Assembly (NCBI GenBank): GCA_964016885.1
Contig: OZ024743.1
Location: forward strand, 147,870,001 to 147,934,000
Direction of reading: 5' to 3'
From: Eledone cirrhosa
Taxonomy: Eukaryota
DNA: 64,000 bases
In this document: positions 1 through 64,000 of the stretch, piece after piece
How positions within the stretch are numbered: position 1 is the stretch's first letter
Layout of the letters: every line of letters begins with the position of its first letter
Translations under genes and position numbers: made by a program
The notes under the pieces: model-generated
What the model was told of the DNA's origin: nothing
What the model saw: only the letters and a program-made list of their open reading frames with translations
Databases searched by the model: none

Positions 1-849
1 ATGGCGATGGATAATATACTTGCTTGCAAAACAAACAGAAAACTTTGTTTTGAAGGAAGCTCTGGACTGCCGGGCAATGGACCTACTTGGTGTTGGAAGG
101 AGATGAAGTGGAAGACATTCATATACATACACACATGCATACATATCTTATGTATGTCTTATTTACCTTATTTTTTCGTAGATTGAAAAGGATGAACAAC
201 TTATTATTTGAGAGACCTTCAGCAGACGCTATCTATATCTTTAGCAATCCACGGAGACATTTATAAGGAAAGACTTTGTACACAAATCGAATGTGTTAGT
301 ATTTGCAAACTGAATCAACTAATCGTCACAATGTTATTGTTTAGAGTGCTAACTAAATCAGTTATATATTATATGTATGAAACAGACATACACATTCACA
401 TGCATCGTATCTTCGGTTAATTCACTGGTCTATGTCCCATTTCATACCTCTAAGACCTCAAAAACTCATGTTATTCTCCAGACTCGGTACTTTGTTGTTA
501 AAACGTCTGGACATACGTCTGTGATGTTTGTAATCTGATTAAATTTACAATTTATGATGTATATGTTTGGGTAGGGTATTTAGTCATGTTTATTGGTGGT
601 TTACGATAGGCACATGTTACTCGATTCCAAGCGGATGTGTGCGGCTTTTCAGCAGCAGAATGTTTAACTGTTCGGCAGCGGTGGTGGACCGAATCGCGAG
701 ATTGTCTTTTGTGTCTACTTTGACAAACTGCTGCAGATCTCGACTACGGAGGCGGGTCATTGAAAGAGGCCGATAAAAGCTGCTTAGATAGGGAAAGCGA
801 TGAATGGATGCACGACAGCGAAATCGCCTGGAAACAGAACCGAAGAATT

Positions 850-1590
850 CTCAGTTCTGCGAGTCATGCAGCGGTAGTGTTTGTCGTCGGTTGTCTGGTG
901 GGTGAGGCTCAAACATGCGCCATCTCAAACGGATCCATCCATGACAAAATCCACATCACCCGATACATGAGAGAGGCTAATGAACCTGGCGCGCGTGGGA
1001 CTCTGATCACCTTAGGCAATCGGCTTCGTCTTGTCTTCAGAGCCCGAGACGCTACAATGCACAGCTTCATTCTGTACGCATTGACTCTTAATACTTATAG
1101 GTGTCGAAGTTGGAGCTGTTGTAGGACATCCCGTTTGAATCGGGACGGGAAAGGGCTGCATCCGGACATGCGAGCGGCGTGATTGTGATAGTATCATACA
1201 CATCGGAAATCTAGGCAGTTGGCAAATTCTTAGAGGAATAGGAAATGTTGACGGGAACAAAGACCAAACCGGAAAATTCAGTCGGTTTGCACCGTACTAA
1301 TATATGCTGCTCAACAGCGTCGTCGGTTTGGGCCAGATCTCCAAGTGGATAAGAATTGGGACGAGGTAACGAGCAGGGTGGCCACTCTCACCCAGAAAGA
1401 GGCTGGGATGCTGCGTTTCTCGAACGTTCGGGTGGTGGAAGCGAACGCCTACTTCACGTCCATCATTTATTAACCTCAGACCATCGTTCCTTGTTTCCGT
1501 TTGGGCCCCATCAAATTGGAGCGTCTGCTCTTCAACTTCTTGTAGAAGGGACACTTTCCATTTGTACGGGAGTCCATCTACTGCCGGCAG
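850..1590 (+). mobile_element. Highly degenerate Tx1/L1-type LINE RT fragment
   Basis: Translates to LVGEAQTCAISNGSIHDKIHITRY. Nucleotides 'ggccagatctccaagtggataagaattgggacgaggtaacgagcagggtggccactctcacccagaaa' match the GPDLQVDKNWDEVTSRV segment of the Tx1 copies at 35-44 kb. Many indels. Confidence 0.8.
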
Positions 1591-1593
1591 TGT

Positions 1594-1646
<53 letters not shown>

Positions 1647-1647
1647 T

Positions 1648-1740
<93 letters not shown>

Positions 1741-1757
1741 GAGCAGTAGTAGAAGTA
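1594..1757. repeat. Compound trinucleotide microsatellite (AGT)n(CAT)n(CAG)n(AGT)n
   Basis: Direct reading; it explains the poly-S/V/L/T ORFs. Confidence 0.97.
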
Positions 1758-2337
1758 GTTCCATAAATTCTCATTTATAAATAATCATTTTAAAATCGTG
1801 TCTCCTACAGTTAATATATGATACTAAAACCAGAAATCAATTTCTGTTTCAATCGTAATATTTCAACAGCTGTAATAATTATAACCATCTTGCAAATTAA
1901 ATTTAGAAACATTCGTATGTTGTTAATTGAGAATGTGAAATGTAAAGAGCTTATATTGGTATTTTTATTAGTAGAGATTGGTTAATTTTGAACATCTATT
2001 AAATTGATATTGAACACTTGCGGTTAGTTCATTAGAAAGAAGTAATTACATCATCGGTTGTTTTAATACAATTGTGTGCTAATGAAATTTACAGCAAAAT
2101 TAGTTTATGCGACATGTTAAGTTAATATTATCAACATGGACTCCATCTGTTTAATTAATGTTTACAAGCTGATGCAAATTATATCAAATTAATTTGGGGC
2201 TCTATTAGGAATACAAATGGATTAAGACATGACTGAACACTTTCTCATAATTCTCTTTCCCAATATCACTCTATTTCTATCACGCTCATGTTTATTTCTG
2301 TACCACACGACTTTCGCACTCTCTCGCTCTCTCTCTC

Positions 2338-2380
<43 letters not shown>

Positions 2381-2536
2381 TTATATAAATTTTGAGTATA
2401 TGTTGGTTGTATACCAACACCTCAGTATGCAGGCTGGAGCACTCGACGAAGTGCGCAGGTTGGTTTGGTTACTCCGGAGTAATGTAAAATAAAGTTATAT
2501 AAAAAGTCAAATTTTTAAAATTTAGCTTCGTTTATT

Positions 2537-2591
2537 ACTGCTATATATATTTCAGTGACAGCCTTCTTTGGCTGTGACCTCTTCAGGCAGT
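2537..2591 (-). ncRNA. Minimal type I hammerhead ribozyme (H1)
   Basis: Reverse complement reads ACTGC-CTGAAGA-GGTCACAGCC-aaagaa-GGCTGTCACT-GAA-ATATATAT-A-GCAGT. Stem I is ACTGC/GCAGT; stem II is 10 bp with one C-C mismatch and a closing G-U; stem III is palindromic; the site is AUA. Confidence 0.85.
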
Positions 2592-2711
2592 CCGAATTAG
2601 TGTGATATAGACAAGTCTATACCACACTAATTCGGACTGCCTGAAGAGGTCACAGCCAAAGAAGGCTGTCACTGAAATATATATAGACAAGTCTATACCA
2701 CACTAATTCGG

Positions 2712-2766
2712 ACTGCCTGAAGAGGTCACAGCCAAAGAAGGCTGTCACTGAAATATATATAGCAGT
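2712..2766 (+). ncRNA. Minimal type I hammerhead ribozyme (H1)
   Basis: Same motif on the plus strand: CTGAAGA 2717-2723, GAAA 2750-2753, predicted cleavage after 2761. An upstream tandem copy (2636-2685) lacks the 3' strand of stem I. Confidence 0.85.
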
Positions 2767-2816
2767 AATAAACAAAGCTAACTTTTAAACATTTGACTTT
2801 TTATTTAACTTTATAT

Positions 2817-3450
<634 letters not shown>

Positions 3451-3524
3451 TCACACTCTGCTCTGTAAGAACATAGAGTGCTCAACCGGCATACCGCCTA
3501 TGGAAGCTTCTTAGCTACCATCAG

Positions 3525-3563
<39 letters not shown>

Positions 3564-3952
3564 ATCTCTGATGATATGGGATCGATTGAGCATTGGATAT
3601 CGAATGCTCTACTAAATATATAATATTATAGATGTAGCGAGATCTAGGCAAATAGATGTCTATTGAAACGTACGTAAGAACCGAATAAATCTCTTTTACT
3701 GCATCTTTCTGTTCTTTTTAATTCTCTATACACGCCCCGGAATATAGCTAAACTGGAATATACACCTTTTCTCTGCATTTCGTTGAGCACCACTCTTTTG
3801 TAAGCTGACATTCCACTACACGGTACATAACACTGTGTCCTGGAAAACATTAATGCACTCGTGCATAACCAATTATATATATATATATATATATAACTGT
3901 TTCATTCGAAGGGAATCATCAGGAAAGTTCTGTAGAAGTCATTATATCTTGC

Positions 3953-4072
3953 CATTCTGAGTTCAAATCACGCCGAGTTTAACTTTGCCTTTCATCCTTA
4001 CGGGGTCGATAAAATAAAGTACCAGTAACGTACTGGGTAATTGCTGGCCTTGTGCCAAAAGTAGAAACAATT
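3953..4072 (+). mobile_element. 5'-truncated tRNA-derived SINE (Nin/Deu-like core)
   Basis: B-box-like gagttcaaatc, core gcctttcatccttacggggtcgataaaataaagtaccag, and 3' end ccttgtgccaaaagtagaaacaatt. Confidence 0.9.
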
Positions 4073-4183
4073 ATATATATATATATATATATAAATTACT
4101 TCTTCTGGACAGGGACTTTTTAATTCGTATTTAATCATCCTGGTGATTTTATACGAATGAAACAGTTCTAGTCTGTAGAAGTG

Positions 4184-4232
<49 letters not shown>

Positions 4233-4689
4233 AAATATGACTTAATTCTATCAATGTATTGAGTTTTTTTTTTAAATGTGGTTACCCGCCCCCGACTAAG
4301 TCTGGAATCTACATATTATACATATATATATAGAGAAATGAATAAACCATTAATAAATATATTCATATATATTTTTTTTTCTCTCTACTACTACTACTAC
4401 TACTACTACTTGTCTTATGTATCTTAAACAAAATGGGAAGCCAACGGCCGAACCTGACTTGGCCCCTGAGATGGAACAGGCTCTGGCCTACTGGACAGGC
4501 GAAGGCTCTCTATCCCCCAGTATGCTACAGTCCAACGTAAGTGGGGGGACATCAATTGCAGATCTGTCAGGCAATCGAGTCTGGCTTGGACCAACACTAT
4601 CTCGCCTGCCTGCACTTCACTTCTCAGCCCACCAGCGGTGCGTAGCTCAATTCGGTACCCTCTTCATCAACCGGTACCCTTCTTGATGA

Positions 4690-5270
4690 TGAGTACACTC
4701 GCATTGGAGTAGCTCAATGCCTTGGCCTCTATGTGTGTGAGCCACATAAATGCCGCTGCGGGGCGGTTGTTGACAAGTTCGGCCTGCACCCTCTGTCTTG
4801 TGTTCAGAGCGCAGGCCGGTACCCCCGGAACGCCGTTCTCAATGACATACTGAAAAGGAGCCTGGGCGCTGCTGGCTTTCCATCTCAACTGGAGCCAACT
4901 GGCCTAGACCGCGGAGATGGCAAGTGCCCCGATTAATCACCCTCTTGCCATTCGAGGGAGTTAGATCTCTCATTTGGGACGCCACCTGCTGCGACACCTT
5001 CTCCGCCTCCAACTTACTCGCTTCGGCCACAAACCCCGCAGAAGAACGTAAAATAAACAAATAACGGGGTTTGTCCGGCCACTTCCTCTTTGCACCGGTC
5101 ACCGTCGAGACCTCAGGCGTACTTGGACCCTGTATAGCCGAGCCTCTCGGCAAGATCAAAAGTCGGCGGCCCGCCTGAGGAGGGGTTGGGTGGCTGTTAC
5201 AGCGAGTGTAACTGGCCATTGTCCGCGGGAATGCTTTTGCGGTCCTGTCCGCGGTCCACAGCCCTTCTAT
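4690..5270 (+). mobile_element. 3' fragment of a CRE-like non-LTR retrotransposon (zinc finger plus restriction-like endonuclease)
   Basis: HKCRCG...GLHPLSC (Zn motif), RNAVLNDILKRSL (RH-N motif), RGDGKCPD (RPD), then in another frame LIWDATCCDT and FAPVTVETSGVLGP. This is a PD-(D/E)xK REL domain of CRE type, frameshifted. Confidence 0.75.
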
Positions 5271-5739
5271 TCCCATACCCTAGGCCCAAAGCCCAATCAC
5301 CCCCCTCTCGTCTGAGACACCAGCGTTCTTGCCATACCCTCCCCTTCCCGTTTTTATTTCTTTTTTCTTTTTTTCTCTATATTTTCTTATTCTCTCTTTT
5401 CTTTTGTTTCATTTTCTTTTTTATTATTATTGATGTTATTATTGTTGTCGTTATTATGTATATAATAACGACATATATATGCATTATTTGTTATTGATGA
5501 TTTACTCAAGTCGAACTCTCCCGCAATACTTCTATCCTCACTAGGTACCCCAAACCAGTTTCATTTTAGAACCATTTCTATGAGGATTCTCTTTTTCCAT
5601 AATTATGTTTATCGAAGACAAACCTTAAAATACCAACCTGAGCATTTATCATTAAATCTACACTAGTGTATTTCTTTGCCCTAGGAAAGGAGGGCACGCA
5701 AAGGTTATAGGTTGACTCAATCATGTTTTTTAAAAGGTA

Positions 5740-6950
5740 GCAAAATTGGACATCTGAACATTTTAAATTTGCACTGTTATATTGCTAATAGATGTAGTAC
5801 TGATTGTAATAGTTTTGTAAATTCTAGTTCATTTCGAGCAGAAAATGAACTAAAATTCAGTACCAAGAGAGTAAAAGTCATCGATGACGTATAAAAATCT
5901 GAAAGTACGTGTCTGGAATTCTTACTGACTACTAAGATACTGTGATATGATCACAACATAAAACATATATAACAAGACACATGCATGTTTATGGTAGATA
6001 AAGATATCGTATGTACCTTCATATACACCCCTAGGATGAAGCAAGCTATGTTAATACTAGTTTTAAATAAATGTGGCTAGTCAAATTCGCATTATATACA
6101 AATAAGCATCCCCAGTCAATGTTTCATTTTGAATTATATGCAAACGAGCAACTCCAGCGGAGGATTCATATGTAAAATAACAAAAATAAAAAAAACAAGA
6201 CAAAACAACATATAAGCTTTCAGATTTTTCAAGTCTCATAACTGAGTGTTTGATTGTCACTGATGACGCATAAACCTCCAGAAGAATGTGTATGTCATTA
6301 TTATCGGCTACTGAGTTAGCTATGATATGATCACGGAATAAAACATTCATAAAGAGACGCATGATTATTGTACATAATGATATGATATATTTATTCATAC
6401 ACACCCCTATTATGTTAGTTCTACTGAGGGCGGTGGATTGGCAGTATCGGTAGAGGGTTGGACGCCATGCTTTGACGCATAGAGTTACGGTCCTTGCCAT
6501 TCTGAGTTCAAATCCCGCCGAGGTCAACTTTGTCTTTCATCCTTACGAGGTCGATAAAATAAAGTACCAGTAATGCACTGGGTAATTGCTGGCCTTGTGC
6601 CAAAAGTAGAAACAATTATGTTAGTTCTATTGCCAATTAATCCTATACAGTCAAGGTTGCGTTATATGCAAATGAGCATCACTAGTCAATATTTCATTTT
6701 GCACTATATGCAAATGAGTTTCTCCAGCCGATGTTTCATACATAAGAATTCACATAAACTTTTAGGTTATTCATGACGGATAAAATCGACTGGTTCGTGT
6801 CTGGCAATCTCAACAGCTACTGAGATAGTTGTAACAAGATCACAGCTTTACATATTTATAACGAGAAACTTGTATGTTTATTATACACAAAATTATCGTA
6901 TCTGCATTGATATATACAATATAATGAACGTCATGTTAGTGTTAATTATT
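5740..6950. repeat. Old diverged tandem repeat, about three units of ~300-380 bp, interrupted by a SINE
   Basis: The motif ctact(a/g)ag...gatcac recurs near 5930, 6308 and 6817; gcatc.c.agtcaat.tttcatttt recurs near 6106 and 6676. Confidence 0.55.
6429..6617 (+). mobile_element. Full-length tRNA-derived SINE with target-site duplication
   Basis: A-box-like tggcagtatcgg, B box gagttcaaatcc, Nin/Deu-like core. TSD attatgttagttcta at 6409-6423 and 6615-6629. Confidence 0.93.
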
Positions 6951-7140
6951 ATATTTCTCTAGATATGTCTAGAATATACCTTATAATATTTGTCAATATA
7001 TTTCTCTTATTTGAAAACAGTCATGTTATCTTTGATAATCTTGCAAGAGTAACGTGGATAAACGAAATACTAGTAATATTTTGAACCTATAAACAATCAT
7101 CACACCTGCTAAATTAATGAAATTAAACAAGTTAGATGTA

Positions 7141-8037
7141 AGAGGTGTGTCAGAAAAGTTCCAGGGCTGATGTCACAAAATATTTATTTCAAACCCAAAC
7201 TTCACACTAGGAGTTTTCACCTTCAAAGTAATCCCCCTGGAGTCTAATGCACTTTTCTATCCTTTTCTGCCATGCTTGCATGTACTCCTGGAAGGATTCT
7301 TCCGGGATCCTCCGCAGTTCCGTCGTCACGGCCTTTTTGATGTCGTTCACGTCTTCAAAACGGGTACCCTCCGAGTCGTACTCGAAGATCCATGACTCAT
7401 CACCGGTGATGACTGTCCCTAGCAAGTCTGGTTCGGTTTCAAGACGCTCGAGGATGTCCTGGCACACTTGCATACGTCGACCCTTCTGGTCATGGTTCAG
7501 GAGTTTTGGCACCATCTTCGCGCAGACTTTCCGCATATCCAAATCTTCAGTGAGAATCTTCCACATGCTGTCCCGATTCATGCCCAGCTCATTTGGCATC
7601 AGTCGAACAGTCAGTCGACGATCGCTACGCACCATCTGCCTGACGCGCTCAATGTTGACCTCAGTTCTGGTTGTTGAGGGCCTTCCGCTCCTGGGGTCAT
7701 CTTCCACGTCCTCGCGTCCTTTTTTAAACCTCTTGCACCAGTCAAAAACACGTGAGCGTGACATCGTCTCATCTCCGTACTCTTGCTGCAGCAATCCCAG
7801 TGCTTCTGATGGAGTTTTCAAGTTTTGTTCGTTGCTCTGTGTTCATTGCTTGACGACCTGAAAAAGAGGACATGTAAATAAAATTATGAAGAAAAAAGTT
7901 TGATCGCTGCAGAGAGCTAAGATTACAGTTACATACTCCAGGGGGATTACTTTGAAGGAGAAAACTCTTAGTGTGAAGTTTGGATTTGAAATAAATCTTT
8001 TGTGACATCAGTCCTGGAACTTTTCTGACACACCTCG
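7141..8037 (-). mobile_element. Internally deleted mariner DNA transposon with ~100-bp inverted termini and TA TSD
   Basis: TA at 7139-7140 and 8038-8039. The termini 7141-7243 and ~7935-8037 are inverted copies (gaggtgtgtcagaaaagttccagg...). Confidence 0.93.
7207..7821 (-). pseudogene. Mariner transposase with catalytic core deleted
   Basis: HTH region (MSRSRVFDWCKRFKKGREDVEDDPRSGRPST), linker MVPKLL (WVPHEL-like), first catalytic Asp in ITGDESWIFEYD, then a direct in-frame jump to GTRFEDV...CIRLQGDYFEG. The second and third Asp motifs are absent, and the N-terminus is frameshifted. Confidence 0.9.
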
Positions 8038-8344
8038 TATATCGGCAAAGTAGAAAAGACTTGACGAAGGTGCCGTGCAGTTATACAGTACCCCAAACCA
8101 CAGGGCGGCAAAGCAAAGACCTTAACCACATTCACATACATGCACACACATGAACATAGATGCAGACATAGAAAAACACACGCGCACACACACAAACTCA
8201 TATATATATATGTGTGTGCGTGTGTGTGTGTATACGTGTGTGTGCGTGTGTGCGTGTGGGCGTGTGTGTTTGTAATATGGGTTCAACCAGGCCTAACCAG
8301 AGTAAGTAAGGAACTCAAAACATAGCAGATTATAAATATTTAAT

Positions 8345-8460
8345 ATAGAAATGGTTTATACAGGACTAGTACTGTTTCATTTGAAGGGAATCATCAGAAA
8401 AGCCCTGATGATTTCGTTCGTATGAAACAGTTCTTGTCCTCTATATGCCATTTCTGTATT
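8345..8460. repeat. Short fold-back with hammerhead-like cores in both arms (H6, weak)
   Basis: 'ctgtttcatttgaagggaatcatcag' is inverted to 'ctgatgatttcgttcgtatgaaacag'. Related copies at 3898-3940 (-) and 4140-4182 (+). Confidence 0.5.
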
Positions 8461-8499
8461 ATATATATATATTTCTATATATATATATATATGGAGAGT

Positions 8500-8535
<36 letters not shown>

Positions 8536-8563
8536 ATATATACGTATATAAATATATATGGAG

Positions 8564-8613
<50 letters not shown>

Positions 8614-8801
8614 TTATATACGATATATATATACATATATACATTTGATGTGATCAATATAATTGTGTATATATACATACATATATATATATATATACGT
8701 ATATATATATATATGGAGAATTATATATATATATATATATATAAACAATATATATATACATAGATATATACATTTGATGTGATCAATATAATTGTGTATA
8801 T

Positions 8802-8844
<43 letters not shown>

Positions 8845-9210
8845 ATTATATTGATCACATCAAATGTTATAATACATAAAGCCATAAAACTACTTAAGTT
8901 TGATATCATAATAGTTTAGACTATCATAAAGAGACGTTGACACATATATTTTGATAGACTTGTAGAATGTTTCTGAAAAATATTACATTTGAAAATGTTG
9001 TCCCACCCTTGTTTCCATTGAAAAAATATTAATACTTTGAAAGTTTAGGAAAAATGAATTACGGTAAAAAGAGAGAAAAGAAAGTTTGAAAAAAAAATGA
9101 AATATAAAATCCCCTGAAAACTCTTGTCAAATTCTCCAATTGCATCAATGTTAAAGTTAATTTCATCAAGAAAATACAGGTAAAGATACAAACAAACTAT
9201 ATAACGCTAT

Positions 9211-9510
9211 ATACGTACATATATACATACATACATACATACATACATACGTACGTACATACATACATACATACATACATACATACATACATACATACAT
9301 ACGTACATATATACATACATACATACATACGTACATATATACATACATATATACATACGTACATACGTACATACGTACATATATACATATACATACATAT
9401 TCATACGTACATATACATACGTACATATATACATACATATATACATACATACATACATGCATACATGGATACATGCTTACATACCTACATATATACATAC
9501 ATACGTACAT
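9211..9510. repeat. (ATAC)n microsatellite
   Basis: Direct reading. Confidence 0.95.
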
Positions 9511-9608
9511 CCATATCTATCTACAAACATGCTTACATAAATATATACATGAATACAGAGATATGTATTATATATGTATATATATATATAAATATACACG
9601 CATATGTA

Positions 9609-9661
<53 letters not shown>

Positions 9662-9924
9662 ATGTTTGTGTATATATATATGTATATATATATAATCAGA
9701 GAGGTGGTTTGTATGGGAGTTGAAAGGCAGGGAGAGCGACAGAAGAAAGCACAGTCTAATATAAAATTGTAAACGCAATTCTGTTGGGAGTAAGAAAGAT
9801 GAAGTTTGCATGACACATAAACACATGCTTACAGAGGGAAACATTCACTTTCTGACAAACACTGCATGCAAATACTCTTTCAACCTCCCCTCTCTCTCTC
9901 TCACTCTCTCACTCTCTCTCTATC

Positions 9925-10308
<384 letters not shown>

Positions 10309-11819
10309 TAAAATTTTTGCAGCTTTTCAACTAAATTGAAAATTACATAACTATGTTTTATATTTATCATTTATTGATTCTTATTATTTATTTTTATTAC
10401 TACAAACGTCACGTTGCCAATTGTCGCTTTCTTGTTACGTTTCTTATTTTTTCTGCTACAGTTGAATTTCTTTTTTATTATGAGCTTGTAAAGAAGATAT
10501 TTTTTAAAACGTATATCTTCGACATTCGTACATATTACTCATTTTTCCGTATATGTTTCCAAATGATTGCATATGTCTATCTGTTTGTGAGTTTATATGA
10601 AATAAGTGTGCATGAGTGTTTATTTGAGAAAGTGCATTCGAATGTGTGTTTGCTTAGGTAGAAAAGGGGTGTAGTGATTCCTCGCCTTTTACTGCCTTCA
10701 CTACCCTTTTACTTTTACTAGCAATGACAACACAAGCCATCAAACTCTATACCACCAGTCCCCAAGATCATTTACTTATGTACATACAGAAATTATATTG
10801 AGAAGGATTTGATTGATTTTTAATTATTTGTATTCATACGTATATATGCGCGTGTGAATAGGATTTGTGTGTATGCGTGCGTGGGTAGGCGTGAGTGTGT
10901 ATGAATGTTTGTCGTCTGATTTAGAGGTTTGTTCGAATGATGGTTGGACAGAGGTAAAAAGATTTCAGATTTGACGTGAATGACGGTGGTGGTTGCATAG
11001 TGAAAGTTAATGTATTGATATATCATGGAAGCTCTTTCGCATAAAAATGTAATTTTAAAAGTTAGAAGAAAATTGCAGTTCTTTGAAAGAGATTGAAAGA
11101 GAAAGAACTAATAAAGAAAGACAGCATAAGGGAAGGAAGAAAACCAGAAGGAAATAAGCAGAAAGGTGTGGTGAAGATGGAGTAAAAAGGAGTATGTGAT
11201 AAGAGATTAAATAATTGTTTCTTGTTTTGGCACAAGACCAGCAATTACCCAGTGTAAATAATGCTCGAAAGACGATAATATGGAGAGAAAGTGAGAAATA
11301 AATTGATCAAAGGAAATTGTAAGGTAATGGAGAGGCAGAGATGGAGAAACATGGACAACTTAAAATCTATTTTAGCTTTCAGATCTGACGTTGATGGTCA
11401 CGTTATCGACTCATGTGATTTAGAAATTATTAAAACACAATAGAGAGATATAAACATTAATATACTACTTGTCACTGAGAAATTGATTAAATTTAATAAA
11501 AAAATTAAATCATATCAACCTATCCTTAGCACCATGAAAAATATTCAAAAGCCTATATATGTATATCAACAAAGGATCAACGGGAAACCCACTATGAGGT
11601 CACTATGAGGTCACTTAGATTTGGCAGCCAGATTTCCATTGAATCACACCCTACGGCCTGAAGAGCGGATGATGACAGGCGTGTATGAGAAAATTGTAGG
11701 TCGGGAGTAATGTGCTGAATAATACTGACCTGGAAAGTATATTTCATCGAGTACACACACAGACTATTGTATCAGAATGCATTTCTTGATCCATTTGCAA
11801 TATACATATATATATACAT

Positions 11820-11878
<59 letters not shown>

Positions 11879-11922
11879 GATATATATATATAAATGTATA
11901 TATATATATATGAATGTATATC

Positions 11923-11956
<34 letters not shown>

Positions 11957-12987
11957 AAGTATATGCAGTTTGTCAGGTGGTAGTAAGAGGTTAAGGGTTC
12001 GATTTGCACTTGTAGTGCGAAAACTTATCTTTGAGTCTATGGTTACAATAAATTGATCTTTCGATTTTATTGTTGAGTAACTTATTCTTCGAACTCAAAA
12101 TGCATATACTTAGACTTTCTACCCTCTTATTGTATCTAACCCCTTTAATTACCCACAAAAACCAATACCTATATCCCTCCCTTCTCCTTCATTCCTTTTC
12201 TATTTCTTTTCGTTTTCTTCCTTTCTCTCTCCCCTTTTTGGCTATCTTTTCTCTTCTTCTTTCTCCCCCCTTCTTTATTTTTATTTTTATTTTTTTATAT
12301 ATATATATATTTCTCTCGATATATCCCCCCTCTCTCTCTCTCTCTCTCACTCTCTCTTCATCCCTCCCACTATAAACAATTTAATTCTCTTTAACTCACT
12401 ACAATGTAAATCGACGACATGAAGTCTACGTATCAAAACTGATCAAGGAATCCTTCCACCTGTACCCCTCCCTCCATCTCAGTTTGTCACTCTACTTCCT
12501 AACTCTTCTCCCCCTTCCTCTCTCTCTATACTATTCCGTTTGTCCCCCCCCACCACCACTTTCTAATTCCTCTTCCTCTCTCTATATACTAGTAAATACA
12601 ATTCCAAAAAATGTTTTTCTCTATATATTAAAACTATTTTAAGAGTAACTTACTCACTATTTTGAAAATTTGGACGTGAACAACAATTATCATTGAGTGG
12701 CTGCTATATGCAGTATAGCAATATAAGGTTGCACTTACCAATGAAACGGTCGTAAATACATGGATAAAACCCTTTTCTTAATGCTTACCTGTGTTTTCTC
12801 TTTTATACTTTATACTCAAAGATTGAACGGAATTCTTACAAACTTGTGGAGTTACCCGTAACCGTACGTTAAAACCGTTCATGAAACTGGCTTTCTTAAC
12901 CATTATATATATATATAGTAATAATAATAAATGTGAAGACTAAAATCCAAAGAGGGCTCAATAAGGATAAATATATATCATATATAT

Positions 12988-13238
12988 ATCATCATCATCA
13001 GGTCGAGCTTGCTCGGTTTTCTACGACACGTTTCCTGCATCCATCCCTGCTCTCTTAGCGTTTGCCAGTTCTTCCGCAGTGCATCCAGTATCGTCCTCAA
13101 GTTGCTTGACATATGTCTTCTTGGGACGACCAGCGTTCCTTGCTCCATGAGATGGACTCCATAACAACACAGCACCTGCTATTTCTTCCTTGCTGCGCCA
13201 ACAGTGGCCAGCAAATCTGAGTCTCTCTCCACGTATTG
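12988..13238 (-). mobile_element. 3' end of an RTE-like LINE with (GAT)n tail
   Basis: RGERLRFAGHCWRSKEEIAGAVLLWSPSHGARNAGRPKKTYVKQLEDDTG resembles the RTE C-terminal GH...R-GRP motif. Tail atcatcatca at ~12988-13000. Confidence 0.75.
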
Positions 13239-13289
13239 AGCTGCGTGTTTTTTTGTGTGTACGTGCTTGTATTTGCATACCCATGGCTT

Positions 13290-13745
13290 GTGTTTTCGCC
13301 TATGCCTGTGTATGTACGTTTTTGGATGCGTGTATGTATATATTTAATTTAAATTACCTCTGTATATTATTTACTTTATTCTTAACTCTGAAGCCGAGAA
13401 TCATTCGGTTTCCTAAATAGAATTTTATTCTACGATTTCAGTTATACCATGTACGTGGTTTTGTCTTTGCGTGTAATTTTTCCGTTGCTCCACATAATGA
13501 CGTATTATCTTCGTTTTTTTCCGTTCATTGCCTGAGAACGTCTCCATAAACCACCTAATAGAATATTAGTCTACGACTTTATTTATACCATAAACGTGGT
13601 TTGTTCTTTGCGTGTAATTATTCTCAATGCACCAAATAATGACGTATTATCTTCGTTTTTTTCCGTTCTTTGCCAGGGAACGTTTCCACCCGTTAACGGT
13701 GAAAGCTGCGATTCTTTGCTTAAACTTTAATCTGTTATTTTAATA
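13290..13745 (+). repeat. Dispersed repeat with internal ~140-bp tandem units
   Basis: The unit tacga...ataccat..acgtggttt...ataatgacgtattatcttcgttttttccgttc occurs twice. A reverse-complement copy of the family lies at ~21550-22120. Confidence 0.75.
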
Positions 13746-13830
13746 AATATTTGATGTACGGCTCTTATATATCTGATATATATTTATTCATATCGACCCC
13801 TCTTTGGATTTTAGTCTTCAAATTTATTAC

Positions 13831-13887
<57 letters not shown>

Positions 13888-14015
13888 AAAGTTCTATTTT
13901 AAATTGTTGGGATACAACAAGTAAATATTTTTATAACTGATATAAAGCACTCGACAAGTATTTGGAGTAGATATACGATATTAATAAATGGAAACTATAT
14001 TTATAAAACCATATT

Positions 14016-14080
14016 TATTTCATTATACATATTTCAGGGATACCAAATGAAATTATAGTATGCCTTCATCAGACAAAATA
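14016..14080 (-). ncRNA. Minimal type I hammerhead ribozyme (H2)
   Basis: Reverse complement reads TATTTTGT-CTGATGA-AGGCATACTA-loop-TGGTATCCCT-GAA-ATATGTAT-A-ATGAAATA. Confidence 0.75.
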
Positions 14081-14187
14081 CAATATATAACAGTTTTACA
14101 AATAAGCTTTGACGTACCCTATTAAAATGCAACCATTATTTTTGGAAGCCATCCGGATACTGAGTTGTTTATATTATTTTAATAAGT

Positions 14188-14244
14188 CTGATGAAGGCAT
14201 ACCATAATTTAATTTGGTATCCCTGAAATATGTATAATGAAATA
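14188..14244 (+). ncRNA. Hammerhead (H2), core intact but stem I disrupted
   Basis: CTGATGA-AGGCATACCA-loop-TGGTATCCCT-GAAA-TATGTATA-ATGAAATA. An extra AATAA in the 5' strand of stem I breaks the pairing. Confidence 0.65.
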
Positions 14245-14282
14245 AATATGGTTTTATAAATATAGTTTCCATTTATTAATAT

Positions 14283-14350
<68 letters not shown>

Positions 14351-15370
14351 GTACTTGTCTATACCACACTAATTCGCCTGAAGAGGTCACAGCCAAAAAT
14401 GGCTGTCAATATAGCAATAATAAACGAAGCTAAATTTTAAACATTTGACTTTTTATTTAACTTTATTTTACATTACTCCGGAGTAACCAAACGAAACTGC
14501 GCACTTCGTCGATTGCTCCAGCCTGCATACTGAGGTGTTGGTATACAACCAACATATACTAAAAATCTGTATATATATATATATATGCATATATATATAT
14601 ATATATATAAATATATATAACAAAGGAATTGTGGTAAGGAACCAGTTGGACCATAACGCACCAGAGTACTCAATACTTAGGCTAGTAGAGTGGGAAATAG
14701 GAAAAAGTATGACTAGTCCAGAAATAGCCGTCGAAACGACTTAAGCCCTGCCGTCGGGGTCATACTTATCCCTATAAATATATATATATGTGGAAGGTTG
14801 ATGCGTGTATGTGTATGACTATCTGTGAGTAAGGGTTCATGTAATTTAGTAAAACAAATACATCATCTGACGGTGTTAACATTTGAATATTTACATTTTT
14901 ACGTTCTCGAAAATATATTTCTGTTATATCAATCATATTTAACGTTTTGTCTTATGTTTAAATGGTATATGTTGAAAAGTAATAGGAGTTATATACTAAA
15001 GGTTATTATTATGCCTATTGTATCACTAAAAACGACGATTTGGTAATCCCGTAAGGCAATTTGTTGGTAATAACAACTATCTCCCTCTCTTGTAACTGCC
15101 TTTAGAACTCGTGAGAGAAACGCAGATATTTTCATTGAAAAAATATGAAGATGCTGCTGCAAGAGAGAGGCGTCAACTATCTCAAGCAAAGATTTAGCAA
15201 ATAGAAACTTAATACCTAAGTAAGCTTAGATAAGAAAATTGCTAGACCAAAAATGGTGTGCGACAATAGAAGTTGGGTCGAAAATAAAACAGCAGAGACT
15301 ATGTTGTCATGTCATGAGATAAAGTGAGAATTAACATTTTGGTTGAAGTTCATTATCTATATATGAATAG

Positions 15371-15558
15371 GGCGGTGGATTGGCAGTATCGGTGGAGGGT
15401 CGGAAACCATGCTTTCCAGCATAGTTACGTCCCTTTACGATCTGAGTTCAAATCCCGCCGAGGTTGACTTTGCCTTTCATCCTTACGGGGTCGATAAAAT
15501 AAAGTACCAGTAATACACTGGATAATTGCTGGCCTTGTGCCAAAAAGTAGAAACAATT
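15371..15558 (+). mobile_element. Full-length tRNA-derived SINE with 18-bp TSD
   Basis: Same family as 6429. TSD attatctatatatgaata at 15352-15369 and 15556-15573. Confidence 0.95.
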
Positions 15559-15857
15559 ATCTATATATGAATATTTACGCATATACACGCACATTTATAT
15601 ATATGTTCGCTAACATACACATATTCGTTTAGAGTATACCGTTTATCTCTCTCTCTCTCTCTCTCTCTGATATATTACTCTATAACCCTATGACGTGCTC
15701 CAGTCGATAGTCTGAGTCCATGCTGGGGCACCGTCATTATATATATATATATCTATATATATATATATATACATATATAAACACATACATACACACACTT
15801 ATATATATTCATATATACGATATTAACAAATGGAAACTATATTTATAAAACCATATT

Positions 15858-15922
15858 TATTTCATTATACATATTTCAAGGACACCAAGTTAAATTATGG
15901 TGTGCTTTCATCAGATAAAATA
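15858..15922 (-). ncRNA. Minimal type I hammerhead ribozyme (H2)
   Basis: Reverse complement reads TATTTTAT-CTGATGA-AAGCACACCA-loop-TGGTGTCCTT-GAA-ATATGTAT-A-ATGAAATA. Stem II covaries with the 14-kb copies. Confidence 0.82.
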
Positions 15923-16469
15923 TAATATAAATCAGTTTTATAAATAAATATTGATATACCCTTAAATAATGCAACCATTACTGTTGGAAGCTCCCGGAGC
16001 TTACAACAGTAATGGTTGCATTCTTTAAGGGTACGTCTATATTTATTTATAAAACTGATCTATATTATATTTTATTTGATGAAAGCAGACCGTAATTTAA
16101 CTTGAAATATGTATAATGAAATAAATATGGTTTTATAAATATAGTTTCCATTTGTTAATATCGTATTTTTACTCCAAATATTTGTTGAGTGCTTTATATC
16201 AGTTATAAAAATATTTGCTTGTTGTATCCCAACAATTTAAATAGAACTTTTACATATATTCATATATATATATATATTTGTCGGGTCTATGTTTTTATGT
16301 TTGTATGTATGTGTTTATGTATGTATGTATACATACGAAACATTTGTATTGGAAGATTTCCAATTGAATTGTTGTAAAATCCTATTATGCATACTTATTC
16401 TTCGCTATTACTCTATCACCCTATTACGTGCTCCAGTCGATAGGCTGAGGCCATGCTGCGCACTGTCAT

Positions 16470-16563
<94 letters not shown>

Positions 16564-16795
16564 TAAATATAGTATCCATTTATTAATATAATGAATATTT
16601 ACTCCACCAATTTTTTGAGTGCTTTATATTAGTTATAAAATGTTTAAGTTTGTTGAATTCCAACAAATTAAATATAACCTTTGTATATATACATATATAT
16701 ATTTGACAAACAAGGAAAATGACTTCACTTGTAGTGTTAAAACATTTTTTTGATTTAATTTTATAATATTATAATATTATGAGTTGGTAGATCCA

Positions 16796-16861
<66 letters not shown>

Positions 16862-17101
16862 CGAAGGAAATGTGGTAAGGAACCAGGTGGAGCATAACGC
16901 ACCAAAGTACTCAATACTTAGGGTAGTAGAGTGGGTAATAGGAACCAGTAAGACCCCGATGGCTGAGCTCAAGCCGTTTCGACGGCTAATTCTGGACTAG
17001 AATTAGCCGTCGAAACGGCTTGAGCTCAGCCGTCAGGGTCTTACTGGTTCCTATATATATATATATATATATATACTGGATCTACCAACTCATAATATTA
17101 T

Positions 17102-17236
17102 AATTGTTTCTACTTTTTTGGCACAAGGCCAGCAATTACCCGGTACATTACTGGTACTTTATTTTATCGACCCCGTAAGGATGAAAGGCAAAGGGAACCT
17201 CTCCGCGGAAGGATTTGAACTCAGACCGTAAAGGGA
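17102..17236 (-). mobile_element. 5'-truncated SINE
   Basis: Reverse complement of the SINE core and tail, flanked by the near-duplicate actcata(a/c)tattataat. Confidence 0.88.
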
Positions 17237-17312
17237 CTCATACTATTATAATATTATAAAATTAAATCAAAAAAATGTGTTAACACTACAAATGAAATCA
17301 TTCTTTTCCTTT

Positions 17313-17373
<61 letters not shown>

Positions 17374-17586
17374 TAAGTTAAAGTGTACATCTATATATGT
17401 ATACGGAAGTATTAGTATGCATATAAATACACATATGTATACATATGTACATGTACCGAGCTTTTCACTAGACACTTTACAGTGAGTGTCCAGCTAGTCT
17501 GTATGTAAACAGATGAACCGGGTTTTAGAGTCATACGAGTTTTCAAGGAAACACATTTCCTCTATTCTCCAGAGAGCCAGACAGGA

Positions 17587-17629
17587 ATATTGGACTAGTT
17601 TCGATGTTATTACATCTCATCAGCAATAT
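17587..17629 (-). ncRNA. Canonical minimal type I hammerhead ribozyme (H3)
   Basis: Reverse complement reads ATATTG-CTGATGA-GATGT-aata-ACATC-GAA-ACTAGT-C-CAATAT. Stems I and II are perfect, G10.1-C11.1 is present, stem III is the palindrome ACUAGU, and the site is GUC. Confidence 0.93.
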
Positions 17630-18165
17630 ATACCTATCTTTCCGGCTTCTCTGGAGAATTGTAAAAGCACATATCGTTATATGCTTTTTCTATGAAAATC
17701 AGTAGTGGGCAGACTAATTTGCATAGAACGTGAGTCATTGTACGCACCGGTTGAGCGGAAACGATAAAAACGAATAACGAAACGAAATTAAATTTCGTTT
17801 CGCTTCTAACTCACTTTTGTATGACTGACGCTTAAACAATTAAGTTAAAGTGTACATCTATATATGTATACGGAAGTATTAGTATGCATATAAATACACA
17901 TATGTATACATATGTACATGTACCGAGCTTTTCACTAGACACTTTACAGTGAGTGTCCAGCTAGTCTGTATGTAAACAGACGAACCGGGTTTTAGAGTCA
18001 TACGAGTTTTCAAGGAACCGGTGAACCGGTGCGTTTCCGCTGAAACGGTGCGTACAATGACTCACGTTCTATGCAAATTAGTCTGCCCACTACTGATTTT
18101 CATAGAAAAAGCATATAACGATATGCGCTTTTACAATTCTCCAGAGAAGTCGGAAAGATAGGTAT

Positions 18166-18208
18166 ATATTGCTGATAAGATGTAATAACATCGAAACTAG
18201 TCCAATAT
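18166..18208 (+). ncRNA. Hammerhead (H3) with core mutation CTGATAA (G8A), probably inactive
   Basis: Identical to the 17587 copy except at core position 8. Confidence 0.8.
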
Positions 18209-18497
18209 TCCTGTCTGGCTCTCTGGAGAATAGAGGAAATGTGTTTCCTTGAAAACTCGTATGACTCTAAAACCCGGTTCGTCTGTTTACATACAGACTA
18301 GCTGGACACTCACTGTAAAGTGTCTAGTGAAAAGCTCGGTACATGTACATATGTATACATATGTGTATTTATATGCATACTAATACTTCCGTATACATAT
18401 ATAGATGTACACTTTAACTTAATTGTTTAAGCGTCAGTCATACAAAAGAGAGTTAGAAGCGAAACGAAATTTAATTTCGTTTCGTTATTCGTTTTTA

Positions 18498-18972
<475 letters not shown>

Positions 18973-19091
18973 TATATATATATAATGACGGTACTCCAGC
19001 ATGGCCTTAGACTATCGACTGGTGCACCTAATAGAGTGATAGAGTAATAGCGAAGAATAAGTATGCATAATACGATTTTACAACAATTTAA

Positions 19092-19178
19092 TTGGAAATC
19101 TTCCAATACAAAATGTTTCGACGGGTTTGACGACTATACAGGGTATCAATCCGGTCTCTTCAGACAGTCTTCCGAACA
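19092..19178 (-). ncRNA. Type I hammerhead ribozyme with long loop II and extended stem I (H5)
   Basis: Reverse complement reads ttcggaagactgt-CTGAAGA-GACCGG-25-nt loop-CCCGTC-GAA-ACA-ttt-TGT-A-ttggaagatttcc. Stem I is imperfect here. The homologue at ~20529-20613 (+) shows ccgt/atgg and ttcggaa/ttccgaa pairing but has a mutated core. Confidence 0.62.
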
Positions 19179-19185
19179 TTATTTT

Positions 19186-19612
19186 GATCCACTCATGGTT
19201 CTCTTCAGCCATTCCCTCATCAACTTCTTCAAGTTTCCCCCGGAAAAGAAGGTGAGGTTGGGGAAGGAAGTGCTGCCCCCTAGACATCTCCTAAAACGTG
19301 GGTAAATGTTGCAAGAATACCACTTTTAGCCTACTTTTAACATGCGCCTGTAGGGTGGTTAATTTGAGGAGGAGGGGGCTATACTTTCCAGGTGCATTCA
19401 GAGCGCCGGGTAGTTTAGGATTGGTGGGTTCCTGTATTGCCCCTGGGTGGTTGTTCCCCTATTGGGGATACATATTGCTATGATTTTCTTGTTGATTGTT
19501 ATTGTTTCTTTATATTATTTACTCGTTTTTATTTTATAAAACTCCCATTTTCCCTTCTTTTGAATTGTTCCCTATTTGTAAACCCTTGTGGTCAATAAAG
19601 ACATTTTCACTT
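19186..19612 (+). mobile_element. 3' end fragment of a Tx1-type LINE
   Basis: SLINFFKF...KKVRLGKEVLPP matches the ORF2 C-terminus of the 42-kb copy. The 3' UTR ends cccttgtggtcaataaaga, as in the other copies. Confidence 0.85.
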
Positions 19613-20838
19613 TTGATATAATTGTTTTTGTTATTGATGTTATTATTGTTCTACTATTTCGACATGATAATTTACATCCTTTATCTTCGTAACTAGTGTA
19701 CCAAATAGTTATCATCAATAATATTTCCCCCACCCTCCAGGTCTCAACATGCCCGGGGACATAACATAGCGACCGGAGGACACGATGATTTTTCGGAGCC
19801 AAGGAATCTACAAAATAAACTTCTACGTTATATCATATATTTAACTCTGATATAAACATCATAGAGTGCTTGAAATTCCAATAGGATACTTAACCGAGAA
19901 AATCCGTGAGCCCAGCTTCACAGCCTAGTCTTGTGGCCGTTTCGGGTTAAGACTATAACTACGAGAAAACTAGTTAGTGGTAACTGATCCTTATTGTTTG
20001 TCTACTCTCCAATTCGATCCGTAAAATAATACATCTCTCAGTCACTTATTCCAACAGTTAACTGCAGAGATAGCAAACCCCGATAAAAAAGAGTATAAAA
20101 TATAGTATAGATTCAGATCCTAACTTATTATTGTTTTTATTTAGTCTTCCAGCACTAAAACATTTTAGCATTTTTTAACTAATTTCCTAGTTTAATGTCA
20201 TATTAACAATTAGTTTACTAATTTCGTGTCCTATATCCCCACATTGTTTTACACACTTCACTTTGACCTGATCCCTGGAGGTGTTGATGGATTTTAAGCG
20301 AATGGACTCTAGGGCGTGACACCAGACAAGTTGATATACGTGACTAAAATGTCACTATGAAATGCCATGGCGAGAATTCTACCGATAGTTGGTGCCGCGG
20401 AAGTATGGTGGTAAATAGGTATTAACGTTGTCACTAGCTTATAAGCGACTTGATGTTCAGAGAGGAAAGATTAACATTTTTCTTTCCACCCCGTGTTCTC
20501 TAAAGAACCTGAGGTAGAAAAAATAATGTTCGGAAGACCGTTTGGGGAAGCTGGATTAATACACTGTATAATCGTCAAACCCGTCGAAACATTTGGAATG
20601 GGAAATTTCCGAATGAATTGCTGTAAAAACTCGTTACGTTTATGTATTCTTCACTGTATACACTCCGCTTGCACCACCAGATGTAATTTGGGATGATTTA
20701 GGATGCTGAGGGCTTAACATGGAATACTTCGAGACCTATCAGTTACAATATATATATATATAACAAAGAAGGTGTGGTAAGAAACCAGGTGGACCATAAC
20801 GCATCAGAGTACTCGATAGTTAGGATAGCAGAATGGGT

Positions 20839-21419
20839 TTAATAATCAGGAGCTGATTATTCAGAGCGATTGCCGGTCCAGCAAAAATTAAGTATTAGGA
20901 CTGGGGCTCTGAAATAGCGATGTATACATAAATGTATGCATACTATATTTGGCAATATACGATATGTTTAATTAAAAACATTTTGAAGACCTTACGCTAT
21001 CATTTTAAAGTAGTGACTATGTCACTTCTTTTCAGCGAAAAAAATGCAGAGAAGCTAACAGTCTGTTTCATGCTGTTTGGCAATCATCAGAGCTACGAAC
21101 TGCCCTCTTGCGCCGATGCTGGACCGGCAATCGCTCTTTATAATCAGCTCCTGATTATTACTGGAATTCTATAATACTCCAGCTTCTATAATTTTCGGCG
21201 GAAGAGGGCAGTACGTAGCTATGATGATTGACAAACAGCATGAAACAGACTTAGCTTCTCTGCTTCTTTCGCCGAAAAGAGGTAAGTAACATAGTCACTA
21301 CTTTAAAATGATAGCGTAAGGTCTTCAAAATGTTTTTAATGAAACATACGGTATATTGCCAAATATATTATGCATACATTCATGTATACATCGCTATTTT
21401 AGAGCACCAATCCTAATAC

Positions 21420-21424
<5 letters not shown>
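20839..21424. mobile_element. Fold-back non-coding hammerhead element, family H7, adjoining (TA)n
   Basis: ~20890-21117 is inverted at ~21195-21422, and 20840-20883 is inverted at 21118-21160. Confidence 0.85.
21053..21094 (-). ncRNA. Minimal type I hammerhead ribozyme (H7)
   Basis: Reverse complement reads AGCT-CTGATGA-T-TGC-caaaca-GCA-T-GAA-ACAG-A-CTGT-T-AGCT. Stem III is near-palindromic and the site is GUU. There is an atypical U-U at 10.1/11.1. Confidence 0.7.
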
Positions 21425-21492
<68 letters not shown>

Positions 21493-21549
21493 GTTATATA
21501 TATATATATCTGTTATTTTAATTAATATATATATATATATATATTAATT

Positions 21550-22120
21550 AAAATAACAGATTAAAGTTTAAGCAAAGAATCGCTGCTTTCACCCTTAACG
21601 GGATCTTCTGAAACTAACAAAGTCAATCTGTAAACGCAGAACTGGATATTTCAAAAAACGTTGCAGCCGGAGGAAGACAGTAAGACGATACTTTGGTTCG
21701 TGGTAACGTTCGCTGGCAAAGAACGGGAAAAAACGAATAATACGTCATTAATAGGACCGGTGAAAAACAATTACGCGCAAAGACAGAACCACGTTTATGG
21801 TATAAAAGAGGTCGTAGACTAATACTCTCTTAGGTGGTGCATAGATACGTTCTCTGGCAATGAACGAAAAAACGAAGATAATAAGTCATATGTGGAGCGT
21901 GGAGAACAATAGCACGCAAAGACAAAACCACGTAAATGGTATAGCAGAAGTCGTAGACTAAAATTCTAACTAGGAGACCAAATGAATCTCCGCTACAGAG
22001 TTAAGAACAAAGTAAATAAATACAATACAGAAGTAATAGAAACAAATAAATACATACACGCAAACAAATACGTACATACACAAGCAAACGCAAAACTTTA
22101 CCATAGGTATACAAAACCAC
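21550..22120 (-). repeat. Second copy of the ~140-bp-unit dispersed repeat
   Basis: Reverse-complement similarity to 13290-13745. Confidence 0.75.
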
Positions 22121-22344
22121 GCACATATAAATATGTGTGTGTGTGTATGCTTGTGTACAAATAAATAAATAATTATATAAACGTATATAAGTAAATAAAT
22201 ACGTATATAACAAGCGCACACACATACCTACATATAAATACACGAATGTTCGGAGACGTAAGTCAACTAAAACAAGAAGTACACATATACACACACCCAC
22301 CATACGTACGAACCTGCATACTCACGCAGACGCAAAACTCCCGT

Positions 22345-22451
<107 letters not shown>

Positions 22452-25400
22452 AATATTTGGTATAAACCCAACGGATATATGTATGTTGGTGTGCATGTAT
22501 GTATCTACAATTCAAATTACAGTAATAAAGAAATTACAAATACTGACGATGAAATTTGCAAATGACTCATAAGGAAATATGAAAAGTATTTGATAAAAAA
22601 GATCAAACTCGAACATCACCGAGTCTTTGAAAACATATACATGCATACACACGCAACCACACACATCTACATTCGCCAATGTATGTATGTGTTTGTTTGT
22701 TTATTGTGTCTCTCTGTTCATATGTAAATATACTTATGTGAGTGTAAGTGTGTACGGATATTTTTTATGAGAAATCTTGTTCACAATGAGAGATAGAGTG
22801 AAAAGTGAACAGAACATATTGTACTTAAACGCAGATTGTTTAGGAATTAGTTTGTTTATCTTTTTAAATCTATTTATGTTTCTCGCTTTGCTGTCAGTAA
22901 TTTGGTTTCTCACTCTTTCTACCACGCCTTCATGGCTCCTTGTTCAGGCAGAATATAAAATTCCATTGCTTTACTCAATATGGCTTTTTATAGAGAACAC
23001 AAATGTGGCTAGAATGGAGGAATAAACAAAAGGTACCAGGAAAATAGTTGTAGGGTTTTTACAAACATCTGTTCTTTTGAACATCTCAGTTTTTTTGTTA
23101 ATGTCTTCACATGGGACTTGGTTTCTATCATTGATGAACCATTGATGATGTATAGTCTCAAAAACAAGTTGCTTTCTTTTGTGTTCCATGACTTTAGAAC
23201 CTGATACGACGTTTCTGTTAAAAGTAAATCATTCTCTTATGTCCGTCTAAGTGGTTGGTTTCAGTGAGATGGTAAATTACATAACATATGTTTATTTTAT
23301 TTTCGTTTATTTATCTGTTTATTTATGGTTCTTTTGTTACTATGTGGAAAAGGCTGAGAAATTGGTTAATTTCTCTTTTGAATAATGTATTTTCTGACAG
23401 AAATTACAATTGCATGGCTCTTTTACAAAAACTTCTAATCAATTTTATATATTTTTTCAACGGGATTCTAGTTGAGATAACTTTAACATTTTGGTGAGAA
23501 CTTCAGAAAGAACATTTGTCGCTAGAAATAGGTATTACATTAATTATTATTCACTCCCTATTTTCAGTGGTTTTCTAGCTCATTATTTACAATACTGAAC
23601 ACATGATTAGTAACAATAAATTTAAAAATAATGAAAATGTAATGCTTTGTGGATAGGAAATAAAATGACTCTCTTCTGGTTGTGTTTTTACACCTAAGTC
23701 ATCCCTGGTATTGAACAGATTTATAGTATATGACATTCTAGCCATGGCCATCACGTAACGTTTAGACAAACTCCATTTAAGACTATATTATTTAATGTGT
23801 TCTTTGATATTACGATAATTGTTTGTGACTTGAGGAATATCTGACTGCTATTCTTTTAGCAATTCGAATGACCTAATAGATGCCCCTTAGTATCTTCATG
23901 CATATATATATGATAAAACTTGAGGTATTATGGACACATGAATTTAAATATTAGAAACTTAGTAAAATATTATTGGGAATGTCCAAATTGAACAGACAGA
24001 CGATAATGAAGTAGAGTGCAGGTAGTAGATGACAGTCTTAACTAGTATAATCATTGGTAATGACTTAGATGAAGAAAGATGATGACAAGTTTGAGAAATA
24101 TTGCATAGAGTTAGTAGATGGTAATATATTCTATGGACATTTGATGCAAATGTATATTATTGAGAGCTAAACCATATACTATGTGATACATTTTTCTATA
24201 TTTTATACAATGCTTTAAGCAAACTACAACTTTCTTCAATATGATATTACTTCCTACTGTTACTATAAGCTCTGGATAGAAGGACCTCCGGTACAAAGTT
24301 ATTTAAGTGTTTGATAAAAATATTTCATCATATTTAACAAATTAATTTCAGTTAATACAGGAATCTTTACCAGTTTAATTAAAATAATTAATGTTTATAG
24401 CTCTATCTTTAAAATGGCTGTAATATATTTTAGCTCAGAATGCTTCTTCACTCACATAGCAATTTTTCCTTCGGTACAATACCTACATAACATTAATCTA
24501 TTAACACTGTAGGCATAAAAATATATAATGACTCTATCATGAACACAAGACCGCAAACTTTGTAAGGAAAGTATATTGATGAGAGTGCTTGACTGGTACT
24601 TTATCGGCCCCAAAATGGAAGAGCTGTTAAGTTGATACCAGCATGATTTGGAATCAGAATATAGAGAGGTGAACAAAATACTGAAAACATTTTGTTTGAT
24701 ACATTACTAATTCTATTAATACCGAAAGCATCTAGCATCCCCCATAAAATTTATTTACTAGAATACTCTTCATCATATGCTGAATTTATCGCCACCAATA
24801 AGCCACCGATAGTTGTACGGCGTACTATAAATAACAACCAAATCTCACTCATCCATACCTTTTTAAAATAAGCACTTGGGACATTAAAAATTGACCTAAA
24901 TACTCCTCCCCATACGTAGGAAAAACGGATAATCATAACTAGAATGTCTCTGATGAGAAGTCTCTTCAAATAGACTGGCCGGGGAGTAAACAACAACAAC
25001 AACAACAACGATAATTATGTGTTTGATAAGCCGTGGAGAGAGTCTATAAGTGACCACTCAACCTGCAGTAATAGCAACAATGTAACCTTCAAATTGTGTT
25101 CTACTATTTTCAAGATTGAAATGCCTCATTAAATAATTCTTAGATTCCCCTAAAGGCACAACTGAATGCTTCTAATAATAGGCATTCTCAATTAGAGTTG
25201 CTCTGGGACTAAACAACAACAGCAACAACAACTTTGTTTCTGTCTTCCACCATCAGCTTTCATGGACTTCTAGAATGTTGTTCCCATTTTAAGGATTGTA
25301 GAACGTGATTTGAGAGTGAATACAGCTCCGACTCTATGAATAAAAATAACTGCATAGAATAGGCTTCCAAGCTCAGAGGATTTCAGTTGCATTTTGGTGT

Positions 25401-28180
25401 TCAAACAATGTTCAAACATGTCAGAATGGTCCACTGAATGCTCCACCGTGTCGTACTAGAATAGTCATAAGTTCTGAACTCAGGTGATATAAAACTTAAG
25501 CGCAGCTTACGAAATTTTCTGTGGTTACGTGATTACAAATCAAAATTACGTATCTGATCATATACAGTGATAACAAGTGAATGAAAATATATTGAGTATG
25601 TGCAGAGGTATACATAGATGTGTGATACGTTCGCTTCGGAACTATGAACTGAGCAACATAATGAACAAGTGTTTCTACCATAGTCTGGAGTAAACCAAAT
25701 CCTCGTGAATGAAATTTGATGAACAGAAACTGTGTGAATCACCATCATTTTCGAGTGCTGGACTTAATCTCTCACCAGGTTTAATACCACTACCTTGCCC
25801 TTTTATGCGTATAGCGGAATCCACTTTTTTAAAAGCAACTGTGCCAAACATTTTGTCTCAAAATAACTTCCTTCTTTCCTCTCATTAATCTAGCAGGCCA
25901 CCAAATATTATAGAGATTATCCTTCTTACTTTGACTAGCCAATAAACAAGTTTTGAACGTAATGAATGTATGATGGTGAAGGTGGATGAAAGACATTATA
26001 CGCCTATTGGATCCCATTATTGTAATGTATTTTAGTTTATACAAAGATTCAAATATTTCTTTAAATATTTTGGTAAGGATAGTCAACTATTTTCCTACTG
26101 AATTTTAAATTGCAGCTCATGATATATGATTACACAAAACATATCAAGCCAACTGGTAGGATGTAATAGTTTTCGCACTGGATTATGTATAAAATTAGGT
26201 TTCTTTTTATGTATTTAAGAAGTAGGTGTATTCTTCATAACACTCTTATCTTCTGTAGACAGTCAGATTTTGCAAGTGATTATCTAAATAGATTATAGGA
26301 AAAACAGTACACTCTATTGAAAGTAACCAAATATCAAGTGACTGTTATTTATTTTGAAGATTCTCGTTTGGTCTCTTTGTGTAATAAGTTTCCCCTCGAT
26401 GTTTCATATTTTAATTAGAGACATCTATAATAAACCTACATGAGTATTTGAAATGTAGCCACCGAATCGAACAACATTTTGCTGAGCTGCTCTACCTGAT
26501 TAACATAATAGATACGTCTCTACACGAAGTATTCCTATTATGTTTAGAGCAACTCACGTTTAAGAGATATAAAATATTCGACAAAATGTCCCCACAGTAA
26601 AGTGGGATTGTAACAACAAAGAACAGTACAATACCTTGCTGGAAAATCTGATTACAGTATACTGACTGCCTTTCGTTTTATATAATATTGTCTGGGGAGA
26701 ATGATTAGTATCCACAGCTTTCCATGTTCTGATTAGACCAAGGATAAGAATATTTAGATAGCGTTACAAGGATAAAAAAGGAATGTGGAGAGGCTTAGGT
26801 TTGTATGTTGTGAATATACGAGAGTGCTGACGATAAGGTCTTTGGAGAGAAACAAGTTTTATAGTTCAATGTTTTCTCTCTCCTGTGAAGGTCTTTGCTA
26901 GAAACATCAGTACATAATCTCATCTCCCCACGGCATATAAATTTATCCACTTGTGCGAACTTGACGAAATTATTTCTGTCGATGTAGAGTACCGTCAGCT
27001 TCCTTGGATTCTAGTTTTTGTTTGCTTAGTATGAATAATGTTTAGTTTGAAATTTAGGAAATTAGTATTGGCGAGAAAAACATTTGAGAAAACCTAATAT
27101 TTTTGTTGCTGTTGTTTAGTTGTTGTTTTTCAAAAAAAATGCAAATGGTAACTGGGTAAAAGATTATTCGAGTTTCAATTGATATTGCGAACAAACAATA
27201 AAATAAAATAAGACAAACGCCAAGGCAAATTAATATAAAAAATAACTAACAATACACAACAAAATTAAAATACCAAACCATTCACACTCATACATATACA
27301 GACACGGTAAAAGTAAGATAAACATATCAGAAGATATCTGAAATGCTAGAAAAAAAAGGGCAAAAGCCTTGAGGAAAATTACACGTTAAAAGAATTCTTA
27401 TCATGAATTTATAGAAAATATGCAGAGAGATGAAGAGAAAAAAAATTTGTAATATTTTGTAGGATAGATAAAGTAACAGAACAAGAGATGGGAAAAGTGG
27501 TAAAGAATTAGACAAATATCAAAAGTGACTGGTAGAAATAATAGGAATATGGCGTAAATGAGAAGAAGAAAGGTAGAATGATAGAAAAATAGAAATACAA
27601 AGTGATAGACAAAGAGATATAGAAAGACAATAACCTTGAGATAGATGGTGATAACTAAGGAAAGGAGTGTACATATTTTATGACTAAATTGATAAATTAA
27701 TTTTACATCCAAGTCACAGGACAAATGCAGCATTCATGAATTTTCATGGGGTCACCGTGACTGTTTGGAAGAAGGGAAGTTCTTTGGTTAGAGCATTGCT
27801 TTGATTGATTGAGAAAAGAGAACCCCTAAGAGCAAACAACGGCCTGGTCATGGTGATAAGATGGGAGAGTTCCATCCAAACACACGTACTTTACTTTGAT
27901 GGTTTTCCGTCTAGTAAATGTCGCTGATAAATACATTTCGACCTGAAACACTGCTTGTAATGCTTCCTAAGATATATTATTTAATACACGGTACATAATA
28001 CGTAAGACGATAAGGCACAAATGTATTCTAGAAACAGTCTCTATCTAATTATTTAGCCAGAAGACACGTTATATCTCAATTGCTTGGAGTACAAAATGCA
28101 TCCAATCCACCTACTTAAAAACTGAAATCCCTTGTCTTCATAAATCTCCTCGTCACAATAGATTTACTATCTTTTTCAAT

Positions 28181-28369
28181 AATTGTTTCTACTTTTAGGC
28201 ACAAGGCCAGCAATTACCCAGTGCATTACTGGTACTTTATTTTATCGACCCCCGTAAGGATGAAAGGCAAAGTCAACCTCGGCGGGATTTGAACTCAGAT
28301 CGTAAAGGGACGTAACTATGCTGGAAAGCATGGCGTCCGACCCTCTACCGATACTGCCAATCCACCGCC
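28181..28369 (-). mobile_element. Full-length tRNA-derived SINE with TSD
   Basis: Same family. TSD ttttcaataat at 28173-28183 and 28370-28380. Confidence 0.95.
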
Positions 28370-30011
28370 TTTTCAATAATGATGTCTAATTCATTCTATG
28401 CATATTTCAAGCATTCTTGCTCGGAAACATTTCTCAATATTTAGGAAAAATTCTGTTATATATCTTTACATTGACCGTAATTCTGAACAAATATATGATC
28501 ACTGTATCTATAATAACCCCAACTATTTAATCAAACCAACACAAAATTTAGACAATTCCTGAATATGCATATTTTAAAAATCTTTCCTAGTATGAGGTAG
28601 GTCAGATTACGTAAAATACAGAAAGTATAGTAAAAAAAGAATTCCAAAATGTTCTTTTTGTTGATAATTGGCCACATGTTGTGTCGTGTAAGGTGTCATT
28701 TCTTTAATTTTAAGTAGAGCTACGTGTTATATTTACAAATTTGATATGGAAAGAGAAAGGCGAATAGAAATATTTATTTGGAATCGAACTACATAACTTT
28801 TGTATGTCAACTGCGCAGCCTCCATACCATAATACTAAAGCGACCTTGTAACTGCCGCATTAGCATATGTAACTGTCTACATAGAAAACTGCATCTGTTT
28901 ACCTCTACTTACATCACCCGGTTGAGCCAGCCTTTATCCGTTTTTACGTTGCATTTGTAAATGTATTTAAGTTTATCATACCCGCATATCACACACATAA
29001 ACATATTTACACACATACACCCATACCCACATATACCCACATGTATGTATGTATCTCTCTCTCACACTCTTTATACACACACACAGACACACACATATAT
29101 ATATATGTGTGTGTGTGCGCGTATACATACATACATGCAATCATACATACATACATACATACATACATATAACATGCGTATGTGTGTGGAGCGATGTCAA
29201 TGTGTGTTTGTGTGTGTGTTCGTACGTGCGCATAATTGATTTTTGCCAATCAACACAATATTCCTGCTATCTATGTCGAATAGACATATATTCTACTTAG
29301 TCTATCAAATTGTCATAAATTAGTATTAAGTCTACATACTTTAAATATAATAAAATTGTGAATTAAACGGTTCGTAAGTGATGAATAATATGACTAGAAT
29401 GTAACTTATCTTAACATTCTTCTGGTAAGCATTGCTGAATACGTCTCAGAATTAGTAATCAAGTAATTAAAATTCCTTTTACAATCCTGTCGGAAATGTG
29501 TTAGCGAAGTTATCACATTGAATTGCAGTTGTTAAGAAAGAGATAGTATGTAACCATCGGTACCTATATTATCACTGTAAACGTATTAGCGTTTTTGAAA
29601 TTTGTTCCAAATGGAAAATTACTGATGTGAACGAATTACTTACAAGATCTTCTAAAAACTTTGTTCTATTGTTATAGGCAGCTTCCAACATCGTTTGACT
29701 TCACGATTCTACGTTATTTTGTTACCATGCTTATCACTGTCATTCCTACTGTAAATTTTGTCATATAAAAACTAATAGTACGAAGAGAAGCTGCTGGCAG
29801 ATTCTAATGTTATGAAGAAACTTAAAATGTTATCATATGAAGAGTATGTAATTGAATTATATATTCATATATCTTAACGTCATTTCCCCTAACATGTAGC
29901 ATGTCAGTAATAATGTGAATAAAACTGCTAATTAATCATATAGGAATGAGCGGGTAACTTGACACAGAAACTATTGAACTCAAAACCATGTTTCTGCCAC
30001 TTTATCACGCT

Positions 30012-31335
30012 TAATAATAATTATTACTTTATTGGTCAGAAAGGCCGAAACATAATGGACAATATAAAAACCGGGTCAGTGGTGATTTACATACAGCACG
30101 AACAAGGATAACAAGAAACAATTAAGAATTAATTAATAACAGTAAAATGACTCAATCGGGGAAGTGCCACCCAGGGTTAGCTTAGGAACATCACAGATTC
30201 TAGATCACTCTAATCTCCAAGAGGAACATCGGAAGTTGGCCTCTCCTCCCTAAACACTCCAGCGTAAAGGCTCAGGCTCAGGCTCAGAAGTAACTAATTC
30301 CCTCGGGCCAACCGCACTAATTTTGCCCACATTTTACCAAATGTACTGGGGACATTACTTGTATCTTCACCCCCCCCCCACCTTTCTTTCTGGATCGAAT
30401 TTGAAAGAGTTTGGCCGAACGGGAAAGTGTCTGCCTTCAGGCCTTTCAGCGGCATCCACCACACAACCGTTTTCACTACAGCCCCGAGACAGAAAAACTG
30501 TTTACTCTTCCCGGTTAAGCGAAGGAAACTGGGTAATCTTCAGGATGGACGCGATCGAGAGCCGGTTCCTTCCTACACGTGATAATAGCCGTTCATCAAA
30601 ACGCAATGAGTGAGCAATGCTCGGACAATGGACATTTGCATGCAGAACGGTTTGATCACTGCGCGCATCACGGACAGATCCGCCTGACAACATTTCCGCG
30701 CCAGTCGAGTTTGTCTCGAAATGGAAGTGCAACCCCCATCATCCAGTAGCATTGCCGAGCCAGGGATTTCTGGAAGTTCTCAATAGTCTCGGACTCGAAG
30801 GTTAATTTTATTCGTCGACGTCCAGATTTCCACCGAGAACGTCGTCGCTCTAGCGCACCACTAGCCTTCTATAGATTTCTAGTGTGTAAATTTTACTGAA
30901 CGCATTGCGCGACAGGTGCCAAGTCTCGGACTTCGCTTAACCTAGGACTGCAACTCAGTCAAATAAACGAACACCTGTTCACCGTTTAGGAATATCTGGA
31001 GATGCCGTAGCCTCAACACATGTTTGGGCATCATCAGCAACGGTTTGCCCAGCTCTCCACGTAGAAAGTGCTGACAGCAGATGGACCACTTCCCTTGTGG
31101 AACCTTTCCTTTCTACAAGAAGTTGAAGAACCGGCGTTCCAATTTGGTGAGGCACGGATGGGGGCAAGGCATGACGGTCAGGTGGTAATACCCGATCTTT
31201 CTGTGATAGCATCCTTTCGGCCCATTTTTCTGTGAGAGTGGCTAACCTGCTCATTACCTCGTCCAAATTCGTATCTTCCTGCAGATCTGGCCCGAATCGT
31301 CCATACAGCGTCCGACAATGCTGTTGAAAGGCATA
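30012..31335 (-). mobile_element. Degenerate 5'-truncated Tx1-type LINE
   Basis: DEVMSRLATLTEKWAERMLS, SDQTVLHANVHCPSIA and VVWWMPLKGLKADTF match ORF2 of the younger copies. Confidence 0.85.
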
Positions 31336-31654
31336 ACTCCACTACTCTCAGAAGACGAATGATGACTGAGATCTTGTGGATGATATATATTTTGATGTGG
31401 AGAAGTACCCCAACACTGATACCAGTTTTCTGATCTGTCTCGTTTCACTCCGGATATCCACCTCTTGTGGAATTCTTGAAATATTGACCCTTATTGCTCT
31501 TCTTCCTGAATAAGAATGATAGAGAATATACTTATCATTCCGACAGGGTTCCCCAAACTACCGAGTATCTCGAGGTTATCCCGATTCCATATACTAGTGG
31601 CCGTCAAGTCACAAGATATTAGTGTTAATATTTCACGTTATTAATTCTGATGGT

Positions 31655-31802
31655 TTGGCAGAAATGGTAGAGTTTCGGATAAAGTTGCATTGCAGTAATT
31701 GTTCGGGCTCTTTACTTACTGAGTTCAAATCCTATCGGGGTCAAGTTTACCTTTTATTCGATAAAATAACGTACCAGACAAGTATTGGGTTAATTTTATC
31801 AA
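31655..31802 (+). mobile_element. Diverged SINE of the same superfamily
   Basis: tggcagaaatggtagag...gagttcaaatcc...cgataaaataacgtaccag. Confidence 0.7.
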
Positions 31803-32880
31803 CGTTTCCCTTTCCACTAAATTACTGGTCTAAATGTCTAAATAATAAATCAATACTCCGTACCAATTTAAATATTTAAGTACACTTACACTTAAACGAC
31901 GATTATGTCTGTTTATTGAATCCTTAATTTGCAAACTATATATGAATAAAGATATATTTACTGTCTTAAATGATAATGTAGGCCAAGGCATGCAATACTC
32001 AAACGAGAAATGAGGAACATATCTGGAATGTCTTTGATCATAGGTTTTCTTTGTAAACTCAACACCAACAACAATAACAACTTGATATATGACAAACTAA
32101 AATCCATATGCTTTTGGAGTGAAATTGAACACCCTGAAGTACAATGCATTACTTGGTTGGCTTGTTAGGATGATCCATTGACACTCGTAACATCCTGAGT
32201 TTTATTCCCGACAGTGCAGTGTTTTGTCCGTGAGCAAGATACTTAATATTGTCATCAATATTTATGCAAACAAAAATATGACTTTTAAATCCACGGAATG
32301 ACAATTTTTACTATTATTCTACCCTCAGCTTAGCTCTGTCCGAACATACCTGTGATGAAAATCATTCTAGATATTATATGACGTTTTCCACGTTATAAGA
32401 GAGTTGGGTGTGATTAATGAATTATTCTCGTAAGTAGAGCAAATACTTAGAAGCTCTTTCCTAAATGTAGTTTACATTACGAAAATATGCACCTATAACT
32501 AAATAACGTTTCACCCTATTAAACTATATTTGTATAAGTTACATACAAAATATGATATAAATTTTCATAGAGAATGCTCTCATCAAGAGAATAATCTTAC
32601 AAAAATGAAATGCAGAAATGTAAGATATTCCAGATGCTGACATTGTATGTTCTTGAAATGTATTTTGACCAGACACTTGGATTCGAAACGAGCCTCTTAG
32701 TTTTTGAAAAGAATTACTGCACTAATGTCTCTTGGCATGAAAAATGATACACACACAATATTCTTAGATACACATCACACATATACATACACAAATGTAT
32801 GCATATATATACATATATATATATATGTATATCACTATCTATCTATTTATATGTCTATCTATCTATCTATCTCTCTCTCT

Positions 32881-32936
<56 letters not shown>

Positions 32937-34403
32937 TTGTATATATATATATATGTTTATAACTTGGAATTGTGTGTCGAAGTACTTACCTAACTATTTA
33001 TATTTACACATTTATATATGTACATTTGTTTGAAAATGTCTGTATATAAAGCTCCTGTTGTATTATAAATATTTGATTGCATTTATTGCATTGCTATTGT
33101 TTATTTTTCTTTTATCAAATCTATGTGTTATAAAATTCCATATATAATCCATTTTAACTTCCTAGCAGTAACTAATTTCTATCTAAAATACCAACAAAAT
33201 CAGTAACATTAATGCTAATGAACTATAGAATACCTTCGATAGTTTTCCTGTTAACTTTCATCTTTAATGATAATAACACAGTATTAAATCTTATGATAAT
33301 ACTTCACAAGCTAGAGTGTTCATAATAAAATTATATGTGTTCTGAAACATTTTTCATGGCAACTCTGAAACGAAAAAGTATATAAAAAGTAAATGTATTT
33401 TAAAAAACACCTAAATAAAATTATTTATAAGAAAGAAATGATTTTTTTAGAAAAATCAACCAATCTTAAAAGAAGACAGTATCAGAAAGTGAAACTCAAA
33501 AGTGACAAAAAATATATAAATAAAATATAAACGAAACAACAAAGGAATTTCAATGAAAAATTGAAATAAAATAGAAGAAAATAACAAGCCTGAACACAAT
33601 TGCAACTGAAATGAAGCAATATTAAAGGTAAAATATGTAAGCTGAAGTTATTTATCGTCGGAGGCAAGAGCGTGTTTCTTCTTATTTTCTCCGGAAGCAG
33701 GCGAGACAGATTTGTACTTTAAACCAGTTACACTGATATTTTCAGAGCCTATAGCTTCTTGTAAGTTATGTTTGAAGGGCTTGCAATTTTTTCGACAAGA
33801 ACCAGTCATGGGAAGAAAATATTATATGTAGCTTGCAGATATGCATCTCACCTTGTTCAATGAATTACTCTATTGCTCTACCCCACGCCATTCTATATTA
33901 TTTTATTCCAATTACATTGTTCATGATGGTGAAGATGGCGTTTTTAACGGTGTATACGTATATATTTGTGCTTGAATGTGTGTGCATGCGTGTATGTTTG
34001 TTTGTTTTTTAGTGTGTGTGTATGTGTGTGTCTGTGTGTGCATGTGAAAGAGGTGAAGTGGGTGGGAAGTGTTAGTTGATACAGAACAATGATCTAGAAA
34101 ACAGATAAATTCAAATGGGAGCAATTGACATGCTTGGAAATTTATTTGACATGTAAGCTTGCAAGGTTGGAATTCCGATTTTCTGCTCTTTCAGTTGCAT
34201 ATATTATATGTTAGAGGCTGTGTGTATTGTGGTTTACCTTCTGTGCACTGCTTACAGCTACGTTGCAATTTCAATGGCTTGCCCCGTCTCTGATAGCTTC
34301 TATAATTTTTGTTATACTGCTTTCTTCTGGATCACTTACTTCATGGAAATCCTGTTTGACTCTTATTCTTCTTCTGCTATTGATATTGTGTGTGCTTGTT
34401 GTT

Positions 34404-34419
34404 AATAATAATAATAAAA

Positions 34420-34452
<33 letters not shown>

Positions 34453-37400
34453 TTTTCTTTGTTAACCACAAGGGTTTACATAAAGTAGACATTAAGGACA
34501 GTACAGGACAATACAGGACGGTACAAATGGGCATTTCTGCGTGTAAAAAAAACAGAGGATGTAATAAAATAACAAAGAAAAATTCCCCAATAGGGGGGAG
34601 ACTTCCGAGGGACATTTGTGGAGAAAGCCCATTAAAAGACCACAGTGACCCTGATCACCAGGGCAAGTGCCCTCTCCCAGTTTTCCACCGTTAATTTACA
34701 GACACATACACAGAGAAGGCCCATTTACTCGGGCCATACTTGCTTCTGTCACCCATTTTTCAACAAAATGCTGGGAAGAGAGCACTTCCCTCTCTACCCT
34801 GATTTTCCTTTTCAAATGAAATTTGAAAAAGTTAATCAGGGCATTACCGAAGAGGTAAGTGCTCGTCTTCAGCCCTTCAAAAATGTCCACCATACTATCT
34901 CTTTCGCCATGGCCACCAGACAGATTACAACTGCCTGCCCTTCTCGGCTAAAGGAAGAGGGCGGGGCAATCCTCACGATGGACTCAGCTGATAGCTAGAT
35001 CAGTCCCACACGCGACAACAGGTGTTTGACATAAACCCACAAGTCAGCAATGCTCGGACACTGGACGAGTGCGTGCAGGACAGTTTCGTCGCCCTGTGCG
35101 CATCTCGGACATGCCCGGCTGACGGCACCTCCATGCTTGTAGAGTTTATCTCGAACTGGCAAAGCTCCTCGGTAGCACTTCCAGGCCAGAGATTTCTGGA
35201 AGTTCTCCATAGGCCCCGACCCGAAAGTTCTTCCGAAAAGGTTGGCTAGTTGATTTTCGTCGACGCCTAGAGTTTCCCCAAGTACGTCGTCGCTCTTCCC
35301 CTCCACTTATCCTCTATAGAACGCCAAGGTGGAGTTTCCACCGATCACATTGCCAGATTGGTCGAGGGCTGTGAGCGCCTGAAGAGATTCCAGTCTCCAG
35401 GCGCTCCCTCTCGGTCTTCGCTTGACCCAGGACTGCAGCTCCGTCAAGGAAACGAGCTGGGGAAATACGTGTCTAGCAAACGGCGACCACACCTGATCAC
35501 CGTCGAGGAAGAGGTGGAGAAGTCGTAGCCTGAGCGCGTGTCTGCGCATCATCAGCCACAGCATTCCTAGCCCTCCAAGTAGCGGGTGTTGACAGCAGAT
35601 GGACCACCTGACCATCGGAGCGCGTCCCTTCCACAAAAAGCGAAAGAGCAAACGTTCCAGCGCAGTCAGGCGAGGCTTAGGACAAGGTACGACGGTGAGG
35701 CGGTAGTAGATGACGGACGCGATATACGCGTTAGCCACCTCCGCTCGACCTTTCAGGGATATCTTCCTCTCGGCCCATTTCTGGGTGAGAGAAGCCACCC
35801 TGCTCGTCACCTCGTCCCAGTTTTTGTCCGTCTGGAGCTCCGGACCGAACCAGACCCCTAGCAATTTAACCGGTCCGTCCGTCCAGCGCCCGACGACGCT
35901 GTTGGACGGCATGGACCTGCCTCTCCAGGTGCCGAGCTGCAGGCCCACTGACTTTTCCTGGTTGATCATTGGTCCTGTCACCGCTTCGTATTCTCTTAGT
36001 GTAGTGCCGATCGCCTCGATGTGCTTGGCGTTCGACACCACTGCGGTGACATCGTCCGCATATGCTGACACGGATCTTCCGCTCCTATTTCGCGCGGGAC
36101 CCCGCTCAACGTCTCCAGTTTGTGCAGTAATGGCTCGAGAGTCAATACGTACAAGAGGGACGAGAGGGGACATCCTTGGCGGACCGAGCGCATGATGTTG
36201 AACGGTTCCGAAAGGTGACCGTTCACTCTCACCACAGAGCAGATGTCGCTGTGCATGGCAGCGATCCAGCATCTGAAGACGGGCACAAAGGCAGCCGCCC
36301 TCAGGACTGCCGATAGGTAACGATGGTCGACACTATCGAAAGCTTTCGACTGATCTAAATTGATCAAGGTCACACCCATTCCAGGTTCCCTAGCTACCCT
36401 CTCTATGATGTATCGCATGAGGTGGAGGTTGTCGTGGATGGATCTGTCGGGAATGGCGCATGTCTGCGCCTCTACCACCAGACTCCAACAACAAGCGCCA
36501 AATTCTTTGCTAGCACCGTGGCCAAAATCTTGAACTCTGTGTTTAGCAGAGTTATGGGCCTAAAATTATCTATGTTATCCCCTTGTTCGGATCCTTTCTC
36601 AGCAGCACCACAGCTCCTCGGCTCACAGAGCTGGGAATTCTCCCGTTCTGTAGTCAGTTGCAGTAGAAGTCCGCCAAGAGGCCTCCGAACAAGTCTGGCA
36701 TCTGTACGTAAAGTTCATAGGGCAGACCATCCAAACCAGGCGATTTGCCCCTTGTGCAGCTAGTCATTGCCTCCCGTATTTCAGCGGCTGTTATCAGCTT
36801 TTCGCAACACTCCGCCTCAGTGACCGAGATCCGCGGCAGTCCGTCGAGGTAGACACTAAAGTCCATCACTTGACCCGGCCCACCGCTGCCCCCGAACAGC
36901 TGAGCGAAGTGTCGCTGAAAAGCTTCACACATTTGCCCGGGATCGTGTAGCATGTGTCCGTCGTGGTCTACCAAAGAGCTGATCGTGGCTTTGTTGCCAC
37001 GACGCGCCTCCGCCACTCGGGCGCATTGAACGGCTTTCGTCCCCTCGTGCCTGAGAGCACGCACCCTTGCTCTGACAACGCAGCCTTAGTGCTTTGCATT
37101 GAAGAATTGGTCAAGGGCCAATTTCGCCGCAAGCACGTCGGTCGCGATGCCTTTGTTAAGCGCCTCGTCTAATTTTCTAACTAGTTCTCCTTCCGCTCTA
37201 TTTTTCTCTATTGCTAAAGCCTTACTAAACCTAATGGACTCTATTCTAATCGCTCTTTTCAGAGCAAACCACCACTTGTTGTTGACGTTGGCTCCCGTCA
37301 TCGCCCGCTTAACTAGTTCGCTAATCCGGTCTCTGTAGGCCTTGCGCGCTGGTAAGGACGCGTTTAGCTTCCAGTAGACGGGTCCTCGTCTATGAAGCCT

Positions 37401-37989
37401 ATCTAAGTCAAGCACACAGATCACGAATTTGTGGTCCGTGTAGCTGACTATCTTGAATTGTGGACTGCCTATGCTAGACCTATCTATTTCTCTACAAACT
37501 ATTCTATCTAGATATGATCTGGATGACCCTATGCGATTTGTCAAAGTCCACATTGGCACATTCGGGAAATCCAATCGGTACCTGTCAGACAGTTCAAAAC
37601 GCCTGAGCAGGTTGGTGAGGCTCTTGCACCATCCTCCCCTATCCGCTAATTCGACACAGTCCCAGCGTGCATCTAAGATCCCGTTCCAGTCGCCCACTAA
37701 CACTAAAGAGCGGGACGTTCCAAGAAAGGTCTCCAGATGCTGGAAGAAATCAGGCCGCCCTGCTCCTGTCGGGGCATAGACGGCCACTAGCCTGAAAGCT
37801 TGCCCGTCTCCGCTGGTCACATCTAGCACCACCAACTTACCTTCTGGGTCCAGGAAGATGGCCCGTATGGCTAGATCCAAACCTCTCCGAAAAAGCACAG
37901 CAACTCCTCCCCCGATCCCGGACGGCTGGGAGATGCGTACACATCGTAGCCGCCGAAGTTCGGTGCGAAGGCCCGTGCTTCGGAGATTC
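34404..37989 (-). mobile_element. Tx1/L1-type LINE copy A (ORF2: APE endonuclease, RT, C-terminal Zn finger), frameshifted, with (TTA)n tail
   Basis: FRLVAVYAP, LVGDWN, SYLDRI and YTDH (APE); GKSPGLDGLP, DQSKAFD, SVRQGCPLS and AYADD (RT); CPRC...ETVLHALVQC. Tail at 34404-34451. Confidence 0.95.
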
Positions 37990-40900
37990 GTACAAGAGGG
38001 ACGAGAGGAGACAACCCTGGTGGACCGAGCGCATGATGCTGAACGGCTGCGACAGGTAACCGTTCACCCTCACAACTGAGCAGCTGTACATCGCAGCGAT
38101 CCAACCCTGGCACGGCCCGAAACCGGCTGCCTCGAGGACCGCCGCCAGTTACCGATGGTCGATCCTATCGAATGCTTTGGATTGATCGGGGCCCCACCCG
38201 TGCCAGGTTGCTTAACCAACCTCTCTATGATTATCGCATGAGGATGAGGTTGTCGTGTATGAATCTGTCCTGAATGGCGCATGTGTGGGCCTCTCCCACC
38301 AGACCCTTGACGACAATCACCAACCTCGTTGCTAACACCTTGGCCAAAATCTTGAACTCTGCGTTTAACAGGGTTATGGGCCTGAAATTATCAATAACAT
38401 ATCCCTTGTTCGGGTCTTTTCCCAGCAGCGCCACCGCTCCCCGGCTCACAAAACTGGAAATGCCCCTGTTCTGCTGCCAGTTGCACTAGACGTCCGCTAA
38501 GAGGTCACCGAACAAGTCTGACATAAATGCATAAAAATCATAGGGAAGACCATCCAAACCTGGCGATTTACCCCTCGTCCAGTTAGCCATCGCTTCCCGT
38601 ATTTCACCGGCTGTTATTGGCTGTTCGCAACTCTGTTGCGGTCGTCGAGAGCCGAGGCAGTCCATCGAGGTATGCACTGAAGTGCATATCCCGATCCGGC
38701 CCGCCGCTGCTCCCGAACAGTTCAGAAAAAGACCGAATTGTGGCTTTGTTGCCAAGTCGCGCCTCTGCCACCCGGGTCCATTGGACAGTTTTGTCCCCTC
38801 GTTTTTCAGAGCACGCGCTCTAGCTCTGACAAAGCAGCCTTCGTGTTTTGCGTTGAAGAATTGGTCGAGTGCCAATCTCACCGCAAGCACATCGGTTACG
38901 ATGCCTGTCCTAAACGCCTCTTCTAACTTTCTGACTAACTCTCTCTCTACTCTATTTTCCTCTATCACTAGTCCTTCGCTAAACCTAATCGACTCTACTT
39001 TAATTTCCCTTTTCAGGGCGAACCACCACCTGTTGTTGACAACCGCTCCCGTCAACGCACGCTTAAGTAATAGGCTAATCCGGTTTCTGTAGGCTTTGCG
39101 CGCCGGGAAAGTCGCGTTCAATTGCAGTAACCGGGTCCTTGTCTATGAAGTCTGTCTATGTCAATCTCACAGATCACAAATTTGTGGTCAGTGTAGTCGA
39201 CTATTTTAAATTGTGGACAACTTATACTAGCCTTATCTAGTTCCCTGCAGAATACCCTATCGAGATTCGATCTGGATGACCCGATGCGGTTTGTCCAGTC
39301 TACATTGGCACATTCGGGTGATCCAGTCGATACCTGTCAGACAGTTCAAAACGTCTGAGGAGGTTGGTGAGGCTCTTGCACCCCCTCCCCTATCCACTAG
39401 CCCCACACAATCCCAGCGTGCATCCACGATACCGTTCCAGTCGCCCACTAATACTAAAGATCGGGACGTTCCAAGAAAGGTCTCTAGACGTCTAAAGTAA
39501 TCTGGCCGTCCTGTCCCTGTTGGGGCGTAGACGGCTACTAGCCTGAAAGCATTGTCTTCGCTGCCGGTCACGTCCAGCACCACCGACTTACCTTCTGGGT
39601 CTAGGAAGATGGCCCGTATGGCGAGATCCAAGCCTCTCCGAAAAAGGACAGCCACCCTTCCCATGATCCTGGACGTTCTGGGAGATGCGTATACATCGTA
39701 GCCGCCGAAGATCGGTGCGAAGGCTCGTGCTTCGGAGATTCTGGTCTCGCTGATGGCCACCACATCTATGTTTAGTGACCTGAGGTTGTTGAGCAGGTGA
39801 CCCTGCTTCCAAGATGACCCCAGGCCACGTGCATTTATACTGCCTATTCTGAGTACGGCCATGATGGATGAGAAACGGGGCAAGTGAGAAAGGGTCACTA
39901 CTTTGATCGTGTGGTGAAGGGACAGTAGAACCGTCCCTTGGGCTGGTCATGGGTGTTTCTAAGAGGATGTCAGTGTATATCCTCTTGGTAACCGACCCTC
40001 TATAGTCTCCAACTGCGTTGGGGAATTTTTGTTTTAAAGTGTGTACTGTTTTATTGAGATTTCAATGATGCTTATGTTTATCGGGAGAGTTCTTGGTTTT
40101 GGTGGGGTGCAGTAGTTTTTCTATGTGATGTCTGTGTGCTGCTTTATATATTGTATGAGTTCTTTTTTTGCCATGTTTATGGCTGTGTACTTTTTGGGGG
40201 GAGGGGTGATTTTGTTGCTGTTTTCTTCTTGTTGCTGTTTGGTGTGTGTGTTTTGTTTTGTTTGCGCTGTTGGTGTTTTTGTGATGGATGTGGTGGGGTG
40301 GTTGTTGTTGGCGTTGGTGCTTGTGGTGGTGATGGTGTTGGTGGTGGTGTTGCTGCCTTTACTCCTCTTTGTGTGCTTTCGCTTTTGGAGGGTGAATATA
40401 AGGTTTTTTTTTTGTTTTTTGTTTTTTGTGGCAAACCGTTTGCCACTTCACTCCCGCCTCAAACTCCATGTCGGAATCCGTGGCGTCTGGGTGGGATATG
40501 TGCTCCACGGCTGTTGGTGGTGGTAGTGGAGCCTTCTTCGGCAATTTTGTTGCTGGTGTAGCTACTTCAAATGTAGCTATTTGTGTTGCCGCCACTAATG
40601 CTGCTGCTTTATTTGTCCGTGGCCTTGGTACGGATGCCACGGACGTTGCCCTCCTACTCACCGTGGAAGGGGCTTCTGCATTTGTTGCCTGCCCTGCTCT
40701 TGGTAGCAGCGGACCAGGTATTGGAAGGAAAGGGGCCTTCTTCTTCGCTGTCTTCTGCGGGCAAAAGGCCCTGAGGTGACCCTTTGACCCACAGAGATAA
40801 CATTTTGGCCGTCTTCCTTTTACGCTTAGAGGGAGTTGGAGTCCTTCCTCAACGTCTATGATATCGGAGATAGCGTCGATACATTCCTGGTCAGTTTGTA

Positions 40901-41775
40901 TAAGCTTTTGCATGCCTATACCTGACCAGTTCTCTCTCCCTATTTTCTACTTGCAGCATGGTCGTCCTGTTCTCGATTCCAGCAAGGACAGACGCGGCCA
41001 GCCAATGTATGGTCACGTCGGGTGGGTCCTGGGTCACTTTAACTCTCACAATTTTCTGCCCGCAGTAGGAGGACATCATGATTATCTTCTCACTCTTTAG
41101 GCTTTCCAAAGAGTGAGACTTAGCTTCTTGGGGGAGGGGGGGGGGGGCGAAAAGTACGTCTAATGTGGCGTATTTTCTGCCTCTGGCGATGTGGGTTTTG
41201 CGTGCCCAGACGCACCCCAAAACCTTTTGGATTTGGACCTCCGTGGCTCTCTCCACCCGATATGAGATTTTGCTTACGGTGCGGTAAGTCACCGTCCGTA
41301 GCTGCTGGTCTTTGAAAAAATCGGGTGGAGGTTTCAGGGAGACTCTATTGGCGCTTCTTGTCACCATGGCCCTTGCTACTGCCATCTCCTCCTCTGTGAC
41401 TAACACTGTCTCGATATTTCGGGCGACACCTGCAAAAGAAGTGGTATCGTCTTCAGCAGCACCACTATTGATGCCGCTACTTGTCTTGCTGGTGGTGCTG
41501 AGATCGCTGTTACAGGTATCCATGTCATTGTTGATGTTTTCGTTGGTACTGTTGCTGTTGTTACTGTTATTGTAGCTGTTGTTATTATTGTTATTTTTAT
41601 TGATACTGTTCCTACTATTATTGTTGTTATGGCTGTTGTTATTGTCATTGTTATTGTCGTTCTCGACCATAGCGCTGTTATTTTTGTTATTGTCGTTCTC
41701 GACTTTATCGCTGTTATTTTTGTTTTTGCTGTTTTTATTGATGGTCTTGTTGTTAGTGTTATTGTTGGTGTTGTT
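37990..41775 (-). mobile_element. Tx1/L1-type LINE copy B: ORF1 plus 5' half of ORF2, 3' part lost
   Basis: ORF2 starts MAVLRIGSINARGL (ATG at 39862) with APE motifs, and RT runs to QGCLLSSLLY. ORF1 pieces lie at 40359-40913 and 40891-~41700. Confidence 0.93.
40125..41700 (-). pseudogene. LINE ORF1 (gag-like) with CCHC zinc knuckle, frameshifted
   Basis: GRRPKCYLCGSKGHLRAFC (CX2CX4HX4C), Asn-rich N-terminus, Pro/Thr/Ala linker and Lys-rich tract. Homologous to 63272-63931. Confidence 0.88.
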
Positions 41776-44046
41776 AATAATGATTTCATTTATTGGCCAC
41801 AAGGGCCGACATATAGGGGACAATACAAAAGACTCGAGTAAACAATATGAATAAACAAAGTAACAATAAAGTAACAATAAAATTACAACAAGAAAAAATT
41901 CCCCAATAGGGGTGATGACCACCTAGGGTTCGTTCAGGTACCCCACCAGTACTGAACGACCCGACGCTTCGAGAGCACCCTGGAAAAGCACCCTTCTCCT
42001 CTTCAAATTTACCTACCTTCAGCCGCATGACCAGAGTAGGCCCACTCACACGGCCATTCTCGCCACATTCACCCACCTTTCAGCAAATGTACTGGGGGGC
42101 AGCACTTCTCTCTCCACCCTCACCTTCCTTTCCAAGTGAAACTTGAAAAAGTTGATGAGGGATTGGCCGAAGAGAAAAGTGTCTGTCTTCAGTCCTTTCA
42201 ACCTCGTCCACCATACAACCTCTTTCGCTACGGCCACCAGACAGAGGAAAATTGCCTGCCCTTCCTGGCCAAAAGAAGGCGGCGGGTCGATCTTCACTAT
42301 GGACTCGGCTGATCGCCGGATCCGTTCTACAGGCGACAACAGCTGTTCAACATAACTCCACAAGTCAGTAATGCACGGACACTGGACGAGTGCGTGCAGA
42401 GCGGTTTCGTCGCTCTCCGCGCATCTCGGGCAGGTCCCTCTGACAGCACGTCCGTGCCTGTAGAGTTTATCTCGAACCGGCAGTGCCCCCCGGTAGCACT
42501 GCCAAGCGAGGGATTTTTGGAAATTATCCATCGTCCCCGGCTCGAAAGTCCTCCGGTACAGACTGGTTAGTTCGACTTCGTTGACTCCCAGAGCCTCTCC
42601 GAGTTCGTCGTCGCGCTTGCCCACCACTAATCCTCTATAGAACTCGAGAGTGAAAGTTCCACTGACCGCATTGCCCGCCTGGTAGAGGGCAGTGAGTGAC
42701 TGGCAACATTCCAGATGCCAGTCACCCAGTCTCGGTCTCTTCTTGTCCCAGGACTGCAACTCAGTCAAAGAAACGAGCTGCGGAAAGGCCCGTCTGACAA
42801 ACGGCGACCACACCTCTTCACCGTTTAGGCAGAATATATGGAGATGCCGCAGCCCCAGCGCATGTCTGCGCATCATTAGCCACGGCATGCCCAGCCTTCC
42901 ACGTAGAAGGTGCTGGCAGCAGATGGACCGCCTCACCAGCAGAACCTGACCCCTCGACAAGAATTTGAAGAGAAGTCGCTCCAAGATGGCGAGTTGCGAA
43001 CGGGGGCAAGGGACGTCAATCAGACGGTAGTAGATGACGGACGCGATGTACGCTTGCCAACTCCGCCTGACCTTTCAGTGATAACTTCATCACAGCCCAT
43101 TTCTGGGTGAGACTGACTACCCTGCCCGTCACCTCGTCCCAATTCTTATCCACCTGGAGGTCTGGCCCGAACCAAACCCCTAGCAACTTTACCGGTCCGT
43201 CCGTCCAGCGCCTAACGACGCTGTTGGACGGCATAGACTTGCCTCTCCAGGTGCCGAGTTGCAAGCCCACTGACTTTTCCGGGTTTAGTTTTGCTCCCGT
43301 CAACCTTTCATATTCCTCCAATAAGTTGCCGACCATCTCGATTTCTGAGATGTCCGACACCATCACGGTGATGTCGTCCGCATAAGCCGACACAGCCTTT
43401 CCGCGTCCCGGTTCGAGCGGGATGCCCTGCAACAGCTCCAGCTTCCGCAGTAAAGGCTCGAGAGTCAATACGTACAGAAGGGAGGAGAGAGGGCACCCTT
43501 GACGGACCGATCGGGAGACCTGAAACGGTTTCGAGAGGTGGCCATTAATTTTGACCATCGAACAGGTGCCGCTGTGCATTGCAGCGATCCGGCTTCTGAA
43601 GACGGGGCCGAAGCCAGCCGCCTTGAGGACAACCTCCAGGTACCGATGGTCGATCCTATCAAATGCTTTCGATTGATTTAAATTGCTCAGAGTACCACCG
43701 AAGCCAGGTTTACACCCTACCCTCTCTATGATGTATCGCATTAGGTGGAGGTTGTCGTGTATGGACCTGGTTGGGATTGCGCAAGTTTGCGCCTCCCCAA
43801 CCAAATCCCCGACGACAAGCTCCAACCTCTTCGCTAACACCCTGGCCAAAATCTTAAACTCTGTGTTGAGCAGAGTTATAGGCCTGAAATTGTCTAATGT
43901 GTCCCTCTTGTTCTCGTCTTTCCTTATCAGCGTCACTACGCCCCGGCTCACAGAACTGGAAATACTCCCGTTTTACTGCCAGTTGCAGTAGAGCACTTCG
44001 AGGAGATTGGAGAACAAGTCTGGCACATTTACGTAAAGCTCGTAGG
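41776..44046 (-). mobile_element. Tx1/L1-type LINE copy C (different subfamily), 5'-truncated
   Basis: NFRPITLLN, QSKAFD, SVRQGCPLS and AYADD (43016-43951); CPRC...HALVQC (42046-42984). The 3' UTR ends cccttgtggccaataaatgaaatcattatt. Confidence 0.95.
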
Positions 44047-44048
44047 AA

Positions 44049-46669
44049 AATAGACTGGAAATAAAGTACAAAACTAGGAGGAAAAGGCTAAATATTATCA
44101 TAGAAGAACTGAAGCAACGCATTGTAGCAAAGAGTGCAAAAATTAGGCGATACGAGAGCAGAGTCAGTCAGTATAGACAGAACAGAATGTTTGACAACAA
44201 CCAGAAGATGTTGTTTGGACAGCTTCAAGGGAAAGAAAGAGCCAACGACTTAATCCCTGAGGCGGAACAAACTAAGACATTCTGGAAAGGAATATGGGAG
44301 CAGGATGTTAAACATAATGACCAGGCAGTGTGGATTGAGAGAGTACAAAAGGAGATTAGTGAACAGGCACACCAACAAACTGATTTGAGTATCACAGTTG
44401 AAACTCTCAAGGTGCAGGCCAAAAAACTAACCAACTGGAAATCACCCAGCGCAGATGTTGTGCAGGGATATTGGATTAAAAATGTAACATCCCTCTACCC
44501 GAAACTGACAACCATGTTCAATGACTGCTTGATGTCAGGTGAGGTACCAAAGGTACCACAGATCTGGTAATGAAAGACCGAATCAAGGGTAATGATGTTA
44601 CCAACTATAGACCTATCACATGTCTGTCCGTAATGTGGAAACTGTTGACAAGCATTGTGTCTGAGGAAATCTACCATCACCTCCACACTAACAATTTGTT
44701 ACCGGACGAACAGAAAGGATGCCGAAAGAAGTCCCGTGGTACAAAGGACCAGTTACTTATTGATAAGATGATAATGAGGAATTGCAAGAGGAGACACACT
44801 GGTCTTGTCATGGGATGGATAGACTACAAAAAGGCATTTGACATGGTGCCTCATTCTTGGATCACCAAAAGTCTAGAGATCTTCAAGGTGGCAGATAACA
44901 TGAGACAGTTGTTGAGCAAAAGTATGAAGTCCTGGAAAACAGCGTTAACATCAGCTGGAGAATCCTTGGGAGGCGTGAAGATCAAGAGAGGTATCTTCCA
45001 GGGAGATAGTCTGTCCCCTCTGTTGTTTGTCCTTGCCCTGATGCCCCTGACCATTATACTGTGAAACGTGAGAGCAGGATACAAGTTGGGAAAGGGAGAG
45101 CTTACCATCAATCACCTCAGCTTCATGGACGATCTTAAGCTCTTCGGGAAGAGTGAGAAGGAGTTGGATGTGCTTGTTGACACTGTCCGTATTTTCAGCA
45201 ATGATATATGTTTGAAATTTGGTATTAGTAAGTGTGGAGTCCTTGTGATGAAGAGGGGTAAATTGAGCAGAAGCAACGGAATCCAGGTACCAACAGGTGA
45301 GATGATAAAGGAAATTGACACTGAAGAAGGATACAAGTATTTGGGTATTCTGGAGGCTGATGACATCAAGAACAAAAAAATGAAGGAATTGTTAAGAACT
45401 GAATACATTCGGAGAGTAAGGGGCGTATTAAAGTCACATCTGAACAGTAGGAATGCCATAAGTGCAGTAAATTCCCGAGCTGTGTCTATTATTAGATACA
45501 GTGCGGAATTCTGAGATGGAATGGTGCTGAACAAAAAGAAATTGATAGGAAGACTAGGAAGCTATTGACTATATACAACATGTTCCACAAGAAGAGTGAT
45601 GTCGATAGACTCTACTTAAGGAGATCTGAAGGGGGAAAAGGTATTATCAGCATAGAGGATTGTGTTCAGATGTAGAAAAACAACCTACACAAATACGTGA
45701 CCGATAGTAAGGAGCCAATGCTCAGAATTGTACTGAAGGAGAGGACAATAGACCAGGGGATATCCAAGGAGGAAATAACAACGAGGAGAAAGAGCAACCT
45801 TCATCAAAAATCCCTTCACAGTACCTTTTTGAGAAAACGGAATTCAGATATCCGCAGACATGGAACTGGTTGAGACTAGGAGACCTTAAAAAGGCTACAG
45901 AAGGAATGCTAATGGCCGCGCAAGAGCAGGCCCTCAAAACGAAGTGGCTGAAACACCATATTTACAAAGAGGAGGCTAGCCCACTGTGCAGGATCTGTGT
46001 AGAGAGAGAGGAGACTGTGGATCACATTGTATCCGAGTGTAAACACCAAGCCCAGACTCACTATAAAGGCTGGAGACATGATGTGATGGGCAGGGTGAGC
46101 CACTGGCACCTATGCAAAGTAAACAATTTACCACATTCCGAGAAGTGGTATGATCATAAGCCAGAGTCGGTGATAGAAAACGATCAGGTGAAGGTGCTAT
46201 GGGATTTTAGGATACAGACGGACAAGAAACTGGAACAAAATAGACCTGACCTGGTGGTTTTGGACAAGGAAAAAAGATCGTGCCTGATTGTGGATGTGGC
46301 CTGCCCATTCGACACGAGAGTGCAAGAGAAGGAAAGGGAGAAAATTATCCGATACCAGGACTTAAAGTGGGAGGTAAAAAGGATTTGGAACTGCCATGAA
46401 GTCAAAGTGGTCCCGATTGTCATAGGCGCACTAGGTAGTATCTCAAAACGTTTCCAGGGATGGTTAAAGAAAATTGGCTCCGCCCCACTTTTTGGAACGC
46501 TTCAAAAGGCATGCTTGCTGGGAACAGCAAGAACTATCCGATACGTCCTGAATATCTGAGGCTGCAGGTAGTGGCTTGATATTCATTTCAACAAACTTTC
46601 CAGTTAACTAACATCAATGATTGAGACTGAAAGAATAATAATAAAAATAATAATGATAATAATAATAAT
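44049..46669 (+). mobile_element. R4/Dong-type (REL) non-LTR retrotransposon, 5'-truncated, with stops and an (AAT)n tail
   Basis: [36 protein letters not shown] and YKYLG (RT); CRIC...ETVDHIVSEC, RHD, NRPDLVV, DVACP and VPIVIGALG (Zn finger plus REL endonuclease). Tail at 46634-46669. Confidence 0.92.
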
Positions 46670-46689
46670 TGTGGCACCTGAGGGCCGTT

Positions 46690-47065
46690 ACAATACCAGT
46701 GATTGTGGGAGGACCGGGTATGATCGAGAAAGGAAAGGAACAGAACAATATTCGCGAATGATTCCTGGTTTACCCTCTCTGCACGAGGTGCAAAACATTA
46801 TTTTGACTGGTACTGCACACGTATTGAGAAGAGCACTATCTCTGTAAGATTGATATCCCTCCTTGTATTTACATATGCATATGCACATGTGTATATATAC
46901 TGTTTATTTTTATAATCAATGTGCTGTATTAACTGGCTTACCAATGCACACTGTGAATTTATTTGCCCTAGGAGTCGGGAAGACACTCGGCATATATCTC
47001 AGAAACAATAATGAAAGATAATAGTATTAATAATAATAATAATAATAAAATAATAATAAATAATA
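46690..47065 (+). mobile_element. Short 3' fragment of a second R4-like element with (AAT)n tail
   Basis: IPGLPSLHEVQNIILTGTAHVLRRALSL resembles the Q..LLGTA..IR.VL terminus of the preceding element. Confidence 0.7.
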
Positions 47066-47170
47066 CTTTCTTTATTAACCACAAGGGTTTACATAAAGTA
47101 GAGATTAAAGACAGTACAGGACAATACAGGCCGGTACAAATGGGCATTTCTGCGGGTAAAAAAAGAAAAT
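47066..47170 (-). mobile_element. ~100-bp extreme 3' end of Tx1 subfamily A/D
   Basis: ttattaaccacaagggtttacataaagtaga.attaa.gacagtacaggacaatacagg matches 34460 and 59117. Confidence 0.9.
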
Positions 47171-47174
47171 AGAA

Positions 47175-48380
47175 AAATAATAATAAGTAATGATAATAAT
47201 TTCATTATTGAGCACAAGGGCCGACCTATAAGGGACAACAACAATGACAGAGGCAGTGAGCTTTACAAAAATTTGAATTTAAAGAAGATAACATTTTAAC
47301 AAATAATAAAATTGGAACAAGGAAATTCCCCAATAGGAGGAGTAACACCTAGGGGTGACTCTGGATCCTCATCACTATTATACATTACTCATCGCGAGCA
47401 CCATAGAAAGGGACTTATCTCTTCCCCCTCTTCTATATAGCCAACTTACAGGCACATAGTCAGAGTCGGCCATTCACACGGGCCATTATCGCTACGTTGA
47501 CCTAAATTTTCACAAATATGCTGGGGGAGGTCACCTCCCTCTCTACCTTCACCTTCCTTTCCAAGGGAAACTTGAAAAAGTTCATGAGGGCTTGAGCGAA
47601 GAAGAAACTGTCATTATTCAATCGTTCCAGTTGCGTACACCACATGAATTATTTCACTTAAGTTACCAGGCAGAGGAAAAGTGCTTGCGCTTCACGTTCC
47701 CGGTAAGAAGAAGGCGTCGGAGAGATGTTCACTATGGACTTGGTCGATAGCCGGATCCCTCGTACACGTGATAATAGCTGTCCGACAAACTCCACAAGTG
47801 AGTAATGCACGGACACTGTGAGTGCGTGCAAATTGTTTTAATTTGGTCACACTTCCGTGTCTGTAGAGTTTATCTCGAACAGAGAGTGACCCCGGTGTTA
47901 TTACCAGATGAGGTCTTTACGGAAGTTATCCATAGTCACCGGTTGGAAAGCTCTCCGAAACAGACTGGTCACTTCGATCTCGTCGATGCCCAGAGTCACA
48001 TAGAGAACGTCATCGCACTTGTGTGCTACAGAACTTAAGAGTGGAATTTCCACCGACCTCATTGAACGACTGGTGGAGGGCAGTGAGCGCCGGACAACAT
48101 TCCTGATGCAATGCCCCAGTCTCTGTATATGCTTGACCTACGACTGCACCTCAGTCAAATAGATGAGCTGCTGAAACACCTGTCTTAACCAGCGATTACA
48201 CATATTCACTGCTGATGAATATCTTGAGATACATGTTTGCACATCAGCAACTGTATGGCCAGCCCTCCACGTAGAACGTTCAGGCAGCAGATTGACCGAC
48301 TCACTTAAGGAACCTGTCTCTTCCACAATAAGTTAAAGTGGAGGTATTCTAAATTAGCGAGGGATGAACGGGGTAAAGGA
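47175..48380 (-). mobile_element. Degenerate Tx1-type LINE 3' portion
   Basis: Nucleotide similarity to 41800-43000, for example ccttcctttccaag.gaaacttgaaaaagtt and gtaatgcacggacactg. Confidence 0.85.
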
Positions 48381-48519
48381 ATAAACGCTGCCCATACAAA
48401 AATGTGAGCAGGAGAAAGATAATGCTACAAGGCTAATAAAAGCACCAATACCAACATCTACTTCACAATATCGACGACAACCACCACCATCACCACCAGC
48501 ACTACTATCACCTAGCGTC

Positions 48520-49530
48520 GCCATGTATGCAAGACTCTCTTCTCAGCGATCTCAGGTCACTAAATGTAGATGTGGTAGCTATGAGGGACATTAGAATTTT
48601 CGAGGCATGAGCCGTCAAGCCTGTCTTTGGTGGTGACAAATTATCTGTATCTCGAAGACGTCCAGGATTGGGAGCTGGATAACCTATGCTGTTTCAGACA
48701 AAGTCTGAATTTCCCAATCGGGATCATGGTTCTAGTCATAGAAGGTAGGTAAATCGGTGATGTTAGACAGGATCAGCAGCAAACGCCATATCTTCAGACT
48801 ACTTGCCGACTACGTCACGACAGTTGCAGGACGGTCTGATGTCTTTAGGTGTCTAGAGAACCTCCTAGAAACATACCGCTGTTTAGTGTTAATGTGTGAT
48901 TGGAACATTAGCTTGGGTGCATGCTAGAACTGTGGGGGTCTATATGATATGATAGTTGAGTTCACAATCCACACCCACCTGCTACGAGCGTCCCAAATGT
49001 TTGAGAGTTACCGACTAGATTCACGAGTGCGCCAATGTAGGTATGGTCAAACCGTATCAGGCCATCCAGATCGTATCTAGATACATATTATGTAGGTCAC
49101 TAGATAGGCAGGTTTGCTACAATTTAAAGTGGTTGACTGTACAAACGACAAATATATACTGTCAACCTAGATAGGCTTAGTAGCGAGAAACCTGGCTACT
49201 AGGAGCTGAATGCGTCGTGCCTGGCGCAAAACGTTTACAGATTAGATGGCTGATTAGTTAACTATTTAAGTGGCCGATGATGGGGTCAAGGGTTAACAAA
49301 GTATGGTAGTTCGCCCTAAAAAGTGCGAATATTGTAGAAGCGTTAGGTTTAGCACTTCTTATAAACAGAAAAATCGTTTCAGAAAGTTATTGTAACCGAC
49401 GTGTTTTCAGCATTTCGTCTTCGACTAATTCTCCAGCACCACACCTGAAGGCTACTTTGTTAGAGCTGCATGTTCTAAGAAATGAAGGAACGAACGATGT
49501 TTGATGTATCCAGTATTCAGAGATGTAGCA
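48520..49530 (+). mobile_element. Very degenerate Tx1-type endonuclease fragment
   Basis: Reverse-complement similarity to 38800-39860 (ctcaggtcactaaa..tagatgtggt; atccagatcg.atct.gata). Confidence 0.7.
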
Positions 49531-49599
49531 TGGCAACAATATCACAATTTAGTCTTCGGCATACCATGATGAACGTGAGACACTCCATTCCAATGAGAT

Positions 49600-50750
49600 G
49601 AATGCGGCTTTTGTTAAGGACAAATGTTGGGTCGGATGTCATACTTCCTCTCCACAACACTGGCAGGTCCAGAGTGCCATAAACGATAAAGTGGGAAGTA
49701 TTTGTGGATAAAAATTTCAGGACCAGGTATGCAGACACTAATTCATCTAAATTTAGAGAACTCCCTGAGCAAACTGAGGACGTTGAGACAGAGAGGAGAT
49801 TGTTCACCGCAGCAACTTTTGCTTCAGCTGTTAAATGATGGGGGCGAAAGAGGCTTGGTGTGGAGCTGGAGAGCATGATGACCCCTTGGTTCAATCAAGA
49901 GGTCAAAATACGACCCGAGCAAAGAAGGAGGCTTGCAATGCAGGCCTTGGAACTAAGTCCTCCTTCTTGCACTTGGGGTACAATCTGGCAAGAATAATTG
50001 CAGCAGAGTCAGTAAAGGCGTCCAAAGTTAAGACATGGGAGGAATTTGGGTTTAAGCTGGAATCCGATTTCAGATCAGATCAGAAAATAAAGTGTTCTGG
50101 AGGACCATTCGCCGACTTTGTAATAAGAAACCCTCTTCCACACCTGCTATCAAGAACGCGTCTGGGGTTCTCATCTCCTCAGAGAGGTGCATACTTAGGT
50201 GTAGAGAATACTTTGATGATCTCCTAAACCCGATCACAAAAATATCTGTTGTACAAGAAGTGCATTTGCGAGCGGTGACTAACCTCTCGGAGGTCAGAAG
50301 AGCAGTTAAAACGCTCAAATGTGGTAAGGCCACTGAGGAAGATGAACTTCGTCCCAAAATGTTAAAAAAACGTAAATAGAGAAGGTATTCTCTGGCTGTC
50401 ATGTGTCTCATGTGTGTCATGTGTGCCGGGTGGCCTGGATTTCTGGAAAGGTACATAGGCAATGGTAATCGGGGATGATAATCTTAATTTTCAAAAAGAG
50501 TGTAATGAGCGATTGCTCCAATTATAGATGTGGCCCCGTGTTAGACCTCTCCGATAAAGTCTATACTAAGTGTCTGGCAAATCTAAATGATGAACAGTGT
50601 GGCTTGCTCCCCCGACGCATTACAACCGACCAAATATTGCTTCAGGAATTTTAGAAATCATGGGAGAACTGCCAAGAGGTGTATGATTGCTTCCTAGACA
50701 TCGAAAAGCTATACGACTGCGTTCCATGGGACCTGCTATGGAAGGCTTTT
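49600..50750 (+). mobile_element. Degenerate RTE-like LINE fragment
   Basis: FWRTIRRL...CREYFDDLLN...EVRRAVKTLKCGKATEEDELRPKMLK; CFLDIEKLYDCVP. Confidence 0.75.
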
Positions 50751-52050
50751 TTTATGGATCCCCAAACGAGGCCAGCCGAGCTCATAGATGTTGTTCAACT
50801 ATGTTGCTCGGCGTCTACCCCTGGGTTTCCTGCTGGTTGGGTTTGCCAGAAAAATCTGCCCGGTGATTCTTTCCTGAGACATTCTAACCACATTTCCGTA
50901 ATATCAGAGCTGTAATATCTCAATTCCTGAAGTAGCGGCTCTGCCTCTCCGATCGCCGAGCTAAGCACTTTATTGAGTAACGTTATTCCAAAGATCCTTC
51001 GACGGAACCCCATTGCGGCCGCTTGAATTTATGATCATATTGTTTCGGTCACTACCGAAGATACATGACCATACACAAAGGCTGACACGTATGCCGAATT
51101 GAAGACAGTGAGTTTGGCTTTTACATACACCTCCGTTCTTATGGTGAACGAATGCTGAAGCGGGCTCAATATTTGCACTTAATTCTCCCTTCTATCTATC
51201 ATCACTTGTGAACACTGCTTCAAGATACTTGAATTTCTCCAAATGATTCATTTAAACTACACTCACATGTAGAGTGCACTGCGCAGATTAACTTGAGAGG
51301 GCGTGTGTCTCAGTCTCTACAGAGCTGATGTACCTGCTTGCCGTGCAGTAAACCTTATCAATCGAATGTCACCTTTTGACGAATTAACTAATACCATATC
51401 TTCCGCAAATACCAGCCGACTGGCCCTACTCTCGCCAGTCATCCAACACGACTGCACGTGTCAATCCTGTCCATGAATATTATGAACAGTAGAGGTGATA
51501 GTACACAACTTCGTCGGAGTCCGACATCCATATTGAATGGTTTCAACTTAGCATCATTTATCCAAACACCAATAATAGGACATTCGTATAGCGACATCAG
51601 GGCAAGAAGAAGCTCTTTCGAGGTCTATGAAACAAACATACACCTCTTGGCAATTCTTCCTAGAATTCTCGATGACGTGACACTGAATGTTTGGTCTGCT
51701 GTGCTGCGTCCGAGGTGCAATACATACCGTACGTCCGCTATCTTGGACATGACAATATCCCGACAACTCTATGCTAGACCCTGAACATAGACTTTATTGA
51801 GAAGGCTTAACAAGGAGATCCGTATATAAATTAAGCAATCTCTGATGTTTCCAGTTTTGAAAATTGGGATTATCACACATGATTGCCATTGCTTAGGTGT
51901 GTTTCTCGAGATCCAGACTACCCGGCACACAACAGTTATTCATAGAATACCTTCTCTATTTTCACCTTTTAACATCTCGGGGCAAATTTCATCCCTCCCA
52001 GCGGCCTAGCCACACTTCAGCTCTGTATTTGCCCTTGTGACTTCAGATTC
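50751..52050 (-). mobile_element. Degenerate RTE-like LINE fragment, inverted relative to the previous one
   Basis: QEVYVCFIDLE and RRIFGITLLNKVLSS; FKYL-like aaattcaagtatcttg on the minus strand. Confidence 0.75.
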
Positions 52051-53289
52051 CTAAATGTTTGTCATTGTACCTAATGTATATCAGAATATCTTATTTTATC
52101 TGCTTATGAATATCACACAAAGTATCAGTAATAATCTACTACCTCAGGAAATTCTACTATTATGTTGGTAAAGCTTATAAATCATTACATTTTCTCTATG
52201 GTATTTTACTCCTTTTTATCAGTATATACATTCTGCTCCTTCTATATCGACTAACAATATGCAATCTGCTTTCCAATACCGACCCATTCAATTTCAAGAT
52301 TTATAATTATTAAAGATTAAGATTTGTAATTCTACAATTCTACAGTACTGCAGTATTAATTTAATAGTAACTCGTCCTATATTACTCTACACTCGCGATA
52401 AAAACAGTTTTAACTCTGCTTCCATGTGTAAATACTTAATAGTAAATTCCCATGACAAATACGTTATTAGCTTGAAAATACAAACTGCATATTGCTTTTA
52501 TTTAAATCCTTCAAAAACATACCTATCACCAGCTCTCCTTTTTCTGTAACGGTTATCCACTCATACTATAGCATCTATCAGTCGTTTGTCATTCCCTTAT
52601 GGTAAGAAATCAGTAACTTTTCTCAACTTAATTTTGCAGAGTACAAATTCGGAGATGCTATCCACAACAACTAAATATTGTCCTCCACATTGTCCTACCA
52701 ATATAAGCATATTATGTTCATTTCTCTGTCGCTGCTCGTCGGAAGATATAGTAGTGCAATTGTGAGTATCCTCCCTCTCGTGATCTGAAACATCCTCCTA
52801 ATATGAGATTTCATTGCTAGCCACAAACACGACAGCAGCACTTCTACAATGCATTTGTTTAATGATATTTGCCTCTCATTCCTCTGTTGACATGTGTGCT
52901 ACAGTCACTGATAGCCATCGACAATTCACCGACCAACAGTTCAGAAATTAACAAGTTCCCCTTCAAATAATTCCGAATCAACCAACTCAACGTCAATGAA
53001 TAAGACTTATGTACAGAATATGACTTTAAAACGAGAGAGAATATAAGAGATGAAAGATGAGGTCGATATGGTTGAGATCTGTTCACGTGCATCTGACAGA
53101 TACGCACCTTGCTTGGGAGTAGGTTCGTGATGAGCCTTGTAATTGTGATGAGTGGAGTTCTCTCATTGCCCAATTTTCTTTGGGGAATAGGTGGAGCTAA
53201 GTTCTCTTTTGATTTGAATATTTGCCACCATTCGTTGTATTGGAAGTATCGGTTAACATCGGACAATATGCTTTGTGGTCTAGTATTTT

Positions 53290-53395
53290 TACCCTTTACA
53301 TTCCGAGTTCAATCCTGCTGAGATTAGCTTTACCTTTCATCCTTACGAGGTCGATAAAATAAAGCAACAGTTTAGCACTGGGATCGATTTAGTCG
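53290..53395 (+). mobile_element. Diverged SINE fragment
   Basis: gagttcaatcc...cctttcatccttacgaggtcgataaaataaag. Confidence 0.8.
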
Positions 53396-54534
53396 ACATT
53401 CACCTATAGAAGATACCATTCACTTATAGAAGAAACCATTAAAACAAAAAAAACACATTAATATATGGGGCGTCAATGTTATTAATCAAAACGAAGGACC
53501 TCATTTGAGGAGATGAACCTATTATGAATAAAGATGCATGCTGTGAACTGCGAATCTAACATGTCTAATGTTTTACATTTAAGAGGCTTGCTTCATAACA
53601 TCACATTTTAGAAATACTTCCAAAGTTTTATCAAGGTTTTTATATTTTTAAATGAAATATTTTCATTTACACCTTAATTTACACCATGATATTAATTTGT
53701 CATTTGTTCAAATGCCTCTAGATCAATTTGCTGATCGGTAAATACTCGTCAGGAAATTTTCCTGTAGCATGTGTATGAGGTTATCATATCAATTGTAGTT
53801 AGCCAATAGAAATGCCCGTGCTTGGTAATAGTTGTACTGGTCATGGTGATGGTTGATTGTGATAGTAATATTAGGAACATTTTAGTTTATGACATTTGAC
53901 TCTTCAAATCTTAACGTAAAATAACGACAAAAGTAAGAATATAAATATAACTATAGCAATTACAATAACACACATTAAAAGTAAACATTTTCTTTTTTTT
54001 AAATCGGGTTCATTGAGTTTTATGAAATTGGCAACACATACAATGAGATTATCCTATAGGAAGTTCTAGTGTACTTGCTGAGTTTGGAAGGCATGGCCGT
54101 GAGAGCAGAAATGAAAGGATTAAGACCAAAAGTTTTGAGATTAAAGCTAATAGCACTCGATAGGCCTTTGAGGTAGTTTTACACTTGAACTATTTCAAGA
54201 ATACAAGAGAGCGAAAGAGACAAAGAAGAGGTAAGACGAAAAGAGGCTGTGAGAGATAAATATATTTACCGGAGGACAAAGAGAGAAGAAAGAGAAAGAA
54301 AGAGCGGGGTGGGGAAGGGAGAGAGAAATTGAGAGTGAAAGAGAGTGAGAGGGGAAAAGAGAGGGAAAGAAAGATGATGCAGGATTCCTGAGTCAGATTA
54401 CTGAATGGTTTTTAGGATTTAAAAATCTGTTTGGCATCTGGGTTTTAGAAACAAACTGGAAAATTATTAAAATTTGACTGGATTATGACGAGACACGAAA
54501 GATCATTTCTTAAATGTTTAAAATATAATAATCT

Positions 54535-54599
54535 TATTATTATTATTATTGCTGTTCTCTCTGATGTTGTTGTTGTTGTCGTCGTCGTCGTCGTCGTCG

Positions 54600-54637
<38 letters not shown>

Positions 54638-54705
54638 CTTCTTCTTCTTCTTCTTCTTCTTCTTCTTCTTCTTCTTCTTCTTCTTCTTCTTCTTCTTCTT
54701 CTTCA
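54535..54705. repeat. Compound trinucleotide microsatellite (TAT)(TGT)(CGT)(TGT)(TCT)
   Basis: Direct reading. Confidence 0.97.
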
Positions 54706-55467
54706 TCCTTCCTTCCTGTTGTTATTTTTATTGATGATGAAAATGATGTTGTTTTTGTTGTTATTGTTAGTATTATGAATATTATTAAAGTAGTTTTTTT
54801 TTGTTGTCATTTATTGTTGTCATTTTTGTTTTGTCATTGTTGTTATGTGACATATACGTTGTTTTTATTAATACTAGTTTTAGATTCCATTTCGTTTACA
54901 TTTTTTGCATTATATTGTTATTTTTATTTTCCATCGGTTTTGACATTTTTTTATCTCCGTAAAGTAAGAGAATTAAAATGACCCGTTCCACCTTTCTAGA
55001 AATTTCTAAACATTAGGATGACAGGGCAAGTGTGTGTGTTTTAATAGGAATAAGAGTATGTGCATATGTAAACATATGCATGGTTATGTATATGTAAAGT
55101 CAATGATAGCGAGATTTATATATGTATGTATAATCTCATAAATCGACATAGCTACAAACGTAAACATGCGATACATATATATACATACGAACATTCATGT
55201 ATATATATATATAAAAATATAATATATATATATATATATATATATCCAAGGAGTGTAACGTGAAGTTACTGTAGGTGAGCACTCGATCTTTAGGTTCACG
55301 TCAGTGGCGAGGTGTAGAACTAGCAGAGGTCCGACAAGCTTTTGACTCCAGAGTCAGGTCAGATCGATACAGATCGAAGCTTGCGCGTCACCAATTAATA
55401 AACGTAATGAAAGCTTGACAAATCGTCCTTGTATTATTATATATATATATATATATATATATATCAT

Positions 55468-55677
55468 AATTGTTTCTACTTTAGGCACGAGGCCAGCAAA
55501 TTACCAGTGCATTACTGGTACTTTATTTTATCGACTTCGTAAGGATGAAAGGCAAAGTCAACCTGAGTTCAAATCCCGCCGAGGTTGACTTTGCCTTTCA
55601 TCCTTACGGGGTCGATAAAATAAAGTACCAGTAATGCACTGGTTAATTGCTGACCTTGTGCCTAAAGTAGAAACAAT
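55468..55677. mobile_element. Head-to-head inverted pair of truncated SINEs inside (TA)n
   Basis: 55468-55563 (-) and ~55563-55677 (+) are both 3' halves of the SINE. Confidence 0.92.
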
Positions 55678-55680
55678 TAT

Positions 55681-55722
<42 letters not shown>

Positions 55723-56188
55723 CCACGTTTCCACATCACACAAATCAGACACACACACACGCGTATCCTCACATACACATATTCGGACTCCGGACTCCGC
55801 ACGCCCTCTCTCCACCACCCTACCGACCCTTTCCATCCACACGCTCACACACACTGACTTACACCCCATGTACACACCGGTTTTCCTATTACCCGAACAT
55901 GGAACATCGTTCTTTCCCAAACTCTCACACTCACATCCACACATACACACACACACACACGTACACCTACACACATACGCACACATCATCTTCCGCCCTA
56001 CCCGCTCGGACCCTCTGTTTCCTTCTCCCCTTTCCCCATTCCATCCACCCACCACCACCCCTACACGTCTCACACCCTTTCACCACTTGTTTTTTTTTTT
56101 TTTCCTTCCTTTTAATTTTCCCCCCTTTTAATGTCTTTCCACCACTCACTCTCATACCCTCGGGACTCTTTCCCTTCCCACTTTTCTC

Positions 56189-56216
56189 CTGCTGAAGGGC
56201 TTATGCCCGAAACGTC
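56189..56216 (+). ncRNA. Degenerate minimal hammerhead-like motif
   Basis: CTGCTGA-a-GGGC-ttat-GCCC-GAA-ACGT-C. The core has A6C and there is no clear stem I. Confidence 0.45.
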
Positions 56217-57091
56217 GTTCCCCACCTCCCACTCTCAAGCGTGAACTAATACCAAGACTTTTTGTACTGCACTTTTCGTTATTGTTTTTGTTTTTTAAGA
56301 TATATATATATATATATGAACAGAAAATAGAAGCTTTCACCGTATTTTTTTTACTGAAGAAATGCTAGGCCTGATATTGGTGCTTAGAACCCTCTAAGAA
56401 ATGGAAAAAGGAGAGTATCGACGTACATGTTCATAAATACTTATTTTGTTTTTCAGGCTAAATTTTTTTTAGTCAGAAATGCGACGAAATATTATATTTC
56501 TGGCAATATTATTACAACAATATGACCCTCCCCAAGTGTAACAATATATATATATATTTATATATACTTTTTATCTTACTTGTTATTTATATTCATACTT
56601 GTAATTGGATAACAATTAATATTACCCCCATTTTATATATATGTATGCGTCGCCAATAGAAACCACAAGTTACCCACATACTAATATATATATTAGTATG
56701 GAAGTAACTTGTGGTTGCTGTTGGTGACGCAGGTAAAAACCCTCGATGCTATTACCGTATCTCGTTGGCTGTGCTCCAGGTTTAAGTTTGCAGAGTTTAT
56801 ATAAATTGACAATAAGAATTACAGCTTTTTGTAAACTTTCATATTACAATTGTTTCTATATCGATCAGCCCGGGTTTGATCATATAAATGGCTGATTCAC
56901 GTGTGTTTTTTTCCTCGTTATTTTTTCCGTTCCTTCCACTCCTCACTCTTTATCTTTCTGTTTTATCTTTTATTTCTAATTCTAAATTCTGATGAAGAAT
57001 TAGTTTTAAAAGATGTTAATTTTCCTTGTTATTTTAAGCGTTAAACTAATATATTTCCGCAACGTAGCGTGTGGTTGCTTCTATTTACTTT

Positions 57092-57158
<67 letters not shown>

Positions 57159-57325
57159 GATAGATATATATAAATGAATAACCAAAGATTTTATAGTTCA
57201 AATCAATTTCTTTGATTGAACTATAAATCGAGTTTTTATGGACTGTAATGTTCCATAAGTGATTATTAATAAACTGAACTTTAATGCGCTTGGTAAGGAA
57301 TGTGTCATATACCCACGCCAATTGA

Positions 57326-57386
<61 letters not shown>

Positions 57387-57870
57387 ATATTTATTTATAT
57401 ATATATATAACCCGGAATAACGTATACATATATATATGTGTGTATGTGTGTGTATATATACAATATATAGAAATATATACATACATATACATGCATGTAT
57501 ATATGTATGTGTGTGTATTATTAAAATCTAGAACATAAGTCTGTCAAATAAAATTGGTCTCAGATTATTACTTTCCTTTGCTTCGAGACTTAAATTTCGT
57601 AATTTTATTAAACCTAAAGCAACATAAAGTTATATACAAAGAAAAACATACCTACGAACAAATTAAGGATCATATATACTGAAACACATAAACGACCCTT
57701 ATATTTAATTTTAATATTATTAACAAGTACTCTGACATAAATCTTTCTACTGTATGTCAAACCACACTCTCCTACTGTCCTGTTCACTATATATTTATAT
57801 ATATATATATATATATATACACGCACCACGCACATATACATGCAACAATCACACGCACACACACATATAA

Positions 57871-57948
<78 letters not shown>

Positions 57949-58154
57949 GAGTAGGAGCAGGAACAGAGACAGAATGAGTCAACAGATATAAATATATTTA
58001 TATTTATTAATATATTTCTTGTACATGTACATATACAGATATATAGACATATTCCTATATATGCATATTAATATATATATGTGCGTGTGTATATATATAT
58101 ACACCCAAAGTGAGAGTGAAAGAAAGATTCTAAAAAGGATTTATACTCACACAT

Positions 58155-58202
<48 letters not shown>

Positions 58203-58270
58203 ATGTGTGAGTATAAATCCTTTTTAGAATCTTTCTTTCACTCTCTCTTTTTATCTCCGCCGGTCTCTCC

Positions 58271-58331
<61 letters not shown>

Positions 58332-58352
58332 TATCTCTCTTTATATATACGG

Positions 58353-58424
<72 letters not shown>

Positions 58425-58907
58425 TTAAGTAACAGCCGTACTAAGAGTGGGAAATGAAATTTCGTTTCATTTTTTCCGTTTATATATATATATATTTATA
58501 TATATATACATATCTACATACAGAAATATAAATATATAATATGTATGCATTTTCACGTTTCCGATTTGGTTGGCCAATGTAAAAAAGTAATCGGAGGAAA
58601 AAATATTACAAATTACTGTCATAAAAAATATATATAACGTGTTTTAATTTTTCTTCATTACAAATTTATATGTTTCTATGCAAATTTGCTTCGCTGTCTA
58701 TCTAATGCCAACACTTTTATATATTTCTTATAAAACTACAATTTCACAATTGTTGTTGTATTCTATGAAGGTCTATGCAGCAGAACTTCTAATATTTATT
58801 TAATAGAATATAATAATTATTTGTTGTATTGTTATTTAAATAATACAGAGGTCCAGATGTTTTTAAAATAACGATTGTATATATTTATATATTTATATAT
58901 TTATAAT

Positions 58908-59062
58908 AATTATTTCTATTATAGGCACAAGTCCAGCAATTTGAGGGGAGGGAAAAGTCGATTAAATCGACCCCTGTGCATGACAGGTACTGTATTTTAT
59001 CGACTCCGTAACGCTGATAGGCAAAGCTAACCCTGGAGGGTTTTGAACTCAGAGTGTAAAGG
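58908..59062 (-). mobile_element. Diverged 5'-truncated SINE
   Basis: aggcacaag.ccagcaatt...ttttatcgac.ccgtaa...tttgaactcaga. Confidence 0.8.
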
Positions 59063-59111
<49 letters not shown>

Positions 59112-62100
59112 TTTCTTTATTAACCACAAGGGTTTACATAAAGTAGACATTAAGGACAGTGCAGGACAATACAGGACGGTACAAATGGGCATTTCTGCGT
59201 GTAAAAAACAAAAACAGAGGGTGTAACAAAAAATAACAATGAAAAATTCCCCAATAGGGGGGAGACACCGGAGGGACATTTGTGGAGAAAGCCCAGTAAA
59301 AAGCCACAATGACCCTGACCGCCAAGGCAAGTGCCCTCTCCCAGTTTTCCACCTTTAATATACTCAGAGTAGGCCCATTCACTCGGGCCAATCTTGCTTC
59401 TCTCACCCATCTTTCAACAAAATGCTGGGAAGAGAGCACTTCCCTCTCTACTCTGATTTTCCTTTTCAAATGAAATTTGAAAAAGTCAATCAGGGCATCA
59501 CCGCAGAGGTAAGTGCTCGTCTTCAGCCCTCTCAAACGTGTCCACCATACTATCTCTTTCGCCATGGCCACCAGACAGATAAAAACTGCCTGCCCTTCCC
59601 GGCTAAAGGAGGAGGGCGGGACAATCCTCACGATGGACTCAGCTGATAGCTGGATCCGTCCTACACGTGACAGCAGGTGTTCGACATAAACCCACAAGTC
59701 AGAAATGCTCGGACACTGGACGAGTGCGTGCAGGACGGTTTCGTCGCCCTGCGCGCATCACGGACATGGCCGGCTGACGGCACCTCCATGACTGTAGAGT
59801 TTATCCTGAACTGGCAAAGCTCCTCGGTAGCACTGCCAGGCCAGGGATTTCTGGAAGCTGTCCATAGGCCCCGGCCCGAAAGTTCTTCCGAAGAGATTGG
59901 CTAGTTGATTTTCGTCGACGCCTAGAGTTTCCCCAAGTACGTCGTCACTCTTCCCCTCCACTAATCCTCTATAGAACGCCAAGGTGGATTTTCCACCGAT
60001 CACATTGCCCGATTGGTCGAGGGGTGTGAGCGCCTGAAGACATTCCAGTCTCCAAGCGCTCCCTCTCGGTCTTCGCTTGACCCAGGACTGCAGCTCCGTC
60101 AAAGAGACGAGCTGGGGAAAGACGTGTCTAGCAAACGGCGACCATACCTGATCACCGTCGAGGAAAAGGTGGAGATGTCGTAGCCTGAGCGCGTGTCTGC
60201 GCATCATAAGCCAGGAATGCCCAGCCCTCCACGTAGCGGGTGTTGACCACAGATGGACCGCTTGACCATCGGAGCCCGTCCCTTCCACAAAAAGCGAAAG
60301 AGCAAACGCTCCAGCGCGGTCAGGCAGGGCTTAGGACAAGGTACGACGGTCAGGCGGTAGTAGATGACGGACGTGATATACGCGTTAGCCACCTCCGCTC
60401 GACCTTTCAGGGATAGCTTCCTCTGCGCCCATTTCTGGGTGAGAGAAGCCACTCTGCTCGTCACCTCGTCCCAGTTTATGTCCGTCTGGAGGTCCGGACC
60501 GAACCAGACCCCTAGCAATTTAACCGGTCCGTCCGTCGCTGTTCGACGGCATGGACCTGCCTCTCCAGGTGCCGAGCTGCAGGCCCACTGACTTTTTCTG
60601 GTTGATCATTGGTCCTGTCACCGCTTCGTATTCTCTTAGTGTAGTGCCGATCGCCTCGATGTGATTGGCGTTCGACACCACTACGGTGACATCTATCGCA
60701 TATGCTGACACGGATCTTCCGTATCCTAATTCGCGCGGGACCCACCTCAACGTCTCCAATTTGTGCAGTAATGGTTCGAGAGTTAATACGTACAAGAGGG
60801 ATGAGAGGGGACATCCTTGGCGGACCAAGCGCATGATGTTGGACGGTTCCGAAAGGTGACCGATCACTCTCACCACAGAAAAGATGTCGCTGTGCATGGT
60901 AGCGATCCAGCCTCTGAAGACGGGCCCAAAGCCAGCCGCCCTCAGGGCTGCCACTAGGTAACGATGGTCGACCCTATCGAAAGCTTTCGACTGATCTAAA
61001 TTGATCAAGGACCCACCCGTACCAGGTTCCCTAGCTACCCTCTCTACGATGTATCGCATGAGGTGGAGGTTGTCGTGGATGGATCTGTCGGGAATGGCGC
61101 ACGTCTGCGTCTCTCCCACCAGACCACCAACGACAAGTGCTAACCTCTTTGCAAGCACCTTGGCCAAAATCTCGAACTCTGTGTTTAGCAGAGTTATGGG
61201 CCTGAAATTATCTATGTTATCCCCCTTATTTGGATCCTTTCTCAGCAGCGCCACAGCTCCTCGGCTCACAGAGCTGGGAATTCTCCCGTTCTGTTGCCAG
61301 TTGCAGTAGACGTCCGCCAAGAGGCCTCCGAACAAGTCTGGCATCTGTACATAAAGTTCATAGGGCAGACCATCCAAACCAGGCGATTTACCCTTGGTGC
61401 AGCCAGTCATTGCCTCCCGTACATCAGCGGCTGTTATCGGCTTTTCGCAACACTCCGCCTCACTGGCCGAGAGCCTCGGCAGTCCGTTGATGTAGACACT
61501 AAAGTCCATCCCTCGATTCGGCCCGCCGCTGCCCCCGAACAGCTGGGCGAAGTGTCGCTGGAAAGCTTCACACATTTGCCCGGGATCGAGTAGGATGTGC
61601 CCGTCGTTGTCCACCAAAGACCGGATCGTGGCTTTGTTGCCACGACGCGCCTCCGCCACTCGGACCCATTGAACGGCTTTCGTCCCTTCGTGTCTGAGAG
61701 CATGCACCCTAGCTCTGACAACGCAGCCTTCGTGCTTTGCATTGAAGAATTGGTCAATGGCCAATTTCGCCGCAAGTGCGTCGGCGCGATGCCTTCACTA
61801 AGCGCCTCGTCTAATTTTCTAACTAATTCTCCCTCTGCTCTATTTTTCTCTATTGCTAAAGCCTTACTAAACCTAATGGACTCTATTCTAATTGCTCTTT
61901 TCAGAGCAAACCACCACTTGTTGACGATGGCTCCCGTCAACGCCCGCTTAACTAGTTCGCTAATCCGGTCTCTGTAGTCCTTCCGCGCTGGTAAGGACGC
62001 GTTTAGCTTCCAGTAGCTGGGTCATCGTCTATGAAGCCTATCTAAGTCAAGCACACAGATCACGAATTTGTGGTCTGTGTAGCTGACTATCTTGAATTGT

Positions 62101-64000
62101 GGACAGCCTATGCTAGACCTATCTATTTCCCTACAAAATACTCTATCTAGATATGATCTGGATGACCCTATGCGATTTGTTCAAGTCCACATTGGCACAT
62201 TCGGGAAATCCAATCGGTACCTGTCAGACAGTTCAAAACGCTTGAGCAGGTTGGTGAGGCTCTTGCACCCTCCTCCCCTATCCGCTAATCCCACACAGTC
62301 CCAGCGTGCATTTAAGATCCCGTTCCAGTAGCCCACTAACACTAAAGAGCGGGACGTTCCAAGAAAGGTCTCCAGACGCCGGAAGAAATCAGGCCGCCCT
62401 GCTCCTGTCGGGGCATAGACGGCCACTAGCCTGAAAGCTTTCCCGTCTCCGCTGGTCACGTCCAGCACCACCAACTTACCCTCTGGGTCCAGGAAGATGG
62501 CCCGTATGGCGAGATCCAAAACTCTCCGAAAAAGCACAGCAGCTCCACCCCCCGATCCAGGACGGCTGGGGGATGCGTACACATCGTAGCCGCCGTGCTT
62601 CGGAGATTCTGGTCTCGCTGATGGCCACTACATATATGTTAATGACCTGAGGTCGTTGAGCAGGTGCTTCCATGACGACCCCAAGCCACGCGCATTTATG
62701 CTGCCCATTCTGAGTGAGGTCATGTTGAAATGGAGTGGTAAAGATGGGAAAGACCACTTACCTTACTTCTCATAGAGGAAAGATGGTTTCTCCATCCTTT
62801 TCACTGCTTCTGGCCTCCTCCGGAAGGATGTCCTTATAAATCCTCCTGGAGAGTGCTTGTCGGAAGTCTCCGATGTCTTTGGGGAATTTTTGTTTTAGTG
62901 TCGTGTACGTTTTCTGTGTGATGCGAGTGATTTGTATGTGTGGAGGTGGTGTGAAATTTTGGGTTGTTGTGTAGTCTTTTTCTGTGATGCTGGTGTTGTG
63001 TTGGATGTAGTGTAATAATTGGTAGTTGTTCAAATTTATTGCTGTGTAGTGTGTATCGTTTTGGTTCTTTTGTTTTGTTTGCGTTTGTTGTGGTTTTGTT
63101 TCTGTTTCGCTTTTTAATTACTTTTGTGGTGTTGGTGATGGTGGTGTTGGGGTTAATGATGGTGATGGTGTTGGTGTTCGTGGTGATGGGGTTGGTGATG
63201 CTGGTGTGGATGGTGGCATTGCTGTCCTAACTTTTTTGTTTGATAGTTTATTTGTTTCCCTCTGTATTTTGTTATTGTAGGCGGAAGGAAGGGGATTTTT
63301 TCTTTTTTGGTTTCTTTTTCTTTTTTTTCGCTTTTTCTGATACCGTTTCCCACTCCTCGTCGTCACAATCTGTCTCCAGATGCGATAGGTCGGGAAGTGG
63401 AAAATCCTCCACAGGCGTTGGTTTTGGTTGTGGCGTGATGGATGGTGTAGGCGCTGGTGCTAGTTCTGGCCCTTTGGGTGGTGGTAGCGTTGGTTTTGCT
63501 ACTGTTGCTGGGGTTGTTGCTGTTACAGTTGCTTCTGTTGTTGCTGCTACCGTTGTTGCTGCCATTTCTGCTGCTGGTGGTGTTAATTGTTGAGTGACTG
63601 GGGTGGGTAAGAGAGGTGGCCTCAACCTTTTAGCCTGAGGGCAGAAAGCCCTTAGGTGGGTTCCTTCACCACAAACGCCACACCTAGGCCTTCTGCCCTC
63701 GACGATTACGGTGAGGTGGCTGCTGTCAACGAGGTCTATTACCTCTGGGATCTCCTCAATGCTTTTTTGGTCCACTTGGATCAGGAGCTCCATCCCAGAT
63801 CCGGACCAGTTCTCCTGCTTTTCTTTCGCTATTTCGATTATCTTGGTGTTGGCTTCGATGCCGGCGAGGACCGCAGCCATTAGCCAGGGAATTTCGATGG
63901 CCGGTGGAACGTGGGTCACCCTGATCTCCACGAGTCTCTAGCTACAATAGCTTGGGACGAGTGTGAAGTTGTGTCACTTCTTAATGGGGCCATGGAGTGT
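59063..64000 (-). mobile_element. Tx1/L1-type LINE copy D (same subfamily as A), with ORF1 and frameshifted ORF2, running off the window
   Basis: (TTA)n tail at 59063-59109. ORF2 APE/RT/Zn-finger pieces span 59134-62723, with the RT YADD mutated to YAID. ORF1 63272-63931 contains CGVCGEGTHLRAFC. Confidence 0.95.

Follow-up and report, generated by a model that had tools for sequence, protein, structure and literature searches.

A hammerhead-bearing palindrome in Eledone cirrhosa, read as a probable Penelope-type fold-back stump with a microhomology-bounded 76-nt tandem

A locus with three hammerhead cores was analyzed in a 64,000-nt stretch of the Eledone cirrhosa genome (hereafter the window, i.e., the whole stretch of DNA that was analyzed), whose AT-rich and microsatellite-rich eukaryotic sequence contains LINE-like and mariner-like remnants. 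Most likely, the locus is a Penelope-type fold-back stump in which a microhomology-driven duplication later took place at the DNA level. A Penelope-type enzyme would have nicked a (TA)n run and reverse-transcribed the end of the element, after which the new strand would have folded onto itself at a 2-bp mini-palindrome (2611-2616) and been copied into a mirror arm. Later, a strand at stem III would have slipped back to the centre, both being TA-rich, giving the 76-nt tandem by slippage or repair between two ATATAG matches; the half-dimer fold of the resulting RNA, with its one predicted cut after 2761, may then be a by-product of the duplication. The locus looks ordinary, with no good evidence for reverse transcription of a self-cut RNA, and as read here it matters little: the family has very many copies, and this one is decayed and bears a local duplication.

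The hammerhead call made in the initial annotation was borne out. The conserved core (CUGANGA ... GAAA ... UH) is present in all three copies with the triplet AUA; each CTGAAGA core (Table 1) is followed by a 9-bp stem II and GAAA-TATATATA, and stem III is the short palindrome ATATATAT, which is likewise palindromic in the minus copy, where one C-C mismatch lies within the 9 bp of stem II. The core pattern had 24 matches in the 64-kb window (overlapping matches of one core were counted separately) compared to 4.2 +/- 3.1 in shuffled sequences, and none of 100 shuffles reached 24. The description of a triple hammerhead holds for the cores but not for whole ribozymes, of which there are only two. 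Two type I scans, both of which required stem I, returned the minus copy and plus copy 2 only; in these the stem I closing strand 3' of the cleavage site is present (5 bp; 2762-2766 in plus copy 2), whereas in plus copy 1 it is absent. The latter copy was missed by the scans because it is followed by GACAA instead of GCAGT, its stem III continuing to 2685 with no 3' strand for stem I. Rfam gave no match at gathering scores in the 64-kb window. The 50 sub-threshold matches at 2300-3500, mostly miRNA hairpin models lying on palindromes and including no hammerhead, were set aside as generic hairpin matches.

Table 1. Features of the hammerhead-bearing palindrome, its flanks, and the second copy of the family (window coordinates; cleavage positions are predictions)
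Feature	Position	Strand	Remarks
Left (TA)n run	2338-2387		period 2, 25 copies
One-sided extension of left arm (~93 nt), tail-like	2389-2481	-	predicted small hairpin beside the TA run at its end
Left palindrome arm	2482-2616	-	family sense on minus strand
Complete type I hammerhead (minus copy)	2537-2591	-	stem I 5 bp; core 2586-2580; predicted cut 2542/2541
Fold-back centre	2605-2623		near-perfect hairpin; 2-nt AA loop at 2613/2614
Tandem unit 1 (76 nt; plus copy 1)	2605-2680	+	fold-back centre and most of a hammerhead; core 2641-2647
ATATAG microhomology at tandem junction	2681-2686	+	identical to 2605-2610; spans 2685/2686, the equivalent of the cleavage bond
Tandem unit 2 with complete type I hammerhead (plus copy 2)	2681-2766	+	core 2717-2723; predicted cut 2761/2762
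Right arm remainder	2767-2817	+	stops about 93 nt before the end of the left arm
Right (TA)n run	2818-2848		
Second family copy, single arm with full extension	14340-14573	+	hammerhead broken by 5-nt and 9-nt deletions

All three copies lie inside a palindrome of ~430 nt centred at 2613/2614 with (TA)n runs on both sides, a frame that the initial annotation missed. The arms extend over 2482-2612 and 2615-2821 and are separated by a 2-nt loop. The left (TA)n run is likely the insertion target, and contigs of another run likewise enter a TA run before 2389; as both flanks are (TA)n, a target-site duplication cannot be told apart. The sequence of the one-sided extension recurs in the second family copy (14474-14573).

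The family was surveyed by aligning four of 23 listed public runs (X1, X4, X5, and X21) to one arm (2385-2625) at 85% likeness; the results refer to the loose ends and variants listed, beyond which lie 42 more rows of variants and 224 of loose ends, and copy ends are poorly detected by short contigs and by reads of reduced-representation libraries. The arm was matched by 2,623 contigs of X1 and 6,446 reads of X21, indicating that the repeat is high-copy. Of 82 variant rows, 40 were listed, and none of these falls in the catalytic core. The family's own sequence diverges from the locus past 2616, with loose ends behind this position in 24 contigs of X1 and 2 of X4; other copies continue into a shared upstream sequence (read over 30 letters only), which agrees with the beginning of the 14340 copy rather than with the plus arm at the locus. 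Several other signals were discarded. Piles of read ends at 2388, 2519, and 2598 in X21 are library cut sites, all of them AATT sites in a RAD-seq run whose library we infer to have been made with an AATT cutter; agreement among the loose letters is no more than 0.34-0.38 at 2519 and 2598. Loose ends before 2536 (458 reads and 10 contigs), considered as truncations, belong instead to a subfamily with a short insertion. A pattern scan of sequence collections found no locus for a 22-nt pattern, and the 80 metagenome and two viral loci with a shorter pattern were all attributed to chance, their best alignments spanning 19-33 nt only.

The locus is likely the pseudo-LTR (pLTR) stump of a Penelope-like retrotransposon (PLE). 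This assignment rests on layout, since no reverse transcriptase (RT) or GIY-YIG ORF is linked to the family: none of 26 chosen ORFs of the window gave a Penelope-type match, a six-frame motif search of the window found no convincing Penelope RT or GIY-YIG motif, and the RT matches in the window sit 40 kb away beside other LINE-like ORFs. At least three other hammerhead palindromes of the same layout (13968-14292, 15815-16166, and 17366-18429) carry one-sided extensions of 83, 89, and 68 nt, respectively, and are counted as support for the fold-back explanation. Arkhipova et al. described pLTRs arranged head-to-head, in which the inverted junction is palindromic, the tail lies on one side, and the targets are AT-rich, and interpreted head-to-head layouts as self-priming (PMC3846280); Craig et al. 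reported the same pLTR layouts together with (TA)n targeting in a sister clade (PMC8557442). The locus resembles Adineta Pen2/Pen3 (PMC3846280; PMC8557442) in its head-to-head arms with 3' ends outward, junction palindrome, one-sided extension, AT-rich or (TA)n target, and hammerhead in the repeat, whereas it differs in the length of the extension (~93 nt versus a tail of 30-40 nt), in having neither an ORF nor a resolvable target-site duplication, and in the additional 76-nt tandem over the centre. A MITE reading was also considered and rejected, as it leaves the single-arm 14340 copy and the one-sided extension unexplained.

Minimal pLTR hammerheads have a long stem II, a short stem I, and a palindromic stem III, and occur as opposite-strand pairs 100-700 bp apart (PMC4209133). 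The locus shares with them an intact core, a 5-bp stem I, a long stem II, a short palindromic stem III, an opposite-strand pair (~130 nt apart), and many dispersed copies; unlike them, it has no unpaired base at 9/10.1, a G-U instead of a G-C pair at 10.1-11.1, and a mismatch inside the 9-bp stem II. Both the unpaired base and the G10.1-C11.1 pair are common features of minimal hammerheads (PMC4209133) and not requirements of the fold, and in the family at large the G-U becomes the usual G-C in about a third (about 33%) of the depth of X1. Tandem units with a type I hammerhead are also found in non-LTR retrozymes, for which an origin from PLE pLTRs has been proposed (PMC7229834; bioRxiv 2026.07.22.740005). 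However, a retrozyme unit is ~170-400 nt long (PMC7229834) and retrozymes contain two or more successive units with a whole hammerhead in each (bioRxiv 2026.07.22.740005), whereas the unit here is 76 nt, is present in 2.1 copies, and lacks the stem I 3' strand in unit 1, and no monomer cleaved at both ends can be released; a retrozyme reading was therefore rejected on unit length and on the whole hammerhead per unit.

The 76-nt tandem dimer noticed initially is exact over 82 nt (2605-2686 equals 2681-2762 at 100% identity). Its first copy stops at A2685, which equals N17, i.e., the predicted cleavage position. The initial claim of a junction at the cleavage site stands insofar as the microhomology window covers the bond, but the 6-nt ATATAG makes the breakpoint ambiguous over seven bonds, any of which could be the true one, so that the junction cannot be placed at the bond. 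Coincidence of the junction with the bond can be traced to stem III, which lies just 5' of the bond and is itself a TA run. The opening bases of the tandem unit come from the antisense side of the hairpin centre and not from the family's own leader. Because the centre of the fold-back lies inside the duplicated unit, the fold-back must have come first and the duplication afterwards.

The possibility raised in the initial annotation, that a self-cleaved RNA was reverse-transcribed and left its trace in the junction, here from palindromic donor transcripts, is judged very unlikely in either of its variants (the enzyme copied one RNA and jumped to the 3' end that cleavage at A17 had left on another, or it copied a 76-nt circle). 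The microhomology window spans the bond exactly, for which the chance is about 8% in a random window of seven bonds; Cervera and de la Pena proposed a scheme with cleavage, circularisation, and reverse transcription of more than one unit (PMC4209133). However, among direct matches of at least 6 nt that could duplicate a whole core, four of nine cover a cleavage bond (8 of 26 for matches of at least 5 nt), and TA microhomology, which had been offered as the alternative, fits better. A ligated product should moreover restore A17-GCAGT, whereas the junction reads A17-GACAA, taken from the antisense centre; a 5' end at 2610 would be required, for which there is no source; and a palindromic donor would have to cleave inside its own long hairpin, at a cost of 27 kcal/mol for the monomer fold and 90 kcal/mol for the half-dimer. 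Hammerhead cleavage was found to be protein-assisted and dispensable for insertion in one in vitro system by Frangieh et al., with no RNA-seq reads ending at the cleavage site (PMC11167929).

Junctions in other copies of the family, which had been suggested as a test of clustering at the NUH site, were surveyed among the joints and loose ends listed from the four runs. None of the 12 ends of the six listed joints lies at the bond, and no loose end at 2541/2542 is among those listed, the smallest of which are supported by 362 reads (X21) and six contigs (X1). Three of the 12 listed joint ends, compared to an expected 1.2 (P = 0.11), are no more than 12 nt away from the bond, including a joint at 2550 with two reads and TA letters between; these speak for a self-cleaved RNA. 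In the 14340 copy neither end is at the cleavage bond and the 9-nt deletion ends about 5 nt before it; in a neighbouring hammerhead family, an extra copy ends 43 nt past its own bond (18245 versus 18202). A limited literature search found no account of PLE junctions at hammerhead sites, from which no absence is claimed. A 95-nt record of depth 265 in X5 (a run labelled as another organism, in which eight records matched) covers 2553-2616 and reads, in our own interpretation of a cyclic contig, as a 65-nt repeat unit of the hammerhead 5' part, successive units being joined at 2553, which is 11 nt to the 5' side of the bond.

Slippage of the nascent second strand at the TA-rich stem III during insertion, followed by re-priming at the hairpin centre, would produce the same tandem; it would still be microhomology-driven and would need no ribozyme cleavage. 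Penelope insertions typically contain pieces in tandem or inverted order (PMC8557442; PMC3846280), and a neighbouring hammerhead element carries an extra piece that is 99% identical. The rare T2564 is common to all three copies, where A is found in 578,417 of 578,749 summed contig depth (X1) and in 3,894 of 3,964 reads (X21), suggesting a single template, which agrees with the favoured reading as well, or later homogenisation. On the other hand, copying across the centre at that stage needs either the opposite strand of a completed hairpin or another fold-back at exactly the base used before, and the two tandem units differ less from each other than the arms do (0 of 76 versus 6 of 131 differences, P about 0.03). 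Dating by tandem identity is weakened in turn by the inner arms, which are also nearly identical (1 of 76 differences versus 5 of 55 outside, Fisher P = 0.08). Duplication in the course of insertion is accordingly regarded as improbable, and a later event at the DNA level is preferred.

Two copies that are 100% identical could also be an artefact of assembly or sequencing, given the near-perfect palindrome. The joints listed from the four public runs aligned to 2385-2625 do not include the tandem junction, which therefore has no confirmation from independent reads; A2605 of the window is in no X1 contig, and the best run contains 0.67 of the sampled words. Nevertheless, repeats of this kind interrupt short contigs, and another individual may be the source of X1, so that this blank says little, while a microhomology junction is the usual trace of natural duplication and a similar short repeat unit occurs in X5. 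An artefact is considered very unlikely.

The proposal that the tandem allows a dimeric fold was upheld in part. In an RNA covering 2612-2800, a half-dimer can be drawn that combines the catalytic strand of copy 1 with the substrate strand of copy 2 through an 8-bp stem III; its energy is -38.0 kcal/mol, compared to -36.2 for the copy 2 monomer and -43.7 for the minimum free energy (MFE) fold, i.e., 5.7 kcal/mol above the MFE, and the stem III between the copies is already present in the unconstrained MFE fold of 2630-2772. It is, however, not a true dimer, having one active site and one predicted cut, after 2761. Its cost is 8.6 kcal/mol for an RNA starting at 2600, 29 from 2580, and 90 for the whole element; once 30 nt or more of the left, inverted arm are included, the penalty is 29-90 kcal/mol and the long hairpin wins, and a monomer hammerhead fold within the long hairpin costs 27 kcal/mol. 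Such energies ignore tertiary contacts and proteins; on them, the half-dimer fold would be possible only in an RNA that starts near the centre of the palindrome. The accompanying statement that minimal hammerheads cleave efficiently as dimers was overstated: dimeric constructs had low activity according to Cervera and de la Pena (PMC4209133), and one of nine Xenopus dimers was cleaved (bioRxiv 2026.07.22.740005), although axolotl dimers were cleaved better than monomers (PMC7229834).

A bolder extension would be that the (UA)n 3' end of a cleaved RNA pairs with TA-rich primers and that a Penelope-type RT jumps onto it, the locus being both a record of this step and the seed of a 76-nt half-dimer retrozyme-like array; we give this a similarly low probability to that of the self-cleaved RNA itself. 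If true, an RT jump onto self-cleaved RNA would give the pLTR hammerhead a new role in transposition. In the system reported, cleavage was dispensable in vitro (PMC11167929). The locus also calls for caution, as every rearrangement driven by TA matches will seem to mark the cleavage site wherever a family has a TA run for its stem III. A single junction gives no answer, whereas the high-copy family could power a test of whether copy ends cluster at the bond.

Additional hammerhead-bearing and palindromic elements were observed elsewhere in the window. A second hammerhead family with stem III ATATGTAT has two palindromic copies (13861-14351 and 15735-16277) with one-sided extensions of 83-89 nt; its outer part has short motifs and a small terminal hairpin in common with the 2389-2817 family, and the short arms of both families end just before a TACTCC motif. 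The segment 17366-18497 is a young three-part element with arms 98-99% identical and an ACTAGT stem III hammerhead, in the order inverted arm, extra 253-nt inverted piece, and direct arm; this ACTAGT family would be a good non-TA control for junction tests. Hammerhead-like cores of other families were detected at 20840-21424, 3890-3922, and 8367-8435; the copy at 3890-3922 enters (TA)n within stem III, and the cores at 8367-8397 (minus strand) and 8405-8435 (plus strand) are head-to-head with only 7 nt between them. The palindrome at 3142-3451 has a stem III-like motif (GAAAC-AATT-GTA) and, in both arms, CTCGAG at the position expected for the CTGANGA box, and is read as a hammerhead that has decayed or varied.

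One more family of palindromes, which have a one-sided extension of ~75 nt, is located at 2846-3035, 14640-14775, 16860-17054, and 20750-20840 in TA runs adjoining hammerhead elements; scans for hammerheads in this family found none. A further repeat forms a head-to-head palindrome in (TA)n at 55438-55709 and occurs singly at about 3950-4070, 15430-15560, 17100-17240, and 18800-18930. It resembles a tRNA-related SINE, and if it is one, RNAs other than those with hammerheads would undergo the same fold-back. The remaining elements are ordinary, comprising several broken LINE-like ORFs with endonuclease and RT domains (35300-46560 and 59100-62600) and a mariner-like remnant at 7135-8043 with inverted ends of 109 nt.

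Follow-up and report, generated by a model that had tools for sequence, protein, structure and literature searches.

A non-coding hammerhead repeat family of Eledone cirrhosa with insertion ends like those of Penelope-like elements

Structure of the insertion at 17370-18497

The window, i.e. the whole stretch of 64,000 nucleotides of Eledone cirrhosa DNA analysed here (contig OZ024743.1, positions 147,870,001 to 147,934,000), lies on C4 of the 3.0-Gb assembly. Positions 17370-18497 are a single insertion of a large non-coding repeat family with a unit of 467 nt, numbered u1-u467 on the reverse complement of 17370-17836 (u1 = 17836, u467 = 17370). From left to right, the locus consists of a (TA)n run, a left arm reading leftward (u287-u467, then u1-u467), a 14-nt filler, a right arm reading rightward (u74-u467, then u1-u72) and (TA)n again on the other side. 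The features are:

17317-17369 (no strand): left (TA)n flank, the target microsatellite
17370-17836 (minus): left arm, full 467-nt unit; its outer end is fixed end site A
17566-17658 (minus): extended helix I stem bearing the hammerhead (folding and covariation)
17587-17629 (minus): type I hammerhead with intact core, GUC cleavage between 17593 and 17592 (motif scan)
17776-17804 (minus): 13-bp hairpin between end sites A and B (u33-u61)
17837-18017 (minus): second unit of the left arm, 5'-truncated (u287-u467), head to tail with the full unit
18018-18031 (no strand): 14-nt filler where the orientation inverts, similar to u83-u92 of the element (sequence)
18032-18425 (plus): right (inverted) arm, u74-u467
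18166-18208 (plus): second hammerhead, core change G8A at 18177, predicted inactive
18426-18497 (plus): 72-nt tail (u1-u72), which stops at fixed end site B
18499-18794 (no strand): right (TA)-rich flank

As an earlier note on this DNA had described, the left arm passes from a full unit into a head-to-tail restart at 17837, the inverted arm begins at a different point of the unit and the two arms are nearly identical. The inverted arm (18032-18497) was placed from u74 onwards, and the arms have 6 differences in 394 positions, one of them the G8A change in the right core. The right arm extends 72 nt beyond the unit junction, forming a tail, and the filler at the inversion point is copied from the element itself. 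The same note called the event recent, which stands only as a relative statement, this copy having 7 private changes vs. none in other insertions; the locus is an ordinary copy in decay. An origin of its two arms from different variants was considered and rejected, as the arm differences are private.

Hammerhead ribozyme

The 43-nt hammerhead claimed for 17587-17629 was recovered by the motif scan as a type I ribozyme with a helix I of 6 bp and a helix II of 5 bp. Its stem I, said to continue through about 17565-17659, corresponds to a helix I extending to about 17566-17658 (z = -6.0). The entire 467-nt unit is also strongly folded, both as a linear molecule (z = -9.9 vs. shuffles) and as a circle (-145.6 vs. 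-92.5 ± 6.5 kcal/mol for 40 shuffles), where 65% of it is paired. The Rfam model HH9 matches at E 9.5e-7, under its gathering score, and at the gathering level Rfam gave no match within the window. Helix III consists of just one A-U pair, which closes a palindromic CUAG loop. Its closure is computed to be unfavourable in the monomer (+1.1 vs. -4.8 kcal/mol for the core), and two copies can pair through the CUAG palindrome at a computed -6.2 kcal/mol. On these energies the ribozyme is modelled as a dimer-dependent type with a weak helix III, and the words "perfect" and "textbook" used for it earlier are not supported. The form with a one-bp helix III is described by Cervera & de la Pena 2014 (PMC4209133) as the canonical metazoan hammerhead, which cleaves weakly by itself and in tandem repeats folds into a dimer. 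The axolotl HHR_Amex1 is described in matching terms, with one base pair, a palindromic tetraloop and action as a dimer (PMC7229834).

The covariation alignment comprised 34 copies, one per locus, five of them from the sister family described below. None of the 34 varies in the core, in loop II (AAYA) or in the U after helix I, and residues of loop II and helix I presumably form the tertiary contact. Changes on both sides occur at 8 of the 17 pairs, with 98% of cells paired; these compensatory changes come largely from two splits, that of the subfamily and that of the sister family, and represent few independent events.

The core of the right arm reads CUGAUAA, a variant found in 4 copies genome-wide vs. 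1,317 intact ones; in the fetched loci, which were chosen via an intact core, 181 of 183 motifs have it intact. With one intact ribozyme, on one strand, the locus at 17370-18497 is unable to release a monomer by itself, and in the predicted fold of a transcript reading through the whole locus this ribozyme is buried in the arm-arm duplex. For both reasons it is a poor test locus, and its earlier rating as the best experimental candidate is not supported; the tandem arrays elsewhere in the genome are better ones.

Two variants of the ribozyme may be mentioned. At L063:6518-9882 (C4:72.71 Mb) all units have the helix III loop CUGG, for which pairing between copies is still possible via G-U wobbles, and the distant subfamilies (L071-L090) mostly have GUU, not GUC, at the cleavage site.

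Repeat family and sister family

The exact hammerhead core has 1,317 matches genome-wide (control 0) and a degenerate core pattern 9,434, of which the 100 listed all belong to the 467-nt family. Units are 466-472 nt long, with a longer variant that has an internal duplication; their GC content is 36% and they are non-coding, six-frame translation yielding short frames only. A genome search for tandem arrays with two or more hammerheads on the same strand, as suggested by the earlier note, found such arrays: the family includes same-strand arrays with at least two consecutive intact hammerheads (e.g. C1:14.044-14.051 Mb and C1:30.832-30.841 Mb), the locus at 17370-18497 by itself having one, and array length reaches at least 38.8 kb, with about 82 units, at C1:95.62 Mb. 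A complex insertion at L065:4635-9803 (C9:26.73 Mb) has several inversions and a variant unit of roughly 535 nt, in which about 70 nt are duplicated internally.

According to the earlier note, copies that always adjoin the ORF of a Penelope-like element (PLE) would make the repeat an ordinary pLTR fragment. PLE fragments are frequent within 1.5 kb of the units, but in the 54 loci tested, mostly read with about 4 kb of flank, no PLE ORF is joined to a unit without intervening (TA)n, which separates every such ORF from the unit. The PLE ORFs beside the units at L054, L056 and L061 were examined as possibly joined and rejected, being separate insertions in a shared (TA)n. An RT plus GIY-YIG ORF between pLTRs, the mark of an autonomous PLE, is likewise absent from the family in the loci read. 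Because no fetched copy is joined to an ORF, we regard the family as a non-LTR retrozyme and not as a pLTR stump, and the description as retrozyme-like holds for the family as a whole, with its same-strand arrays of intact hammerheads.

A sister family has a 434-nt unit and 897 core matches. It is collinear and in phase with the 467-nt family over the whole unit, at 62% identity (296 of 477 columns; alignment score 339 vs. 133 ± 12 shuffled), and the stems show compensatory changes between the two. In the sister family (L093:3495-4776, C2:328.23 Mb; L111-L140) helix II often opens with a C-A mismatch. An apparent extension of its unit was rejected, being a LINE fragment inserted in it.

Insertion ends and target sites

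The ends were surveyed in 68 blocks (43 simple inversions, 23 single-direction and 2 complex), 2 of which are spurious TA-rich fragments; the loci were found via their intact hammerhead and taken from the head of lists, and are a non-random sample. The 3' ends are fixed at two sites, A at u466/467 and B at u72/73, 72-73 nt further on, unlike the 5' ends, which are scattered. Among the 43 simple inverted blocks the combination A+B is present in 39, A+A and B+B in none, and one end is non-standard in 4; when a duplicate is removed (L041 and L042 are one duplicated insertion), A+B is found in 38 of 42. TA-rich DNA adjoins 92 of 113 3' ends, vs. 3-8% of background 15-mers. The A and B sites at which the sister family ends are homologous to these, and its tail, of about 52 nt, is about 20 nt shorter. 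Since its B end is homologous despite the shorter tail, it is likely RNA sequence or structure, and not a fixed distance, that defines the start sites.

PLE insertions have been described as consisting of an inverted truncated copy with a tail of 30-40 bp, often at one end only, and a bias towards microsatellites (Craig et al. 2021, PMC8557442). Frangieh et al. 2024 (PMC11167929) traced the tail to a pair of RT start sites within the RNA, the tail being what lies between them, and found that both strands are cut and extended by the enzyme. The 467-nt family shares the inverted truncated arm, the one-sided tail, the microsatellite target and the two fixed RNA start sites with the insertions described in the accessible text of these papers; it differs in that it has no ORF, the tail is 72-73 nt long and it runs into the next unit instead of the start of an ORF. 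Retrozyme and PLE, set against each other in the earlier note, are not opposed here: the ends indicate a retrozyme moved by PLE-type machinery.

Penelope-like elements of the genome

Three ORF-bearing PLE families, H1, H2 and P, have intact frames of 1,239, 1,217 and 923 aa, respectively. They end in (TA)n, and their tails, about 42-57 nt long, consist of the beginning of their own ORF. Eleven inverted insertions of ORF-bearing PLEs were examined, and all 8 with both ends readable have one tailed and one untailed arm. Since a Pfam scan of 9 PLE-like frames gave one weak RVT_1 match only, the PLEs were recognised by motif and layout. Intact PLE ORFs with RT and C-terminal GIY-YIG, of very abundant families, lie at L232:2346-5996, L233:2325-6041 and L234:1454-4222, all on the minus strand.

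No sequence is shared between the unit and the pLTRs of H1, H2 and P. A helper was also sought among 117 other hammerhead-like matches with an equal helix III (control 12); of the 20 fetched, 7 are the sister family and the remainder are unlinked to the unit. Searches with patterns for additional hammerhead relatives, which gave 2 and 0 matches, revealed no other family with this form of hammerhead.

Comparison with known retrozymes

Judged by its sequence, the family fits the genomic definition of a non-LTR retrozyme and belongs to the known retrozyme class. It resembles the animal non-LTR retrozymes of PMC7229834 and 10.64898/2026.07.22.740005 in its non-coding tandem units, canonical type I hammerhead, low GC, strong self-pairing and the presence of PLEs in the same genome. 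Its unit is longer than the 170-400 nt given in the former and within the 51-972 bp of the latter. For the 467-nt family no homologous pLTR was found among the PLE families compared. Non-autonomous derivatives of Chlamys PLEs, e.g. MRC1, are alike in their non-autonomy and their multicopy head-to-tail insertions, but their 3' end generally resembles that of their autonomous family, and canonical hammerheads are lacking in most Chlamys elements in the accessible part of that account (PMC8557442). Plant-type LTR retrozymes have a type III hammerhead in LTRs around a unique core, in contrast to the type I hammerhead and tandem units found here.

Retrozymes have already been proposed, from co-occurrence and pLTR homology, to be non-autonomous PLE derivatives (Li et al. 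2026, 10.64898/2026.07.22.740005). Where PMC7229834 and 10.64898/2026.07.22.740005, in their accessible text, propose PLEs as helpers of animal retrozymes from co-occurrence and homology, the link is drawn here from insertion ends: a retrozyme that is purely non-coding has the ends typical of PLEs, and intact PLE ORFs are present in its genome. The literature found on octopus or cephalopod hammerheads or retrozymes consisted of general papers only, and by title and abstract none was found on PLE-type ends of retrozyme insertions, although supplements, Repbase and subscription papers may hold the family or such ends.

The copying template

Arms longer than one unit make up 53 of 92, and they run on into the next unit, not into an ORF. 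Truncation of the 5' end near the cleavage site was found in 2 of 92 arms vs. 2.2 expected, so that a linear cleaved monomer is disfavoured as template, the truncations showing no pile-up there. Of the 36 multi-copy loci, 12 have some rare allele that every copy carries, whichever arm it is on; 15 of the 36 have any rare fixed allele and the other 21, having none, are uninformative. Projection of alleles by BLAST is noisy for the distant subfamilies (the arms of L089 differ by 0.69%, vs. 0 by MAFFT of full units), and at L080 the 5 fixed alleles may reflect differences between subfamilies. Alleles that vary among the units of a locus recur in another locus in 11 of 191 cases, 6 of these at indel columns. 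One insertion has 18 identical full units spanning both arms. Older arrays have in-phase, partly shared, unfixed variants that stem from later duplication of DNA.

The simplest reading of such clonal units, and the one favoured here from the sequences, is that one monomer was copied repeatedly, which would mean a circle. Rolling-circle copying of a circular monomer is favoured because locus-specific alleles are often common to both arms and the truncations are not piled at the cleavage site. Clonality of the units could also come from a homogeneous source array or from gene conversion between arms.

Proposed mechanism and alternative explanations

We consider it probable, on balance, that the family is a non-LTR retrozyme with PLE-like ends whose RNA is likely released by the hammerhead, likely circularised and likely copied into (TA)n in trans by a PLE RT/endonuclease. 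Transcripts of tandem arrays would be cut by paired (dimeric) hammerheads and the released monomer ligated to a circle, as for other retrozymes in PMC7229834. A PLE-type enzyme acting in trans would then cut the (TA)n target, both cut DNA strands priming cDNA, with one start at site A and the second, 72-73 nt distant on that monomer, at site B. The two cDNAs would each circle the template for a variable distance before the two truncated 5' ends were joined head to head, and some arrays would be enlarged later by duplication at the DNA level. Two reports count against this mechanism: the PLE studied in vitro inserted without need for hammerhead cleavage (PMC11167929), and only 1 of 9 Xenopus retrozyme dimers cleaved, 8 of 9 failing to do so (Li et al. 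2026, 10.64898/2026.07.22.740005).

The first of these reports touches on a rather unlikely alternative, in which a PLE-driven non-autonomous element is copied from an uncleaved linear multimer of a young homogeneous array, the hammerhead trimming or acting elsewhere and no circle being copied. Homogeneous candidate source arrays exist, such as that of 18 identical units, PAc took unprocessed RNA in vitro (PMC11167929), and the seamless crossing of the cleavage site fits uncleaved RNA just as well. Yet older arrays have partly shared, unfixed variants and few unit-variable alleles are found at a second locus, the 12 loci mentioned have a rare allele fixed on both arms, and compensatory change has kept the ribozyme fold over 38% divergence. 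It is improbable that the unit belongs, as pLTR, to an ORF-bearing PLE that is rare or went undetected, the insertions being truncated stumps with later tandem growth. The end signature is indeed that of PLEs, pLTR-related retrozymes are reported in Xenopus (10.64898/2026.07.22.740005), PLE fragments are often no more than 1.5 kb away and the genome scan was non-exhaustive; against this, more than half of the arms pass one unit and enter another instead of an ORF, (TA)n lies between the unit and every nearby PLE ORF in the 54 loci, the two families are collinear in the same phase along the whole unit, and the hammerhead is canonical, not of the minimal pLTR type (PMC4209133). Still less plausible, and to our minds very improbable, is a satellite or foldback DNA spread by recombination at the DNA level, with the hammerhead as a relic. 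The in-phase variant blocks of large arrays are typical of unequal crossover, but 3' ends that are fixed and polar, 5' ends that are scattered, the A/B rule and the insertion into (TA)n speak against it, and so does the difference between the two ends of an insertion, which sets them apart from terminal inverted repeats.

Returning to the retrozyme copied by PLE-type machinery, we tentatively suggest a more specific form of it, which is possible but which we would not yet call probable: the insertions may be footprints of rolling-circle reverse transcription by a dimeric PLE enzyme on one ribozyme circle, with two RNA-defined starts, strictly one per DNA strand. Both arms, up to the 18 identical units, would then come from a single circle, and the family would be an old free-living parasite without a close PLE parent. 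The predicted start sites A and B, the strict one-per-arm rule and the clonal arrays make both the choice between circle and multimer and the identity of the helper testable in a reconstituted reaction.

Other elements in the window

Hammerhead-like motifs of other families lie in inverted repeats at 2537-2766, 14016-14268 and 15858-15922; they have a short helix I, a long helix II and a palindromic TA-rich helix III, and are likely the ends of other PLE families. A small inverted element between (TA)n runs at 16861-17054, with about 80 nt extra on one arm, probably represents another PLE family, as a truncated insertion whose tail is long. SINE copies, seemingly reminiscent of octopus elements, are numerous throughout the window, and two LINE copies of 3.5 kb (34405-37963 and 59063-62603) are 92.5% identical.
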